A stretch of 64,000 nt of DNA from Armatimonadota bacterium (GTDB taxonomy: Bacteria; Armatimonadota; HRBIN16). Under the pieces are notes generated by a model. The model saw only the letters and a program-made list of their open reading frames with translations. It had not been told where the DNA came from and ran no database searches. The stretch spans positions 352,001 to 416,000 of the forward strand of contig OY781964.1 in assembly GCA_963677485.1 (NCBI GenBank). Direction: 5' to 3'. Made by a program: the position numbers and the translations under genes. Positions within the stretch are counted from its first letter, which is position 1. Each line of letters starts with the position of its first letter. Positions 1 through 64,000 of the stretch are shown here, in pieces.

Positions 1-2
1 GC

Positions 3-1034
3 ATGGTGGAAGAGGCCCGCAAGAACCTGGAGTTCCGGCTGCGCAAATATCTTCTGTTCGGCACGCTGCAAACCGCTGAGACCATGGGTGTTGACTGCGC
101 GCGTCATATCCACGAGAATGACGAATCCGAAGGCCCGGGCTACACCATTCTGCAGGCACGAGACTACATCGAGCTCACCGGCGATCACGCCTTTGGCCAG
201 AAAATGTGGCCGATGCTGGACTGGTGCTGGACGGTGCAGACCAAACATCTGGCCGGTGGTCTGCTGCCATTCAACGGCGACGAAACCTATGTGGCGGGCG
301 GCTTCTTCCCTCGCTCTGGGCTGAACCAGGGCTCCGCCGACTCCACGCTGGTGTTCATCGAGGCCGGTAAGTGGCTTGGCAAGTGGGCGGTCGATCATGG
401 CTATTGGAGCAATGGGTTTGCGAAAGATCAAATGGCAATGGTGAAGCAGGCCTCCGAGGCCTACCGCAAGCACTTCTTCGCCGGCAACCTCATCTGGGCC
501 AACGAACCCGAACGTCTCGACCATATTACACCACCCAGGTTCCGGCACGGCGTGTGCGAGGGTTCTTGCGGTTGGTTTGGCTGGACCGAGCGCAGCGACA
601 AAGGCCGCTACCTCTGCCCGAACTGCATCGGCGTGAAGGATGTGCCCGCTGAGGTTCCTGCGAAGATGGAGGTGAACTCCGTGTCGCTGTTGCCGGCGTA
701 TCTGGAGAGCGACATCCTCAGCAACGAGGAGACGCAGCGTGTGCTGGAGCACGTGCTGTCGCAAGCCGACGCACAAGGTCATATCTCCAGTGTGCCCGGA
801 AAACCGGCTTGTGTGGGTTACGATCCAGGCTTGATTTTGATCAGCTTGACTAAGCTGCACAGCCCCAAGGCGAAACAGGCATGTGAGCGCATGCTGAAGC
901 TGCTGGACGACACCGGAGCCTGGGTGGAGTATTACGGTGGAGGCGATGCCCGCATCGGCTGCTGCCGTGCCCGTCCATGGGAGAGCGGCATCAACGTGAA
1001 GGCACTGGTGAATTACCTGAGCCAGACGAAGTAG
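3..1034 (+). CDS. (alpha/alpha)6-barrel glycoside hydrolase-like protein, C-terminal part (probably truncated by window start)
   Basis: 'YIELTGDHAF...WPML', 'GAWVEYY' and 'RPWESGIN' resemble six-hairpin glycosidases; ORF begins at the window edge. Confidence 0.55.
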   Translation: MVEEARKNLEFRLRKYLLFGTLQTAETMGVDCARHIHENDESEGPGYTILQARDYIELTGDHAFGQKMWPMLDWCWTVQTKHLAGGLLPFNGDETYVAGGFFPRSGLNQGSADSTLVFIEAGKWLGKWAVDHGYWSNGFAKDQMAMVKQASEAYRKHFFAGNLIWANEPERLDHITPPRFRHGVCEGSCGWFGWTERSDKGRYLCPNCIGVKDVPAEVPAKMEVNSVSLLPAYLESDILSNEETQRVLEHVLSQADAQGHISSVPGKPACVGYDPGLILISLTKLHSPKAKQACERMLKLLDDTGAWVEYYGGGDARIGCCRARPWESGINVKALVNYLSQTK

Positions 1035-1104
1035 GGACGCAGGCTTTGTGATTCGTCACCCTGCCACGTCCTGAAGGACAAGGTTATGTTCATGACTCAC
1101 TTCC

Positions 1105-1274
1105 GCCGCGCCCTGAAGGACGCGGCTTATTAGCCGAAAAGCCGGCTGAAGCCGTCTACCAGAGTTCTGCGATCGAGTGTGGGCTGTGATGTTTCATATC
1201 GATTACCGAGCGGATGTCCGCAGCCCATTTTAATGGGCTTTTCGGTTAAGAAGCCGCGTCCTTCAGGGCGCGGC
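1105..1274. repeat. REP/REPIN-like palindromic doublet (family D)
   Basis: gccgcgccctgaaggacgcggctt ... aagccgcgtccttcagggcgcggc inverted pair; extra arms at ~1063 and ~1341; related copy at 16510. Confidence 0.8.
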
Positions 1275-1416
1275 ACAGGATGTCGACGAAGGTTGCACCC
1301 TCTGGCGCAATCAGCCATTACGCCATATGAGCCCTATCCCTGCCGCGTCCTTCCGGGCGCGGCATAGAATGGCGACGATTGCAGGCTTGCTGCATGGCTG
1401 TCCGCCGCTGCCCGAT

Positions 1417-2709
1417 CTAGGTAAAGCTGGGCAGGAAGTCGGCTTGCAACTGCAGCATGTAGTCCAGCATCTTCTCCGCCTGAACCACGCTGTCGACCAC
1501 CGGATCCAGCAGCAGTGCTTGCATCAGCCTGTCGCGCGACTTGGTGGCAAACGCCTCAGTCAGGCTGTCAATGATCGAGAACTGCACGCGCATCAATGCT
1601 GCGGCTGGCTCAGGGATGCAGCCTACAAAGTGCGGGTGAAGACCATCAGCATCCACTGAAGCGGGAACTTCCACCACAGCCGTTTTGGGCAGATTCGCCA
1701 CATATCCAGCACTGTTCAACACGTTCACGGCCGGGTCATCAAACGCCACGCCCGAAACCTGCGCGTTGATGATGTCCACAGCCGCCTCTCCGCTGCCGCG
1801 CACCCAGCTCTCATCAGCAACCTCACCCGCCTGCACCACACTCTCCACTGCGCTCACCTGCCGCTCCGACGGCTTCACAGCATGGCACTCCTGGCCATAC
1901 GACCATCGGTCGGGCACATAGCTTGCTCCCCAGGCCAGGTACTCGCCGATGTGGTCGTCCGACCGGTAAGTGAACATATTGAAATACTTCACCAGGTCAT
2001 GGTAGATGGAGTTCTGACGCTTCTCATCGGCCAGAGCGCCCTCAATAACCTTCGGCAGAAGGTCTTCCCCTGTCTGCTTATCCTTCACGCTCAGGAACAT
2101 GTAGAAGTGGTTTAGACCAGCGCTCACGATCTCCAGCTCATCCAGTGGACGGCCCAGATACTGGCTGGCAGCACCTGTTCCGCTGTGGATACCGTGGCAA
2201 AGCCCCACCACCTTAATCTTGGTGAGGTGCGACACCGCATGGGTGATGCGCGCCACCGGGTTCGTGAAGTCCAACAATAGTGCCGTAGGACAGATGCGCT
2301 CCATATCGCGGCAGATGGGTATCACGATGTTCATGTTGCGCAGCGCGTGGAATATGGCGCCAGGACCGCCATTTTCGCCCAGAATATGCCGGAAGCCAAA
2401 CGCGTGTGGCACTCGGAAGTCCTGCTCCCAAAGAGGCATTCGCGATCGTTCCACGGCGCAGATCACGAAATTGGCGTCAGTCAACGCTTGCTCAAGGTCC
2501 AGGCTCCGCGTGACCGTGATGTCTGCACCGAGGTGCGCCTTCACGATCTCAGCGAAGCGGTACATCAAGTCGAGAGCGGTCTCGTTGATGTCGTGCAGGC
2601 AGAGGGTCACTCCCTGCCCTCGCAAACCTTCAGCCCACATGATATCTACTACATTGCCTCGGCCAAAATCCTTCGACCCGGCACCCACCATGACGATCTT
2701 AACGGACAT
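1417..2709 (-). CDS. Family 4 glycoside hydrolase (NAD+-dependent alpha-galactosidase/glucosidase)
   Basis: KIVMVGAGS Rossmann motif, GENGGPG, FTNP, VGLCHG, AGLNH; start moved to ATG 2709 with GAGGAG RBS. Confidence 0.92.
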   Translation of the reverse strand: MSVKIVMVGAGSKDFGRGNVVDIMWAEGLRGQGVTLCLHDINETALDLMYRFAEIVKAHLGADITVTRSLDLEQALTDANFVICAVERSRMPLWEQDFRVPHAFGFRHILGENGGPGAIFHALRNMNIVIPICRDMERICPTALLLDFTNPVARITHAVSHLTKIKVVGLCHGIHSGTGAASQYLGRPLDELEIVSAGLNHFYMFLSVKDKQTGEDLLPKVIEGALADEKRQNSIYHDLVKYFNMFTYRSDDHIGEYLAWGASYVPDRWSYGQECHAVKPSERQVSAVESVVQAGEVADESWVRGSGEAAVDIINAQVSGVAFDDPAVNVLNSAGYVANLPKTAVVEVPASVDADGLHPHFVGCIPEPAAALMRVQFSIIDSLTEAFATKSRDRLMQALLLDPVVDSVVQAEKMLDYMLQLQADFLPSFT

Positions 2710-2827
2710 ATGCACTCCTCTTTCCGGCACACAAAGATATGTGTAACCGCTGATATTATTCGCTCTCGAGCGGCAGTATTCCTACTGCCAACTGATTGTT
2801 TGACATACCCATTCGTCACTGTGTCCT

Positions 2828-2870
2828 AAAAAACAGGGACAGATGCAGCGGACTGCTTCTATCCCTGTTG
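2828..2870 (-). terminator. Probable intrinsic terminator of the FadL-family gene
   Basis: aacagggacaga...tctatccctgtt stem followed by a T-run on the minus strand. Confidence 0.5.
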
Positions 2871-2905
2871 CGTTGACGATGCAAATCTGATCGGTCAGCC
2901 GATCA

Positions 2906-4204
2906 CTAGAACTTGATACCATACCCCAGCATGAACTCAAACTGGTACATGGACAGGTCGACCTGCTGCTGGCCTGGAGCTTCCATGGGGTTGGCACCAC
3001 TCACCGTTTTTGAAGGCGAATAAGCCAGCGCAAATGAGAACTCACGGTCGTTGGGCAGCTCTTTGGTTCCACCCAGCGTGTAATGCCATTCCTGAACACC
3101 AGGAGCCAGGATGTTAAACAACACTTCGCTGCTTGGGATGGGCTGTCGGCCATAGCTGACACCAGTCCGCCAGGTCCAGTCGGCTGCTCCCTTTTTCTGG
3201 TAGCCAAGTTTGTACACGGTCATATCGCGCCAGCCAAAACCTGACCCATTATCTCCACCCAGCAGATAGGATGCATCTCCGCCCATGCCGTTCATCAGGT
3301 AAGAGAAGGGATTACCAATGGAGGCGACATCGCTGTACCATATCTTTTTGATATCAAAGGTAACCACAGTATCTTCATTGGTATGGTAAGCACAACCAAT
3401 CGTACCGTTAGCAGGGATATCGAAACCGCCCTGCTGAGCAAACAGATCAGAATAACGTGTAAATTTACCCATGCTGATTTTTGGCTGATAGGCTGCACTC
3501 AGTGTGAGCTTCTCACTTACATTCGCCTGTACACCCAATCGAACACCCACTCCGTCAGTGGTGTCTTTACCCTGATTAGTGAGGCTGTCTGGGTTGCCGT
3601 CGCTGACCATACCGCCAAAGCTGGCAAGGCCATCGGCTTCGAAGTTCTGCATGACGTATATCAGCGAGATGCCAAAATCCAGTTTCGGCGAGACCTTACG
3701 TGCATAGGTGCCCGCGATGAACATCTGCTCAAGGTTAACTCCTGTCGCACCAGCCCAATAAGTGCCAGTTCCGCCAGCCGATGCAGGCCAGGTGGTGTTC
3801 ATGCCGCCGTTGCCATAGATGGTGATACCAAGGCTGGAATTCTCATCAAGCATTTTATTGTAGCCAATGTCTGGCATATAGAACAGCTTGCTCGCGCTGT
3901 CCCAATTTCCGGGCGCTAATGGGAATGTGCCGGGTGCGCCTGATGGGTTACCGCTGACCGAATAGTTCCTTAAGGGCGAAAAAAGATTCAAGCCGATGTC
4001 GAATCTGGTCCCGACGGTCACCATACCCGCCGGATTGGTAGCCGCCGCCAATGCATCCTGAGATAGTGCGGAGGTAGCACCCGCCAGGGCTTTTGATTTG
4101 ACGCCAAAGCCGTCAGTAAAATAGCCATCGGTTGACCATGAGGGTGAACTAATGGCTGCCGCCATGACGACAGCAAGTGCCGCCTTTGTAATGAATAATT
4201 TCAA
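2906..4204 (-). CDS. OmpP1/FadL/TodX family outer-membrane transporter
   Basis: Signal peptide, 'GYFTDGFGVKSKALAGA...NPAG', 'YGNGGMNT', C-terminal aromatic 'GYGIKF'. Confidence 0.88.
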   Translation of the reverse strand: MKLFITKAALAVVMAAAISSPSWSTDGYFTDGFGVKSKALAGATSALSQDALAAATNPAGMVTVGTRFDIGLNLFSPLRNYSVSGNPSGAPGTFPLAPGNWDSASKLFYMPDIGYNKMLDENSSLGITIYGNGGMNTTWPASAGGTGTYWAGATGVNLEQMFIAGTYARKVSPKLDFGISLIYVMQNFEADGLASFGGMVSDGNPDSLTNQGKDTTDGVGVRLGVQANVSEKLTLSAAYQPKISMGKFTRYSDLFAQQGGFDIPANGTIGCAYHTNEDTVVTFDIKKIWYSDVASIGNPFSYLMNGMGGDASYLLGGDNGSGFGWRDMTVYKLGYQKKGAADWTWRTGVSYGRQPIPSSEVLFNILAPGVQEWHYTLGGTKELPNDREFSFALAYSPSKTVSGANPMEAPGQQQVDLSMYQFEFMLGYGIKF

Positions 4205-4627
4205 TGATATTCCCCTTCATTTTCGATATCTAGATATGGGTAGTTTGGGAAAAGCCTGTGAATAGCCGGATATCTGCCGTTACGAAGACATACTGAAGTG
4301 AACGAAAATACAGTTCTACATTAGTTTTATATACCTGTACTCAAACATGCTGTCAAGAAGGCATGATAGATTACACGGCACTGGGTATATCTCACCGCGT
4401 CCTGGCATATTGTAAGCCACTTATCTGAGCTAGTCTTAGATATATCTGTGGCATTCAGTCCTCAGTATATGCAACCATTATCGTTTACCAGAGCTCTCTA
4501 GCGCATTAACGTCTCGTTTTCTGGTAGATTCGCATTATCATTCAAGCCACGCCGCGTCTTCGCGTGATTGGCAGGGTTGTGTATAATACATTCAATACAC
4601 GCCATACATTTCGTAAGGAGTTTTCAC

Positions 4628-6925
4628 ATGTCTATGCGTTTATGGTCCGGTCTGGCCGTGATAACCTCGGTACTGATGCTCTCACTCTCTGCAAATGCTC
4701 AGCTCGCGAAGCCGCCAGCCGACCTGCTGCCGAATGTGCCAGCAGACTTCACACGCTTCGTGATGCCCAACCAACCCGAGGTGGCACAGCTTTTCAACCG
4801 CTACACATGGTATTTCTGGAACAACCGCGCCTACAACAACAATGTGATGTTCTACCAGGAATATATGACCATGGCAGACATGTGGCTGAACGACGCGATA
4901 GACCCGCGCCGAAAGATCAGCATCCAAAATGCCCGACGCGACGACCTGGCCACTACGCTTATCCACCGCAGCGGATATGTGCACACGCAGCAGCACTATA
5001 GTCATGCCGACGACTGGGGCTGGGTGTTTCCACTATGGGAACAAAGCCAAGTTTTTAACCCGGGCGACCCCGCGAACATCTACAAAAAAAACACCACCTA
5101 CGGATGGTGCTTCCAGACCACGGTGCCACCGTGGTGGATTGATGGTGGGTATCTGGTATCGTGGCCCGGGCTGCAGGGTGACGCGCTGGGCGAATCGGCC
5201 ACCCACAAATGGGAGCTGACAGACCTTAAAAGCAGCGGCATCAAAGAGGAAAAATGGCAGCTCGAAGCCACAGGCCCAAACCCAACCATCACCTCACCTG
5301 CCGATGTGCAGTTGCAGGCGTTCCAGTGCCCGTATCTGCAGATTCGCTGGCTTCGCGAACTGGCATCTGGCGGTAAACCCAAGGCGGTAATCGAGTGGAT
5401 GCGGGTCGGTGATACCGGCTTCTCTGCCGACCGCCGTATCGAGTTCGACGCACAGTCTGAGACGACGGAACTCGAAAAGCAGATCGGCTTCATCGCCACG
5501 GACACCATCATGGGACCGTGGGAACAAACCTGGCACAGCATCGTGCCGATGTTTAAGCATCCGAAGTGGAATGGCAAAATCGCAAGGTTCCGCATCCGAC
5601 TAGCACCTGGCAGTGAACAGGCGAAATTCCAGATTGACAGCATCTTCACCTGCTACGACACGCGCCATTCCATCAACAACCCGCTGTTCGTGATGGGCTC
5701 ATGGAACGTCTACCGCTGGTCTGGCGACTTGGATTTCCTCCGTAAACAGCTCGACCGTATGCGCATCGCCTGTAAATACCAGATGGAGCAGATGGGTGGC
5801 TTGAAATACAACCACATCCGCAACACCTGGCCTGGGCACGACGGTCTACCAGGCTGGAGCATCGACAACACCAAGCCCGGTAAGCGCGTATTGAATGGCG
5901 GGCATGGCATAGGCAATAACTACTACGACCTGGTGCCCTTCGGCTGGGATGATGCCTACGCTACCAGTCAGTATTACGGCATGCTGACCACAATGATCAA
6001 AGTGGAGCGTCTGGTCCTAAAACATCCTGAATGGAAGATGCCGAACCGTGTAAAGTTCTACAGTGCTGATTTCCTGACTAAGCACGCAGCCAAAGTCAAA
6101 CAGACCGCCAACAAGCTGTTCTGGAACGACAAGACCGGGCGGTTCATTGGCTCCATCTCCAAAGAAGGCAAGCGTCACGACTACGGCTTCACCTTCGTCA
6201 ACCAGGATGCCATCTGGTATGACATCGCCAGCCCGGAACACGCGAAATCGATCATGGACTGGATCACCGGCAAGCGGATTGTAGCCGGCGACACCTCGCA
6301 AGGCCCGGATATCTACCGGTTCGAGTTCGGTCCCCGCGCCACTACCAAACGCAATGTGGAATGGTATGGCCAGGGCTGGTACTACCCTGAAGGTATTCCG
6401 TGGGGAGGCCAAATTCAAGACGGCGGTGCCGTGCTGGGCTTTGCATACTACGATCTATGGGCACGCATGAATGTGTATGGCATCGACAACGCCTGGTCGC
6501 AGTTTACACGTATTGCCAACTACGAAAAAGAGGTCATCGCCGCAGGTGGGTACCGCAAGTTCTACGCGGACGGCACCAAGGGCACCACACTGCAAGGCGG
6601 AGGCCGGCCGGGCGGTATCGGAGTCGACCAGGAGTTCCTGGAGAGCGCCGTGCTGCCGGCATTTATCGTGAACGGATTCCTGGGCATCAATCCCGATGGC
6701 CAGAACCTGCTCATCAAGCCCAATCTGCCGAAGGCGTGTCCCAGCATAGGCATCCGTAAAATGCGATACCGCAACTGCACATGGAACATCCAGGCCGACG
6801 GCTCACAGATCATCGTGGAGTTACTGGACAAGCCCTCGCAGCCCATCAGCGTGTGCTGGTACCAGCACGGCAAGCTGATGAGCTACAGCTTCAAGACTCC
6901 AGGGCTGGTAAAGCTGAAGCGTTAG
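4628..6925 (+). CDS. Secreted glycoside-hydrolase-like protein with (alpha/alpha)6 catalytic domain
   Basis: Signal peptide, 'YRWSGDLDFL', 'NYYD', 'KLFWNDKTGRF', 'FLGINPDG.NL.IKP.LP'; AAGGAG RBS before ATG 4628. Confidence 0.7.
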   Translation: MSMRLWSGLAVITSVLMLSLSANAQLAKPPADLLPNVPADFTRFVMPNQPEVAQLFNRYTWYFWNNRAYNNNVMFYQEYMTMADMWLNDAIDPRRKISIQNARRDDLATTLIHRSGYVHTQQHYSHADDWGWVFPLWEQSQVFNPGDPANIYKKNTTYGWCFQTTVPPWWIDGGYLVSWPGLQGDALGESATHKWELTDLKSSGIKEEKWQLEATGPNPTITSPADVQLQAFQCPYLQIRWLRELASGGKPKAVIEWMRVGDTGFSADRRIEFDAQSETTELEKQIGFIATDTIMGPWEQTWHSIVPMFKHPKWNGKIARFRIRLAPGSEQAKFQIDSIFTCYDTRHSINNPLFVMGSWNVYRWSGDLDFLRKQLDRMRIACKYQMEQMGGLKYNHIRNTWPGHDGLPGWSIDNTKPGKRVLNGGHGIGNNYYDLVPFGWDDAYATSQYYGMLTTMIKVERLVLKHPEWKMPNRVKFYSADFLTKHAAKVKQTANKLFWNDKTGRFIGSISKEGKRHDYGFTFVNQDAIWYDIASPEHAKSIMDWITGKRIVAGDTSQGPDIYRFEFGPRATTKRNVEWYGQGWYYPEGIPWGGQIQDGGAVLGFAYYDLWARMNVYGIDNAWSQFTRIANYEKEVIAAGGYRKFYADGTKGTTLQGGGRPGGIGVDQEFLESAVLPAFIVNGFLGINPDGQNLLIKPNLPKACPSIGIRKMRYRNCTWNIQADGSQIIVELLDKPSQPISVCWYQHGKLMSYSFKTPGLVKLKR

Positions 6926-6946
6926 GGGCTTGCACCAACGCAAGAA

Positions 6947-6970
6947 GGGCGGTTCGCGAACCGCCCTTAC
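6947..6970. repeat. GTAG/GTAA-type REP palindrome
   Basis: gggcggttcgcgaaccgcccttac just after a stop codon. Confidence 0.6.
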
Positions 6971-7123
6971 ACAAGACAATCAACTGACCGGCGTGGTTTT
7001 CATCGCGCCGGTCTTGCGTTAGCCGTTAGAATATGTCAGACGAGTAGGACGAGTAGGACTGATAAGCTAGCGGCAACAGTTCCCATTCTATCTCCTTCTC
7101 TCCTGCTCTTCTGTCTCCTCCGC

Positions 7124-8059
7124 TTAGTGCATCTCCACCGCGCAGCTGCCGATTCCGCTGCGGAGGAAGTTGAACTGCACGTTCGGGTGAAGCCCCAGCA
7201 ACGACATCGGCACAGCCGAGTCGGCCAGTTTCTTGGCGATCATCAGCGTGGTCAGGCGCATACCAAACGGGTTGTCATGGCAGCCCGCGTGCCAGATCGA
7301 CACTTTCTCCGATTTCCATGTCTGCAGCGGGCCGACACTCACCGCCTGGCTGGGCACCAGATCAATCTTACCGCCTCCGCTGGTGCGGGCGTTCTGCATC
7401 ACCGTGACAGGGTGCAAGGTGACCACACGGGTGGAGAGCTTCAGGTATTCCTCCGGCGTGGGCGGGTTGTCCTGGTATTTCCCGGTTCTGGGCAGCGGGT
7501 CATTGAATGCCCAGTGCTTGATGTCGCCCTGACCACCCTGCATCACCGCGCAGCGGGCGGTTTCGAAACTGGCCACGTAGTCGGTATTGTCAGCTTTCGG
7601 AAAGTGCATATTGCTCGCCCTCATCGCCAGCTCGGGACGGATGCGGTTGAAACAGAGCTCCTTGTCGGCTTTCGCGAAGGATAGCGGATGGTCCTCAGCG
7701 GCCTCTTTACCGTCAATAATCCACTCGTCCATGCCCCAAAAGTGTGCGTCGCGGGCATTCAGGTTCAAGCCCATCGCATTCACCATGCGCGCCACCAACG
7801 GGAGCTGCTCGGTGGGGCCGATCGGGCCGCAGATGCCCACCGGGTCGTTCGGTGTTGACTGCTGCCACGCCTCGATATACTCCAAAGCCTCCGCGCAGTA
7901 GAACTCTTCGATGCTGTCGTAATACACCACCTTGAAACCTTCGCGCGACAGCCCAAACATATCCTCGGCAGTGAGTTTAGCGGCGTCATCCAGGATCGCC
8001 TGGTCGATGGTGGTAAAGTCCCACCACCCGGGAACGAGCTTGCTGATCGGTCGAGTCAT
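7124..8059 (-). CDS. NagB/glucosamine-6-phosphate isomerase-deaminase family protein
   Basis: '[10 protein letters not shown]', 'HFWGMDEW', 'HPLSF', '[14 protein letters not shown]'. Confidence 0.75.
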
Positions 8060-8841
8060 TATCGGGTTCCTCCATGTCGGGTTACTTTATTAGTTAATAC
8101 GGTGGTCAGCGGATCGAACTCCTCGGAGCCGAAGCCCAGGCTAAGGTGCCGTCGCCAGCCCTCAGCCACGATAAACTGGCCAGAGCAGGCGCCCACCTCT
8201 TCGCACATCTGCTCCATCAAGTGGATGTAGTTGTCGGTTCCCTGGCTTTCATCCAGCCACTCTTTCTGGCTTCGATGGCAGGCCAGCATGTCGCGTTTCA
8301 TCTGCAGAACATCCTGCATATTCACATAGAGCTCGGGTGTCAACGGCTGGCGCAACGGATCCTTCAAGCCCATAGGCATGGCATGATACAGGCATATGTC
8401 CTGGAATGTGGCCTCTGTGACAGGATCGCACACGTAGTTGGGCATATTGCGGCAGAACGCCGCCGTGACCGCCAGCCGGGCCGTGTTGGTGTGGTCCTCC
8501 ATGTAGTCCTGAGGTGAGGGTATCAGCAGTATCTCCGGCTGGACTTCGCGGATGATCGCACACAGCTTGCGGATGAGCGACTGCTCGTAGAGTATCTCCA
8601 GGTCGTTGGTGATGGGCGTATGATAGGTCGCACCTATCAGCCTGGCGGCATCGGCCGACTCCTGTATGCGGATGCGCGCGGTGATCTCCGCATCCGTCAC
8701 CACCGACCCGCAGCAGCCGTTCGCCAGCGACATCACGTGGATCTCATAGCCCGCCTGTGCCAGAAGAATCAGCGTGCCGGACATCACGAACTCAATATCA
8801 TCAGGGTGGGCACCGATGGCCATTGCGCGAGGGTTACCCAT
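8059..8841 (-). CDS. PIG-L/LmbE family deacetylase
   Basis: 'AHPDDIE', 'DYMEDH', 'CHRSQ'. Confidence 0.92.
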
Positions 8842-11178
8842 TTAGTATTCCGCCTTTCCTTCGTATATCATATGCGTGCCGGCCGGGTGAATCACATCGT
8901 GCGCCGTGCCGTTGATCTTCACGCTGATGGTGCCGTGCGGAGTGGCGATCAGCCCCTCTGCTGACGTCACATATCCAGGCAGCTTAGTGAAGCTGAACTT
9001 CTTGAAGCCGGGTTCAAGCGGTTTGATGCCGAGTATATATGCGTGCCAGAAGTAGACCGGAATGCCCGACCAGCCATGGCACAGACTGCCGGCATCATCA
9101 AAGTCGGCGGCACCCTTGATGGTCTCCCAAAAAGTGGTAGCGCCATGGCTCAGCATGTATGCCCAGTCCTTGCGGATGTCCTCCATCGCGGCCAGCCCGA
9201 ACTGCTCCGGCTGCTGAAGCAGTGCCTCATACTTGTAGATACTGTAGCTGAGCGTGGCCCTGACCATGCCGTTCTCGCGGTTGGCCAGCTTGGCCCGCAG
9301 ACCCTGGGCCTCACGTTCGGGCACTACACCGGCCAGAAGCGCAAGCGACTGCGTCAGCTCCGCACAGTGCTGCTCGTTGTCGGAGTAGGTGCGGTATAGC
9401 TGCGTGCGGGCGTCCCAAAACTTGCGGTGGATGGCCTTGTTCACGCTGCGCTGCTGGGCCGAGTAGTCATCGGCCAGAGCCTGATCACCCAGATAGTGTG
9501 CCATCTTGGCCGCCGCTTCGAGGGCCAGCGAGTAGAACAGGTTGAGCGGAGCATCTCGGCGGTCCGGCGACACCTTCTCGCTGTGGGAGCCGTCCAGACC
9601 ATCGGCCCACTCGTAGAAATGCCAGTAACGCTTGCCGATCGGCAACTGCAGCAGTCCCTCAGCCAGCGAGGCCTGGTAGCTCTCCAGCATCCGCATCACG
9701 CGCGGCAACTGCCTGGCGGCGAACTCAAGATCGCCGGTATACATCAGGTGGTCGGCTAATGCGATCACCCACGCCATGCTGAAGCACGGGATCGTGATAG
9801 ATATCTCTGCAGGTGCGCAGAGCTCCAGATAGCCGTCGGCTTTCAGTCCCATGCCCAGAAGCTCCAGAGAAGCCGCCGGGAACTTGGGATCGCCAAACGC
9901 GGTGTAACCACACAGCGCCTGGTTGCGCATATCCATGGCATACAACGCCTGCTCACGCCACGGGCAATCTTCGTAGTGCTCATGCATGCACAGCTCCAGC
10001 GTGCGGATGCTGGTCTGGTAAATCTGGTCGATCTGTTCATCGGAGCTCCGGAAGCTGCCGTTTTGCACCACGGGATAGGCCACCGGCAGCAGGCCCGCAT
10101 ATGCGATTTCGCACTTCGGCCCGGCGTGGCTGATGTGCAGTTGGATATACCGACCAGCCATACGCAGGAAGTAGTGGGTGAAGTTCTGCTTTCCTTCGCG
10201 GCAGACATACCGGCTGGCGAAACACCGCCGGCCCACACTGGCGCGCACGTGACCATCCTCCAGATGCTCTCCCCAGGCGATATCGACGATGGTGCCCTCC
10301 GAGGCATCCAGTTCCAGGTCAAACTGCCCGGCCTCTTCCCTGCCCAGGTCGAAGATCAGATAGATGCCGTCGGCTTTCCTGGCGGCTGCGGTGATGAGCT
10401 TCAATCCCAACCTGTCCGGGAGCCTGGTCGCGTAGCCCGGAATCACAAGCTGCTCCAGAGTGCCCGGCAGAAGGCGTGCTGCCTGCATCTGCTCCGCCAC
10501 AGGGCTTGCCTTCTCCTCAGCCGATTGGTGGAACAGTCCTTGCGCCACCAGGCATGATGTCAGCCGGCCCCCGATGTTGAGTTTTTCGATTGGGCGGGCC
10601 TGAGCAAGCGGACGCGTCTGTGTGCTGACCGTGTCTGCGGCGGTGATTGTGCGCCAGTCCGACTTCATCTGGAACTCTGGCGCATTCCAGTTTTGGTCAT
10701 CAAGCCCGGCGTGGTATTCAAAGGTGAAACCGAGTTGGCCGGTCACTTTGGCTATCTTGCCCTGCTTGTAGCCTTTCGACAGCCGGTAGGAGGTCTCCAC
10801 ACCGCTGCTGACCACCGTCTCGGCACATCGCAAGCTGTAGATCAAACCCGGGTTGGAGATGATGTATTGGAAGCTGTCTGCGCCTTGGTAGAAGCCCAGC
10901 ACCGCGATGGTGTTGCGACCGGCACGAAGGTATTGCGCCACCGGCAGCGTGTCGTAGGTCTTGCATTCGGGATAGTCGTCATACTGACCGAAACCGGCCA
11001 GCTGCCCGTTGATCCACACCGCGTAGTCGGTGTCAATGCTGATGTCTAAACTGGCGTTATTATCGACGCTGGATAGGTCGAACTGCTGTCGATACTGGAC
11101 ATATTGATTAGGTGAACTACCCGCCGCGGCAGGCCAGATCCATAGGGCACCGGTATCATCAAAAAGCTGTGTATTCAT
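8842..11178 (-). CDS. GH78 alpha-L-rhamnosidase family
   Basis: 'EDCPWREQALY', 'GATTFWE', 'SLCHGWS', 'ILGIKPLEPG'. Confidence 0.9.
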   Translation of the reverse strand: MNTQLFDDTGALWIWPAAAGSSPNQYVQYRQQFDLSSVDNNASLDISIDTDYAVWINGQLAGFGQYDDYPECKTYDTLPVAQYLRAGRNTIAVLGFYQGADSFQYIISNPGLIYSLRCAETVVSSGVETSYRLSKGYKQGKIAKVTGQLGFTFEYHAGLDDQNWNAPEFQMKSDWRTITAADTVSTQTRPLAQARPIEKLNIGGRLTSCLVAQGLFHQSAEEKASPVAEQMQAARLLPGTLEQLVIPGYATRLPDRLGLKLITAAARKADGIYLIFDLGREEAGQFDLELDASEGTIVDIAWGEHLEDGHVRASVGRRCFASRYVCREGKQNFTHYFLRMAGRYIQLHISHAGPKCEIAYAGLLPVAYPVVQNGSFRSSDEQIDQIYQTSIRTLELCMHEHYEDCPWREQALYAMDMRNQALCGYTAFGDPKFPAASLELLGMGLKADGYLELCAPAEISITIPCFSMAWVIALADHLMYTGDLEFAARQLPRVMRMLESYQASLAEGLLQLPIGKRYWHFYEWADGLDGSHSEKVSPDRRDAPLNLFYSLALEAAAKMAHYLGDQALADDYSAQQRSVNKAIHRKFWDARTQLYRTYSDNEQHCAELTQSLALLAGVVPEREAQGLRAKLANRENGMVRATLSYSIYKYEALLQQPEQFGLAAMEDIRKDWAYMLSHGATTFWETIKGAADFDDAGSLCHGWSGIPVYFWHAYILGIKPLEPGFKKFSFTKLPGYVTSAEGLIATPHGTISVKINGTAHDVIHPAGTHMIYEGKAEY

Positions 11179-11265
11179 TGGCTCTCTTTCCTGATGCGCG
11201 CTCATCAAGCACGCGGAATATTCCTACCTTAGAATACACCGTCCGGCGGGCTGAATCCTGTTTGG

Positions 11266-11724
11266 TTAGTCAGCTCCCGAAGCATACATCGCTAGACCAC
11301 CATAGAATATGACGTATATCATATAAAGGCCCATCCATACAATGAGGGGCATCGATATCCAAAGTGCTGTATTTGCTAGTTTGGCCTCCTTCGGCTTGTG
11401 CTGTGCTTTTATACGCCGTTTTACGTCACGCGCAACAAACATGGCCGCGACCACTAACCCTAAGCTTAGTATGTAAAACAGGCCTATGGAGAACAACCCT
11501 AATCCAAAGAAAACAAGACCGGCTATAGATAACCTGACAGCCCAATCCGCAGCAACTCGTGGTGAGGATTCATCCAAGGCATCTGTGGGCTCATTCAGCG
11601 ATTCGTAGCATTTCGGGCAGACCAGTAGTCCGCGGTCCTCCTTCGAGCATTCGGCGCACACCGGATGCTTGCAGTAGTGGCAGCGTTCTTCAGCGGTGAT
11701 ATCTGGGTGGTTCACGCAGTGCAT
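11266..11724 (-). CDS. B-box-type Zn finger + DUF4190-like membrane protein
   Basis: CxxH-x8-CxxC-x4-CxxC-x9-CxxC followed by hydrophobic helices; GGAGGA RBS. Confidence 0.8.
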   Translation of the reverse strand: MHCVNHPDITAEERCHYCKHPVCAECSKEDRGLLVCPKCYESLNEPTDALDESSPRVAADWAVRLSIAGLVFFGLGLFSIGLFYILSLGLVVAAMFVARDVKRRIKAQHKPKEAKLANTALWISMPLIVWMGLYMIYVIFYGGLAMYASGAD

Positions 11725-11856
11725 GGGTGGTCCTCCAATGATCGATTTTTGGTGTCCGGTTTCATGTTACCAGATATCAGTTCGCCTGTATCGCATCCGT
11801 AGGGATGGCCCGCGGGCAACTATTTACCTGTCGAGGTTGGCGGCCATGCACCGATT

Positions 11857-11993
11857 CCGCGACATAAATGTCTCGGCTATTGATCAGCAAGCCTGTTAAA
11901 ACAGGCTGCGGCATTTCGTGCCGATGGTGTGCTCTTCGTCCTAGGCTGCTTCAGCAGACTTAGTGGTCAATAGCCGAGACATTTATGTCGCGG
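11857..11993. repeat. REP/REPIN-like palindromic doublet (family B)
   Basis: ccgcgacataaatgtctcggctattga ... tcaatagccgagacatttatgtcgcgg; other arms at 16617, 16911, 17158, 24735. Confidence 0.88.
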
Positions 11994-12114
11994 CGGAAGG
12001 TCACGAGTTGAATCTTGCCTCCGCTTGACATCGCAGCTGGCTTAGAGGAACATACAATCAAGGCTGGTGTTCTGCAACACACGGCATCTGCATATAAACC
12101 TGGAGCAATCATCT

Positions 12115-15100
12115 ATGATCATCAAAATCACCGTGCCGATCCTGATCGCGCTGTTCGCAACAGCGGTCTTGTCCATCTCTCACGCGCAGGGGTCTGCCCT
12201 GGTGGCCCATTGGTCGTTCGATGAAGGCTCCGGCAACGTGGTGCGAGACATCTCAGGGAATGGCCATGACGGCAGGTATCGACATACCGTATTGACAGGC
12301 GGCATCAAAGGCCAGGCGGCCTCTTTCGGCGGAACCAGTGACAGCTGCGTCACCATCGACTCCTCGAAGCTGCCAACCTTCAGAGCATTCACCATTGAGG
12401 CATGGGTCTATCCCGGTGAGTTGGACAGTGCGCCTGACAAATACATCGTAAGCTGGTGGGACCATTTCCTGCTGCGCATCGACCGACCGGGTCTTAATAG
12501 CGCCACCACCTTCTACACCTTCACCAATGCCGATCCAGGCACACCGGCGAAGGGTCCTGCGCTACAAACCAACGTCTGGCAGCACCTGGTGGGCACCTGG
12601 GATGGCTCCACCGCGCAGCTCTGGGTGAATGGTGCGAAGGTCGCCGAAGTGCCGCGGCCCGGCCCGCTGGGAGTCACCGACAAGCCGTTTGACATCGGCG
12701 CCTCGTTCACAGGGCTCATCGATGAAGTCAAACTCTACAGCCGGGCCCTCAGCGCGAAGGAGATCGCAGAGCAATTCGGCATGTCTGTGCGTGTAATGAG
12801 CTTCCAGTCGGAGGACCCCGTCAGCCTCGCCCAGATTCCCGCCAAACTACAGCTCAACCTGATGAACACCAGCCAATCCAGCCTGGTGGCCAGACCGCTT
12901 ATCACGCTGCCCGCCGGTGTGAAACTGGTCGGCAACCAGCCCGAGGCGACCCGCATCGAGGCTGGAAAGAACCGAAGGTTCGTCTGGACCGTCATCTCAT
13001 CCACTGAGGGCATGAAGCAGTTCCTGGTGAATCCCGGTGTGACCGGCGGAGGCGCGCTGCCCGCATCGGCTACCGTCCGGTTCCTGCCCGCGGTCAACAG
13101 CCACAACACATCACAAACAAGGGCAAGTCAGATTAAATTTTCATCCGATGGTTATCAGTTCACCGTCACCGCGGAGCCACACGGACTGAACCTGGTGGTC
13201 ACCTCGCATAGATGCTCGTACCGGCCGCTGGCCGGGCTGGGACCGGTCTTCCGCGCGGGCGATGTGGAGCACCGGCCGGGTTCATACCCTGTGCAACTTG
13301 TGTCTGTGAAACAGCAGCCGCGGTCGCTGACTGCCACCTACCGCGCCCTCCCTGCTGGAATGGAGCCCGTGGAGTTCACCCTCACCGCCAAGCCCGCCAA
13401 ACAAGGGATGTCGCTGGAGTTCGATTGTCAGCAGCCGGTGGTCTCTGCGGTCACGGCTGGTGTTTGCGTCGGCGTCGACACGCTGCGCTCTCAGCCCATG
13501 GGACGATACCACGAGCAGGGCGGCGAAGGCCCGTTCCGTGCATTCTGGCTGGCCGAGGCGCAAAGCTGGGCATGGGCGGAGTGGGACTTCGACAAGAGCA
13601 ACTGTTCCGTCATCACACCCACAGGCACCAAACCTAATCGCCAACCTTTGGTCGGTGATCAAATCTACATGAACCGGCAGGATGGCTCGCGGATGCCCAT
13701 GCATGAGGTGCTGAACCTGAGGCTTGGCTCCGATCTGTGGAAGACGATCGGTCCCCTACCCAACCAGCCCACGCCTTTCGCAAAGGAGCTGCGCAACATG
13801 GTCTGCGCCGACCTCTGGGGAGGCTCCTTCGGTTTCTGCAAAGACTTCCTGGAGTGGCTCGATCGCAGCACAGCGGGCGCCTACAAGTTTTTGACTATCG
13901 TGCATGACTGGCAGTCACCGGCATATGACACCAACCTGCCTGAGGTGATGCCTCCGAGCGCCAAATACGGCGGTGAGCAGGCGATGCGCTCTCTGCTGGC
14001 CACCGGCAACCGCATCGGGCGGATCGGTCTGCATAACAACTATCTGGTCACCGGCCTACCCGGCGGACGCGCGGAATTAGCCGGAGCACGGCCATACCTC
14101 TCTCCCACCGGAGGGATGGACAAGGTCCTCGGCGGGTTCAGGCCGGCACCCATCAGCATGGTCGAACCGATGAAGCTGATCGAGCCGGAGGTACATGCGA
14201 TGGGCACCTCAGCCATTCACATGGATGAGCAAGGTGCAATAGGAATTCCGGTCGATGGTTGGGCGTTTGGCATCAACTGCGACCCGAAACACCCAGATGA
14301 GATCATGCTGCGCACGCTCATTCGAGGGATGCGCGAAACCACACTGACCGCGAAGAAAATACACCAGGGACCGGTGTTCGTGGAGACAGGCGGTAACGAG
14401 TATCTTGAGGGATACTCCGACTGCAATGACTACGGCGTGCTGAAGGGTACCGCGCGTGTACTCTGGCCCGACTACAAGCTGCACCGGATCCAGCCGCTCA
14501 TCGGTGGCTACGGCATGGGTCTGTATTACCGGTATTTCCTGTCACCCAGCGAGTTCTACACGCCATGGCCATCACCCGGTGTCAAACAAGAGGAAGCCGA
14601 CGACTACCGCACCGCGCAGATGTTCTATGCCAACGGTGCCTACCTCTTCTGGTATCCCGGCATGCCCAAGGAGTTCGCCTTCACCGAGGTTGGTCTGGTG
14701 GGCACCCTCCAACCATACTACATGTTCCAAAAGATCAACGAGATCAGTTATCTGTGTGTGGACAGCAAGTGGCGAACTTTCGCGGAGCTCATTCAGCAGG
14801 ATTTGCCGCGCGACCGGCGTTATGTGGTGAAGGAGATCTTCGCCAACGGATATACCCAGATCGTCAACCGCACAGCAGACGAGGTGACCGTCTCCACGTC
14901 GCAAGGCAAAATGGTGCTGCCGAAGAACTCCTTTGTGGCCTGGAAGGGCAGCAGCCTGTATGCCTACTCGGCCTATGCTCCCGGCACACAGCATCGGGTG
15001 GACTTTGCCGAGGACAAAACGCGGCAGATCAAGTTCATCAACCCGCGGGCTGGCGAGTTCCAGGGTGTGACCGTGCCCTCTTTATGGGTGAAGGGCAAGC

Positions 15101-15144
15101 GGGTGGAGGTCTCCTTCACGCCGGACAAGCTCCCACAGAAATGA
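12115..15144 (+). CDS. Secreted LamG-domain protein with putative TIM-barrel glycoside hydrolase (DUF5696-like) C-terminal half
   Basis: Signal peptide; 'AHWSFDEGSG...DISGNG', 'FTIEAWV', 'WQHLVGTWDG', 'GLIDEVKLYSRALS' (LamG); 'HDWQ..YD..LPEV.P....YGG'. Confidence 0.7.
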   Translation: MIIKITVPILIALFATAVLSISHAQGSALVAHWSFDEGSGNVVRDISGNGHDGRYRHTVLTGGIKGQAASFGGTSDSCVTIDSSKLPTFRAFTIEAWVYPGELDSAPDKYIVSWWDHFLLRIDRPGLNSATTFYTFTNADPGTPAKGPALQTNVWQHLVGTWDGSTAQLWVNGAKVAEVPRPGPLGVTDKPFDIGASFTGLIDEVKLYSRALSAKEIAEQFGMSVRVMSFQSEDPVSLAQIPAKLQLNLMNTSQSSLVARPLITLPAGVKLVGNQPEATRIEAGKNRRFVWTVISSTEGMKQFLVNPGVTGGGALPASATVRFLPAVNSHNTSQTRASQIKFSSDGYQFTVTAEPHGLNLVVTSHRCSYRPLAGLGPVFRAGDVEHRPGSYPVQLVSVKQQPRSLTATYRALPAGMEPVEFTLTAKPAKQGMSLEFDCQQPVVSAVTAGVCVGVDTLRSQPMGRYHEQGGEGPFRAFWLAEAQSWAWAEWDFDKSNCSVITPTGTKPNRQPLVGDQIYMNRQDGSRMPMHEVLNLRLGSDLWKTIGPLPNQPTPFAKELRNMVCADLWGGSFGFCKDFLEWLDRSTAGAYKFLTIVHDWQSPAYDTNLPEVMPPSAKYGGEQAMRSLLATGNRIGRIGLHNNYLVTGLPGGRAELAGARPYLSPTGGMDKVLGGFRPAPISMVEPMKLIEPEVHAMGTSAIHMDEQGAIGIPVDGWAFGINCDPKHPDEIMLRTLIRGMRETTLTAKKIHQGPVFVETGGNEYLEGYSDCNDYGVLKGTARVLWPDYKLHRIQPLIGGYGMGLYYRYFLSPSEFYTPWPSPGVKQEEADDYRTAQMFYANGAYLFWYPGMPKEFAFTEVGLVGTLQPYYMFQKINEISYLCVDSKWRTFAELIQQDLPRDRRYVVKEIFANGYTQIVNRTADEVTVSTSQGKMVLPKNSFVAWKGSSLYAYSAYAPGTQHRVDFAEDKTRQIKFINPRAGEFQGVTVPSLWVKGKRVEVSFTPDKLPQK

Positions 15145-15172
15145 CGAACACCGTGCCCGCCAGGAGGACTAG

Positions 15173-16468
15173 ATGATGAATCCAAACAAAGCACTCATCG
15201 ACCGCATAGCCCAGACCAAAACGCTGATGGAAAGCAAGGGTGTCCGGCGCCACAAGCTGACTGGGCTGGATTACTATACCAGCTATACCGACCTGTATGA
15301 CTGGGAACTCTATTACGATACCCTCGCGCTGGCCTATCTGGGCAACGAGAGCTATGGTATCAACGGCATCAATATCTTCCTGGCGAACCAGCGGGAGGAC
15401 GGCTTCATCCCGCGCCATGTGCGTCAGGCGCCGTTCGAAGATTGTGCACCCGAATCCCAGAACCAGATATGGGTGGAGGAGCAAAAAGAGCACTGCAAGC
15501 CCTTCCTTTTCCAGACCGCGCTGATCATCTGCAAAGCTCTTGGAAACATGGACTGGCTCACCATGCCGCAGTTTGAAGGGCTGAAGAGATACCTCAATCA
15601 CTGGCTGAACGATTGGGATAGTGATCATAACGGCCTCTGTGAGTGGAACAGCGGTCCGCACAGCGGAGCCGACTCCCAACTGGAGCGCATCGGCTCATGG
15701 GGTTCCCGCTTCTGTGAGGGTGCCGATCTGAACAGCTTCCTGTATCGCGAGTGCAAAGCCGCCGCGCTGGTGGCCACGATCCTCGGACAAACGGCAGACG
15801 CAGACTGTTTTGAAGCTCAAGCCCAGATCAAGGCCGACCGTATCCAGAAACTTCTCTGGAACGAAGAAGAGGGCTTCTATTTTGACAGGAATTCCAAGAC
15901 CGGCCAACCCATCCTGGTGAAATCCGCGGCTGCATTCCTACCGCTCTGGGCAGGAATCGCCACCTATAGCCAGGCGGAAGCGCTGGTGGAGAAGCATCTG
16001 AAGAACACAGATGAGTTTTGGACGGCTCTACCGGTGCCCGCTTACGCCCGATCCGAACCGTTCTACACCCAATACTACCAACCCAACTACGACCTCGATC
16101 CGCTCCGGACTTTGCCACCAGGACACTGCAACTGGAATGGCGGCACTTGGCTTCACTGGGACTATATGTTTGTGCAAGGCCTGCGGCAATATGGTTTTGT
16201 GGAAGAGGCCAACCAGTTGGCCAACAAGCTGTGTGCGGCCATGCAGTCAAACCCAGGCGTATTCGAGTGGTATAACGCCGACACCGGTGAAGGCTGTGGG
16301 ATGTCCTTCTGGGCTGGTGCCACCGTGATGGGCTTCCTCATGCCCACGGAACTCGGTCTTGGCGTAGACCCAACGCGGCTGGATGCCAACCTCGACCCCG
16401 CGGGCTTCGAAGCCGTGCGGCAGCAGCTTGGGCTTACCGGCAGGTTTACGCCGACAGAGGTTCACTGA
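15173..16468 (+). CDS. MGH1/GH63-like (trehalase-like) glycoside hydrolase
   Basis: 'LYDWE', 'HSGADS', 'DLNSFLY', 'LWNEEEGFYFD', 'FLPLWAG', 'WNGGTW', 'FEWYN'. Confidence 0.82.
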   Translation: MMNPNKALIDRIAQTKTLMESKGVRRHKLTGLDYYTSYTDLYDWELYYDTLALAYLGNESYGINGINIFLANQREDGFIPRHVRQAPFEDCAPESQNQIWVEEQKEHCKPFLFQTALIICKALGNMDWLTMPQFEGLKRYLNHWLNDWDSDHNGLCEWNSGPHSGADSQLERIGSWGSRFCEGADLNSFLYRECKAAALVATILGQTADADCFEAQAQIKADRIQKLLWNEEEGFYFDRNSKTGQPILVKSAAAFLPLWAGIATYSQAEALVEKHLKNTDEFWTALPVPAYARSEPFYTQYYQPNYDLDPLRTLPPGHCNWNGGTWLHWDYMFVQGLRQYGFVEEANQLANKLCAAMQSNPGVFEWYNADTGEGCGMSFWAGATVMGFLMPTELGLGVDPTRLDANLDPAGFEAVRQQLGLTGRFTPTEVH

Positions 16469-16493
16469 TTGGGGAGCGGACTCATACCCTCAC

Positions 16494-17194
16494 TGCCACG
16501 CCCTCAGTACCGCGCCCTGAAGGACACGGTTTATTAGCAAAAAGCCGGCTCGAAGCCGGCTGCCGGAGATCCGCGGCCGAGAGGATTGATCGCATCTATT
16601 GCCGCATGTCCGTCCGCAGCCTGTTTCAACGGGCTTGGCTGGTCAATAGCCGAGACATTTATGTCGCGGTAGCAGTGACGGTGTCCCCCACACGCTACAT
16701 GCCTTCCGGCACCCACGGAGTGGGTATGATTCTTATAGCCAGGGGTAAGCGAAGCGCAACCCCTGGTAGATGCAACACCATCCCTACCCCGAAGTGGGTC
16801 GAACCGGTTTACAGCGGTCTACCATTCAACTCGGCGTGACGTAAGAGATGCCACGCCCTCGATATCAGTCTATTACCCACAAATATCGCATGGCCAGTAG
16901 GTCACCGATTCCGCGACATAAATGTCTCGGCTAATGAACACCAAGACTGCTGAAGCAGTCTTCATTAACGTTATCTTTGTCGGCAAGGAGCTCCGCAGCC
17001 CGGTTTAGCGGGCTTGTATATAGCTGGTCGTAGGGGCGTCCCTTGTGGGCGCCCTAATCGTTGTTGATTCGATAGTTTTGGTTTTAGGGCGTCCACAAGG
17101 GACGCCCCTACGACCGTATCAGTTACAGTCTGGGCTACCGTACCAGCACGGGTAGGTGCTTGGCTGGTCAATAGCCGAGACATTTATGTCGCGG
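16494..17194. repeat. Mosaic cluster of REP-like elements (families D/B, A, B, E)
   Basis: D/B hybrid 16510-16669; family A 16705-16803; family B pair 16911/17194 enclosing GTAG REP doublet 17029-17112. Confidence 0.85.
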
Positions 17195-17242
17195 TATTTG
17201 CGGTCGCCGACTACGATATGAGATTGATATCCATCGACTAGA

Positions 17243-17656
17243 CTACTCGCCACATACACCGGTTAGCTGATTTTTGGGGATTTTGAAAAACCGCAACCCA
17301 TAAATGACCACTATCCATAGTGCAGATTTAAACAGACCGCCATAGTTGTGTGTTAGGATGCTGAGGTAGATCCCCGTCACACACATACAGGTAAGCAGCC
17401 GCCTGATCGCCAGGCGTACGCCAACACCCTCCGGCGATTGCCAGAATGCCTTTTTAGACTCGATACGAGCGAGCCTTTCCTCATCTGACGGAACGGCTGA
17501 ATTGCCAGCCAGCTCTACTGGTTGGTTCTCAGGGTCGAAACACTGCTTGCAGACGTATCGGCCGCGGTCGTTTAACAGGCAAATGGGGCAGAACGGCTGG
17601 TGGCAGACGTCGCAACTGCATTGTGTATAAATGCTAGAATGGTTGGTACAGTTCAT
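17243..17656 (-). CDS. B-box Zn finger membrane protein (array gene 5)
   Basis: MNCTNH...CDVC...CPIC...CKQC then two hydrophobic segments; start reassigned to ATG 17656 (AAGGGG RBS). Confidence 0.8.
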   Translation of the reverse strand: MNCTNHSSIYTQCSCDVCHQPFCPICLLNDRGRYVCKQCFDPENQPVELAGNSAVPSDEERLARIESKKAFWQSPEGVGVRLAIRRLLTCMCVTGIYLSILTHNYGGLFKSALWIVVIYGLRFFKIPKNQLTGVCGE

Positions 17657-17756
17657 GATGTTCCCCTTATCATATGGCCCGTTGCCCTCTGTTAATGATA
17701 GCCTTCGATAATGCTGAGCTTCGGCCCTTCCGCTCGTTCGCACGTTCACTCGTTCG

Positions 17757-18191
17757 TCAGCAACCCATATTCGCGATCCTGTAGACCGCCGCAGCGCACA
17801 CCAAGACAATCACCAGCGCAGACATCCAGATCGTCGTGGTTGCTAACCGGGCCGATTTGGGATCATGACGTTCGTGGCAGAGCTTCCTGGCATCGCGCGC
17901 ATAGATGATCGCATCAATTGATAGACCAAGGCTGACCAGGAAAAACACGCCCAAAGTAGCCAAACCCAGGCCGCAAAACAAAACACCCTGCACGAACGTC
18001 CACAAGGCCTTTTTTGCCGCGATGTCGGTCGGTTCAACAAAAGAAGTGGCTGACGCTGAGGTCTGGGGCTCATAACATGACAGGCATGTTATGGTTCCAC
18101 TGTCCTCATGCATGCAGTCGCTGCAGACAAACTGTTGACAGATATGGCATCGCCCTTGTGAGGGAACCTCTGGATGGTTTGCGCAGTTCAT
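17757..18191 (-). CDS. B-box Zn finger + DUF4190-like membrane protein (array gene 4)
   Basis: MNCANH...CHIC...CSDC...CLSC plus TM helices; AAGGAG RBS. Confidence 0.82.
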   Translation of the reverse strand: MNCANHPEVPSQGRCHICQQFVCSDCMHEDSGTITCLSCYEPQTSASATSFVEPTDIAAKKALWTFVQGVLFCGLGLATLGVFFLVSLGLSIDAIIYARDARKLCHERHDPKSARLATTTIWMSALVIVLVCAAAVYRIANMGC

Positions 18192-18209
18192 ATTTACTCC
18201 TTAATCATG

Positions 18210-18647
18210 TCATCCGCTAAATATGAGAGCCTTTTGCGCCATGATAAGTATGAATACGGCCACCATCAGCACTACGCTCATTACGATCGCCGCGTTGGCT
18301 AGGACAAGGCCCTTCAGCTCCGGTTGTTCTTTCAGAATCCGCCTGGCCTTCACCGCTTTAAATATGGAAACGACAAATAACACGGCACTAATAAGCAATG
18401 GCAAGCTCACAAAAACTACACCAAGCCCGACGTTCACAAACCCCCAAACCGCCAGCTTGAACGCAAGCATCGCCTCTTTGCACAACAGTGATTCGTCCAT
18501 CGGCTCCTCTGGCGGGTTTATCGTGTCATAACACTTCTGACACATGAACCGACCGCGGTCGTCTACCAGCGTGCCGACGGGGAAACTGCCCTTGCAGGTG
18601 TCACACATGATGGTCGTCGGTACATCAGGTAACAGTTTAATTTTCAT
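18210..18647 (-). CDS. Half-B-box Zn finger + DUF4190-like membrane protein (array gene 3)
   Basis: Only CDTC...CQKC retained; 'KGLVLANAAIVMS' DUF4190-like; AGGAGG RBS. Confidence 0.8.
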   Translation of the reverse strand: MKIKLLPDVPTTIMCDTCKGSFPVGTLVDDRGRFMCQKCYDTINPPEEPMDESLLCKEAMLAFKLAVWGFVNVGLGVVFVSLPLLISAVLFVVSIFKAVKARRILKEQPELKGLVLANAAIVMSVVLMVAVFILIMAQKALIFSG

Positions 18648-18662
18648 GTAGCCTCCTGTGCA

Positions 18663-19100
18663 TTAACACGGATGTTGCAAGAAACGTACCAACGAGATAC
18701 TCACATACAGCAGCATGCATGCCACCATCGAACCCGACAACCACAATGCTGTGTTCGCAGCCAACCTGACCAACCCTCCCGAAAGCGGCTTCGGTTGGCG
18801 CTTCAGTTCAACGGCCTGGAGCACTGATCCCGCGGAAAAGCCGATACTCAGGATGATAAACAACCCGATGGAATGCACACCCCACCAAAAGCTGATCAAC
18901 CCACTGATCGCCAGTATGAGGGCAGTTAGGGCACCCTTCGACGCTGAGAAACCACTTGGCTCGCTGGCGTTCATCACATCGAAGCAGCTTTGACAGATAT
19001 ACCCTGCACGTTCTTCAACCATACTCTCAACCGGTACCAAATGCTGGCAGTTCGCGCATCGGGCGTGCGTCGGGATGTCTGCGGGTAGTATAATTTTCAT
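18663..19100 (-). CDS. Half-B-box Zn finger + DUF4190-like membrane protein (array gene 2)
   Basis: Only CANC...CQSC retained; TM helices; AGGAGG RBS. Confidence 0.8.
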   Translation of the reverse strand: MKIILPADIPTHARCANCQHLVPVESMVEERAGYICQSCFDVMNASEPSGFSASKGALTALILAISGLISFWWGVHSIGLFIILSIGFSAGSVLQAVELKRQPKPLSGGLVRLAANTALWLSGSMVACMLLYVSISLVRFLQHPC

Positions 19101-19131
19101 ATGGCCTCCTGCTAGATTTCAAATGTAAAGC

Positions 19132-19650
19132 CTACTTCATCATCTGTGTTCGGATGAGTTGGAACCAAAGATACACCGGTATCCAAAGGATGATGACGAC
19201 AAATAGGATATTCGTCATCAAACTATACTGCCTGTTAGTTGGACGTGGCTGGTTACGAGTCTTGCGGTTTGATATAAACTCGCTCATCAAGAAAAGAGGT
19301 AGCCATACAACATCAATCACCAACCGCACATTGTAAAAACCTCGATCAAAACCATGAGTGCTGGTGGCATCACTGTAAATAAGCTTCAGCCACATCACCA
19401 CAATAAATACCCAGGCAGCCCATATAACGGCAACACCCAGTCTTGTTTTGAAAAACGCTTGACAAGCTTCATACCGACTATTGGTGACAGATGAATCCTC
19501 GATACTTACCACAAGCGGTTGCGCCGGGTCAAAACACTGCCTGCACACAAACCGGCCGCGGTCGTCCTGCAGACAACTGGGGCAATACGGCTTGTGGCAC
19601 ACGTCGCAACTGGTTTTTACGATAATATCGGGATGGTTGGTGCAGTTCAT
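19132..19650 (-). CDS. B-box Zn finger membrane protein (array gene 1)
   Basis: MNCTNH...CDVC...CPSC...CRQC plus three hydrophobic segments; start reassigned to ATG 19650. Confidence 0.8.
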   Translation of the reverse strand: MNCTNHPDIIVKTSCDVCHKPYCPSCLQDDRGRFVCRQCFDPAQPLVVSIEDSSVTNSRYEACQAFFKTRLGVAVIWAAWVFIVVMWLKLIYSDATSTHGFDRGFYNVRLVIDVVWLPLFLMSEFISNRKTRNQPRPTNRQYSLMTNILFVVIILWIPVYLWFQLIRTQMMK

Positions 19651-19837
19651 CGCATCTCTACTTCGATCGTTTTTCGATACTCTGTCTGTATAATACCATA
19701 TCGAATAGCACTGCATGACGACGTGACTACTAGAACTCATTTGGTACTATGATATTGGTGTGAAATGAACCTAATGCCTACCGAGACGGTCAAAATATGA
19801 GACTGATGGTTGATGATGGGACCGTGGAAACTAGAAT

Positions 19838-20560
19838 ATGAATATTGGCGTGCTGTTAGCCGCAGGTACCGGATCGCGAGCAGAAACTGACATCCCGAAG
19901 CAGTTTACGATTCTGAACGGGAAATATATGCTTCACCGTAGTCTACGCTGCCTGATCGAAGAGCCTGACCTCGGCCGAATCTACATTGCAGTGCCCCAAA
20001 AATGGCTGGATTACTCCCAAATTGTTCTCAGCGAACTACCGGCCACTGCTCGCACCAGGAAAATGATTCGGCTGGTAATCGGTGGTGACACCCGGAGCGA
20101 ATCGATCCGACTAGCTTCTCAGGCCGCCATCAACGACCAATGCATAGACAGCCAGTCACTGATGGTCGTCCATGATGCCGACAGACCATTCGCGACGGTC
20201 GGCATGGTAAGGAACTCTTTAACAGCCGCTTCGGAGCTGGTATCGAGTGTATGTGTGGTGCCTGAACATGACACGGTATTTATCCATAAAGATGATGATA
20301 ATGTATGTCACATGGCGGATCGAAGCCTGATATACCGTGGCCAAGCTCCTGAAGGGGTCAATGTGCATCTCTGGAATCAGTGTTACGACAGCATGGACGA
20401 AACGGAAAGATACCGCATGACGGGCACAGTACAGGTCGTGCTGGCCAAGGGCCATAAAGTGGTTTCCGTGCCCGGGGATGATTCGAATATCAAGATCACC
20501 ACTCCCTGGGACTTCACCATTGCAGAAGCATACTTAAGGCGGGTCGAACGATCAAAGTAG
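19838..20560 (+). CDS. IspD/TarI family cytidylyltransferase
   Basis: 'LAAGTGSR...PKQF', 'GGDTRSES', 'VHDADRP', 'NIKITTP.D'. Confidence 0.9.
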   Translation: MNIGVLLAAGTGSRAETDIPKQFTILNGKYMLHRSLRCLIEEPDLGRIYIAVPQKWLDYSQIVLSELPATARTRKMIRLVIGGDTRSESIRLASQAAINDQCIDSQSLMVVHDADRPFATVGMVRNSLTAASELVSSVCVVPEHDTVFIHKDDDNVCHMADRSLIYRGQAPEGVNVHLWNQCYDSMDETERYRMTGTVQVVLAKGHKVVSVPGDDSNIKITTPWDFTIAEAYLRRVERSK

Positions 20561-20594
20561 ATATTATCATGGTTATGTTCAGTTCAACCGGCCG

Positions 20595-21506
20595 TTGGCC
20601 AAGAAACATATGATGCACCAGACTAACGTGGAATTACCGCCAGACACAAGGCAAATCATCGGTAAAGTATTGATTTATCAAAGCGTCATCATCGACATGA
20701 TGAAAGTCATCGACGCGTTTTGTCGCGCGCATAACATCAGATATTTCCTGTATGGCGGCACCCTGTTAGGCGCAGTTCGCCACCATGGGTTCATCCCATG
20801 GGACGATGACGCAGATATCTGTATGCTGCGCGAGGATTATGAGCGTTTTATTCATCTTTGGACCAAAGACGAGACCGGGCTCGATCTGGAGTGCCATCTC
20901 ACAGACGAGACATCCAGTATGCCGTTTGGCAAAGTAAGAATGCCCGGAACAGAGCTGCACGAGGATTCCGATACTTCGAAACAGTTTTATGGAATATGGA
21001 TTGACATCTTCCAACTCGATTATTATTCCAACAACCGCATCATCAGGGGTATAGAACAAAAAGTCACCACATTGCTATACAACTGCCACGAAAAGCGTGA
21101 GCTGGGACCTATCGCAAGCATCGGTGGATTTTTCCGCAATCTCCAACTGCATATTCAGTTATACTGTCTATTATCCTGGCTGGTCGGCATACCATGGATC
21201 CATGTCTGGCTCCAACGATACCGTCGCAGACCACGGAAGTATGTGGCCGACTGCTCTGGGTGCGGAAGAAAAAAATCCTGTGTACCAGTTTCTATGTTCG
21301 CGAATGTGGAGTATATGGAGTTTGAGGGGCTGTCACTGCCGGTAATGGGTGAATGGAAAAGTTGGCTCACACACGTGTATGGCGACTATATGCAGATGCC
21401 ACCCGTTGAACAACGGCGACCAGGCCATACCATTGAGTCCATCGATACCCCATCTTACGTGCCATCGATCACCCGATACCGAAAGACCGAAACGGGAGAC
21501 AGTTGA
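20595..21506 (+). CDS. LicD family phosphotransferase
   Basis: 'GGTLLGAVRHHGFIPWDDDADI', 'IDIFQLD', 'YGDYMQMPP'. Confidence 0.93.
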   Translation: MAKKHMMHQTNVELPPDTRQIIGKVLIYQSVIIDMMKVIDAFCRAHNIRYFLYGGTLLGAVRHHGFIPWDDDADICMLREDYERFIHLWTKDETGLDLECHLTDETSSMPFGKVRMPGTELHEDSDTSKQFYGIWIDIFQLDYYSNNRIIRGIEQKVTTLLYNCHEKRELGPIASIGGFFRNLQLHIQLYCLLSWLVGIPWIHVWLQRYRRRPRKYVADCSGCGRKKSCVPVSMFANVEYMEFEGLSLPVMGEWKSWLTHVYGDYMQMPPVEQRRPGHTIESIDTPSYVPSITRYRKTETGDS

Positions 21507-21548
21507 GGTGGGGATGATAATTCCTCCACCTGCGATATTGGAAATGAA

Positions 21549-22391
21549 ATGCAAACTTCACTGATCATTACGACCTATAATTCCAAAACAACACTTTCCA
21601 GGGTCTTAAACTCGTATAAACAGCAGATCGTCATGCCGGATGAAATCATCATCGCAGACGATGGCTCCAGAGATGGAACGGACTTGATGATCGCACAGAT
21701 GCAGTCTGACTACCCATGCCCACTCAAGCATGTCTGGCAGCCAGATAACGGGTTCCAGGCCGCACGCATCCGCAACTTGGCGGTGATACAATCAACCGGC
21801 GACTACTTGATATTCACAGACGGCGATTGCATCCCGCACCCCCTCTTTATCAAAGACCACATCGGTTTGGCTCAGCATGGCCAGTTTGTGTCAGGATACC
21901 GTATCCGGCTGTCAGAAAGAGCCACGCCTGGGTTCCGTTGGCGAGGAGCCGGCACACTGCCACACATTCCCATCAATCGATGGCGGCACCTGATACGAGT
22001 TTTGCATGCACCCAGGCTTTACTGTAGTGCAGAGGATTACCTCATGACACACAGAGCATCTATTGCGAGCTGCAATATGGCGGTTTTTCGTGATGACTAC
22101 ATTGCGGTCAACGGGTTTGACGAACGCTTTGTAGGCTGGGGAGCCGAAGACAGTGAGTTGGCGGTTAGACTGTGCCGATACGGCCTAAAAATGTTGGTGG
22201 TCCGGTATAGGGCACTCACCTTTCATCTACGCCACCCTGAACAGCCGAAGGATCGTGAGATGTTGAACGAAAAGCTGCTGGAGCAATCCAAGCTTAACCC
22301 CACCCATCAATGCATACACGGCTTGGAGGACTTAAGCAGTTCAGAGCTAAGCACCCACCCGTGCACGCACGACAGCCCAGGCTGTAAATGA
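21549..22391 (+). CDS. Glycosyltransferase family 2
   Basis: 'IITTYN', 'IADDGS', 'FTDGDC', 'NGFDERFVGWGAEDSE'. Confidence 0.93.
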   Translation: MQTSLIITTYNSKTTLSRVLNSYKQQIVMPDEIIIADDGSRDGTDLMIAQMQSDYPCPLKHVWQPDNGFQAARIRNLAVIQSTGDYLIFTDGDCIPHPLFIKDHIGLAQHGQFVSGYRIRLSERATPGFRWRGAGTLPHIPINRWRHLIRVLHAPRLYCSAEDYLMTHRASIASCNMAVFRDDYIAVNGFDERFVGWGAEDSELAVRLCRYGLKMLVVRYRALTFHLRHPEQPKDREMLNEKLLEQSKLNPTHQCIHGLEDLSSSELSTHPCTHDSPGCK

Positions 22392-22513
22392 TACAAGGGA
22401 CGCCCCTACGCCATGTTTCCTACAAACGGATTATGAACACAACAAACTGCTGGCGTTCGCCAATACAACAATGCCACCAACAATACACCCATATGGAAGT
22501 ATAATAGCTACAC

Positions 22514-23545
22514 ATGATAGAAACGCATGCACCTGACGAACACATCGATGTGAAACCTAACAGCCGCAAACCATCAATACTCTCAGGAATCGCCATCTGC
22601 TTGGGGATTTCGTTCCTCGCGCTGTGGCTGGGAGGGCTGATGCCGATCATCGGCGGACCGGTCTTTTCGATCATCATTGGCATCGCGGTGGGAAACTCGC
22701 TGACACTGTCCGATGGCACGAAACCGGGAATCGCCTTTTGCAGTAAGAAGCTGCTTCAGACCGCCATCATCGTGATGGGTGCCAGCTTGAGCCTGGTGCA
22801 GGTCTGGAACACCGGGCGTGATTCCGCCAGCGTGATGCTGGTCTCGCTGTTCACTGCGTTGATCGGAGCGTATCTGATCGGCCGCAAGATGGGCGTATCC
22901 CGTAACCTCACCAGCCTGATCGGGGTCGGCACCGCCATCTGCGGCGGATCGGCCATCGCGGCGATCGCACCGATCATCAGCGCCGATGATGACGAGATCG
23001 CATTCTCCATATCCACCATCTTTCTGTTCAATGTCATGGCGGTGTTGTTGTTCCCGGCACTTGGCCACTTGATGCATATGACCAGTCAAGGCTTCGGGCT
23101 ATGGGCAGGCACTGCCATCAACGACACATCCTCTGTGGTGGCCAGTGCGTATTCCTACAGCAAGGCGGCCGGTGATTACGCCACCATCACTAAACTGGCG
23201 CGCACCACCATGATTATCCCGATCGCGCTCGCCTTCACAGCGCTCGCTAGAAGGCGGTCCGGCACGACCAACTTCCAGATGCGCTCCATATTCCCATGGT
23301 TCGTGATCGGATTCCTTCTCGCCGCTCTGCTCAACACCACAGGTCTGTTGGGTGCACAGATGCAGCATTGGGCAGGTTCGGCGGGCAAATTCCTGATCGT
23401 GGTCGCACTGGCTGGTGTGGGTCTGGGAGCCAACTTCCGCAAGATCGTGAAAACCGGCTCGAAACCCATTCTGCTTGGTATGATCGTATGGGCGTTGGTG
23501 GCCGTCACCAGCTTGGCCGTGCAGATGCTGATGAAGCAATTTTAG
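22514..23545 (+). CDS. YeiH/UPF0324 family membrane transporter (putative sulfate exporter)
   Basis: 'LIGVGTAICGGSAIAA', 'GTAINDTSSV', 'KLAR'; multiple TM segments. Confidence 0.92.
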   Translation: MIETHAPDEHIDVKPNSRKPSILSGIAICLGISFLALWLGGLMPIIGGPVFSIIIGIAVGNSLTLSDGTKPGIAFCSKKLLQTAIIVMGASLSLVQVWNTGRDSASVMLVSLFTALIGAYLIGRKMGVSRNLTSLIGVGTAICGGSAIAAIAPIISADDDEIAFSISTIFLFNVMAVLLFPALGHLMHMTSQGFGLWAGTAINDTSSVVASAYSYSKAAGDYATITKLARTTMIIPIALAFTALARRRSGTTNFQMRSIFPWFVIGFLLAALLNTTGLLGAQMQHWAGSAGKFLIVVALAGVGLGANFRKIVKTGSKPILLGMIVWALVAVTSLAVQMLMKQF

Positions 23546-23566
23546 CGGCTGAAGCTGTCTACTATC

Positions 23567-23990
23567 GACGACATCCGTGCCTTGGTCACTAATCCATAGT
23601 GTAGATCGGCCTTCCGGCATCCTGAAGTGTTTGTGATTGTTATTGTCACAGGTGATCGTCCGACACCCACGGTTATGGTATGCTTATAGAAATGGCTCGG
23701 TACGGGCCTTTCATCCATGCCCAGGGTGTGGTTTTCATTCGTTGTCACAGACATGAGTCCTACACCCACGGTGGATGCCAATTCATATGGCCACGCATGA
23801 GCGGACGGTGTCTGTGATGTGATCAATAGCTATACAACAGTGATGGGACATCCGGCACCCACGAAGTGGGTACTTTCTTATAGCCACGGATGAGCGGACG
23901 GTGCCTGTGATGTTATCAATAGCTATACAACAGTGATGGGACGTCCGGCACCCACGAAGTGGGTACTTTCTTATAGCCACGGGTGAGCGC
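23567..23990 (+). repeat. Degenerate tandem array of the family-A REP left arm (exact 93-bp period, apparent ~46-bp sub-period)
   Basis: tccggcacccacgaagtgggtactttcttatagccacgg at 23851 and 23944; diverged copies at 23758, 23659, 23613. Confidence 0.75.
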
Positions 23991-24651
23991 CAGCGAAACC
24001 CGTGGTAAGCGCCCCATCTATCTACCCCGAAGTGGGTCGTTTGACAGGAGGTTGCGATGCCAGGATCGCTCGTTTCTAACCACGTCCATGTCATATTCAG
24101 CACACATAATCGGACTGATACCATTCTCAACGAATACCACGAACACCTTTACAACATCATCGCGGATGTTGCCAAAGGGCATCACTGCCATATGCGTGCG
24201 GTTGGTGGAACCTGCAATCACATTCATATGTTAATGTCACTTCACCAGGATAGCCGGTTATCCTATGTAGTTCGGGATATCAAGATTGCCTCATCGAAAT
24301 GGGTTCATGACCACGGTGGCCAATTTCAATGGCAGTCAGGATATGGCGCGTTCTCTGTTGGTCAACGCGAACTGGAGGTGATCAAAAGATATATTCTCAA
24401 TCAGAAGGTTCACCACCAGAAGCATACGTTTGAAGAAGAGATGGTCAAAATCCTGAAATATGCGCAGATTGAGTATAATCCTGACCATGTTTTTGGGTGA
24501 TGGACCAGGTTGAGATATTGTGTTGTGACCCGAATCATCCGCTGCGAAGTGGTTCGACCCACTTCGGGGTAATATATGACGACATCCACCACGGGTTTCG
24601 CTGGCGCTCACCCGTGGCTATAAGAATGTACCCACTTCGTGGGTGCCCGGA
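23944..24651 (+). mobile_element. RAYT/IS200-like element: Y1 transposase flanked by inverted ~97-bp palindromic elements
   Basis: Left copy 23944-24040 and inverted right copy 24553-24651 enclose the transposase ORF. Confidence 0.8.
24057..24500 (+). CDS. tnpA: IS200/IS605-family Y1 (HUH) transposase, REP-associated type
   Basis: 'HVIFSTHNR', HUH 'NHIHML', 'WQSGYGAFSV', catalytic 'RYILNQ'; AGGAGG RBS. Confidence 0.92.
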   Translation: MPGSLVSNHVHVIFSTHNRTDTILNEYHEHLYNIIADVAKGHHCHMRAVGGTCNHIHMLMSLHQDSRLSYVVRDIKIASSKWVHDHGGQFQWQSGYGAFSVGQRELEVIKRYILNQKVHHQKHTFEEEMVKILKYAQIEYNPDHVFG

Positions 24652-24734
24652 GGGCATTAATCATTAGGTTTTTTTATACGGGAGAATAACACCCACTAAA
24701 AACCTCGGCATACACCATACGCACGAAGTGCCGA

Positions 24735-25072
24735 CAGCCTGTTTTAACAGGCTTACTGATCAATAACCGAGACATTTATGTCGCGGCAGGCTGGTATGAC
24801 GACTTACAGTCTCCGGATACTGAAAAGGTTGCTACCCACTTCGGGGTAGGAATGTAGCACCGCTATCCAGGGGTATCGCTTCGCTCACCCCTGGCTATAA
24901 AGAGTCTTACCCACTTCGTGGGTGCCCGGAATGATGCCTACGACCTAAGGCTCGAGACCGCGCAGGTATGGCGGTCAGCCTCCCTGGTTTGGTTTCGGGA
25001 ACAAGACAGGCGCGGTCTATAGACAGTGGTCTTTGCAGGCGTACTGACAGACCGCCCCGGACAGTGGCAACC
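24735..25072. repeat. REP mosaic: family B arm (24735-24786), inverted family A (24833-24930), truncated family C (24947-25072)
   Basis: Direct sequence matches to other copies in the window. Confidence 0.82.
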
Positions 25073-25084
25073 GCGTAACTAACA

Positions 25085-25118
25085 CAAAAGAGGGTGCCCG
25101 GATGGGCACCCTCTTTTG
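25085..25118. terminator. Intrinsic terminator downstream of tkt (bidirectional shape)
   Basis: caaaagagggtgcccggatgggcaccctcttttg perfect hairpin with A/T flanks. Confidence 0.85.
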
Positions 25119-25135
25119 TATGAATTGCGGTTTAC

Positions 25136-27130
25136 TTACTTGCCTGCGAGACCAGCGAGCACCCTGTCAGCAACCTGCTGCGGGGTGAAGCCGTAGGTCA
25201 CTGCCAGGCTCTTAGCCGGGGCAGAGGCACCGAAGCTGTTCACCGCAATCGCGATGCCGTCGCGTCCGATGTACTTGTGCCAGCCCATTTCGGAGGCGGC
25301 CTCTACGCTCACGCGCAGCTTGGCGGGTGCGTCCAGAATGCTGGCCTTGTAAGCCTCGTCCTGAGCGTCGAACAGTTCCCAGCAGGGCATAGAGATCACG
25401 CGGCTGGTTTTGCCTTGAGCCTTGAGCAACTCGGCGGCCTGCAGTGCCAGACCAACCTCGGAGCCGGTAGCGTAGAAGGCCACATCCACAGGGCAGGTGC
25501 AGCCGCTCAGCAGGTAGGCACCCTTCGCCACACCCTCGCGGGCAGACACGCTGGTCAGTGCGCTCATGTCAGCCATATTCTGGCGGCTGAGGATAAAGCC
25601 GACAGGGCCTTCGCACTTCATCGCCTGAATCCACATCGCCTTGGTCTCATTCTCATCTGCCGGACGGAAGATGCTCAGGCCAGGCATGGCACGCAGGCCA
25701 GCCAGATGCTCCACAGGCTGATGGGTCGGGCCGTCCTCACCAAGAAGAATGGTGTCGTGTGTCCACTGGAACAGCACGCGAACCTTCATCAGGGCCGCCA
25801 GACGCACGGCGTTCTTCATATAGTCGCTGAAGGTGAAGAAGGTGCCACAGAGAGGCTGGATCATCCCCCCGAGGCGCATGCCGTAACAGGCAGCGGCCAT
25901 GGCGAACTCACGCACACCGAACTTGATGAGCTGACCGGTGTAGTCCTCTTTGTTCACAATGTCGGCACCCTTGATGAAGGTGTTGTCAGAGTGGCTAAGG
26001 TCGGCAGAACCGCTCACAAAGAAAGGAACCAACTGGGCGACCTTGGCGATGATCGACTGGCTCAGCACGCGAGTGGCCTTGCCTGGCTCGAGTGGCATGT
26101 TCCAAATCTGGTCATCGAAGTCAGCCGGCAGCTTCTGCTCTGTGTAGGTCTCCCAGAGGGCGGCCTTGGCAGCGTCTTTCTTCATGGCAGCCAGTTTGGT
26201 GTTCCAAGCGGCTTCTGCGGCTTCGTTCTCGGCAACCTTCGCTGCGAAGTATGATTTTACGGCTGCAGGAACGGTGAAGGGCTCTTCTTTCCAGCCAATC
26301 GCCTTTTTCATCAGTTCGAGTTCAGCGGCTCCCAGCGGGGCACCGTGGCAGCTATTCGTGCCCTGCTTAGCAGGCGAGCCCTTGCCGATGATCGTCTTGG
26401 CGATGATCATCACAGGCTTCTCAGCTTCAGCTTTGGCTTCGGCCAGAACACTCAGCAGAGCCGGGATGTCATGACCATTCACGTTCAGAACCTTCCAGCC
26501 GTATGCCACGTAGCGGGCGGCTACATCTTCGGTGAAGCACTCGCTGGTAGGGCCGTCAAGGCAAATGTCGTTGCTGTCATAGATCACAACAAGGTTGTTC
26601 AGACCCATGGTGCCAGCCAGGCTGCTCGCCTCGCCGCTAATGCCCTCCATCAGGCAGCCGTCGCCACACAGGGTGTAGACTTTACCTTCGAACAGCTCTG
26701 GACCGAACTGCGCACCCAGCATCTTGTTGGCCAGTGCCATACCGGTGGCTGCGGCGATTCCCTGTCCCAGAGGGCCCGTGGTGGTTTCTACACCGGCGGT
26801 CTCACGGAACTCAGGGTGACCAGGTGTCTTGCTGTGAGGCTGTCGGAACGCCTTGATGTCATCCATGCTCAGGTCATACCCACTGATGTGCAGGCATGAA
26901 TAGAGGAACATAGAACCGTGGCCAGCGGAGAGCACGAAGCGGTCGCGGCCAAGCCAGTTGGGGTTCTTGGGGTTATAGCTCAGGTGCTTAGCGAACAGCG
27001 CTGCACCGATCTCTGCGCATCCCATGGGAAGACCTGGATGGCCAGAGTTGGCCTTTTCCACGCCTTCTGCTGAGATCACGCGGATGGTATCCGCAATCAA
27101 TTGAAGTGTATTCGAGTTATCTGAAGCCAT
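25136..27130 (-). CDS. tkt: Transketolase
   Basis: 'SGHPGLPMG', 'RDRFVLSAGH', 'TTGPLGQG', 'GDGCLMEG', 'GEDGPTHQP'. Confidence 0.98.
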   Translation of the reverse strand: MASDNSNTLQLIADTIRVISAEGVEKANSGHPGLPMGCAEIGAALFAKHLSYNPKNPNWLGRDRFVLSAGHGSMFLYSCLHISGYDLSMDDIKAFRQPHSKTPGHPEFRETAGVETTTGPLGQGIAAATGMALANKMLGAQFGPELFEGKVYTLCGDGCLMEGISGEASSLAGTMGLNNLVVIYDSNDICLDGPTSECFTEDVAARYVAYGWKVLNVNGHDIPALLSVLAEAKAEAEKPVMIIAKTIIGKGSPAKQGTNSCHGAPLGAAELELMKKAIGWKEEPFTVPAAVKSYFAAKVAENEAAEAAWNTKLAAMKKDAAKAALWETYTEQKLPADFDDQIWNMPLEPGKATRVLSQSIIAKVAQLVPFFVSGSADLSHSDNTFIKGADIVNKEDYTGQLIKFGVREFAMAAACYGMRLGGMIQPLCGTFFTFSDYMKNAVRLAALMKVRVLFQWTHDTILLGEDGPTHQPVEHLAGLRAMPGLSIFRPADENETKAMWIQAMKCEGPVGFILSRQNMADMSALTSVSAREGVAKGAYLLSGCTCPVDVAFYATGSEVGLALQAAELLKAQGKTSRVISMPCWELFDAQDEAYKASILDAPAKLRVSVEAASEMGWHKYIGRDGIAIAVNSFGASAPAKSLAVTYGFTPQQVADRVLAGLAGK

Positions 27131-27189
27131 GAACGGATGTCTCCTTAAGGGTTAATTCACCGTTTATCATTCTATTCTTTTTAGGGCAA

Positions 27190-27238
27190 TAAATAAAGGC
27201 GCCCGGCTCGCACGCCATTGGAAGCACGCGGGCCGGGC
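27190..27238 (-). terminator. Probable terminator after the RCC1-FGE gene
   Basis: gcccggctcgc...gcgggccgggc stem followed by a T-rich tract on the minus strand. Confidence 0.45.
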
Positions 27239-27283
27239 ATCATGCATAGGTGTCACAACGCCTACTCCGGCGATGTCGGGCCG

Positions 27284-30127
27284 CTAATTCACCCGAATAT
27301 TCGTGACCCTAATCACCCGAAAGCCAAGGTCATCGAAGCTATGCGTGGCAGCCAGACAGTCGGTGCGGAAGTCACTACGGAAGTAGTCAGGGTTGGTGCT
27401 CTTCCAGGAGCCACCGCGTACCACCCGGGAGGCACCACTGTCAGGACCCAACGGGTTTACGTTTGGCGCGGACTTATAGTAGTCGGAGCCGTAGAAGTCG
27501 GAGCACCACTCCCAGGTGTTACCAGCCATATCAAGGCATCCGAATGGACTAATACCAGAGGGGAAGCTGGAACCCGGCAGCGGGCCATCGAGCAATATCT
27601 TGACGCTGTTCGCACAAGCGGATTCATCCCACTCGTTGCCCCACGGGTATTTGCGCCCTTTGGTGCCTCTCGCTGCTTTTTCCCACTGTGCTTCGGTGGG
27701 TAGTGAACCACCTGCCCACTTCGCGTAGTCTGCAGCATCCTGCCAGCTTTCATTGACGATTGAATCGACGTCAATCCATCCCTTGTGTGGCTCGGTCGGC
27801 ATCGCGTGGTGTGTCTCCGCACAGAATTTCTTGTATTGGGCTACTGTCACTTTGTTTTTGTAGATCCAATAGCCATCAAGGTATACCGTCCGCTGCGGTT
27901 TTTCATTCTCGTAAGCAGCGGAATCATCCCCCATCAAGAACTCGCCAGGAGAAACCCATACCATTTCAGCATCATCAACCTGGTTGAATGTGCCCAACCT
28001 ATCGCCTTTGGCGCCGAAGTTCTGGTCGAGAACTACATAGTCGAACAGGTTCACCTGACCATCGCCGTCCAGGTCAGCCATGGGGTCCGATGAGCCGAAG
28101 TGCTGGTCCAACACGACGTAATCAAACAGGTTCACCTGGTTATCGCCATCAGCATCGCCATTAGCTGGCGAGAATGCTACCACTGTGGTGGGGAATACAT
28201 ACCCCATCTTGGCCCGTATGAGATGGATACCCTCGAAGGATATATCCCATGGTGGCGGAAGGAAGGTAGAAAATGCGAACCCACCCATCGCTTGCGGTAG
28301 GATACTAAGGCACTCGTGCAAACTGGGATCGGCTGTGCTGTTGATGAAAGTGGTAAAGTGTTGTGAATACAGGTTACCCACGAAGTTGCCGAGATCCACA
28401 TGCACAGGTATGATCTCGGAACTCCGGATCACTGTAGTGTAGTGGTTCCCTGCGGATATACCGACTATGCCACTGTTCGGTGCCGGCAACTCACACTGCC
28501 CTAAGTCGTTGCTTCCCCAACAGGCTATCGATCCGTTCAGTCTCAGACCCACAGCATGGTTGTATCCCGCTTCGATGGCTCGGAAATTCGTATTTGGCAG
28601 CGGGACACTGCACTGTCCAGACGCATTGTTTCCCCAGCAGACTGCTGATCCATCTTGCTTCAATCCCATCGAAAACAGAGTACCCGCCGCAACAGCCGTG
28701 AAGTCCTGGTTGGGCAGCGGCACATTGCATTCCCCGCTTCCGTTTGATCCCCAGCAAATCACGGAACCGTCACTTTTCAGGCCTACCGTATGGGAGCCGC
28801 CCGCTGCGATAGCGATGAAGTCCTGGTTAGGTGCCGGCACATCACACTGTCCACTGGTGTTGGCACCCCAGCAGATAACCGAGCCATCACTCTTTAACCC
28901 TACCGAGAAATATGTGCCTGCGGAGATAGCGGTGAAGTCCTGGTTTGGCACAGGTGCCGTCGATTGGCCGTAGTCGTTCTTGCCCCACACCCGCACCGAT
29001 CCGTCTTGCTTCAATCCGATGGAATGAGCCAGACCTACAGAAACAGCCTTGAAATCCTGGTTTGGCAACGGTATGTTACACTGTCCATATCCGTCCTCTC
29101 CCCAGGCCACCAGTGTGCCGTTCTGCCTTAACCCGATATTGTGGCTCCAACCTGCCGCAACTGATGTAAAATTCTGATTGACTTGAGACACATTTTCTTC
29201 ACCATCGTTGTTCTCACCCCAGCAGACCAGCGAGCCATTACGCTTCAATCCGACCATGTCCCTTTCACCAGCGGAGGCGGCGATGAAGTCGTGGTTGGGC
29301 GCAGGCACGGTAAAGTTGAACCCCCAGCAAACTATCGATCCGTCATCCTTGAATCCTGCGATACCTATCGAGCTTGCATCGATGGCAGCAAAATGCTGGT
29401 TGGGGGACGGTATGTTCAACTGCCCCTGGTAGTTCGCTCCCCACACCACCACCGAACCATCATTTTTGAGGCCCACAGTGAAGTAATCACCGCCTGCCAC
29501 TGCAATGAAGTTCTGGTTTGGCGCAGGCACGTTACATTCACCATGAAGGTTACTCCCCCAGCAGACGATAGTGCCGTTGCTTTTCAGCCCGGCTGTAAAG
29601 GCCAAGCCCACGGCGACGGCTATGAAGTCCTGGTTAGGAGCAGGCACGTTGCATTGGCCGTAGTTGTTGGCACCCCAGCAGACCACTGAGCCATTCTGCT
29701 TCAGCGCTGCGGTGTGCCAGGAACCTGCAGATACCGCTGTAAATCCAGTGTTGGGAGCAGGCACGTTGCACTGACCGTACTGGTTATTTCCCCAGCAGAC
29801 CACTGCGCCATAACTCTTCAAGCCAACGGTATATTGGTCTCCCGCTGAGACTTTGGTGAAGTCTTGATTGGGCAGGGGCACATCGCATTCTCCGCTATTG
29901 TTATATCCCCAGCACTGCACAGAGTGATCAAGCTTCAACCCGGAGGTGTGGTGCCTCCCAGCATCGACGGCACCGAAACCAGTCAGATCGCCGGGCACAA
30001 TACGGTACGCTCCCCACGATTCGATCGTTCCACCCGATGCGAATGACAGGCTGCTGCACAGCGCGAGCAGGAGTAGTGTGGTCCACCCTACCCACATATT
30101 AGCATGTGATGATCTTGTTTGGTTCAC
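27284..30127 (-). CDS. Secreted RCC1/BLIP-II repeat protein (14 repeats) + dockerin-like module + FGE-sulfatase (SUMF1) domain
   Basis: 14 'xxWG..GQCNVPAPN.DF.A..AG..HT.GLK.DG' repeats; duplicated 'DGDxQVNLFDYVVLD'; 'LPTEAQWEKAARG', 'DMAGNTWEW', 'RGGSW...GFR'. Confidence 0.9.
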   Translation of the reverse strand: MNQTRSSHANMWVGWTTLLLLALCSSLSFASGGTIESWGAYRIVPGDLTGFGAVDAGRHHTSGLKLDHSVQCWGYNNSGECDVPLPNQDFTKVSAGDQYTVGLKSYGAVVCWGNNQYGQCNVPAPNTGFTAVSAGSWHTAALKQNGSVVCWGANNYGQCNVPAPNQDFIAVAVGLAFTAGLKSNGTIVCWGSNLHGECNVPAPNQNFIAVAGGDYFTVGLKNDGSVVVWGANYQGQLNIPSPNQHFAAIDASSIGIAGFKDDGSIVCWGFNFTVPAPNHDFIAASAGERDMVGLKRNGSLVCWGENNDGEENVSQVNQNFTSVAAGWSHNIGLRQNGTLVAWGEDGYGQCNIPLPNQDFKAVSVGLAHSIGLKQDGSVRVWGKNDYGQSTAPVPNQDFTAISAGTYFSVGLKSDGSVICWGANTSGQCDVPAPNQDFIAIAAGGSHTVGLKSDGSVICWGSNGSGECNVPLPNQDFTAVAAGTLFSMGLKQDGSAVCWGNNASGQCSVPLPNTNFRAIEAGYNHAVGLRLNGSIACWGSNDLGQCELPAPNSGIVGISAGNHYTTVIRSSEIIPVHVDLGNFVGNLYSQHFTTFINSTADPSLHECLSILPQAMGGFAFSTFLPPPWDISFEGIHLIRAKMGYVFPTTVVAFSPANGDADGDNQVNLFDYVVLDQHFGSSDPMADLDGDGQVNLFDYVVLDQNFGAKGDRLGTFNQVDDAEMVWVSPGEFLMGDDSAAYENEKPQRTVYLDGYWIYKNKVTVAQYKKFCAETHHAMPTEPHKGWIDVDSIVNESWQDAADYAKWAGGSLPTEAQWEKAARGTKGRKYPWGNEWDESACANSVKILLDGPLPGSSFPSGISPFGCLDMAGNTWEWCSDFYGSDYYKSAPNVNPLGPDSGASRVVRGGSWKSTNPDYFRSDFRTDCLAATHSFDDLGFRVIRVTNIRVN

Positions 30128-30221
30128 GATATGGCCTCCGAATCTTCTATAGGGTCACCGTCACATACCTTGCGGTATGGCGAATTATCTTTTGGTATGC
30201 GTGCATTTTGTATTTCATCTC

Positions 30222-32411
30222 TTACTCGCCCATCGCTCCGAAGTTCTGGTCGATCACCACGTAGTCGAACAGGTTCACCTGGCCGTCACCGTCCAGATCG
30301 GCCATGGGATCTGAGCTGCCGAATTTCGAGTCTAGCACGACATAGTCGAACAGGTTGATCTGACCGTCGCCGTTCGCATCGCCGTTGACTAGACTGAGTT
30401 CGAGAAGATCAATGGGCTTAGGATCGAGTTTCATAACAGTCAATCCCAGAAAGTGAGAGTCAGAGACGGTGAAGTCCCATGGCGATGGCAGATAGGTGGA
30501 CAATGCATATCCACCCATGGCTTGAGGCATCAAGCTCAATGACTCTGTGAAGCTTGGATCGGATGAGCTGTTGATGAGCACTGAAAACTGCTGAGTGAAC
30601 ATGTTCCCCACGAAATTGTTCAATGTCACATTGACGGGTATGGTCTCAACTGGGCGGATGGCGGTGGTGAAGTCCTTACCGGCACTAATGAAGGTGAACC
30701 CACTATTTGGTGCTGGCACATTACACTCTCCAAAACTGTTGTCTCCCCAGCAGACCAGTGAGCCATCTTGCTTCTTCCCCACCGAGTGACGGTACCCCGC
30801 TGCGATAGCAACAAATCCCTGGTTGGGTAAAGGAACGGTGCATTGGCCGCTGGTGTTCAGACCCCAGCACACGATGGTGCCATCTTGCTTGAGACCGACT
30901 GTGAATCCATTCCCTGCTGCGACCGATTCAAATCCGTTATTAGGAGCCGGCACGATGTACTCACCATTACTGTTAGCACCCCAACAGACTACGGAACCAT
31001 TGCTCTTCAGACCGACTGAATGGTTGTAACCAGCAGACATAGCCATGAAATCTTGGTTGGGTGCTGGCACAGAGCTTTCGCCATATGTATTGCTGCCCCA
31101 ACAGGCTATGGAACCGTCTTGTTTTAGCCCCAGCGAGTGGCTATTGGCTGAGGAGATAGCCCAGAAGTTCGTGTTGGGGGCAGGCACATTACACTGCCCG
31201 TCTGTATTCGTTCCCCAACATACCAACGAAGTATCGCTTTTGAGCCCAACGGTGAATTGGTTCCCGGCGGAGATGGCCATGAAGTCCTGGTTAGGGGCAG
31301 GAGTTGCACTCTCACCTTGTGCATTGGCTCCCCATACCGCTACGGAGTTGTATTCCGTCATCCCAATGGTGTGAGTATTACCTGTGGCGATCACCGAGAT
31401 GAAATGCTGGTTCGGAACCGGCACACTGCATTGACCATATGTGTCTTCACCCCAGCTTACGATGGATCCATTGTTCTTCAACCCCACATTATGATCGCCA
31501 CCAGCAGCTACTGCAATAAACCCACTATTTGGGGCAGGTACGTGCAATGCACTATTGTTTACGTTTGATCCCCAACAGGCGACGGAGCCATCGCTCCGTA
31601 ATCCGGCACAGTGGAAACGGCATGCTGTGATTCTTACGAAGTCATGGCTTGTGGGCACGTTAAGTTGGCCTAGGCCAAAAGGGTCGCCTCCCCAGCCAAC
31701 CAGAGAGCCGTCTTGTTTCAGTCCGATGCTGAATTCAGTTCCAGCCGCTACAGCAGTAAACCCCTGATTGGGTGCGGGCACGTTGCACTCGCCGAAGTAG
31801 TTATAACCCCAGCACACTAACGAATGATCTTCCTTCAGCCCAATAGTGTGGAAAGATCCTGCAGCAACGGCGATGAAATTCTGGTTGGGTGAAGGAACGC
31901 TGCACTGGCCGGCGTCGTTATTACCCCAGCAAACCACCGAACCATCGCTCTTCAAGCCAACTGTGAAGTCAGAGCCTGCTGCAACTGCCGTGAAGCTCTG
32001 GTTTGGAGCAGGCACATTGCATTGCCCCATATCGTTCTTACCCCAGCACACAACCGTGCCGTTGCCCTTCAACCCCACAGTGTGGTTCCATCCGGCAGCA
32101 ATGGCGGTAAACCCTTGATTTGGCAGGGGCACATCACACTGACCGTCTGCGTTGTTACCCCAGGCAACCACAGTATGATTGTGCTTCAAGCCCACTGTAT
32201 GAGTTGATCCTGCGGCTATGGCCATAAAGCCTGTCAGGTCACCTGGGACTATGCGATAAGAACCCCATGAGTCTATGGTTCCACTCCTTGGCCCAAGGGC
32301 AATATTGAACGATCGCCCTGAAGCGAAAGATGTAGAACCGCAAATTACCAGTAACAGCAATGACAGCCACCATACTCTTTGAGTTGAAAGAAGTGCTTTC
32401 GTAAGTCTCAC
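30222..32411 (-). CDS. Secreted RCC1/BLIP-II repeat protein (14 repeats) + dockerin-like module
   Basis: Paralog of 27284-30127 lacking the FGE domain; GGGAGG RBS. Confidence 0.9.
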   Translation of the reverse strand: MRLTKALLSTQRVWWLSLLLLVICGSTSFASGRSFNIALGPRSGTIDSWGSYRIVPGDLTGFMAIAAGSTHTVGLKHNHTVVAWGNNADGQCDVPLPNQGFTAIAAGWNHTVGLKGNGTVVCWGKNDMGQCNVPAPNQSFTAVAAGSDFTVGLKSDGSVVCWGNNDAGQCSVPSPNQNFIAVAAGSFHTIGLKEDHSLVCWGYNYFGECNVPAPNQGFTAVAAGTEFSIGLKQDGSLVGWGGDPFGLGQLNVPTSHDFVRITACRFHCAGLRSDGSVACWGSNVNNSALHVPAPNSGFIAVAAGGDHNVGLKNNGSIVSWGEDTYGQCSVPVPNQHFISVIATGNTHTIGMTEYNSVAVWGANAQGESATPAPNQDFMAISAGNQFTVGLKSDTSLVCWGTNTDGQCNVPAPNTNFWAISSANSHSLGLKQDGSIACWGSNTYGESSVPAPNQDFMAMSAGYNHSVGLKSNGSVVCWGANSNGEYIVPAPNNGFESVAAGNGFTVGLKQDGTIVCWGLNTSGQCTVPLPNQGFVAIAAGYRHSVGKKQDGSLVCWGDNSFGECNVPAPNSGFTFISAGKDFTTAIRPVETIPVNVTLNNFVGNMFTQQFSVLINSSSDPSFTESLSLMPQAMGGYALSTYLPSPWDFTVSDSHFLGLTVMKLDPKPIDLLELSLVNGDANGDGQINLFDYVVLDSKFGSSDPMADLDGDGQVNLFDYVVIDQNFGAMGE

Positions 32412-32531
32412 GGTATTGCCTCCCGGTTTCCTAGTAGTTCAAAATCTGTCACCAAAGTGTGGTGTGTCATTTGTCGTCGTCGGGTTCGTGCGTTTCCAGA
32501 CATGAGCAATCTGTGGTCATGCGCCGATCTC

Positions 32532-32804
32532 TCACTCGCCCCTGGCGCCGAAGCTTTGGTCGATCACTACGTAGTCAAACAGGTTCACCTGGCCATCGCC
32601 GTTGACAAATGAGTAGACCGCAGTCTGATTCGGTATAACATTCGAAGCTTTGGCAGTAAGGAAGTGGGTGCAGGCCAGGGTGGTGCTCCATGGTGAGCGT
32701 AGGTCAGTAGACAGTTGAAAACCAGCCAAAGGTTCAGGCTGTAGACTGAGACAATCAGACACGGTAGGGTCTGACTGCATGGCGACGCCGGCTGTGTTTT
32801 TCAA
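32532..32804 (-). pseudogene. Remnant C-terminal linker and half dockerin-like module of the RCC1 paralog family
   Basis: 'LSLQP...GFQLST.L.SPW' and a single 'NGDGQVNLFDYVVIDQSFGARGE' match the paralog tails; no repeats or signal peptide. Confidence 0.65.
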
Positions 32805-33217
32805 GCGATGACCTCTAGATATCTGTATTCAACTATCCATACCGCCGGTATTCTGGCTTTGGTATTACATGATATTGATGTTATAGGGTGATCGCCTTCA
32901 AAAGGAGGGCAGGCTACTAGGATAGCCGTTGACAATATAGAACGTAATGGTTGAGCATATCAACTTGATTCGCTTGAACAAATTCAGCCGACTAAATAAC
33001 TGTGATGCTGTTACTAGTAGTAATAATACCAGTAATTCCGATATGCTTTGTCAGCTTTATGTACCCATTGTACCCTGTTCTATCTACAGGTCAAGTACCG
33101 CGTAGACAAATAACACAGATGCGCACGATTGTTATATAAAAACAAACAGCCACCTCAATCAGCCAATTGGTTCGCTGATTGAGGTGGCTGTCAATGGTAT
33201 CCAAACCGAAGCAGTAT

Positions 33218-34369
33218 CTACCGCTTCTGCGTGCGTCTCCGCTTGCGGAAAGCCCCTGGAGTGGCTCCAGTGCTCTTCTGGAACACCTTGGTGAAATAGC
33301 TCTGGTCGTTGAATCCGCTCTGGAAGCAGATGTCACTCAAGCTCTTGTCCGTCAGTGCCAGCATCTCCTTCGCCTTGTCGATGCGCATCTTCACCAACAT
33401 CTCAGTAAATGTGCGGCCGAACGCCTGTTTCAATGCACGGCTGAAATGCGTAGGTGACAGGCAGGCGATCTTCGCGGCGTCATCGCGGCTGATATCTTCC
33501 TGCATGTGCTCCTGCATCCACTTCACGGCGGCGCCCAGCATCACGCTGACCGGGTAGCGCTGCGAGGTGCCGATGGCATCCATAATCCGCTCCAGCATCT
33601 GAACCAGCCAGCGACAGATCGCCTCTTCACCTTCCAGCGAAGCCAAATCGCCGAAGGTGCTGTAGTTCACGCCCAGAAGCTCCACAGGGTCGGCGCCCGC
33701 TTCCACTGCGCTGCGGCTCATCATCACCACCAGTTCCAGCAGAAAGCTCTTCAGCACAGCCGGGCGGTTTCGCCCTACGTAATAAATGCCAACCAGCACA
33801 CGGTTGAGAATTTCACGCGCCGCTTTGCGGTCGCTCTGCTTGATGGCACTGATGAGTGAAGGCTCTTCGGCAAAGTATATTTCGCGGATACTGCGGAACC
33901 CGCTGGTCTTATGTTCAATGATCGCCTCGGCCCTCTCCGATTCGCGCAGGGCAGACATCCGGTGCATCTCCAGAAATGAGCTGTTGGTAATATTGTATTG
34001 TTCGCACATCGCCATCATGTCCAACGCCGCTTCATGCAGCCGCCTGTTAGCCCAGTCGGTTTCTGGCACACTCGCCATCAGCCCTCCTATCACCTTCTGG
34101 TTATACATCACAGGCACAGTCCATATGATGTTGCCTTCCATGCATAACTGTGAAAACGGCTCACCCCACCTGGCGGCCTCATCAATGGACTGGCGGCGCA
34201 AAGGTGTGCATTTTTCGCAGTAAACGCAATCTGAATGGCATTCATCGCCGCAGCGCACCAGTTCACCCATAGCGTCTAACACGACGCATTCAATCTGCCA
34301 CTTTTGGTTGTACACGCGACAGACTTCTGAGGCAACTGACAAGACCTGATCCTGTTTGATAGTAATCAT
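33218..34369 (-). CDS. AraC-family regulator with PocR-like ligand-binding domain
   Basis: N-terminal Cys-rich sensor ('CMEGNIIWTVPV...GGL'); C-terminal HTH 'GFNDQSYFTKVFQK.TG.TPG.FR'. Confidence 0.9.
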   Translation of the reverse strand: MITIKQDQVLSVASEVCRVYNQKWQIECVVLDAMGELVRCGDECHSDCVYCEKCTPLRRQSIDEAARWGEPFSQLCMEGNIIWTVPVMYNQKVIGGLMASVPETDWANRRLHEAALDMMAMCEQYNITNSSFLEMHRMSALRESERAEAIIEHKTSGFRSIREIYFAEEPSLISAIKQSDRKAAREILNRVLVGIYYVGRNRPAVLKSFLLELVVMMSRSAVEAGADPVELLGVNYSTFGDLASLEGEEAICRWLVQMLERIMDAIGTSQRYPVSVMLGAAVKWMQEHMQEDISRDDAAKIACLSPTHFSRALKQAFGRTFTEMLVKMRIDKAKEMLALTDKSLSDICFQSGFNDQSYFTKVFQKSTGATPGAFRKRRRTQKR

Positions 34370-34525
34370 GACCGAACACGCTCCTTGAGTGCGACTATTA
34401 CCAGAATGTAGGCACAGATATCCGACATGGCAGTACGATTTTACCATGTTTCGCATATTAAAAGCATCATAATATAGTTAGAAAGACATGAATTCAACAC
34501 CTGTTACACATGGAGATGACATAAA

Positions 34526-35887
34526 ATGACCGGAAAAGAGATACTTCTGAAAGCGCTCCACAATGAGGAGACGCCAAGAACACCATGGCTGCCATTCGTG
34601 GGATCACACGGCGGAAGCCTGATTGGTGAAACAGCCCATGAATATCTTACATCGGCAGACAAGCTGGTGTCAGGTCTGAGCAAGGCAATTGAGCTATATA
34701 GGCCGGATGGCTTACCTATTATATTTGACTTGCAACTGGAAGCAGAGATTTTGGGATGCGACATCGTATGGTCACAAGATGGCCCACCGTCCGTCGTCTC
34801 CCATCCGCTAGAGAAGGGTGAGCTGGCTGACCTTCCCGAATTCGACCTAAGCAAAGGCCGTTTCCCAATCATCGCGGAAGCCACCCGCAGGATGCGTGAG
34901 AAGGTCGGTGAGGATATCGCTCTGTATGGCCTCATCACCGGACCCTTCACCCTGGCACTGCACTTGATGGGCACCAACATCTTCATGGAGATGTATGACG
35001 AGCCCGAAAAAGTAGCGGAAGTGCTGGAGTTTTGCACCGAAGTCGGCAAGAAAGTGGCGGAGTTCTACCTCGCCAACGGCTGCGATGTCATCGCGGTGGT
35101 CGACCCTATGACCAGCCAGATTTCGCCCGTTCACTTCCAGGAGTATGTCGCACCTTACATGAATGCGATCTTCGATGATGTTCGCTCGAAAGGTGGTTAC
35201 AGCAGCATCTTTGTGTGCGGTAACGCCACCCGAAACCTTGAAGTGATGTCGCAAACACACTGTGACAACATCAGCGTAGACGAAAACATCGACATGAGTT
35301 ACCTGCGTGGGATCGCCGAAAAACACAACAAGTCGTTTGGCGGCAACCTGAAGCTGACGTTGGTTCTTCTTTTGGGCCAACCCAATGATGCCAAGCTGGA
35401 CACCATCCGATGCATGGACACCTGCGGTCAGAAGGGCTTCATCCTGGCCCCAGGGTGCGATATCCCATATGCCACACCGTCTGCCAACCTGCAGGCTGTG
35501 GCCGAGATGGTTCACAATGACTACGCCCGCAACACAGCCCGGGCAACCCTGATCGCACCAGCAATGAGTGCCTTTGAGGATATCAAACTACCAGACTACA
35601 GCCACGAGAAAGATACTATTCTGGACCTGATCACCCTGGACTCCTCCACATGCGCGCCATGCCAGTATATGGTGGCCGCGGCCAAAAAAGCCACGAGGGG
35701 CATGAAGGGTGTGGTGGTGCGTGAGCACAAGGTCACAACCCATGAGGGTATCGGCTACATGGTGAAACTGGGTGTGGCGAACATCCCCACGATATGTATC
35801 GATGGAGAGGCCAAATACATCTCCATCATCCCGACCCCAGGGGAGCTGCGAGCATCGATCGAACTGGCCAAAACGGCTAAAGGGTAG
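34526..35887 (+). CDS. Uroporphyrinogen-decarboxylase-fold (MtaA/CmuA-like) methyltransferase fused to a thioredoxin-like domain
   Basis: 'FDLQLEAEILG', 'GPFTLA', 'FVCGN', 'FILAPGCDIP'; C-terminal 'CAPC...IPTICIDGE'. Confidence 0.85.
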   Translation: MTGKEILLKALHNEETPRTPWLPFVGSHGGSLIGETAHEYLTSADKLVSGLSKAIELYRPDGLPIIFDLQLEAEILGCDIVWSQDGPPSVVSHPLEKGELADLPEFDLSKGRFPIIAEATRRMREKVGEDIALYGLITGPFTLALHLMGTNIFMEMYDEPEKVAEVLEFCTEVGKKVAEFYLANGCDVIAVVDPMTSQISPVHFQEYVAPYMNAIFDDVRSKGGYSSIFVCGNATRNLEVMSQTHCDNISVDENIDMSYLRGIAEKHNKSFGGNLKLTLVLLLGQPNDAKLDTIRCMDTCGQKGFILAPGCDIPYATPSANLQAVAEMVHNDYARNTARATLIAPAMSAFEDIKLPDYSHEKDTILDLITLDSSTCAPCQYMVAAAKKATRGMKGVVVREHKVTTHEGIGYMVKLGVANIPTICIDGEAKYISIIPTPGELRASIELAKTAKG

Positions 35888-35892
35888 TTGCG

Positions 35893-36798
35893 ATGATACC
35901 AATTGTGCTCATCACAGGGTTTCTGGGCAGCGGTAAAACCACGCTGCTCAAGAACATCATGCGCCAGAACAGCAACCGCAAGGTGGTCTACCTGGTAAAT
36001 GAGTTCTCAGCCCTTGATGTGGATGGGCAGCTAGCGTCTACCGGGAGTGACGACGTCGTCGCCATTCCCGGTGGCTCCATCTTCTGTAAATGCCTGGTGA
36101 CCACCTTTATGTATCACCTCAACCGTCTGCCCTCCGAATATGGCAGCCCCGAATCGCCGGTTGATGCTGTGGTGGTCGAAGCCAGCGGGATCAGCGATCC
36201 TGCAGTGATACAGTCCATGCTTAAAGAGACGAAGCTTGATGCCACATACCGCCTAGGCTCAGTGATCGCAGTGGTAGATCCCAACACCTATCCCAAGCTC
36301 GTGCATACCCTGCCCAATATCATCAACCAAATCAAATCGGCTGATACCATCATCATGAACAAGTCCGATATGTACACCTCCAAGCAGATTGATACGGCGG
36401 TAGAACTCGTACGCGAAAGCAACCCAACCGCCAGCCTGGTAGTGACACAGATGGCTGAGGTTGAGGTGGACATCATGCGCACAGTCACCGAACGAGAGAT
36501 CCATGGCGACTATGCTAAATGCGCCGACCCCAACTTCTGCAGTTTTGCGTTCATCCCCTCTGCGAAGCTGACTTCTGAAAAACTGCAAAAAGCCGTAACC
36601 GGGTTGGGCGAGGCGCTCTACCGGTTAAAAGGTGTCATTACGGTAGACGGGCAGCTTCTGTATATTGACTTCAGCACGCATGGCTGGAGCGAGCCGGTAG
36701 TGGTCAACGGACTGACACCTTCCCTGGCCATCATTGGCCGAGGTAAAGACAGGCATCGCATTGACTCATGGATAGCCGTCCACCAGCTCCGAGCCTGA
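35893..36798 (+). CDS. CobW/COG0523 family GTP-binding metallochaperone
   Basis: 'TGFLGSGKTT', 'VNEF', 'GSIFCKC', 'VEASG', 'NKSD', 'YRLKG'. Confidence 0.92.
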   Translation: MIPIVLITGFLGSGKTTLLKNIMRQNSNRKVVYLVNEFSALDVDGQLASTGSDDVVAIPGGSIFCKCLVTTFMYHLNRLPSEYGSPESPVDAVVVEASGISDPAVIQSMLKETKLDATYRLGSVIAVVDPNTYPKLVHTLPNIINQIKSADTIIMNKSDMYTSKQIDTAVELVRESNPTASLVVTQMAEVEVDIMRTVTEREIHGDYAKCADPNFCSFAFIPSAKLTSEKLQKAVTGLGEALYRLKGVITVDGQLLYIDFSTHGWSEPVVVNGLTPSLAIIGRGKDRHRIDSWIAVHQLRA

Positions 36799-36979
36799 TC
36801 GGTCCACCCTCGTACGTCCTAATCTGCAGTAATATCAGCACATTTTGCCTGTATTGATTCAATACTTGCGATAGGGTGCCCCATAAAAGGTAACATCAGA
36901 ACAGGCTATCTCGTCTACCCTATACAGAGAACAAAGATGAGGCGGCCTTAACTGCCTTGTCCAGGAGGACACCTGACTG

Positions 36980-38437
36980 ATGAAACACCTATTCGTTGCC
37001 ATATGTGCAACAGCCATATCTGCCAGCTCAATGGCACAAATTGTAAGTACACCCGACCAAACATCCGGCGTTGCCATGACTGTTTATAATGGTGGTTTTG
37101 CGGTAGTACGCGAAAACCGGACACTCGACCTCAAGATGGGAATGAACGCTCTTCGCTTTGAAGGAGTGGCTCAGAGGATTGACCCCACCAGCATCAGCAT
37201 CAAATCCATCACCGCCCCTGCTGAATTAGCGGTGCGCGAGCAAAACTACCAATATGATCTTCTAAACCCCACCAGCATCCTCAGTAAGAGCATGGGTCAG
37301 ACAATCCGCATCAAGCAAATGAACCCCAAAGGTTCCACCACGATTCTAGAAGGCAAACTGATGAACCCGCCGGTGGCGGTCGTAGCGAACACCGACGCAG
37401 GTGGTGGTGGCAACACCTACCAGGGACTGGTGCTGCAGAAATCGGACGGCACCCTGGTGTTGAACCCCGCAGGCGAAGTGATGATCGACGCACTCCCTTC
37501 TGGTCTGGTGAGCCAACCCAGCCTGTTATGGCTTCTCGATGTGGGTAAAGCGGGCAAGCACAACACTGAAGTCAGTTACATGACCGAAGGGATCACCTGG
37601 AAGGCCGATTATGTGGCTGTGGTAAACAAGGACGAAAATGCCCTGGACCTCACCGGTTGGGTCACCATTGACAACCGCAGCGGGGCCACCTACAAAGATG
37701 CCAACCTGCAGTTGATGGCTGGCGATGTCCGCCGAGTGCAGGATCAGAACGTTGCATACGCACCTCGTTCATCATCGATGCGAACTATGGCAGCACCCAG
37801 CGGCGGCTTCCAGGAGCAGAGTTTCTTCGAGTATCACCTCTACACGCTCGACGGTCAGACTACCGTCGCTCAGAATGAAACTAAGCAGATGAACCTGCTT
37901 TCGGCGAACAACGTCAAGACCAACCGACGGCTGATCTTCGATGCCACCAAGCGCAGCCAACGTCCTGGCCAGGGCGGCAGCACCGGCGAAGGAAAACTGG
38001 CCATCATGCTGGAAATCAAGAACGACAAGGCCAGCAACATGGGTATGCCCCTACCAAAGGGCAAAGTGCGCGTTTACAAAGCAGACAACAACGGTGCGCT
38101 GCAGTTCATTGGCGAAGACCTGATCGACCACACACCCAAAGATGAGATGGTGCGCTGTTACATCGGCGACGCCTTTGACGTGGTGGGCACCCGCACTCAG
38201 ACCAACATGAAGCAGATATCTGACCGTGTGCAAGAAGCCAGTTACTCGGTGAATATCCGAAACCGCAAGGATGTGGCTGTAGATGCCACCGTAGTGGAGC
38301 GGTTCTACAACGACTGGGAAATCATCGAAAAAAGCCAGGATTTCAAAAAGATCGATTCCCGAACCGCTGAGTTCCCTGTCAGCATCCCCGCCGGTAAAGA
38401 GGTGACCGTCACCTACACCGTGCGTACGAACTGGTAG
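36980..38437 (+). CDS. DUF4139 domain-containing secreted protein
   Basis: Signal peptide; 'MTVYNGGFAVVRE', 'EQNYQYDL', 'WKADY', 'EYHLYTL', 'GMPLPKGKVRVY'. Confidence 0.88.
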   Translation: MKHLFVAICATAISASSMAQIVSTPDQTSGVAMTVYNGGFAVVRENRTLDLKMGMNALRFEGVAQRIDPTSISIKSITAPAELAVREQNYQYDLLNPTSILSKSMGQTIRIKQMNPKGSTTILEGKLMNPPVAVVANTDAGGGGNTYQGLVLQKSDGTLVLNPAGEVMIDALPSGLVSQPSLLWLLDVGKAGKHNTEVSYMTEGITWKADYVAVVNKDENALDLTGWVTIDNRSGATYKDANLQLMAGDVRRVQDQNVAYAPRSSSMRTMAAPSGGFQEQSFFEYHLYTLDGQTTVAQNETKQMNLLSANNVKTNRRLIFDATKRSQRPGQGGSTGEGKLAIMLEIKNDKASNMGMPLPKGKVRVYKADNNGALQFIGEDLIDHTPKDEMVRCYIGDAFDVVGTRTQTNMKQISDRVQEASYSVNIRNRKDVAVDATVVERFYNDWEIIEKSQDFKKIDSRTAEFPVSIPAGKEVTVTYTVRTNW

Positions 38438-38479
38438 CCAGAATATCACAGCGGCTTAAAACAAGGAGAATATACAACA

Positions 38480-39940
38480 ATGAATAAACCACTGATCGCA
38501 TTAGCGACCTTCGCCATCTCGGTTTCCGCAATGGCACAGATAGTCAGCACACCAGAACAAACTAAAGGTGTGGCAATGACAGTCTATAATGGCGGTTTTG
38601 CCGTCGTGCGCGAAAACCGCGTGCTTGATCTCAAGAAAGGTGTCAACAGCCTGCGTTATGAAGGCGTAGCGGAACGCATCGACCCTACCAGCATCAGTAT
38701 CAAGTCGGTGACAGCCCCTACCGGACTCACCGTGCGCGAGCAGAACTATCAATATGATCTGCTTAACCCCACCAGCATCCTAAATAAGAGCGTGGGCCAA
38801 AATATCCGAATCAAGCAGATGGGTCCTACCGGTGCCATCACTATGCTGGAGGGTAAGCTGCTCAATCCGCCGGTAGCCGTCGTGGCGAATACCGACGCAG
38901 GCGGGGGTGGCAACACCTACCAGGGCTTGGTGCTGCAAACCAAAGATGGCAAGCTCGTGCTTAATCCGGTGGGTGAAGTGATGATCAACTCCCTTCCTGA
39001 CGGTTTAGTGAGCCGACCTAGTCTGATGTGGCTGTTGGATGTCAGTAAAGAGGGCAAACACAACACTGAAGTCAGCTACATGACCGAAGGTATTACCTGG
39101 AAAGCCGACTACGTGGCTGTGGTGAATAAGGACGAAAACGCACTGGACCTCACCGGCTGGGTGACCATTGACAACCGCAGCGGAGCCACCTACAAGGACG
39201 CCAACCTGCAGCTCATGGCCGGCGATGTGCGCCGTGTTCAAGAGAACCAGAACTACATGATGGACGAAATGACCATGGTGAAAACTGCAGGCGGGATGGG
39301 TGGAGGCGGCTTCCAGGAGCAGAGCTTCTTCGAATATCACCTGTATACGCTGGATGGCCAGACCACAGTGGCGCAGAACGAAACCAAGCAGATGAATCTG
39401 CTTTCGGCGAACAACGTCAAAACCAACCGACGGCTGATCTTCGATGCTACCAAGATAAACCGGCGCCCTGGTCAGGGCGGCAGCACCGGCGAAGGCAAGC
39501 TGGCTATCATGCTGGAAATCAAGAACGACAAGGCCAGCAACATGGGCATGCCCCTTCCCAAAGGCAAGGTGCGCGTCTACAAAGCCGACAACAATGGTGC
39601 TCTGCAGTTCATTGGCGAGGACCTGATCGACCACACACCCAAAGACGAGATGGTACGCTGCTATATCGGCGATGCCTTCGATGTGGTCGGCACCCGCACT
39701 CAGACCAACATGAAACAGATATCTGACCGTGTGCAAGAAACCAGCTATGAAGTGAACATCCGCAACCGCAAAGAAACAGCGGTCGATGCCACCATCGTAG
39801 AGCGGCTCTGGGGCACATGGGACGTGATCGCCAAGAGTCAGGATTTCAAAAAGATAGACGCCAGCACGATAGAGTTCCCCGTCAGCATCCCTGCTGGCAA
39901 GGAGATCACCGTCAGCTACACCGTGCGCACAAGCTGGTAG
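38480..39940 (+). CDS. DUF4139 domain-containing secreted protein (tandem paralog)
   Basis: Near-identical protein motifs to the upstream gene. Confidence 0.88.
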   Translation: MNKPLIALATFAISVSAMAQIVSTPEQTKGVAMTVYNGGFAVVRENRVLDLKKGVNSLRYEGVAERIDPTSISIKSVTAPTGLTVREQNYQYDLLNPTSILNKSVGQNIRIKQMGPTGAITMLEGKLLNPPVAVVANTDAGGGGNTYQGLVLQTKDGKLVLNPVGEVMINSLPDGLVSRPSLMWLLDVSKEGKHNTEVSYMTEGITWKADYVAVVNKDENALDLTGWVTIDNRSGATYKDANLQLMAGDVRRVQENQNYMMDEMTMVKTAGGMGGGGFQEQSFFEYHLYTLDGQTTVAQNETKQMNLLSANNVKTNRRLIFDATKINRRPGQGGSTGEGKLAIMLEIKNDKASNMGMPLPKGKVRVYKADNNGALQFIGEDLIDHTPKDEMVRCYIGDAFDVVGTRTQTNMKQISDRVQETSYEVNIRNRKETAVDATIVERLWGTWDVIAKSQDFKKIDASTIEFPVSIPAGKEITVSYTVRTSW

Positions 39941-39962
39941 AGACCGGCTACTGAGCTTCAAA

Positions 39963-39999
39963 CACCCGGGCAGGGGGTTTCCTCTGCCCGGGTGATTTT
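39963..39999. terminator. Intrinsic terminator between convergent genes
   Basis: cacccgggcagggggtttcctctgcccgggtg followed by atttt. Confidence 0.8.
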
Positions 40000-40459
40000 A
40001 TGAGGGTATTGCACGCTTCAATATCGCAGCGACGATGCCGTATTCATCACCCTCTAAAAGACCAAGCTCATTGTGTGTGATGTCAATCCCTTTGCCAAGT
40101 TTACTAGTCCATTTGCCATCGGGTAGTTGCCTTGCCATATGTGTGGGGATGTTACCATCGGCATAAATTGCCACTTTTTCATATCCTGACTCCAGGCCCG
40201 CTTCACCACATAATTCATACCCTAGAGCTCCGAACGCTTTACAGAAATTCGCTACAGTGGTAGACCTGATTGAGATAGGCCAATAACTAAAAAGGCCCAA
40301 GCCATCTGCTTTCGAAGGCCACCAGTTCAAACTCTGTTCACCTGCAGCCCATGCCACACAGTTATATAACGGACTTGCGGCACTAGTAAGCTGGCAGTTC
40401 TCGGCGTTTAGCTTAGGAAACACGGACTGCAACGTCACCCATTCAGAATCCACAGCCAA
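39998..40459 (-). CDS. Hypothetical protein, putative Cys-His papain-like fold (DUF7689-like)
   Basis: 'YNCVAWAA', 'PTHMARQ', 'WTSKLG...I.H'. Confidence 0.65.
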   Translation of the reverse strand: MAVDSEWVTLQSVFPKLNAENCQLTSAASPLYNCVAWAAGEQSLNWWPSKADGLGLFSYWPISIRSTTVANFCKAFGALGYELCGEAGLESGYEKVAIYADGNIPTHMARQLPDGKWTSKLGKGIDITHNELGLLEGDEYGIVAAILKRAIPS

Positions 40460-40825
40460 CTAATACCAGCCTCTGCTGCCAGCATAGGTCAGCCAGGTAT
40501 CGCGCATCTTTAACATGTCACCAGCGTCTTCGTCTTTTACAGGATTTTCACCAGTGATCATACTTAATGCATAAAACCAGTGGTCCACTTCAGTCTGCAG
40601 CTCTTTGAAAATCAATGGTAACGCAGCAGGGCCCATGCCAATAATCATGACATAACAGGGATGGCTCACAATCTTATCAATGGATGACATGTAGCGAGTT
40701 TCACGTTTCCATCGTTTCGTACACCGGCGAAATCTCGCAACAAGCTGCGAATTCCCCTCTCGATAACCTAATGGTAGCTGCGTTTGTGTAGGTATAACGA
40801 CCACGGGAGCATTGTCGTCTGTCAT
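40460..40825 (-). CDS. Hypothetical helical protein, partner of the DUF7689-like gene
   Basis: GGAGGA RBS before ATG 40825; 'HPCY..IIGMG..ALPLI..EL.....HWF.AL..ITGENPV'. Confidence 0.7.
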   Translation of the reverse strand: MTDDNAPVVVIPTQTQLPLGYREGNSQLVARFRRCTKRWKRETRYMSSIDKIVSHPCYVMIIGMGPAALPLIFKELQTEVDHWFYALSMITGENPVKDEDAGDMLKMRDTWLTYAGSRGWY

Positions 40826-41067
40826 CCTTGTCTCCTCCTGGTAATAACGGAGAGAACACCAAGCCAATGCAGGGCGTCTGTCTTATTATGGAATTATATC
40901 ATGAATCAAGTCAACGACGTATGAACCGTAACACACGATATTGCTGCCAAAGATGCCATCACACGTGTTTGTCACCCTACAGATGTGCTATATTCTAACA
41001 AATAGGCAAGTGTAGCTATAGGCCACACGCAGTCACTATATCCATCTTACGAACAAGGACTACTTAC

Positions 41068-42039
41068 ATGCGTAAAGACTATTCGGTCATTCTCGGCAAC
41101 CTGGGGAATACCTGCGACCGGTTCTGCTCCAGTTACAAAACCAACCCAGACACTTGGGACATGCTGAAATCAGCCGCCGCGATCCCCCATGTCACCGGCA
41201 TCGAGCTGGTGGGCACCTGGGACATCCGCCCTGATAACCTGAAGCAGATGAAATCCGCGCTTCAAGACTTGAACTTGAAGTGCGTCTCGATCATCCCCGA
41301 CCTGTTCGCAAACCCTGTGTTCTGGAAGGGGGCTTACAGCAGCAAAGAAGCCTCCGTCCGTCAGACCGCCATGGACTACAGCCGCCAGATGGCCGACATC
41401 GCGTTGGAGCTGGACTGCCAGGTGCTGAATATCTGGCCAGGGCAGGACGGCTACGACTATCTACTGACCGCGGACTACGCCCAGGAGCGCGAGTGGGAAT
41501 GCGACGCCATGCGCCAACTAGCCACGGAATATCCGCAGATTCAATGGGCACTGGAATACAAGCCCAAAGAGCCCCGCACCCACAGTTACATGGCCCGCAT
41601 GGCGGACACCCTGCTGCTGGCCCAAGAAACCGGCTGCAAGAATGTGGGCATCACCATCGATACCGGCCACGCCTTCGTGGCGGGTGAAGTGGTCGCCGAA
41701 TCGATCGTGCTGGCGCAGCGCGGCGGTAACAGACTGATGCACATGCACTTCAACGACAACTACGCATCCTGGGATGACGACATGATCGTGGGCACGGTGC
41801 ATAGCATCGCCTACATCGAAATGCTCTACTGGCTCGACCGCACCCAATATAGCGGCTGGCTCTCGATGGATCAGTATCCCTATCGTGAAGATGCCGCGGG
41901 CGCCATCGGCGAGAGCATCGCCTGGGTGGTTCGCTACCAGGAAGTGATGGAGGCAAACAAGACGGCGATCGATGAGCTGCTCAAGCTTGGCGATCCCGTG
42001 GCCACCTCCCGTTTCCTTCGGAAAGTGCTGCTGGGCTAG
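41068..42039 (+). CDS. Xylose-isomerase-like TIM-barrel sugar isomerase/epimerase
   Basis: 'WPGQDGYDY', 'LEYKPKEPR', 'DTGH', 'HFNDN...WDDD'. Confidence 0.9.
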   Translation: MRKDYSVILGNLGNTCDRFCSSYKTNPDTWDMLKSAAAIPHVTGIELVGTWDIRPDNLKQMKSALQDLNLKCVSIIPDLFANPVFWKGAYSSKEASVRQTAMDYSRQMADIALELDCQVLNIWPGQDGYDYLLTADYAQEREWECDAMRQLATEYPQIQWALEYKPKEPRTHSYMARMADTLLLAQETGCKNVGITIDTGHAFVAGEVVAESIVLAQRGGNRLMHMHFNDNYASWDDDMIVGTVHSIAYIEMLYWLDRTQYSGWLSMDQYPYREDAAGAIGESIAWVVRYQEVMEANKTAIDELLKLGDPVATSRFLRKVLLG

Positions 42040-42053
42040 AACCCGCAACCATG

Positions 42054-42097
42054 CATCTGTGCCCCACGCCAGATTGACGTGGGGCACAGATGTTTTA
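42054..42097. terminator. Intrinsic terminator
   Basis: catctgtgccccacg...cgtggggcacagatg followed by tttt. Confidence 0.8.
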
Positions 42098-42190
42098 ACC
42101 GTAGCGTAGTATTCGAAAGCAATAGTCTATAGCTGACCCTTGCCTACCCGTAGGTTGATCTACCGCAGGTAGATATCAGCTTTTTGAGAG

Positions 42191-43030
42191 TTACTTCCTC
42201 GCCACCATCACCAGATGGTCCCCCGCCTCCGTCAGGCCCGGTGAGGTACACCAGCGCAGTTCTGCTTCTACCAGCAGTTGCCACAGTACGGGATTGGCGT
42301 AGGCGCGCTCGAGTAGGGCCTGGTCTACCGTCGCTAGGAATCCACCGCTATATTCTGCCACCACCTCTGCCCCGTGCGCCTGACACAGCGCCAGCACATC
42401 GTTCCGCGTCATGAGGTGCACCAAGTGATTGTATGTGATCGGATAGCGAACGCCATCCTGCAGGCCGGTCTCCAGAATCCACCGCGCCGCCTCCAGCCCC
42501 AGCGTGTCGAATTCGTCCATTGCCCCTTCAAAATACGTATGCACCGCTCCTGGCAGGCACATCAATCCCAGCAGCAGCACGCCACCTGGGCGTAACACTC
42601 GCAACATCTCTCGAAAGGCATCCTCCTCCTTATCGAAAAGGTAATTAAACGCTCCGCCGATGCAAACCACCGCGTCAAAGCACTCATCCGCAAATACCGA
42701 GAGATCGCATATATCCGTCTCGCGCCACTCCGCAATGCGTTCAACAAGCCCCAACTCCGTCATCTTCGCGCGGTTGAAGGCCAACTGTTCCGGCGTCAGG
42801 TCGGTCACCACCAGGTAGCCTGCCAGCTCTGCCAAGTCCTTGGTAAACCGACCCGACCCCGACCCCACCTCCAGCACGGCGTCGCCGGGTTGAATGTGCC
42901 GGAGAATCACCTGCCGATGGGCCTCATACATCAACTTCCCCCGCGGTGTCGCTTCCAGCCGCGCCCATTCCGCCTCCGCCCGCACCCCATACCGCGCCTT
43001 CACCTGCGCCGGATCGTAGATACCGCTCAT
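42191..43030 (-). CDS. Class I SAM-dependent methyltransferase
   Basis: 'VLEVGSGSGRF', 'FDAVVCIG', 'RVLRPGG'; AGGAGGTG RBS. Confidence 0.9.
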   Translation of the reverse strand: MSGIYDPAQVKARYGVRAEAEWARLEATPRGKLMYEAHRQVILRHIQPGDAVLEVGSGSGRFTKDLAELAGYLVVTDLTPEQLAFNRAKMTELGLVERIAEWRETDICDLSVFADECFDAVVCIGGAFNYLFDKEEDAFREMLRVLRPGGVLLLGLMCLPGAVHTYFEGAMDEFDTLGLEAARWILETGLQDGVRYPITYNHLVHLMTRNDVLALCQAHGAEVVAEYSGGFLATVDQALLERAYANPVLWQLLVEAELRWCTSPGLTEAGDHLVMVARK

Positions 43031-43043
43031 CGCCACACCTCCT

Positions 43044-43170
43044 AAAAATTAAAAATTCCCTCCCGCGTCTCCGGGAAGGGGATCATCAAACGCCAAACCT
43101 CCGGGTACGCGTCACATCATCTAGCTAATCGGCACTAGTACTGTATGTGAGCACGCATATTCATCCCCTC
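43044..43170 (-). promoter_or_regulatory. Putative leader-peptide transcription attenuator upstream of the methyltransferase
   Basis: GAGGGG + uORF 43164-43135 (MNMRAHIQY*), then GC hairpin ~43082-43057 + T-tract, with an alternative pairing segment. Confidence 0.55.
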
Positions 43171-43290
43171 AAGTATAAAGGTATCAATCGCTAAGATCTA
43201 TATCCCGTATGCTGAAACATAGTTGCTGACCATCAGACCACCCCAGCACAGTCGCACAAAAGGCACAATAGCTCGGGGCACATTCACCGA

Positions 43291-44250
43291 TCAACGGCCC
43301 TTCCTGCGGGCTGCCGTCTCAGCCAACATCTCCTGAAGTATCTTGTAATAGACATACGGATCATCACCCGGGTATTTGTTGTACTCCACGCTGGTTCCGC
43401 TGGTGTCAGCAATCCCCCAGTTGATGCCGTCACATACATCGTCATATGAGCCAAACACCACGTAGTGGTCGGCCTTCAACGCCCAGGCGATCCGCTTGCG
43501 CCACTGATCCGCGCTGATGTGCTTCCATGGGTCACTGGGCGCCACGCCGCTGGTAGGAGCCACAAACCGCACCTTGCCATCTGCACTCTGTGAATAGTTG
43601 CGGTATCCCCAGCCGTCCGACTTACCGGGCAGGATCGGGTCATTCACCTGCGTGGTGCCCATATGGAATTTGGATAGATAGGTCTTGTGGGCGGTGGGAG
43701 CCGTGTTGTATCTGGGCCACCACATCTCAGCCGGGTTAAATATGATCAGCATAGGCCGGTCATCGCCGTTCCCATACCGCCGGTAGGTCTTGTCCTTCGC
43801 CCAGTTTTCCAGCGTGTATTTCGCCTTCTCGTTCCAAAACGCCATGTCGCCGGCGGCTCCGATGAACAGAAAGAACTGCATCTGCTTCTCTCGGCAAACC
43901 TGCTGGATGTTGTCCACCATCGGCTTATATTCATCCCAGAACTGGTTCCACTGCGAGTCGTTAGTCATGTCGATCGACACCGTGTGGATACCCGCATCTT
44001 TTATCTTCTGCATCACATCGCGAACCTGGCTGATGTCTCCGTAGTCATGCGCTGGATTCCACTGCCCGTTGACCAGGAACTTGATGCCTCGGTTGGTGGA
44101 CCTGCAGCAAATCAACACATGGCACACGGGATGACCGGAACCCACCTCAGGCTCCTCGTCCGCTGACTTGGCAGAGGCGGGAACTGCGGTCAGTATCCCG
44201 ATCAGGCAGAGGGTGGCGAAAAAGAACAGCGTGAACATGGCATTCTCCAT
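43291..44250 (-). CDS. Secreted hypothetical protein, possible TIM-barrel glycosidase
   Basis: Signal peptide; 'IKDAGIHTVSIDMTN', 'RPMLIIF'; Trp/Tyr-rich. Confidence 0.55.
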   Translation of the reverse strand: MENAMFTLFFFATLCLIGILTAVPASAKSADEEPEVGSGHPVCHVLICCRSTNRGIKFLVNGQWNPAHDYGDISQVRDVMQKIKDAGIHTVSIDMTNDSQWNQFWDEYKPMVDNIQQVCREKQMQFFLFIGAAGDMAFWNEKAKYTLENWAKDKTYRRYGNGDDRPMLIIFNPAEMWWPRYNTAPTAHKTYLSKFHMGTTQVNDPILPGKSDGWGYRNYSQSADGKVRFVAPTSGVAPSDPWKHISADQWRKRIAWALKADHYVVFGSYDDVCDGINWGIADTSGTSVEYNKYPGDDPYVYYKILQEMLAETAARRKGR

Positions 44251-44430
44251 TGGCTAATATTGCGATAGCAGCCCGCACTTTACAGCATGCTGCCCATGCC
44301 TTAAGTCTACCTGCATATATGGAGCCAGGCAAGCTGCTTGAGGCGTGTCCATCACAGAAGGAATTCCGCCATCGCAGCGCGAATCATGATTTGCATGACC
44401 CTGTATTTTACCTTGGAGAAAGAGACTCAC

Positions 44431-46416
44431 ATGACAAAACTAGATATTCATCCCCCCTATTTTGGGGCCGCATACTACCCTGAGGACTGGCCCGTAGGCC
44501 TGCAGGACGAAGATATCCGCCTGATGAAAGAGGCGGGTATGAACTTGATGCGCATCGGCGAGTTCGCCTGGAGCCGCATGGAGCCCGAGGAGGGCCGGTT
44601 CGACTTCGGCTGGCTGCACGACATCGTCGATAAGCTCGCCACGAACGGCATCGGCACCATCATGTGTACCCCCACCGCCACACCGCCCATCTGGGCAGTG
44701 CGACGATACCCTGAGGTGCTTTACGTCAACGCCGACGGCGTGCGCTTGGACCATGGCGGTCGGCGCCACTACTGCCCAAATGACCCGGTCTACCGCCGGC
44801 TATCGGAGACGATCGCAGCTGAGATGGCGAACGAGTTCGCCGATGATCCGGCGATCGTTGGATGGCAGATTGACAACGAGATATTTGCTGCTGAGGGTGT
44901 ATCTTGCGCTTGCCCTACCTGCATGCGACTGTTCCACGACTTTCTGCGCGACCGCTACGGCACCATCAAGGCGCTGAACGAGGCCTGGTGCCTGACCCTC
45001 TGGAGCCAGGAGTATCAGGCATTCGGGCAGATCCCTTCGCTGAAGAAGAACGTCTGGCAGAACCCAAGCCTCATCGCAGCATGGAGCGAGTTCGGCAACA
45101 AATCTTATGTGGAATACACCTGGGCACAGGCCGACATCCTTCATGCCTGCGATGCAAAAATGGTCAGTACCAACGTCATGTGCATCCCGGGTTTTGACCA
45201 CTACGAGGTGGCTAAGAAGCTGGATGTGGTGATGTATGACCACTATAACTTCGGACCCACGGTGCGAGATGCCGCCTTCTGGTTCGACCTGATCCGCCCG
45301 ATTAAACCCCATCAGCCATACTGGAATGTGGAGACCTGCACCAACTTCAATGGGTCCATCATTGCCTGCCCACGCCAGATCGCCGGTTATACCACCATGA
45401 ACACATGGATGAGCTACATGATGGGCGGCGAGCACAACGGTTATTGGCTGTGGCGTCAACACCGTGCTGGTCACGAGCAGATGCATGGTTACGTGGTGGA
45501 CAGCCACGGTCGGAAGCCATGGTACTGGCACGAGGTGGTGAAGGTATCCGAAGGGCTGAAGGCGAACGCGGATCTGCTCAACGGCACAAAGCTGACCAAC
45601 AGCGGGTTCGCAATCCACTACACGAACCTGGCATATAACAACTTCAAGGCTCTGCCGTTGGTTTACGGCCCCAACATGCAGGAGCGCATCGTGAAAGAGG
45701 TCTACCTGCCGCTCACAGGCGCGCAGTTCCGGCCGGATGTCATCGACAGCGAAGCAGACTTGAATCACTACAAGATGGTCTACACGCCATATATGCAGTG
45801 GCTCGATGAGGACGGTCTTACCGCACGCTTGAAGGCCTGGATTGAAGATGGTGGTACCTGGATCGCTGGCGCCATGAGCGATATCCGCGACCAGCACCTC
45901 AGCAAGTTCCCCGACAGCCCGTTCAGTGTGCTGGAGGAATGGGGTGGAGTCTACTGTGAGCAACAGATACAGGCAGAGGGTCAGCCGGTTGCCATTAAAC
46001 TGGCGGACGGCCGCACTGGAACCGGCAATGTATGGTGCAACGCCTTCTCGCTGCGCGGGGCTGAAGCTTTGGCTCACTACACCGAGTATCCCGCCGAAGG
46101 GCTGGCTGCGGTGACCGTAAAGCCGATGGGAAAAGGGCGCGTGGTCATTCTGGGTTGCATGCCCGATCCCGAGAGCCTGATCACCATCATGAAGATGCTG
46201 GGTGAGCCCATCAACGTGCAGCCTGTGACGGATGCCAGCCCCAACGTGCTGGTGGTACCGCGCTCTGGAGCCGCAGGAGAAGCGTGGGGTGTGATGGAGA
46301 TTGAGGCGAAGGCAGGGGAACTCACACTGCCGAAACCCATGACCGACATGCTGTCCGGTGTGCGCTACGAGGGCACCATCACGCTGGAACCCTACCAGGT
46401 TCTGCTGCTGGTGTAA
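44431..46416 (+). CDS. GH42 beta-galactosidase
   Basis: 'GAAYYPEDWP', 'RIGEFAWSRMEP', 'TPTATPP.W', 'WQIDNE'; trimerisation domain. Confidence 0.93.
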   Translation: MTKLDIHPPYFGAAYYPEDWPVGLQDEDIRLMKEAGMNLMRIGEFAWSRMEPEEGRFDFGWLHDIVDKLATNGIGTIMCTPTATPPIWAVRRYPEVLYVNADGVRLDHGGRRHYCPNDPVYRRLSETIAAEMANEFADDPAIVGWQIDNEIFAAEGVSCACPTCMRLFHDFLRDRYGTIKALNEAWCLTLWSQEYQAFGQIPSLKKNVWQNPSLIAAWSEFGNKSYVEYTWAQADILHACDAKMVSTNVMCIPGFDHYEVAKKLDVVMYDHYNFGPTVRDAAFWFDLIRPIKPHQPYWNVETCTNFNGSIIACPRQIAGYTTMNTWMSYMMGGEHNGYWLWRQHRAGHEQMHGYVVDSHGRKPWYWHEVVKVSEGLKANADLLNGTKLTNSGFAIHYTNLAYNNFKALPLVYGPNMQERIVKEVYLPLTGAQFRPDVIDSEADLNHYKMVYTPYMQWLDEDGLTARLKAWIEDGGTWIAGAMSDIRDQHLSKFPDSPFSVLEEWGGVYCEQQIQAEGQPVAIKLADGRTGTGNVWCNAFSLRGAEALAHYTEYPAEGLAAVTVKPMGKGRVVILGCMPDPESLITIMKMLGEPINVQPVTDASPNVLVVPRSGAAGEAWGVMEIEAKAGELTLPKPMTDMLSGVRYEGTITLEPYQVLLLV

Positions 46417-46431
46417 GTGACGTGCTTCCGT

Positions 46432-46456
46432 TGGATGCCTGTTCAACGGAAGCAGC
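46432..46456 (+). terminator. Hairpin after GH42 (possible terminator)
   Basis: tgcttccgttg...caacggaagca. Confidence 0.5.
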
Positions 46457-46699
46457 ATCACAAATGTTGTCGGATTTGATGCATGTGTTGCATTAACTGC
46501 TGCGATATCGCGATGCTAATGTCATAAATGCGAGTATAGCCATACTGTAACCATAGAAGCATAAACCAGGAATCTGCTTGTCACGAATGCGTGATTGCAA
46601 GAAAGCCACTGTGAAGGATCGATGCGAGCCCTGCTCGTGTCTTCATACTGACTTTACTTTAATGATGAGCAAGCGGGTTTCTGCGAGAGGATGTCATAG

Positions 46700-49600
46700 A
46701 TGCAAATCGGAGCTTCATCAATCGCTACCACGAATGACACTTGGGTGTTGAAAAACACCCGACTACGCGTCATTGTATCTAAAACTACTGGCCAAATCAT
46801 ATCATTGGTGACTGATAAGGAGCTGCTCGCGGCTCCTGCTGCAATCGTGCTAGTTGACACGGTCGATAACAAGACACTCACATATACAGATGGTGTGATC
46901 AACAAAGGTTCTACGACATCATCTGGCAACCGCGCCATCCTGACATACTCACTGGTATACGGGAATAGTTATACAGCCACCACAACTCTGACATGCACAC
47001 CAGATGCGGTACGGTGGGATGTAGAACTCAGCACCACTCTGACCCCTGACCGTGAGATGAAAATCACTTACGATTTGCCGATCTTGTCTAGTGCAGATGA
47101 AGCTTTTTGGGCTGCCCCCGGATTGCCTGCCAAGATTGCAGACATGCGCACCCAGATACTCGAATACAGGACAACTACATACCTGCCGTGGGTCTGCCTA
47201 TACGGACAAAAAACTGACCATGGGCTGTCTCTGATCGCCCCACCAGATGTGCCAAAGCCCGGGCTGACATTCTTCATGGAGACTGCAGACAACCCGAAGC
47301 GAATGCGAGTATCAAACCATCACTTGCGTGTTGGTGCGTCAAAACCGACCAAGTCCTCGTTATTCCTGGTACCACACGAAGGGGATTGGCGGCCTGGTCT
47401 AGCATAGTTAAGCTCCTCATACCCTGAGTTTTTTCAACCGGTCTCAAGACGAGTTAGGTCAGGTGAAGGCTGGTATACTGTCGGTTCACCATACCTCGAT
47501 GAAGCAGTCATCAAGGATGCTGCATCTCGAGGCGTGACCTGGCAAGAACTCCATAGTCACTTTCCGTTTTATGGAGTTTATCTTCCCGACAAACCAGATT
47601 GGGCTAATGCGATGGATCAGGACGATATTAGCATCGACCGCTGGGAGAGAGATGATGCCCCGGATCGACCCAGAAACAGCGTTGATAACATGCGGGCAAA
47701 AATGGTCCTATGGCACAAATATGGTATCCAGGTGTATATCTACATACAAACATTCGAGGCATGGACACAATATGCCTTGAAATACTTCAAGGATGATATC
47801 ACTCATGATGCAGATGGAAAACCATGCTACTCTTGGCAGTTCACCAATCTGATGAACCCGGATCCTGCATATCCATGGGGAAAGGCGATACAAAAGCAGC
47901 TCGATAACATCATCAACGCATACCCTGATGTCGATGGCATATTCCTGGATCGAGACGACTACCGCGATTATGACTTTTCGCACAGTGACGGCCTTACGAT
48001 GCAGGGCAACAGACCATGTTACATGCTCGCCTTCGCCCAGGAGAAGGCATTGCAGATGTTGCGCCCTAAACTCCACAAACGCGACAAGGGTATTTGGACT
48101 AATGGTCCTACAAACCTTGAGGTTTGTAGTGGCATCGACGGTATCATGACCGAAGCCGTTGGAGCCCTCGCAAACCAAACTCAGTTCTTTGGTGTCGACC
48201 GGCCCATGATCTGCCTTCCGTATGACGCCACAGTAGCTGCCACTGAGATTAAACTGAAAGGATGTATGACTGGAGGCTATTTCCCGGCCGTATCTGAGAC
48301 ATCTGTTGGCAGTCCGTCTCGCGCCCTTGAGGCCAAATATGTGCCTCTCTTTAAGTTGATGAAGGGACGTAAATGGGTTTTGAATGCTCATGCCATTCAA
48401 GCCCCTGACGGCGTCAGCCCCAACCTCTTCAAGGCCACAAACGGTGACTATCTTGCAGCGGTGATCAGTGATCAGGGCACGTTGATTGTTCCTGACGGAT
48501 CCTGCCCAGTCATATCACACGACATTGAGGTTAGCATATCTGTCACCAACCCACAAGCCATTCGATATTGCTACCAGTTGTCCCCTGACTTCCAGGGAGT
48601 TACCGAGCTGCCCATCACCCGAACCGGTCAAACCCTCAAAGTCACCATACCGATTCTCATTTCAGGATCGATGTTGGTCTTTTCATCCGAGCGGCGGTAT
48701 GACACGACGCGACAGTCGATCCCCTTGCTCGTGAGAGGCGCGTCCAACACGCTGCGCTTGAAGTCGGCAATAAAGGGAGCGGTATCTGTCCAAACTCCAT
48801 GGGGTTCCTTCAACTCCAAAGCAGCCAGTGCCGACATTACAACGGTACCGATCGATGTGCCTGCGTCAGCCAGTGGAGAGGTGTTACTCAATCTCACAGC
48901 AAATGGCAAAATCTCCATGCTGTCAGCCTGGATAGTAAACCCAGTAGAGCTGGTCCTACCGCAGGAACCACCGTTTATCCGAGATGTGAAGGGATCCGAC
49001 ATTCCCATCCAAGTGACGAACTATACCAACCAGCCGCAGCCGATCACCGTCTCAGGATCCTTCTCAGAGGGCAAAGGAAGCATAGGTCCCCAGCGCACGA
49101 AGCTAGTATTGAAGCCTATGGAGACAAAGGTAATTCCTTATCACGTTGACCCAAGTACCCGACAGGCTGTGATCACATGGAACCTCGAAAATAACCAACA
49201 GTCACGGAGTTACGTGATGCCATTGGGTTCATTCACCAAGTTCCAAAGCAGCGACATGTTCCACGATGACTTTTCATGCAACAACATGAGTAGATGGGCG
49301 AAAACTGACGGTTTGTGGGTAGTAAAAGATGGCACAGCTCAAGGCCGCGGGCCCATCCACGCTGGCTACATCGGGGATGCTCACTGGAGCGACTACGAGG
49401 TAGAGACGTCTACTTGCATGCAAGGAAGCGAGCTGCCAGAGATAACTTGGGTGAAGTCCTATATCCATGTACGAATGACATCGCAAAACAACTACTACAG
49501 GTTTGGCGTTCACGGTGACGCAGGGATATTGGAACTCAGTAAAATTGTCAACGGCGAATGGGCTCAACTTGTAGTGCGTCCATTCGACATACCGATGGGT

Positions 49601-49777
49601 AAGTGGATCACACTACGAGTAGCTGTGAAAGGTTCCGATATAAAATGCTATGCTGACGGTAAGCTAGTATGCCAGGCGACCGATACATCGCATCCAAAAG
49701 GCGGTATCGCCATCGGTGTTTTCGACAACCAGATGATCAATCTGTACAAGCATGTCGTAGTTCGACGAGTCGACTAG
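46700..49777 (+). pseudogene. Large glycoside-hydrolase-like gene with C-terminal DUF1080-like domain, interrupted by an in-frame TAG at 47405-47407
   Basis: ORFs 46700-47407 and 47534-49777 share a frame and the gap is open: 'EGDWRPGLA*LSSSYPEFF'; 'DGIFLDRDDY'; 'FHDDFS...WSDYEVE...GGIAIG'. Confidence 0.7.
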
Positions 49778-49884
49778 CGCAGATCACCGTGACCGAGGGG
49801 GTAGAACCCCCAGGTCTATTACCCACACACGAGTTTAGAATTCAGGTAATGGAGTATACAAACCGCCTCACGTGTTAGTGGTCG

Positions 49885-50063
49885 TCCGGACACCCACGAA
49901 GTGGGTAGGATTCTTTATAGCCAGGGGTGAGCGAAGCGATACCCCTGGTAAAGGAGCCTCTTCCTACCCCGAAGTGGGTCAGTTCCACATTTAGATGTGT
50001 ACGGATGCAGACCCACTTCGGGGTAAGTCGTTGTCATTACTTTCCACGGGTTGCGCTGACGCT
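49885..50063. repeat. Family A REP (49885-49980) with truncated inverted partner (50010-50063)
   Basis: cacccacgaagtgggta...tatagccaggggtgagcgaagcgatacccctggt...ctaccccgaagtgggtc. Confidence 0.85.
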
Positions 50064-50075
50064 TTTATGTAACTA

Positions 50076-50246
50076 GGTTGGCTATGTCCGGGGCGGTCTG
50101 CCAGTACGCCTTCGGAGGCCACTGTCTATAGACCGCGCCGGTCTTGTTCCCGACACATATCTTTTAGGGCTATCCGCCAGACCGGCGCGGTCTTGAGCCT
50201 TGTGCATCCGCTAGCCACCGCACAGACCGCCCCGGACATAGGCAAC
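50076..50246. mobile_element. ~170-bp MITE/REPIN-like element (family C)
   Basis: ~25-bp imperfect terminal inverted repeats gttggctatgtccggggcggtctg / cagaccgccccggacataggcaac; internal inverted repeat agaccgcgccggtct; copies at 56757 and 24947. Confidence 0.75.
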
Positions 50247-50405
50247 ACTTGACTGCAAAAAGGGCGAACTGCTATTCGCATATCTCTTTATCGACTCAGC
50301 GTGACGCATCAGTTACACCATGGGCTGCCGTGCCAGCACGGGCAGGTGCTTACCAATGGGTAATCGAGGCGGGGTAGTAACCCCTCGGCACAGTTTAGAT
50401 ACAGG

Positions 50406-51428
50406 CTACATCTCCCGATCCACCGCCAGGGCCACGCGCCGCATTTGGCCCATCAACTCCTCAAAATTCTCGGGCTTCAGGCTTTGCGGACCATCGCTCA
50501 GCGCATGGGCTGGGTCGTTATGAACCTCCACCAGCACACCATCGGCACCGGCGGCCACGCCCGCCTTCGCGATACTGCCCACATAGTCCCAGTGGCCAGT
50601 GGCGTGACTCGGGTCGATAGCCACCGGAAGGTGCGTCCATTGCTTCAACACCGGGATGGCGTTGATGTCCGTGGTGTTGCGGCAGCTATCCTCAAACGTG
50701 GTGATGCCGCGCTCGCAGAGCACGACCTTTTCGTTGCCCTCCGCCATGATGTATTCGGCCGACATCAGCAGGTCCTTGATCTTGCTGCCAGGGCCGCGTT
50801 TCAGAAGCACAGGGTAGCCGGTGGCCCCCACCTTCTTCAACAGCGAAAAGTTCTGCATGTTGCGCGCGCCAATCTGCAGCATATCCGCATAATGACAGAT
50901 CAGCTCAATCTGATCGGCATCCATCACTTCGGTAATGATCGGCAGGCCTGTCTCTTCACGGGCGGTGGCCAGTATCTTCAGACCCTCCTCGCCCAGCCCT
51001 TGAAAGGCATACGGCGAGGTGCGTGGTTTGAAAGCTCCGCCGCGTAACATGCTGGCACCGGAGGCCTTCACTTTGTGGGCCAAGGTCACCGTCTGCTCCT
51101 CAGACTCCACGCTGCAAGGGCCAGCCACAATCACCACCTTAGTGCCGCCAAAGGCCACGTCACGCACATGCACCACCGAGTTTTCGGGTCGATAGTGACG
51201 TGAAGCAAGCTTCCATAAATCGGAGATCAGCTCCACGCGCGCCACGCCGTCCATCGACTGGAAGTGCTCTACCAGGTCGGCTTTGCGCACATCCAGCTCA
51301 CCCAACACGGCGATGACCTTGCGCTGCACGCCCGGGTTGGTGAACGGCCGGAAGCCGATTTTCGTGATGGCAGCCTTGACCGCCTTGACCTCTTTATCTG
51401 TTGCCGCGGGACTCATGATGATGATCAT
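50406..51428 (-). CDS. aroF: 3-deoxy-7-phosphoheptulonate (DAHP) synthase, type I-beta with N-terminal regulatory domain
   Basis: 'AGPCSVES', 'RGGAFKPRTSPY.FQG', 'QIGARNMQNF', 'LCERG', 'DPSHATG'. Confidence 0.96.
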   Translation of the reverse strand: MIIIMSPAATDKEVKAVKAAITKIGFRPFTNPGVQRKVIAVLGELDVRKADLVEHFQSMDGVARVELISDLWKLASRHYRPENSVVHVRDVAFGGTKVVIVAGPCSVESEEQTVTLAHKVKASGASMLRGGAFKPRTSPYAFQGLGEEGLKILATAREETGLPIITEVMDADQIELICHYADMLQIGARNMQNFSLLKKVGATGYPVLLKRGPGSKIKDLLMSAEYIMAEGNEKVVLCERGITTFEDSCRNTTDINAIPVLKQWTHLPVAIDPSHATGHWDYVGSIAKAGVAAGADGVLVEVHNDPAHALSDGPQSLKPENFEELMGQMRRVALAVDREM

Positions 51429-51529
51429 ATATATTGGCCTCGTTTATCTTCATTGTATGAGATGCACCAAAAACAGCACACCTGAATCTATTGTACCTTC
51501 TGAGGCCGGCTCAATTCCTTTTCCAAACA

Positions 51530-51568
51530 TGCAGGCCTCAGAAACCATTACGCTTCTGAGGCCTGCAT
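51530..51568 (-). terminator. Hairpin downstream of the fucosidase cluster
   Basis: tgcaggcctcagaa...ttctgaggcctgca. Confidence 0.6.
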
Positions 51569-51604
51569 CTTACGTACTACACCACCAATGTGATGTGGCG
51601 GGGG

Positions 51605-52900
51605 CTACTTCAGGAACAGCTCGATCACCGGTACGGTGACGTTGGGCTTCTGCACCGGCAGGCGCAGAGTCAGCACATTGGAGGCCACGTCGTTACCGCC
51701 TTGCCACTCTGGCCGCGCGGCCATCAGCACCTCTGAGCCGTCATTCAGCAACTGAGCATACTCGACCTTGCCTGCAAAGCCGTCAAGATGCAGCTCCACA
51801 AATGGCCATGCGAACACGTGCACATACATGCGGTTTGTGTCCGGGTTGTAGGTCAGCCGGCAATCCTGCGGTGTTTGGAAGCCTTCGGGAGCCTGGGTGC
51901 AGCCATAAATGGAGCGGTTGTGACGGCGCATCCACTGCCCCATCGCCTTGAGTCGGCTGAGAGCACGCTCGTCGAACTCGCCTCGGCCAGTCGGCCCCAC
52001 GTTCAGCAGCAGGTTCCCACCCTTACTCACTGTGTCGACCAGCATCTGAATAAGCTGCTCTTCGCTCTTCCAGCTCGATTCGTCGCGGTGGTAGCCCCAG
52101 CTTCCGCTGAAGGTCTGGCAGGCTTCCCATACCACTTTCTGACCATCGTAGGTCACCCACTCGCGGGGTTGGAACTGCTCCGGGGTCTTCATATCCCATC
52201 CGTAGGGCAGATCCAGACGGTCATCCAGCATGATGTTAGGTGCCAGTTCGCGGATCATCTTCAGCAGCTCATCGCTGCGCCAGTCATCGTGCCCTTTACC
52301 CTCGGGACCAGAGCCTGGGAAGCTGAAGTCAAACCACATTACGTCCACAGGACCATAGCCGGTCAGCAGCTCACGCACCTGGTTGTGCAGATAGGTGGCG
52401 TATTTCTGCTGGTCGCGGCTCTGGTTCATCTCAGCACGGTTAGGAGCATTGCGATACGGCCCAATATAGGGGTCGATCATATACTCAGGATGGTGCCAGT
52501 CGATCAAGGAATGATACAGACCCGTGCGTAGGCCATGACCTCGGAAAGCATCCACCATCGGACGCAACAGATCACGCTTGGCGGGGGTGTTGGTGGCCTT
52601 ATAATCGGTGTACTCGGAATCCCACAGACAGAACCCCTCGTGGTGCTTGGTGGTGATGACGAAGTATTTCATTCCCGCCTCTTCGGCAGCGGAGGCCCAG
52701 ATCTCGGGGTCATAAAGATCGGGATCAAAATGCTTGAAATAGGTGTCATACCGTGAGTCGGGTATCTCTTCGTTATGCTTCAGCCACTCGTGCCGCGCGC
52801 CCATGGCATACAGCCCCCAGTGGATGAACATGCCGAAACGGTCCTGGGTAAACCATTTGGTATCGCCGTGCATTTTTGTGTAATCTTGTCCGTCGCTCAT
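51605..52900 (-). CDS. GH29 alpha-L-fucosidase (no signal peptide)
   Basis: 'RFGMFIHWG', 'TTKHHEGF', 'MWFD', 'GGNLLLNVGP'. Confidence 0.95.
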   Translation of the reverse strand: MSDGQDYTKMHGDTKWFTQDRFGMFIHWGLYAMGARHEWLKHNEEIPDSRYDTYFKHFDPDLYDPEIWASAAEEAGMKYFVITTKHHEGFCLWDSEYTDYKATNTPAKRDLLRPMVDAFRGHGLRTGLYHSLIDWHHPEYMIDPYIGPYRNAPNRAEMNQSRDQQKYATYLHNQVRELLTGYGPVDVMWFDFSFPGSGPEGKGHDDWRSDELLKMIRELAPNIMLDDRLDLPYGWDMKTPEQFQPREWVTYDGQKVVWEACQTFSGSWGYHRDESSWKSEEQLIQMLVDTVSKGGNLLLNVGPTGRGEFDERALSRLKAMGQWMRRHNRSIYGCTQAPEGFQTPQDCRLTYNPDTNRMYVHVFAWPFVELHLDGFAGKVEYAQLLNDGSEVLMAARPEWQGGNDVASNVLTLRLPVQKPNVTVPVIELFLK

Positions 52901-52969
52901 GTCGTCCTCCGAATGAGTAATATAGTTGTAGGTTCACCTATTCTAGTATGAATCCTGCATGATGGCAAC

Positions 52970-54730
52970 TCACTGAACGGGTGTCAGCTTGATGTGACGC
53001 AGGTTGACGGGTGACCAGTTTTGCGCCACGGCGTGAACCTGCAAGGCTGTCTTGCCCGTTGCTGTAATCTGCAGATTGCCCAACTCCAGCGCTTGGAACT
53101 TATCGTATCCACCGGTGTTTGGGATTCTGGCCGTCAGCTTGTCGTTGCCGATGCCCACCTCGATCTGTGTCTCGCCGGTGGTGGCGACCTCAGCCGTCAA
53201 TCGATACTTTCCGGGTTTGACCGCCTGGAAAGGCCACTGGAGCCAGTCGCTGCTTACGGTCCAAAATCCGATGCAGCTCTGGCCTGCCACATTCTCTACC
53301 TGAATCTGGTTCCCCACCAGTTCGGCGTTATCAGCCTGCAGCAATAGCGAGCCATCTGCGTTCTGCTGCTGAACTGGATTTTCGACGACAGGCTTTCCCG
53401 CAATGCGCAGCACGACCGTCGAGGAATACGGGTCAGTCGGCTTAGCGGGCAGACTCACCACCACACCGGATTCGGAAGATGCGGTCGCGAGCTTCATCCC
53501 GCCATGCAGCAGGCTGGCCCCCAACACGCGGTTTTTCAGTCCAGGAACCAGTAGCTTGCCATCTACAGGCCAGTCATACACATGCAGATACAGCGTGGTG
53601 TTACTTTTAGCCTTCTTAATGGTGCATCGACCCCATGGAAGGCTCTTAAACGGACTGGGCGAGGTGCCGTAGATCGCCTTCGAATTAACCTTCATCCACT
53701 CACCCACTTGCTGCAGCCGATCGGTGATGTCCTCAGGCACCTGCCCCAGCGAATCCGGCCCGATGTTCAACAAGAAGTTGCCACCCTTGCTCGCGATGTC
53801 AATCAAATTGCGCACGAGCATCTCGGAGCTTTTCCAGTTCTGGTCGTAGCTTTTGTATCCCCAGGTGTCGTTGATGGTCATGCAGGTTTCCCAGTCGCGG
53901 TTCTTAAATCCCGTGGCTGGCACAAACTGCTCGGGCGTTTCGGAGTCGCCTTGTATCCCACCGCCAAGCCGGTTGTTGATGATGATGCCTGGCTGGAGTT
54001 TCAACAACGGCAGGAACAGCTCCGCGCGCTCTTTAGTCATCTGCACGGGCACATCGAACCACAGGATCGATATCTTGCCGTAGTTGCTGAGTATCTCCTT
54101 GACCTGCGGCACGCATTTGGTTTTGAGGTAGAGGTCAATGTTCTTCTGCTCATCGGGTCCGAAATCCCAGGTGTTGCCCACACCGTTGGGTTCGTGCCAG
54201 TCAAACGCCTGCGAATAATAGAACCCCAACCTCAGCCCATGCTTTTTGCACGCTGCCGCCAGCTCCTTCAGCGGGTCGCGTTGGAAGGGTGTGGCGTCGT
54301 GGATGTTGAACGGGCTGGCTTTTGAGGGATACATCGCGAATCCCTCGTGGTGCTTGCTGGTGATCACGATGTACTTCATCCCCGCGTTCTTGGCCATCTT
54401 GACAATGGCCTCCGCGTCGAATTTGACCGGGTTGAACTTTTCGGCCAGCTTCGCATACTCCGCAGCAGGGATTTTAGCGGCGAACTGGATCCACTCACCC
54501 AGAGGGTGCGTATCCACCCTCTGGCCGTTCCAACTCCCGGCGGCCTGAGCGTATAGTCCCCAATGGATGAACATCCCGAACCGCGCTTCACGCCACCACT
54601 TCATGCGAACATCGCGCTGAGCCGGCGTCTCACCGTTGTATGACGGGGTGACCTGAGCCGACGTGATGCTCGCGGCCATCAATCCACAAACAATTACAGT
54701 CAAGATGCGACGAAGTGCAGAGCTTTTCAT
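52970..54730 (-). CDS. GH29 alpha-L-fucosidase, secreted, with C-terminal CBM-like beta-sandwich
   Basis: GH29 motifs; signal peptide; C-terminal 'IGFW...WLQW...NTGGYDKF'. Confidence 0.93.
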   Translation of the reverse strand: MKSSALRRILTVIVCGLMAASITSAQVTPSYNGETPAQRDVRMKWWREARFGMFIHWGLYAQAAGSWNGQRVDTHPLGEWIQFAAKIPAAEYAKLAEKFNPVKFDAEAIVKMAKNAGMKYIVITSKHHEGFAMYPSKASPFNIHDATPFQRDPLKELAAACKKHGLRLGFYYSQAFDWHEPNGVGNTWDFGPDEQKNIDLYLKTKCVPQVKEILSNYGKISILWFDVPVQMTKERAELFLPLLKLQPGIIINNRLGGGIQGDSETPEQFVPATGFKNRDWETCMTINDTWGYKSYDQNWKSSEMLVRNLIDIASKGGNFLLNIGPDSLGQVPEDITDRLQQVGEWMKVNSKAIYGTSPSPFKSLPWGRCTIKKAKSNTTLYLHVYDWPVDGKLLVPGLKNRVLGASLLHGGMKLATASSESGVVVSLPAKPTDPYSSTVVLRIAGKPVVENPVQQQNADGSLLLQADNAELVGNQIQVENVAGQSCIGFWTVSSDWLQWPFQAVKPGKYRLTAEVATTGETQIEVGIGNDKLTARIPNTGGYDKFQALELGNLQITATGKTALQVHAVAQNWSPVNLRHIKLTPVQ

Positions 54731-54747
54731 ATCAAACTCGTTTCTAG

Positions 54748-56442
54748 CTATTGAGCTAACTGGTAGTTAATTTCGTAGATGGTTGGGCCATCGGTCGCAT
54801 TCATGATGACCATCCTGGCTCTGTTGGTTTGCACAGCCGGGAAGGAGGCACTGAAGCTCGGACCAACCGTCCCACCACGATACACCGTCACCCATTTACC
54901 GTTCACTTGAACCTGTATAAGGAATGGCTCGATCCGATCGATGGCTTCGCCGATACTCACCCCGTTGATGGTCACTGGCTTGTAAAACTGCCGCTCAATC
55001 CAGGCGTGTTTGACTCCAGCATCGGTTGCCCAGCGGCTGCCGGATGAGCCGTCAAACGCCTTTTCCGCCTGGTAGTCCTCTTGATTTGAATACACATTGG
55101 ATGCCGTCGCCTTAATGCCAGAGGGCAGTCCCACCGGTATGATAGAAGCCGCATTTCCATCGAGTTTCAGCACAACCACCGTGTCGATCGCATCGTGGTC
55201 GGCAGGTTCTACCCACACGGATACACCCTTGGAGGCCTGCCTTACACGCACCTTGCCGCCGTTCAACAGCCGCGCTGAGCGTATCTTGCGTGAGATCGCG
55301 GGTAGGTTAATACTGCCATCCTGCCATTTGAAGACGTGCAGATACACGTTACTTCCCTGGTAGGTGCTGGCTCCCCAGGTGCCCGGTTTGTATGGCCCTC
55401 CGCGGGTGCCGTAGATGGTCTTGCCGTTTACCGCCAGCCAGTCACCCATCTGCTTTAACCGCTCCACCTGCCGCGGTTCAATCTCGCCGGTGGGCATCGG
55501 CCCAACATTAAACAGCAGGTTACCATCGCCGCCGGCGCAGCGGATAAGCGTCTGCAGGCACTGCTCTAGCGACTTCATCGTGTCATGCGGATTCCAGGCC
55601 CACTGGTTGCAGATCGTCATGCAACTCTCCCATGGACGCTGGTTCTGGAACACGCCGATGGTTTGCTCCGGGGTGTCGAAGTCCTCCGGCAGACGGTTGC
55701 GGTTATTGATGAGTATATTTGGCTGCAGCTCACGAGCCATTTTGTTCAGTGCCAGCGAGTCGTAGTCCTCCGCCGTTCCCATCAGACCGTCATACCACAG
55801 CACATCGATCACTCCGTAGTTCGTCAGCAGCTCGCGAACCTGCTGCTTAAGGTACTGCTGGTATTTCGCATGTCGGTCGGTGTAAGCGTCTGCATTGTGC
55901 CAATCTGGCTGGGAGTAATACACGCCAAACTTAAAACCCGCCCTGTGACACGCATCGGCCAGCTCTTTCACGATGTCGCGTCGGAAAGGGCTCTCAGGTG
56001 ATGTGATTTTGTAGTCACTCGCTTTGGTATCAAACATGCTGAAGCCATCATGGTGTCGGCTGGTGAGGATCATGTATTTCATCCCTGCAGCCTTGGCAAT
56101 CGCCACCCATTCATCCGCATTGAACTTCACGGGGTTAAACTTCTTGTATAGATTATCATACACATCCACAGGAATCTGCGTGCCGGTCGAACCAAGTCCT
56201 CTGCGCTCACCGCCCCGCGACCACCCGATCTCGGTGCCCATCAGGCTGACCGGACCCCAGTGCATGAACAACCCAAACCGGGCATCACGCCACCATTGGA
56301 TGCGCGCCTGATACTGCGCGGGCGTCTCGTTGATCGACTTAACCGGAACGTCGGCAGCGGGTGCCGCCTGAACAATAGTTACTAGTAACAGCATCACTGA
56401 TGCTGCATGTAATAGTGCCTTACGGGTGTCTGAAATCCTCAT
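54748..56442 (-). CDS. GH29 alpha-L-fucosidase, secreted, with C-terminal F5/8-type (CBM32-like) domain
   Basis: GH29 motifs; 'ATASN...AEKAFDG..GSRWA'. Confidence 0.93.
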   Translation of the reverse strand: MRISDTRKALLHAASVMLLLVTIVQAAPAADVPVKSINETPAQYQARIQWWRDARFGLFMHWGPVSLMGTEIGWSRGGERRGLGSTGTQIPVDVYDNLYKKFNPVKFNADEWVAIAKAAGMKYMILTSRHHDGFSMFDTKASDYKITSPESPFRRDIVKELADACHRAGFKFGVYYSQPDWHNADAYTDRHAKYQQYLKQQVRELLTNYGVIDVLWYDGLMGTAEDYDSLALNKMARELQPNILINNRNRLPEDFDTPEQTIGVFQNQRPWESCMTICNQWAWNPHDTMKSLEQCLQTLIRCAGGDGNLLFNVGPMPTGEIEPRQVERLKQMGDWLAVNGKTIYGTRGGPYKPGTWGASTYQGSNVYLHVFKWQDGSINLPAISRKIRSARLLNGGKVRVRQASKGVSVWVEPADHDAIDTVVVLKLDGNAASIIPVGLPSGIKATASNVYSNQEDYQAEKAFDGSSGSRWATDAGVKHAWIERQFYKPVTINGVSIGEAIDRIEPFLIQVQVNGKWVTVYRGGTVGPSFSASFPAVQTNRARMVIMNATDGPTIYEINYQLAQ

Positions 56443-56626
56443 ATTGTTGGCCTCTGGTTGTGGTGTCTTGATCGCGCAGATCGTACGTCATTGTCACATA
56501 TGATACACGAAAACATGGGTTGGCACAATCGAGGATGGTGCTCTCATACGCAGTATTTGGAAGATGATTCGTAACTACCCAGCCATAGGCATGCATTGGT
56601 TCACGATCGGTAATGGTGATGTAGCT

Positions 56627-56672
56627 TCCGGCGCCCATAAAGTGGGTAAGATTCCTATAGCCACGAGTAAGC
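56627..56672 (+). repeat. Degenerate left arm of family A REP
   Basis: tccggcgcccataaagtgggtaagattcctatagccacgagtaagc. Confidence 0.65.
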
Positions 56673-56756
56673 ACCCGCCCATACTATAACGGAAGCGTCC
56701 TGCTGAGGCGACATATAGATGGGTGATGAGTCGTTCGCCTGTTTTTTAATGCAAGC

Positions 56757-56926
56757 GTTGCCTATGCCCGGGGCGGTCTGTGCGGTGGCTTTCGGGTGCA
56801 GAAGGCTCGAGACCGCGCCGGTCTGGCGGATAGCCCCCTGGTTTGGTTTCGAGAACAAGACCGGCGCGGTCTATAAACAGTGGCCTTCCCAGGCGTACTG
56901 ACAGACCGCCCCGGACATAGCCAACC
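56757..56926. mobile_element. ~170-bp MITE/REPIN-like element (family C)
   Basis: Reverse-orientation homolog of 50076-50246 with the same terminal inverted repeats. Confidence 0.75.
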
Positions 56927-57057
56927 AAGTACCAGCGCAACACACGGATAGATGACCATCTCAGAGGTATAATGCGAATGGACACTCGCCGAGTAGGATC
57001 CATTTGTCGCCATGGATAACTTTCCGTAAATAAACACAAGTCACTTAAGGGAACAGG

Positions 57058-58407
57058 ATGAAACGAACTATTCTGTATGTCTTCATCGGGCTTCTTCTAT
57101 TGAGCGTCGTTGCGTGGGTCATTCAGCCAAAACCGAGCACAGATGGCAAAATACCGCTGGTTTGGTGTACCGACGATAACCCCGTAAGGCGGGAGCAATA
57201 CAGCCTCTTTAACAAACAAAACAAAGAGCTGAGCCTCAGCCTCGACCCCAAAACCACCATCGACAAGATCATCGTGCAGGCCATCGCTGGCGTAGGTCCC
57301 GACCTGTTCGACTGCCACACGATTGCTGAGTTCCCCATGTGCGTAAAGTCGGGAATCGCCTGGGATGTGACGGATGAGTTTAAAAAGGCCGGCATCGATG
57401 TGATGAAAGACCAGTGGCCTGTGATGCGCCCCTACTTCCTATATAAAGGCCGGGTATACGGATGCGCCACCAACACGTCGTCTAACGCGATCTGGTTCAA
57501 TAAAGATATTTTTGACAAATACCATGAGCCATACCCTAAAGGTGACTGGACGTGGGATCAATTCATCCCCGTAGCACAGCGTCTGACCATACGTGACAAG
57601 CGCGGTCGTGCCACACAGTTTGGGTTCATCTTCGATATCCCGCTGGTCTGGCAGCAGTTCATCTGGCAGTGGGGTGGCCGCGTGTTCAATGACGATGGTA
57701 CCAAATGCATCATGGATAGCCCGGAAGCCATCGCGGGGATTCAATTCATCCACGACCTGATCTACAAATACCGCGTATCCCCTAACCCGGTGGAGGAACA
57801 GGCAGCCAGTCAAGGCGGATGGGGCTCGGGAAGCATCACCTTGTTCGGTGCGAACCGATCTGCCATGGCGAACGGCGGCAGATGGTGGCTGTGCAGCCTG
57901 CGCGGTTACGAAGGTCTGCGGCTGGGAGCGGTGCAAAGCCCTTATAGCAAACACAAAATTTTCTACGGGTATGGTAAATCAACTCTGGTCAACAAGAACA
58001 GCCCGCACCGGAAAGAGGCTTTAAAATACCTGATCTACCTGAACAGCCAGGGGTATAACGAGCTGATCAACAGCACGGCTGACGGCCTGGCCCCGGTGAA
58101 AAAGTTCAGTTACACGGACAAATACCTGCACGATCCCAAATACCCAAACGAGGACTACAACGCGGTTTGGCGTGACATCATGAACTTCGCGAAACCCGAT
58201 GAAACCAGCCCATTCGTGCAGTTGAACATCGTGCAGCGGATCGTCACCAAACAGCTTGACCTGGTGAAGACCAACCAAAAGAGCAGCGCGGATGCCATGC
58301 GCACCGCGGCCAAGCAGATCAACGAAGAGATACAAAAGAGCCTGGCGGAAGACCCCGCCCTGAAAGCCCGCTATGACAAGCTGATCGCTGCGAGGGGGAG
58401 CCGCTGA
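57058..58407 (+). CDS. Sugar ABC transporter substrate-binding protein
   Basis: N-terminal anchor; 'GPDLF', 'FNKDIFDK..EPYP...WTWDQF'. Confidence 0.92.
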   Translation: MKRTILYVFIGLLLLSVVAWVIQPKPSTDGKIPLVWCTDDNPVRREQYSLFNKQNKELSLSLDPKTTIDKIIVQAIAGVGPDLFDCHTIAEFPMCVKSGIAWDVTDEFKKAGIDVMKDQWPVMRPYFLYKGRVYGCATNTSSNAIWFNKDIFDKYHEPYPKGDWTWDQFIPVAQRLTIRDKRGRATQFGFIFDIPLVWQQFIWQWGGRVFNDDGTKCIMDSPEAIAGIQFIHDLIYKYRVSPNPVEEQAASQGGWGSGSITLFGANRSAMANGGRWWLCSLRGYEGLRLGAVQSPYSKHKIFYGYGKSTLVNKNSPHRKEALKYLIYLNSQGYNELINSTADGLAPVKKFSYTDKYLHDPKYPNEDYNAVWRDIMNFAKPDETSPFVQLNIVQRIVTKQLDLVKTNQKSSADAMRTAAKQINEEIQKSLAEDPALKARYDKLIAARGSR

Positions 58408-58408
58408 C

Positions 58409-59365
58409 ATGAAACTACGCAGAAAAGAGCTGTTCACATCTCTGGCTTTTCTGATGCCCAACTTCCTGGGCTTCTTGATCTTCACCGCGGGGCCGGTGGT
58501 TTTTTCGCTCATCGTCGCCTTCACCAACTGGAATCTGCAGCAGACTGTGCCGTTCCGGTTCAACGGCCTGACCAACTTTAACCATCTATTCCATGACCCG
58601 CAGTTTTGGGTCTATTTCGCCAACACCATCTACTTCCTTCTCGGCATCCCAATCTCCATCGCGGGCAGCCTGATACTGGCCATCCTGCTCAGTCAGAAGC
58701 TGAAGGGTATCACCGCCTACCGCACGATGTTCTACCTGCCCAGCTTCACCGCGGGCGTGGCGCTCATGATCCTGTGGAAGAACCTCTACAACCCCGACTT
58801 CGGCCCCATCAACGCCGCGTTAAGCACCATCGCCAACACCTTCAACCTGCATTTCACCCCACCGCAGTGGTTGATTTCTACTCACAACATTGTGGGGCTT
58901 GACATCGAGCAGGTGCGGCTGGTGATCACCCAGTGGGGTATCGGCGCCCGTGACGCCATCATGATCATGGGCATCTGGACAGCAGTCGGCGGCAGCAACA
59001 TGCTGCTCTACCTGGCGGCTTTGACCAACATCCCGGAGGAGCTGGTAGAGGCCGCGCAGCTTGACGGTGCGGGCAAGTGGGGCATCTTCCGCAACGTCAC
59101 CTGGCCGCAACTCGCTCCCACCACCTTCTTTATCGTGGTGATGAGCTTCATTGGCGGTCTTCAAGGCGGATTTGAGCAGGCGAAAGTGATGACCGCCGGT
59201 GGTCCTGCCGGCACCACCACCACGATCGCCTACTACATCTACACCAAGGCATTTGAGGAGTTCCAGATCGGGTATGCCTCGGCTGTCTCCTGGGTGCTAT
59301 TTGCCATCATCTTCGCCATCACACTGGTGAACTGGAGAATTGGAAACAGGGAGGTGAACTACTAA
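58409..59365 (+). CDS. Carbohydrate ABC transporter permease
   Basis: EAA motif 'EAAQLDGA..W..FRNVTWP'. Confidence 0.95.
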   Translation: MKLRRKELFTSLAFLMPNFLGFLIFTAGPVVFSLIVAFTNWNLQQTVPFRFNGLTNFNHLFHDPQFWVYFANTIYFLLGIPISIAGSLILAILLSQKLKGITAYRTMFYLPSFTAGVALMILWKNLYNPDFGPINAALSTIANTFNLHFTPPQWLISTHNIVGLDIEQVRLVITQWGIGARDAIMIMGIWTAVGGSNMLLYLAALTNIPEELVEAAQLDGAGKWGIFRNVTWPQLAPTTFFIVVMSFIGGLQGGFEQAKVMTAGGPAGTTTTIAYYIYTKAFEEFQIGYASAVSWVLFAIIFAITLVNWRIGNREVNY

Positions 59366-60210
59366 TGGGCAGCAAACAACCAAAAGGGCACTGGAGCGGG
59401 CAAGGCAAACGGGCCGTGGGCAGCCATACCGTGCTGATGCTGGTGGCCATCACCATGCTGGTGCCGTTCCTGTGGATGGTATTCTCAAGCTTTAAGGCAC
59501 TGCCTGAGGTGGAGAGCATCAACCCGTTCCCCAGCAAGTGGCATCCCGAAAACTACCTGTCGGTGTTCCAGCAGATCCCGTTTGGCCGGTATTACTTCAA
59601 CTCGGTGTTCGTGGCCGCATGGGTCACCTTCTTGACTTGTATGACCAGCAGCCTGGCGGCGTTCGCCTTCTCGCGGATGCAGTGGAAGGGTCGTGACACC
59701 ATCTTCAAGCTCTATCTGGGCACGATGATGATCCCGGGCGTGGTCACCATGATCCCCAACTACACCTTGATGGTCAAGCTGCACATGCTGGATTCCTACA
59801 TAGGACTGATTGTACCCGCGGCTTTCTCGGCGTTTGGGGTTTTCCTGCTGAGGCAGTTCATGATGACCATCCCGCCGGCTCTGGATGAGGCGGCCACTCT
59901 GGACGGTGCCAGCAAGTGGCAGATTTTCAAGGAGATCATACTACCCTTGTCGCAGGCAGGCCTTGTCACCCTGGCAATATTCACTTTCCTGGGCACATAC
60001 GGCAGCTTCTACTGGCCGCTGATTCTCATAAAAAGCCAGCACCTGCGCACGCTGCCCATCGGTATGCTCTACTTCGACACGGTGTATGGCCGCCAAACCA
60101 ACCTGATCATGGCCGCCAGCGTGATGAACATCGTTCCGCTGATCATCCTGTTCATCAGCAGCCAGAAGTATATCGTGAAAGGCATCCAAATGGGCGCCGT
60201 CAAGGGGTAA
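59365..60210 (+). CDS. Carbohydrate ABC transporter permease
   Basis: 'LLRQF...IP..LDEAATLDGA', 'QKYIVKGI..GAVKG'. Confidence 0.95.
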   Translation: MGSKQPKGHWSGQGKRAVGSHTVLMLVAITMLVPFLWMVFSSFKALPEVESINPFPSKWHPENYLSVFQQIPFGRYYFNSVFVAAWVTFLTCMTSSLAAFAFSRMQWKGRDTIFKLYLGTMMIPGVVTMIPNYTLMVKLHMLDSYIGLIVPAAFSAFGVFLLRQFMMTIPPALDEAATLDGASKWQIFKEIILPLSQAGLVTLAIFTFLGTYGSFYWPLILIKSQHLRTLPIGMLYFDTVYGRQTNLIMAASVMNIVPLIILFISSQKYIVKGIQMGAVKG

Positions 60211-60243
60211 ATTGGGGTTACCGGAGTTGTCGGCTTATCGGCT

Positions 60244-60475
60244 CGTAGGGGCGTCCCTTGTGGGCGCCCACTAGCATTCCGCAAAGTTGTGAAAATGTGT
60301 CATTATTAATATGCAACACCCCTCGCGCCTAACAGCTTCGGCTGACTGCGAAATTCGAGGGGTTCTTTTTTATATCTGCCATCCCCTTCCGTGCCATCCG
60401 TCCCAACCGCGTAATCCGTGGTTCAGACATGCACGGGCGACCATGAAGGGCGGCCACGGGGGGCCGCCCCTACGG
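60244..60475. repeat. Two inverted GTAG-type REPs (family E) enclosing a terminator-like hairpin
   Basis: cgtaggggcgtcccttgtgggcgccc (60244) and gggcggccacggggggccgcccctacg (60448); the latter overlaps the TAG stop of the Rid-like gene; hairpin cccctcg...cgagggg + T-run at ~60318-60371; related copies at 17029 and 22394. Confidence 0.75.
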
Positions 60476-61441
60476 TCTTACCTTCGCATCCAGCTCCAGC
60501 TCGAACAGCAGCTCCTCACGGCAGATGTCGGCCTGCACGAACAGGCAGTGGCCCAACGGCACCTGGTTGATTACGCAATACCGCCTGAACAGCTCCGCAT
60601 ACTCAGGCCTTTTGCAGTAGGCGATCGCCCGTGTGGTGTGACACCAATCCATGCCGCGGGATGTCAGGATCGCCTTGACTACCTGCATGGTCAGTTCAAT
60701 CTGCTTCTGTGGGTCGTCTTGATGTGCACTCAACCCGTGCGGGTCGATGCTGGCGGTACCGGAGATCATCAACTGACGCTCCGAGTCTGTTTCGATCTCG
60801 ACCGCCCGGCTGAAACTGCTGCGGTAGTGCAGTGCCGAGTTTTGCAACGGCGACTCCACCGCACGTATCCGCACAGAGTTCTCCTTCGGAACGACAGCCA
60901 GTATCCCCGCCACACACGCTCTGCCAAGGTGGTTGCCCAGACCAATCCCTGTGCTGGCGGGCACCAGTCCGTCCAGCACGCCATGATCAACAAAATATTC
61001 CGTGCGGATGGCGTTGAACTCGTCATACCACACCAGTAAGTCATCAAGATAGAACCAAGTGCGCACCACGTCGCGCCAACTCATCCCCGCTTGCTGTAGT
61101 GCCAGCTCCGCGTTCTCAAACAGTTGTTGGGTCTGCAACCCACGCGGTGCCGCCAGGTCGCCACACACACTCCATAACCAAGCCACACGGGCGGTTGGCG
61201 TTTCAACCCAGCATCCCTGTCGTCGGCCGTTCAACTTTATGGGATGCAGTTCGGCACCAGAATTAGTAAAACTCTGTGCACCGCCATCGCAGCCTGGAGC
61301 CGAACCATTTGGACGTAATGGCATCAGATTCGGATCCATAGATGACGGATGGTCAGAAAAACTAAGACCGCCCACCGACTGCTTTTCAACCAGATCGTCC
61401 GATCCTAAGCACGGTATCTTCATGTTCTCTTCCAGACTCAC
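60470..61441 (-). CDS. Rid (YjgF/L-PSP) / chorismatase-like double-domain protein
   Basis: 'VVRTWFYL...Y.EFN..R', 'PASTGIG', 'NP/SPLQ..A..Y.SSFSRA', 'ISGTASID', 'ADICREELLFELE'. Confidence 0.82.
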   Translation of the reverse strand: MSLEENMKIPCLGSDDLVEKQSVGGLSFSDHPSSMDPNLMPLRPNGSAPGCDGGAQSFTNSGAELHPIKLNGRRQGCWVETPTARVAWLWSVCGDLAAPRGLQTQQLFENAELALQQAGMSWRDVVRTWFYLDDLLVWYDEFNAIRTEYFVDHGVLDGLVPASTGIGLGNHLGRACVAGILAVVPKENSVRIRAVESPLQNSALHYRSSFSRAVEIETDSERQLMISGTASIDPHGLSAHQDDPQKQIELTMQVVKAILTSRGMDWCHTTRAIAYCKRPEYAELFRRYCVINQVPLGHCLFVQADICREELLFELELDAKVRP

Positions 61442-63339
61442 AGCGACAGCACATACTCCGCAAGATCACCCAACTGCTGCTTCGAGAGATTCGAGGTCAT
61501 GCCGTGCTTATCACCCTTGTTGTGCGTGGTCAGCACCGACATCATATCAGCCGCACTGCCGTCATTCAGATACGGAGCGGTACGCCACACCTCTACCAGC
61601 GAGCTGGTATCGAACTTAAGATTAGCCTCGTTATACACCCCCATGCCCACATTGTATGCCTTTAAATTTGTGTAATACGGGCCAGAATGACAGTTCGCGC
61701 AACCAGCCTGCGTAAACAGCTTTTTGCCCCGCAACGCGCTGGCGGAGAGTTTTCCATGCTGCAGGTAAGGGCTCTTCACGGGCTGCATGCCGGTAAGATA
61801 ACTGTCAATGGCCTTTGCGTCCGATTCGGGACGGCTGGCAAACTGTATGAACTTCATCCCAGCCCGGACGGCAGTTTCCGCTTTATCTCGCACAGCCAGA
61901 CTCATCACCGGCGGGGTCTTGTGACTAAGCAGCATACTGCGTGTATTTTTGGGGTTGCCCATACCATCGTTCATCAGATCCCAGTTAAGGCTGTCAGCTC
62001 GCGAATCCGGGTGACAACTGGCACAACTCTGCCAGTTCTCATAGCACATCGTGCCGTCGTTGAACAGCATCTCGCCGCGGCGTGACTGGCTAATGACAGT
62101 CTGCTTCACCAGCGGCCAGCGGCCAGCCAACGCAGACAGGTCGAGGCGATAGATCTCGATATCCTGCGTAAAGGTATTAGCAACAAACGCATTCTGGCCA
62201 ACCACGCAGATCACACGGGGGCCGTTGCCTTTGAGTGTCACCCGTTGACGAAGCCCATTCAAAAAGGCCAGATCATCCGGTACCCCGTTGGGGTCAGCGC
62301 ATCGTTCCAACTTACGATGAAGGGCGATACGGTCGATCACGGTCAGCTCCTGCGCACCCGCGGAACTCACCAGCAGCTTCTTGCCATCGGCCGTGACCGA
62401 AACAGCCCACGGGTTTGCGGATCCTCTGTTCACATCATCCAGCAGCACAGTGTTAAGATACTGGCGTTTGGCGATGTCTAGCACGCTCAGTGCGTTGGTG
62501 TTCATCCAGCCGCGGTCCAGTTGGGTTGTGGGCATGCCGTAACGCGCAAGGATGTGCGTAATGTAGGCGAATTTGCCATCCGGCGAGATGGCCAGACCAC
62601 GAACCCCACTGCTGCCATTCGGCAACAGCACGTTCTTAATGACCCTCGGGCTACGGAGGTCTACCAATGTCACTCCGGCCGCCACATAGTTGGCATCAGC
62701 AGCCTGGGTGGGCAGATGGTTCGCTACCACGGCCGTACGACCATCTGGCGTCACGCCGACCGCAACTGGCTCGCGCAAGCACTTGATCCGAGCCACCAGC
62801 TTCGACTTGCTCAGATCAACCAGGGCCAGCTCATTCTGGAACCTCAGACAGACCGCCGCCATCTTGCCGTTCGCGTAGAGTGCGGGCGACATCGGTGTGT
62901 GCCCGAGCAGCACAGAGGCGATTCTCTTCCCTGAACGAGTGTCATAGGTGTTAAGCACGCCATCGGATTCACCCTCCGCCACATACAGCTTCTGGCTGTT
63001 CTGGCTAAGGACGATCCCATGCGCCGGCTGAGAGGTAGTGATCATCCGAAGCTGCTTGTGGCTCTGGCTGTTCCAGACCAGCAGCTCCGAGCTGCGGTCA
63101 GACGCCACATAGAGCAGTTTGCCGTCGGGCGAAGCCAACATGGCCGATACTGAAAACAGCCGTCCCGCATCAACCGCTTGAGCCTGCATCAGCAAAGCGG
63201 TTGTAGTCGCAACCATCACAGTGACCACGATGATTGTGGCACGTATAATCCGGTTCTTTGCCATGCCAGTCTGCGGCTTGACGATATGTATGAGCATTTC
63301 TTTCATCTGTTGAAATCTAGTTTTCTTCATGTCTACCAT
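61438..63339 (-). CDS. YVTN/YncE beta-propeller fused to a di-heme cytochrome c (peroxidase-like) domain
   Basis: Propeller repeats 'AISPDGKFAYI', 'VTADGKKL'; two CxxCH motifs (CASCH, CANCH); 'WRTAPYLNDGS'; true start may be ATG 63264. Confidence 0.85.
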   Translation of the reverse strand: MVDMKKTRFQQMKEMLIHIVKPQTGMAKNRIIRATIIVVTVMVATTTALLMQAQAVDAGRLFSVSAMLASPDGKLLYVASDRSSELLVWNSQSHKQLRMITTSQPAHGIVLSQNSQKLYVAEGESDGVLNTYDTRSGKRIASVLLGHTPMSPALYANGKMAAVCLRFQNELALVDLSKSKLVARIKCLREPVAVGVTPDGRTAVVANHLPTQAADANYVAAGVTLVDLRSPRVIKNVLLPNGSSGVRGLAISPDGKFAYITHILARYGMPTTQLDRGWMNTNALSVLDIAKRQYLNTVLLDDVNRGSANPWAVSVTADGKKLLVSSAGAQELTVIDRIALHRKLERCADPNGVPDDLAFLNGLRQRVTLKGNGPRVICVVGQNAFVANTFTQDIEIYRLDLSALAGRWPLVKQTVISQSRRGEMLFNDGTMCYENWQSCASCHPDSRADSLNWDLMNDGMGNPKNTRSMLLSHKTPPVMSLAVRDKAETAVRAGMKFIQFASRPESDAKAIDSYLTGMQPVKSPYLQHGKLSASALRGKKLFTQAGCANCHSGPYYTNLKAYNVGMGVYNEANLKFDTSSLVEVWRTAPYLNDGSAADMMSVLTTHNKGDKHGMTSNLSKQQLGDLAEYVLSL

Positions 63340-63986
63340 TGGTATTTCATCTTACACCATGGCATGGCGGCCTCAAGCGTCGCTTTTTGCTCCGCGGTAA
63401 GGTCGGTTCCCGCTGTGTTCAACTCCACCAACCCTTTAAGCTGCGTGACCACAGGAAAAATGCGGTCATATGTCAGTTCTGGGTTTGCCCCGATGGTCAG
63501 CCACTTCATCGACTGCATGGACAACAACGGTGTGATGTCGGTCAGGTGGTTACCCTCCAGCGTCAGGTAGTTCATCTTTGTCATTTTGCTGATTGGGGTC
63601 AGGTCGCGAATTTCAGCGTTGTGAGCGTCCAGATAGCTCAGGCTCACACACCCCTCAAGCGGACGCAGGTCAGTAACCCCAGTCACATTGATTGCGATGC
63701 CCTCAAGCTGCGGAAGCTGTCGACAGACGCTGATGTCGGTGACCGGGCAATCGTAGAAATAGGCCTTCTTCAGTTTCTTGCACGCTCCCATGGGTGAGAT
63801 GTCCTTCAAGCCCGGGTTGCTGTAAGCCCACAGGTGCTCGAGGTTGGGCAGCATACGCACGAATTCGATGTTAGTCAGCGCGACATCCGTAAACCCGATG
63901 TGCGTGATGTTCGTCAGCTTTTTTAGGAAAGAAAAGTCGGTAAAGTGGTTCTTGCCTTTACGGGCCTTCTTCTGCTCCTCTGACAT
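63333..63986 (-). CDS. Leucine-rich-repeat (internalin-like) protein, probably truncated by window end
   Basis: 'DLTPISKMTKMNYLTLEGNHLTDITPL' repeats; frame open to the window edge. Confidence 0.85.
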   Translation of the reverse strand: MSEEQKKARKGKNHFTDFSFLKKLTNITHIGFTDVALTNIEFVRMLPNLEHLWAYSNPGLKDISPMGACKKLKKAYFYDCPVTDISVCRQLPQLEGIAINVTGVTDLRPLEGCVSLSYLDAHNAEIRDLTPISKMTKMNYLTLEGNHLTDITPLLSMQSMKWLTIGANPELTYDRIFPVVTQLKGLVELNTAGTDLTAEQKATLEAAMPWCKMKYQW

Positions 63987-64000
63987 AAATGGGTCGTTGG

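Follow-up and report, generated by a model that had tools for sequence, protein, structure and literature searches.

The question raised by this locus is what a row of small genes, joining a common N-terminal Cys/His module to membrane tails of different kinds, does for the bacterium that carries it. The window, a 64,000 nt stretch of contig OY781964.1 (assembly GCA_963677485.1, Armatimonadota), holds six such genes, proposed in a sequence-only reading to be an undescribed, diversified sensor, immunity, or receptor repertoire feeding a common partner. In the reading that we hold to be probable, they belong to a widespread, uncharacterized family of small inner-membrane proteins that expanded specifically in this lineage, which would serve as cytoplasm-facing, membrane-tethered adaptors rather than receptors, in an array built by duplication and reshuffling.

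All six genes are intact small ORFs, co-oriented on the minus strand, with starts chosen with support from homologues. The array at 17243−19650 comprises c1 (17243..17656; 137 aa), assigned a full Zn finger of the N-I type and a short, weakly hydrophobic type-B tail; c2 (17757..18191; 144 aa), with a full Zn finger and a DUF4190-like tail; c3 (18210..18647; 145 aa) and c4 (18663..19100; 145 aa), with one-site Zn fingers of the N-II and N-III types, respectively, and DUF4190-like tails; and c5 (19132..19650; 172 aa), with a full N-I Zn finger and a three-segment type-B tail. The solitary copy, c6 (11266..11724; 152 aa), combines a full 8-ligand Zn finger with a DUF4190-like three-helix membrane part. 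Intergenic gaps within the array are 31, 15, 18, and 100 nt, and RBS-like purine-rich motifs lie upstream of c1−c4 and c6, the motif of c5 being weaker. When c2 was used as the query against the whole genome, it matched c6 with an E value of 5e-31, then c4, c3, c1, and c5 with values from 7e-10 to 7e-7, and nothing else; the 5.22 Mb genome contains no copies besides c1−c6. The gene set of the sequence-only reading, five array genes and a sixth at 11266, most with a clear RBS, is therefore confirmed: the six are homologous to one another beyond chance, five have the motif, and the genome-wide count that the reading called for adds no paralogue.

The Zinc Finger Module

The N-terminal module is complete in four of the six proteins (c1, c2, c5, and c6), which follow the pattern C-x2-H-x8-C-x2-C-x4-C-x2-C-x9-C-x2-C and thereby have eight Cys/His ligands, grouped as four pairs that are spaced much as in a B-box; in c3 and c4, pairs 1 and 3 are gone and the second and fourth are kept, so that the motif first described as shared by the genes holds in full for the former four and at pairs 2 and 4 alone for the latter two. 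The B-box consensus with which the spacing was compared came in part from PMC4506424.

Regarding profile matches, hmmscan with zf-B_box (PF00643) gave 17.9 bits for c2, 15.0 for c6, and 14.5 for c5, below the curated cut-off of 24.1, and no match for c1, c3, and c4; the zf-B_box search of the genome gave 21.4, 18.2, and 17.9 bits, again all under that cut-off, and the genome has no other B-box-like protein. A profile built on the six genes retrieved 659 representatives at E ≤ 1e-3; among 60 of these relatives that were scanned, 16 passed the zf-B_box cut-off and 8 that of DUF4190, and 13 had both domains at E ≤ 0.01. The two-domain HMM assignment suggested earlier is thus upheld by relatives that pass, and not by the window proteins, all six of which stay below the Pfam cut-offs. 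An NCBIfam scan of the window proteins returned noise alone, and the finger alignment had no match in the metagenome contigs searched with it.

In 188 aligned finger domains from 158 proteins, all four pairs were found 158 times; pairs 1 and 3 were jointly absent in 12 domains, belonging to at least four protein groups, and pairs 2 and 4 were jointly absent in none. The one-site finger, with pairs 2 and 4 invariant, is present in this genome, in its sister genome G001, and in metagenome relatives. This recurring joint loss of pairs 1 and 3 supports, at the sequence level, a cross-brace fold for the bacterial fingers. It also led us to reject the LIM fold, to which the best PDB sequence match pointed (PINCH LIM domain, E 0.0044, with half of the finger covered), because sequential zinc sites would not survive such a loss.

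As for the structure, AlphaFold2 modeled the finger with pLDDT values of 83−97; the c6 model had 86.7 overall and 97 over the Zn domain. Aligning the modeled finger with VIA-align 2 placed FYVE domains on top (Z 5.4, rmsd 1.4 Å, 44 residues), with all Z values under 8, a range in which a match may simply reflect an arrangement that many structures share; lower ranks were taken by other cross-brace fingers, the B-box of COL2 having Z 2.9 and the PML B1-box ranking 36th by Foldseek. Foldseek gave no match in the PDB at E ≤ 0.001, either with the whole c6 model or with the 52-residue finger. For a zinc-binding anti-sigma factor (ZAS, zf-HC2), there was no Pfam match at E ≤ 1, and no sigma factor occurred among the 13 flanking ORFs scanned.

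Taken from alignments and models, the module is predicted to be a cross-brace binuclear zinc finger of the B-box/FYVE type (a RING-like binuclear treble-clef) of ~40 residues. With their four ligand pairs, c1, c2, c5, and c6 are predicted to bind two zinc ions; in c3 and c4, the loss of pairs 1 and 3 would remove one zinc site and leave a zinc-ribbon-like core. In other relatives, the finger module is fused to FHA, Ser/Thr kinase, receiver, or VWA domains. Such fusions may be read as the module serving elsewhere as an anchor or platform, which would agree with an adaptor function.

Membrane Tails and Proposed Reshuffling of the Array

The division of the C-termini into two types, already made in the sequence-only reading, was recovered by hhalign after removal of the Zn part: the tails of c2, c3, c4, and c6, taken together with those of close relatives, aligned to DUF4190-certified tails at 97.7% (E 1.6e-12, 87 columns), and the c1-type and c5-type tails scored 0.6−7% against DUF4190 and 88−98.7% against each other. 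Judged by these alignments, the tails are of two unrelated families, DUF4190-like and type-B. The DUF4190 model itself (PF13828; cut-off 35 bits) had no match at E ≤ 1 in any of the six proteins, and its seven matching places in the genome all lie away from the six genes. The type-B tail of c1 and c5 was seen only in this cluster of close relatives; when the c5 tail was used in a word-based search, c5 itself was the sole match. With c5, the ESM Atlas gave a best score of 0.87, below the trust level, which is a lead only.

Concerning topology, an acidic linker of ~15−20 residues would join the finger to the helical membrane part, and in the DUF4190-like tail, a helical hairpin would be followed by a basic loop on the cytoplasmic side and then by a final helix. 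In the c6 model, helices span residues 55−76, 81−108, and 111−150, and eight Lys/Arg lie between residues 99 and 115. The tail of c1 is less hydrophobic, with all its 19-residue Kyte−Doolittle windows below 1.6. Finger and basic loop are predicted to be cytoplasmic, with almost nothing outside the membrane, and the proteins would accordingly work on the cytoplasmic side of the membrane.

Fingers and tails are paired in more than one way, in keeping with the earlier description of a conserved cytoplasmic Zn module combined with variable membrane modules of two types. N-I fingers carry type-B tails in c1, c5, the G001 copies, P0012, and P0013, and a c4-type tail in P0016, a 95-aa deletion fusion; N-II fingers carry DUF4190-like tails in c3, its G001 copy, and P0010, and type-B tails in a G001 chimera (P0015) and in P0014 (two contigs), where P0013, P0016, and P0010 each come from one short metagenome contig and are possible assembly artefacts.

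How such pairings may arise is suggested by G001, in which the array is split and the second locus has the order c5-like, c4-like, and a chimera with a c3 head and a c1 tail. Starting from five genes arranged as in the window, exchange between the finger regions of c3 and c1 would leave exactly this order, and the chimera is as would be expected from unequal crossing-over. A direct repeat, D1, is a likely substrate for unequal exchange in the array: 17532..17656 in c1 and 19526−19650 in c5, on the minus strand, share 76% identity over 125 nt of Zn-finger-coding sequence. The array would have grown by tandem duplication, and recombination at the conserved finger-coding DNA would swap or delete tails. 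Over 16400−20600, contigs from four sequencing runs were compared: two isolate-like runs carry the array without differences, and two metagenome runs have it in pieces, every one of the joints listed falling in the REP region.

Conservation, Neighbors, and Possible Roles

Proteins with the Zn finger and DUF4190 are widespread in the phylum, where a large share of the sampled Armatimonadota genomes have them, and are found also in other phyla; genomes with a match mostly have 1−3 copies, versus six here. This architecture is recognized by Pfam models in the relatives, and as an architecture it does not count as undescribed. Within the window's own family, it is restricted to this genome and one sister genome, G001, with six copies each; none occur in G002, a 97% complete genome from the same genus, or in 15 other genomes of the family. 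A locus search with the single c6 returned the G001 record and two weak Anaerolineae matches.

Comparison of the two genomes that hold the array shows that its content differs between them, a point that the sequence-only reading had left to be checked. The syntenic orthologue of c6 in G001 is 88% identical, with a dN/dS of 0.12, the same as that of the flanking genes, and c3 is 79% identical to its orthologue (dN/dS 0.13). For c1, the Zn part is 78% and the tail 40% identical to the G001 counterpart, with a tail dN/dS of 0.77; for c5, the values are 93% and 29%, respectively. No counterpart of c2 was found in G001, and its relative P0008 is 88−93% identical; in the G001 counterpart of c4, a TAG stop shortens the protein to 94 aa. 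Finger dN/dS ranges from 0.03 to 0.29.

At 50.7%, the GC content of the array is less than the genome value of 54.4%, and 12% of 2.5-kb windows have still less; the glycosidase genes on its flanks are unusually rich in GC (59%). The region is AT-rich relative to its flanks, as first noted, and only mildly unusual in the genome. Likewise, the REP-like mosaic said to border it is real (16540..17245, downstream of c1, with very high contig depth), and a related one lies at 11849−11995, upstream of c6; these are context outside the gene family and not specific to the locus, the 20-nt REP core having 99 exact copies in the genome. In Pfam scans, the flanking ORFs include glycosidase, IspD-like, LicD, and GT2 genes, and no toxin, secretion, integrase, phage, or mobile gene; Rfam and tRNA scans of 10500−24000 were empty. 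A horizontal island has no support, given the mildly low GC and the absence of mobile genes.

The proposal that the genes form a diversifying repertoire for immunity, exclusion, or recognition, with tails that each neutralize or recognize a membrane-acting agent of their own (for example, a bacteriocin or phage protein) and a conserved finger that reports to a shared partner, draws on the tails of c1 and c5 diverging much faster than their fingers, the exchange of tails between finger types, the patchy presence of the genes, the unlike arrays of the two sister genomes, and a GC content under the genome mean. It is nevertheless unlikely: c6 and c3 are constrained like their housekeeping neighbors, proteins of this superfamily are frequent in the phylum, the array is identical in the two isolate-like runs, its GC at the 12th percentile is no outlier, and the genes nearby are for glycosidases and glycan synthesis instead of toxins, secretion, integration, or phage functions. 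PADLOC gave one weak match, with the c4 finger (15.6 bits, E 0.0016), and none with the other five proteins, and PHROGs was without meaningful match. The common partner fared no better: in 149 ORFs at 20 relatives' loci compared with Pfam, any recurrence of a neighbor is confined to one taxonomic family, for instance a rhomboid adjoining in two loci of family f4.

A comparably doubtful explanation is that the copies are redundant duplicates drifting to loss, with c6 and perhaps c2 and c3 functional and the degenerate fingers and odd tails being products of decay. One zinc site is gone from c3 and c4, the c4-like gene of G001 is truncated, the c1 tail lacks a strongly hydrophobic segment and is near-neutral, and P0016 is a deletion fusion; but all six ORFs are intact, with clear RBS-like motifs in five, the fingers are under constraint, the one-site finger is itself conserved in both genomes and in metagenome relatives, and the same loss of pairs 1 and 3 recurs in unrelated proteins. 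For some copies, the weakly hydrophobic, near-neutral c1 tail and the truncated c4-like gene may point toward decay.

Less probable still is that the proteins have an accessory role, as membrane factors, in the glycan metabolism of the cell envelope, scaffolding or regulating, for example, the enzymes of the adjacent glycosidase and IspD/LicD/GT2 genes at the membrane. In both genomes, c6 lies 57 nt upstream of a rhamnosidase gene with which it shares its strand; c5 is divergent from an IspD-like gene, and its G001 counterpart is still divergent from IspD-like and LicD genes despite the split array; in one family, glycosyltransferase genes adjoin the relatives at two loci. However, at the 20 loci no gene, for glycans or otherwise, is shared between taxonomic families, and a linkage common to two sister genomes may be simple synteny. 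Equally improbable is a recombining cassette system in which finger DNA, as a built-in crossover site, mixes two-site and one-site fingers with interchangeable membrane modules into a combinatorial repertoire for intramembrane recognition, for example, in immunity to membrane-acting phage proteins or bacteriocins.

The adaptor reading is preferred over receptors or an immunity repertoire because finger and basic loop are placed in the cytoplasm, little of the proteins would be exposed outside, and there is no meaningful defense match. The lack of a partner gene conserved across families speaks against it, as do the scores under the Pfam cut-offs, the low Z values, and the possible decay of some copies. 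In such adaptors, the finger would serve for docking to proteins or for assembly, and the tail would anchor it and determine its membrane context; the proteins may also interact among themselves. With six paralogues, two finger states, two tail families, and a differently arranged sister genome, the locus is a compact natural experiment, usable for asking what the finger binds and whether tails are interchangeable.

Relation to Known Systems

Burroughs, Iyer, and Aravind reportedly surveyed membrane-associated prokaryotic B-boxes in 2011 (Mol Biosyst 7:2261). Our literature search found no functional test of proteins with the Zn finger and DUF4190, the latter appearing in one of the papers covered, only in a co-expression remark; among the papers listed, it found none with "bacterial B-box" or "prokaryotic B-box", and nothing relevant by title or abstract on B-box, rhomboid, and bacteria.

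FYVE domains have a phosphoinositide-binding signature composed of WxxD, R(R/K)HHCR, and RVC. The FYVE structures 2yw8 and 1joc (Z 5.4 and 4.9, rmsd 1.4−1.7 Å, 44 residues, 30% identity) agree with the modeled finger in their cross-brace layout and in how the four ligand pairs are spaced; the window fingers lack WxxD and R(R/K)HHCR and contain only, ahead of the last pair, an R-x-V-C that resembles RVC, and the best value for Pfam FYVE families is E 0.77 (FYVE_2).

TRIM B-boxes undergo homotypic assembly. For the plant microProteins miP1a/b, short B-box-only proteins are reported to modulate larger relatives (bioRxiv 10.1101/2023.08.12.553068). The likeness of these eukaryotic proteins to those of the window is a small B-box-type finger for protein−protein interaction, a use that is putative here; unlike them, the window proteins are predicted to be membrane-anchored, and the genome has no larger B-box protein for them to modulate.

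The closest known systems are the prokaryotic zf-B_box and DUF4190 proteins (P0023, P0024, P0043, and P0055), which have, as here, an N-terminal 8-ligand finger, a short linker, and a DUF4190-type tail in 130−150 aa; the six-gene profile aligns with them end to end (E 1e-10 to 1e-8), and their tails are those matched by hhalign. The window proteins differ in staying below both Pfam cut-offs, in having another tail family in two copies and one-site fingers in two, and in forming a shuffled set of six where few copies are usual.

Gene array, copy number and surroundings

The tandem array of five Zn-finger genes, with a sixth copy at 11266, that the sequence-only reading described is borne out by the open reading frames and by a genome search. 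The array genes, all on the minus strand, are c1 (17243-17656), c2 (17757-18191), c3 (18210-18647), c4 (18663-19100) and c5 (19132-19650); they are consecutive within 17243-19650 and transcribed from c5 to c1, and the sixth, c6 (11266-11724, minus strand), stands apart. For c1 and c5, the ATG giving "MNC..." was chosen over longer upstream ORF starts because it agrees with the N-termini of all relatives. Purine-rich, RBS-like motifs lie upstream of c1, c2, c3, c4 and c6, and that of c5 is weaker. The short intergenic gaps (31, 15, 18 and 100 nt) make it likely that the array is an operon; a simple promoter and terminator scan of the region gave no decisive signal, and no RNA families or tRNAs were found in it. 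As for copy number, a search of the complete 5.22 Mb genome with c2 matched c6 (E 5e-31) and c4, c3, c1 and c5 (E 7e-10 to 7e-7) and gave no further hit, and a profile of the six genes added a single weak match, a membrane segment elsewhere (E 0.06); the genome-wide count is therefore six.

One flank carries a rhamnosidase, a Laminin_G_3 protein and an MGH1-like glycosidase, the other IspD-like, LicD and GT2 genes. The array is, as had been claimed, more AT-rich than its glycosidase flanks: at 50.7% its GC content lies at the 12th percentile of the genome, whose mean is 54.4%, and the flanks are at the 92nd-95th. The set of IspD-like cytidylyltransferase, LicD and GT2 genes (19838-22391) also has below-average GC, 50.4%, and its dS relative to the sister genome G001, of the same genus, is 1.0-1.3 (glycosidase genes, 0.35-0.54). 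REP-like mosaics with nested inverted repeats border the array (16540-17245) and c6 (11849-11995), bracketing the glycosidase block 12067-16468; the mosaic noticed earlier does border the array, but its 20-nt core is not specific to the locus, having 99 exact copies in the genome and 149 with ≤2 mismatches. Elsewhere in the window (27284-32411), two large adjoining genes have ten RCC1-type repeats each, one of them with an FGE-sulfatase-type domain fused to it.

Zinc fingers and membrane tails

The Cys/His module ascribed to the array is complete, as C-x2-H-x8-C-x2-C-x4-C-x2-C-x9-C-x2-C, in c1, c2, c5 and c6, whereas c3 and c4 retain ligand pairs 2 and 4 only. The Pfam family zf-B_box (PF00643) scores 14.5-17.9 bits on c2, c5 and c6, below its cut-off of 24.1; of 1.84 billion representatives, the six-gene profile picked out 659 relatives at E≤1e-3, and 16 of the 60 relatives scanned exceed that cut-off. 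AlphaFold models the finger with a pLDDT of 97 within c6 and 83 alone. Foldseek gave no significant match with the whole c6 model or with the finger alone; the top structural matches from VIA-align 2 were FYVE domains (Z 5.4, rmsd 1.4 Å, 44 residues), followed by Rab-effector fingers and the piggyBac cross-brace finger, and a plant B-box scored Z 2.9. All of them are members of the RING-like cross-brace group that PMC4506424 describes. Since these Z values are too low for a choice among the kinds, the modelled domain is called a B-box/FYVE-like cross-brace finger. The lipid-binding motifs typical of FYVE domains are absent from the window fingers.

A cross-brace finger binds two zinc ions, the first through pairs 1 and 3, the second through pairs 2 and 4. 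When 188 finger domains from 158 proteins were aligned to the finger profile, all four pairs were present in 158 domains, pairs 1 and 3 were jointly missing in 12 and pairs 2 and 4 in none, frequencies that are not unbiased because the collecting profile contained pair-loss variants; where a row seems to lack the final pair, the local alignment in most cases ends early. Besides this genus cluster, at least three unrelated proteins (P0087, P0025, P0091) show the joint loss of pairs 1 and 3, and G001 and metagenome relatives keep the one-site form of c3 and c4. On this sample, in which pairs 1 and 3 can be missing together and pairs 2 and 4 are not, c3 and c4 resemble derivatives that would bind a single zinc more than degraded copies.

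Regarding the tails, profile-profile comparison by hhalign with the fingers removed upheld the two C-terminal classes of the first reading: c2, c3, c4, c6 and close relatives matched seven proteins passing the cut-off of DUF4190 (Pfam PF13828) at 97.7% (E 1.6e-12, 87 columns), and the c1, c5 and G001-c5 types reached 0.6-7% against DUF4190 and 88-98.7% against one another. Type B, as the second class is called, turned up in this genus cluster only, by a profile search of representatives and a search with the c5 tail. The c6 model has three helices (55-76, 81-108, 111-150) and eight Lys/Arg within residues 99-115; c5 has three hydrophobic segments and a similar basic loop, and c1 has no hydrophobic segment above the usual threshold. 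From the expected cytoplasmic location of a cysteine-rich zinc finger and the positive-inside rule, we infer a path that starts with a cytoplasmic N-terminus, passes through a helical hairpin to the basic loop, again on the inside, and crosses in a last helix to an outer C-terminus. The parts exposed outside would then be no more than a turn and a few terminal residues, an arrangement that speaks against the detection of outside ligands.

Combinations of fingers and tails

In G001, the c6 orthologue lies in the same place, is 88% identical and has a dN/dS of 0.12 (flanking genes, 0.08-0.12). The array, in turn, is split over two loci, and no counterpart of c2 was found. At the first, a c3-like and a c1-like gene adjoin the orthologue of a 431-aa glycosidase; the second, ~2.4 Mb off and adjoining the IspD-like and LicD orthologues, has a c5-like gene, a c4-like gene that a TAG cuts off at 94 aa and, as the third, a chimera that joins a c3-type finger to a c1-type tail. 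A crossover between the c3 and c1 finger-coding stretches of a five-gene array resembling that of the window would yield this second locus; those of c1 and c5 are 76% identical over 125 nt. Locus L013 of G001 has an extra 511-aa gene (9091-10626) between two glycosidase genes, absent from the window and with a repeat pattern FG-GAP/VCBS-like in look, and its right flank past the array is unrelated to the window's.

Between the two genomes the fingers are conserved and the type-B tails are not: c5 and its counterpart are 93% identical in the finger and 29% in the tail, c1 and its counterpart 78% and 40%. The c1 tail has a dN/dS of 0.77; c3 is constrained throughout (0.13). Among 22 close relatives compared by finger and by tail, finger type N-I (c1, c5, others) pairs with type-B tails and, in P0016, with the end of a c4-type tail; type N-II (c3, others) pairs with DUF4190-like tails in c3, its G001 copy and P0010, and with type-B tails in the G001 chimera and P0014. 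P0014 is present on two separate contigs, and several other variants come from a single short contig each, for which assembly error is possible. This mixing supports the proposed modular diversification of a Zn module with variable membrane parts.

Distribution, possible role and known families

By source names, the close relatives belong to Armatimonadota. The six-gene profile matches 16 of 41 related genomes at E≤0.01, with six copies in G001, none in G002 (same genus, 97% complete) and no match in 15 genomes from the family's two other genera. With a broad profile built from 78 family members, 190 of 251 phylum genomes gave matches at E≤1e-6, a tally that takes in DUF4190-only matches (all ten in five genomes of a neighbouring genus span the membrane part only); genomes mostly have 1-3 matches and a few 8, the highest count being 13, with only 16 candidates scored per genome. 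Among the best 150 matches listed, 145 begin inside the finger, from roughly 100 genomes by hand count. A narrow finger-only profile matches 39 of the 251 at E≤1e-4 and, within the family, only G001 and the window's own genome, G000. From these counts, the Zn-finger plus DUF4190 architecture is common, and the window's clade is restricted to a sub-lineage and expanded there. Tandem pairs occur elsewhere in the phylum, as in genomes G108, G236 and G062; that at L027 (G062:C3:947700-955500) lies beside DUF2752, RDD and SpoIIM-family membrane proteins.

In relatives, fusions join the finger plus DUF4190 module to FHA, Ser/Thr kinase, receiver and VWA-FHA domains, and the finger alone to RDD, TM2, PrsW protease and other parts; eukaryotic B-box-type fingers are protein-interaction modules. 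Together with the inward-facing predicted topology, these points suggest that the six proteins are putative membrane-tethered cytoplasmic adaptors. No other B-box-like protein was found in G000, so that fingers, if they contact one another, would do so within this set of six. The common partner once proposed gains no support, as no neighbour around 20 relatives' loci recurs beyond a single taxonomic family. Nor does a sensor, immunity or receptor repertoire, given that topology and the lack of meaningful matches of defence and phage family models to the six proteins; what stands of the original interpretation is the observation, as corrected here, and modular diversification. Two tandem triplets of 200-310-aa proteins, at L015 (G000:C1:3152500-3157500) and L016 (G000:C1:1012000-1017000), each begin with a DUF4190-type membrane part and close with a conserved C-terminal domain whose end reads "...DGH...W(K/S)P"; DUF4190 thus serves further paralogue arrays of this genome as anchor.

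In the literature searched, DUF4190 appears in one paper, as a co-expression remark only, and the phrases "bacterial B-box" and "prokaryotic B-box" were not found among the papers listed. Prokaryotic RING-like fingers were reportedly surveyed by Burroughs et al. in 2011, and that survey may already describe the Zn-finger plus DUF4190 architecture. To this known, uncharacterised kind, the locus adds a second tail family, predicted one-zinc fingers and probable cassette shuffling.
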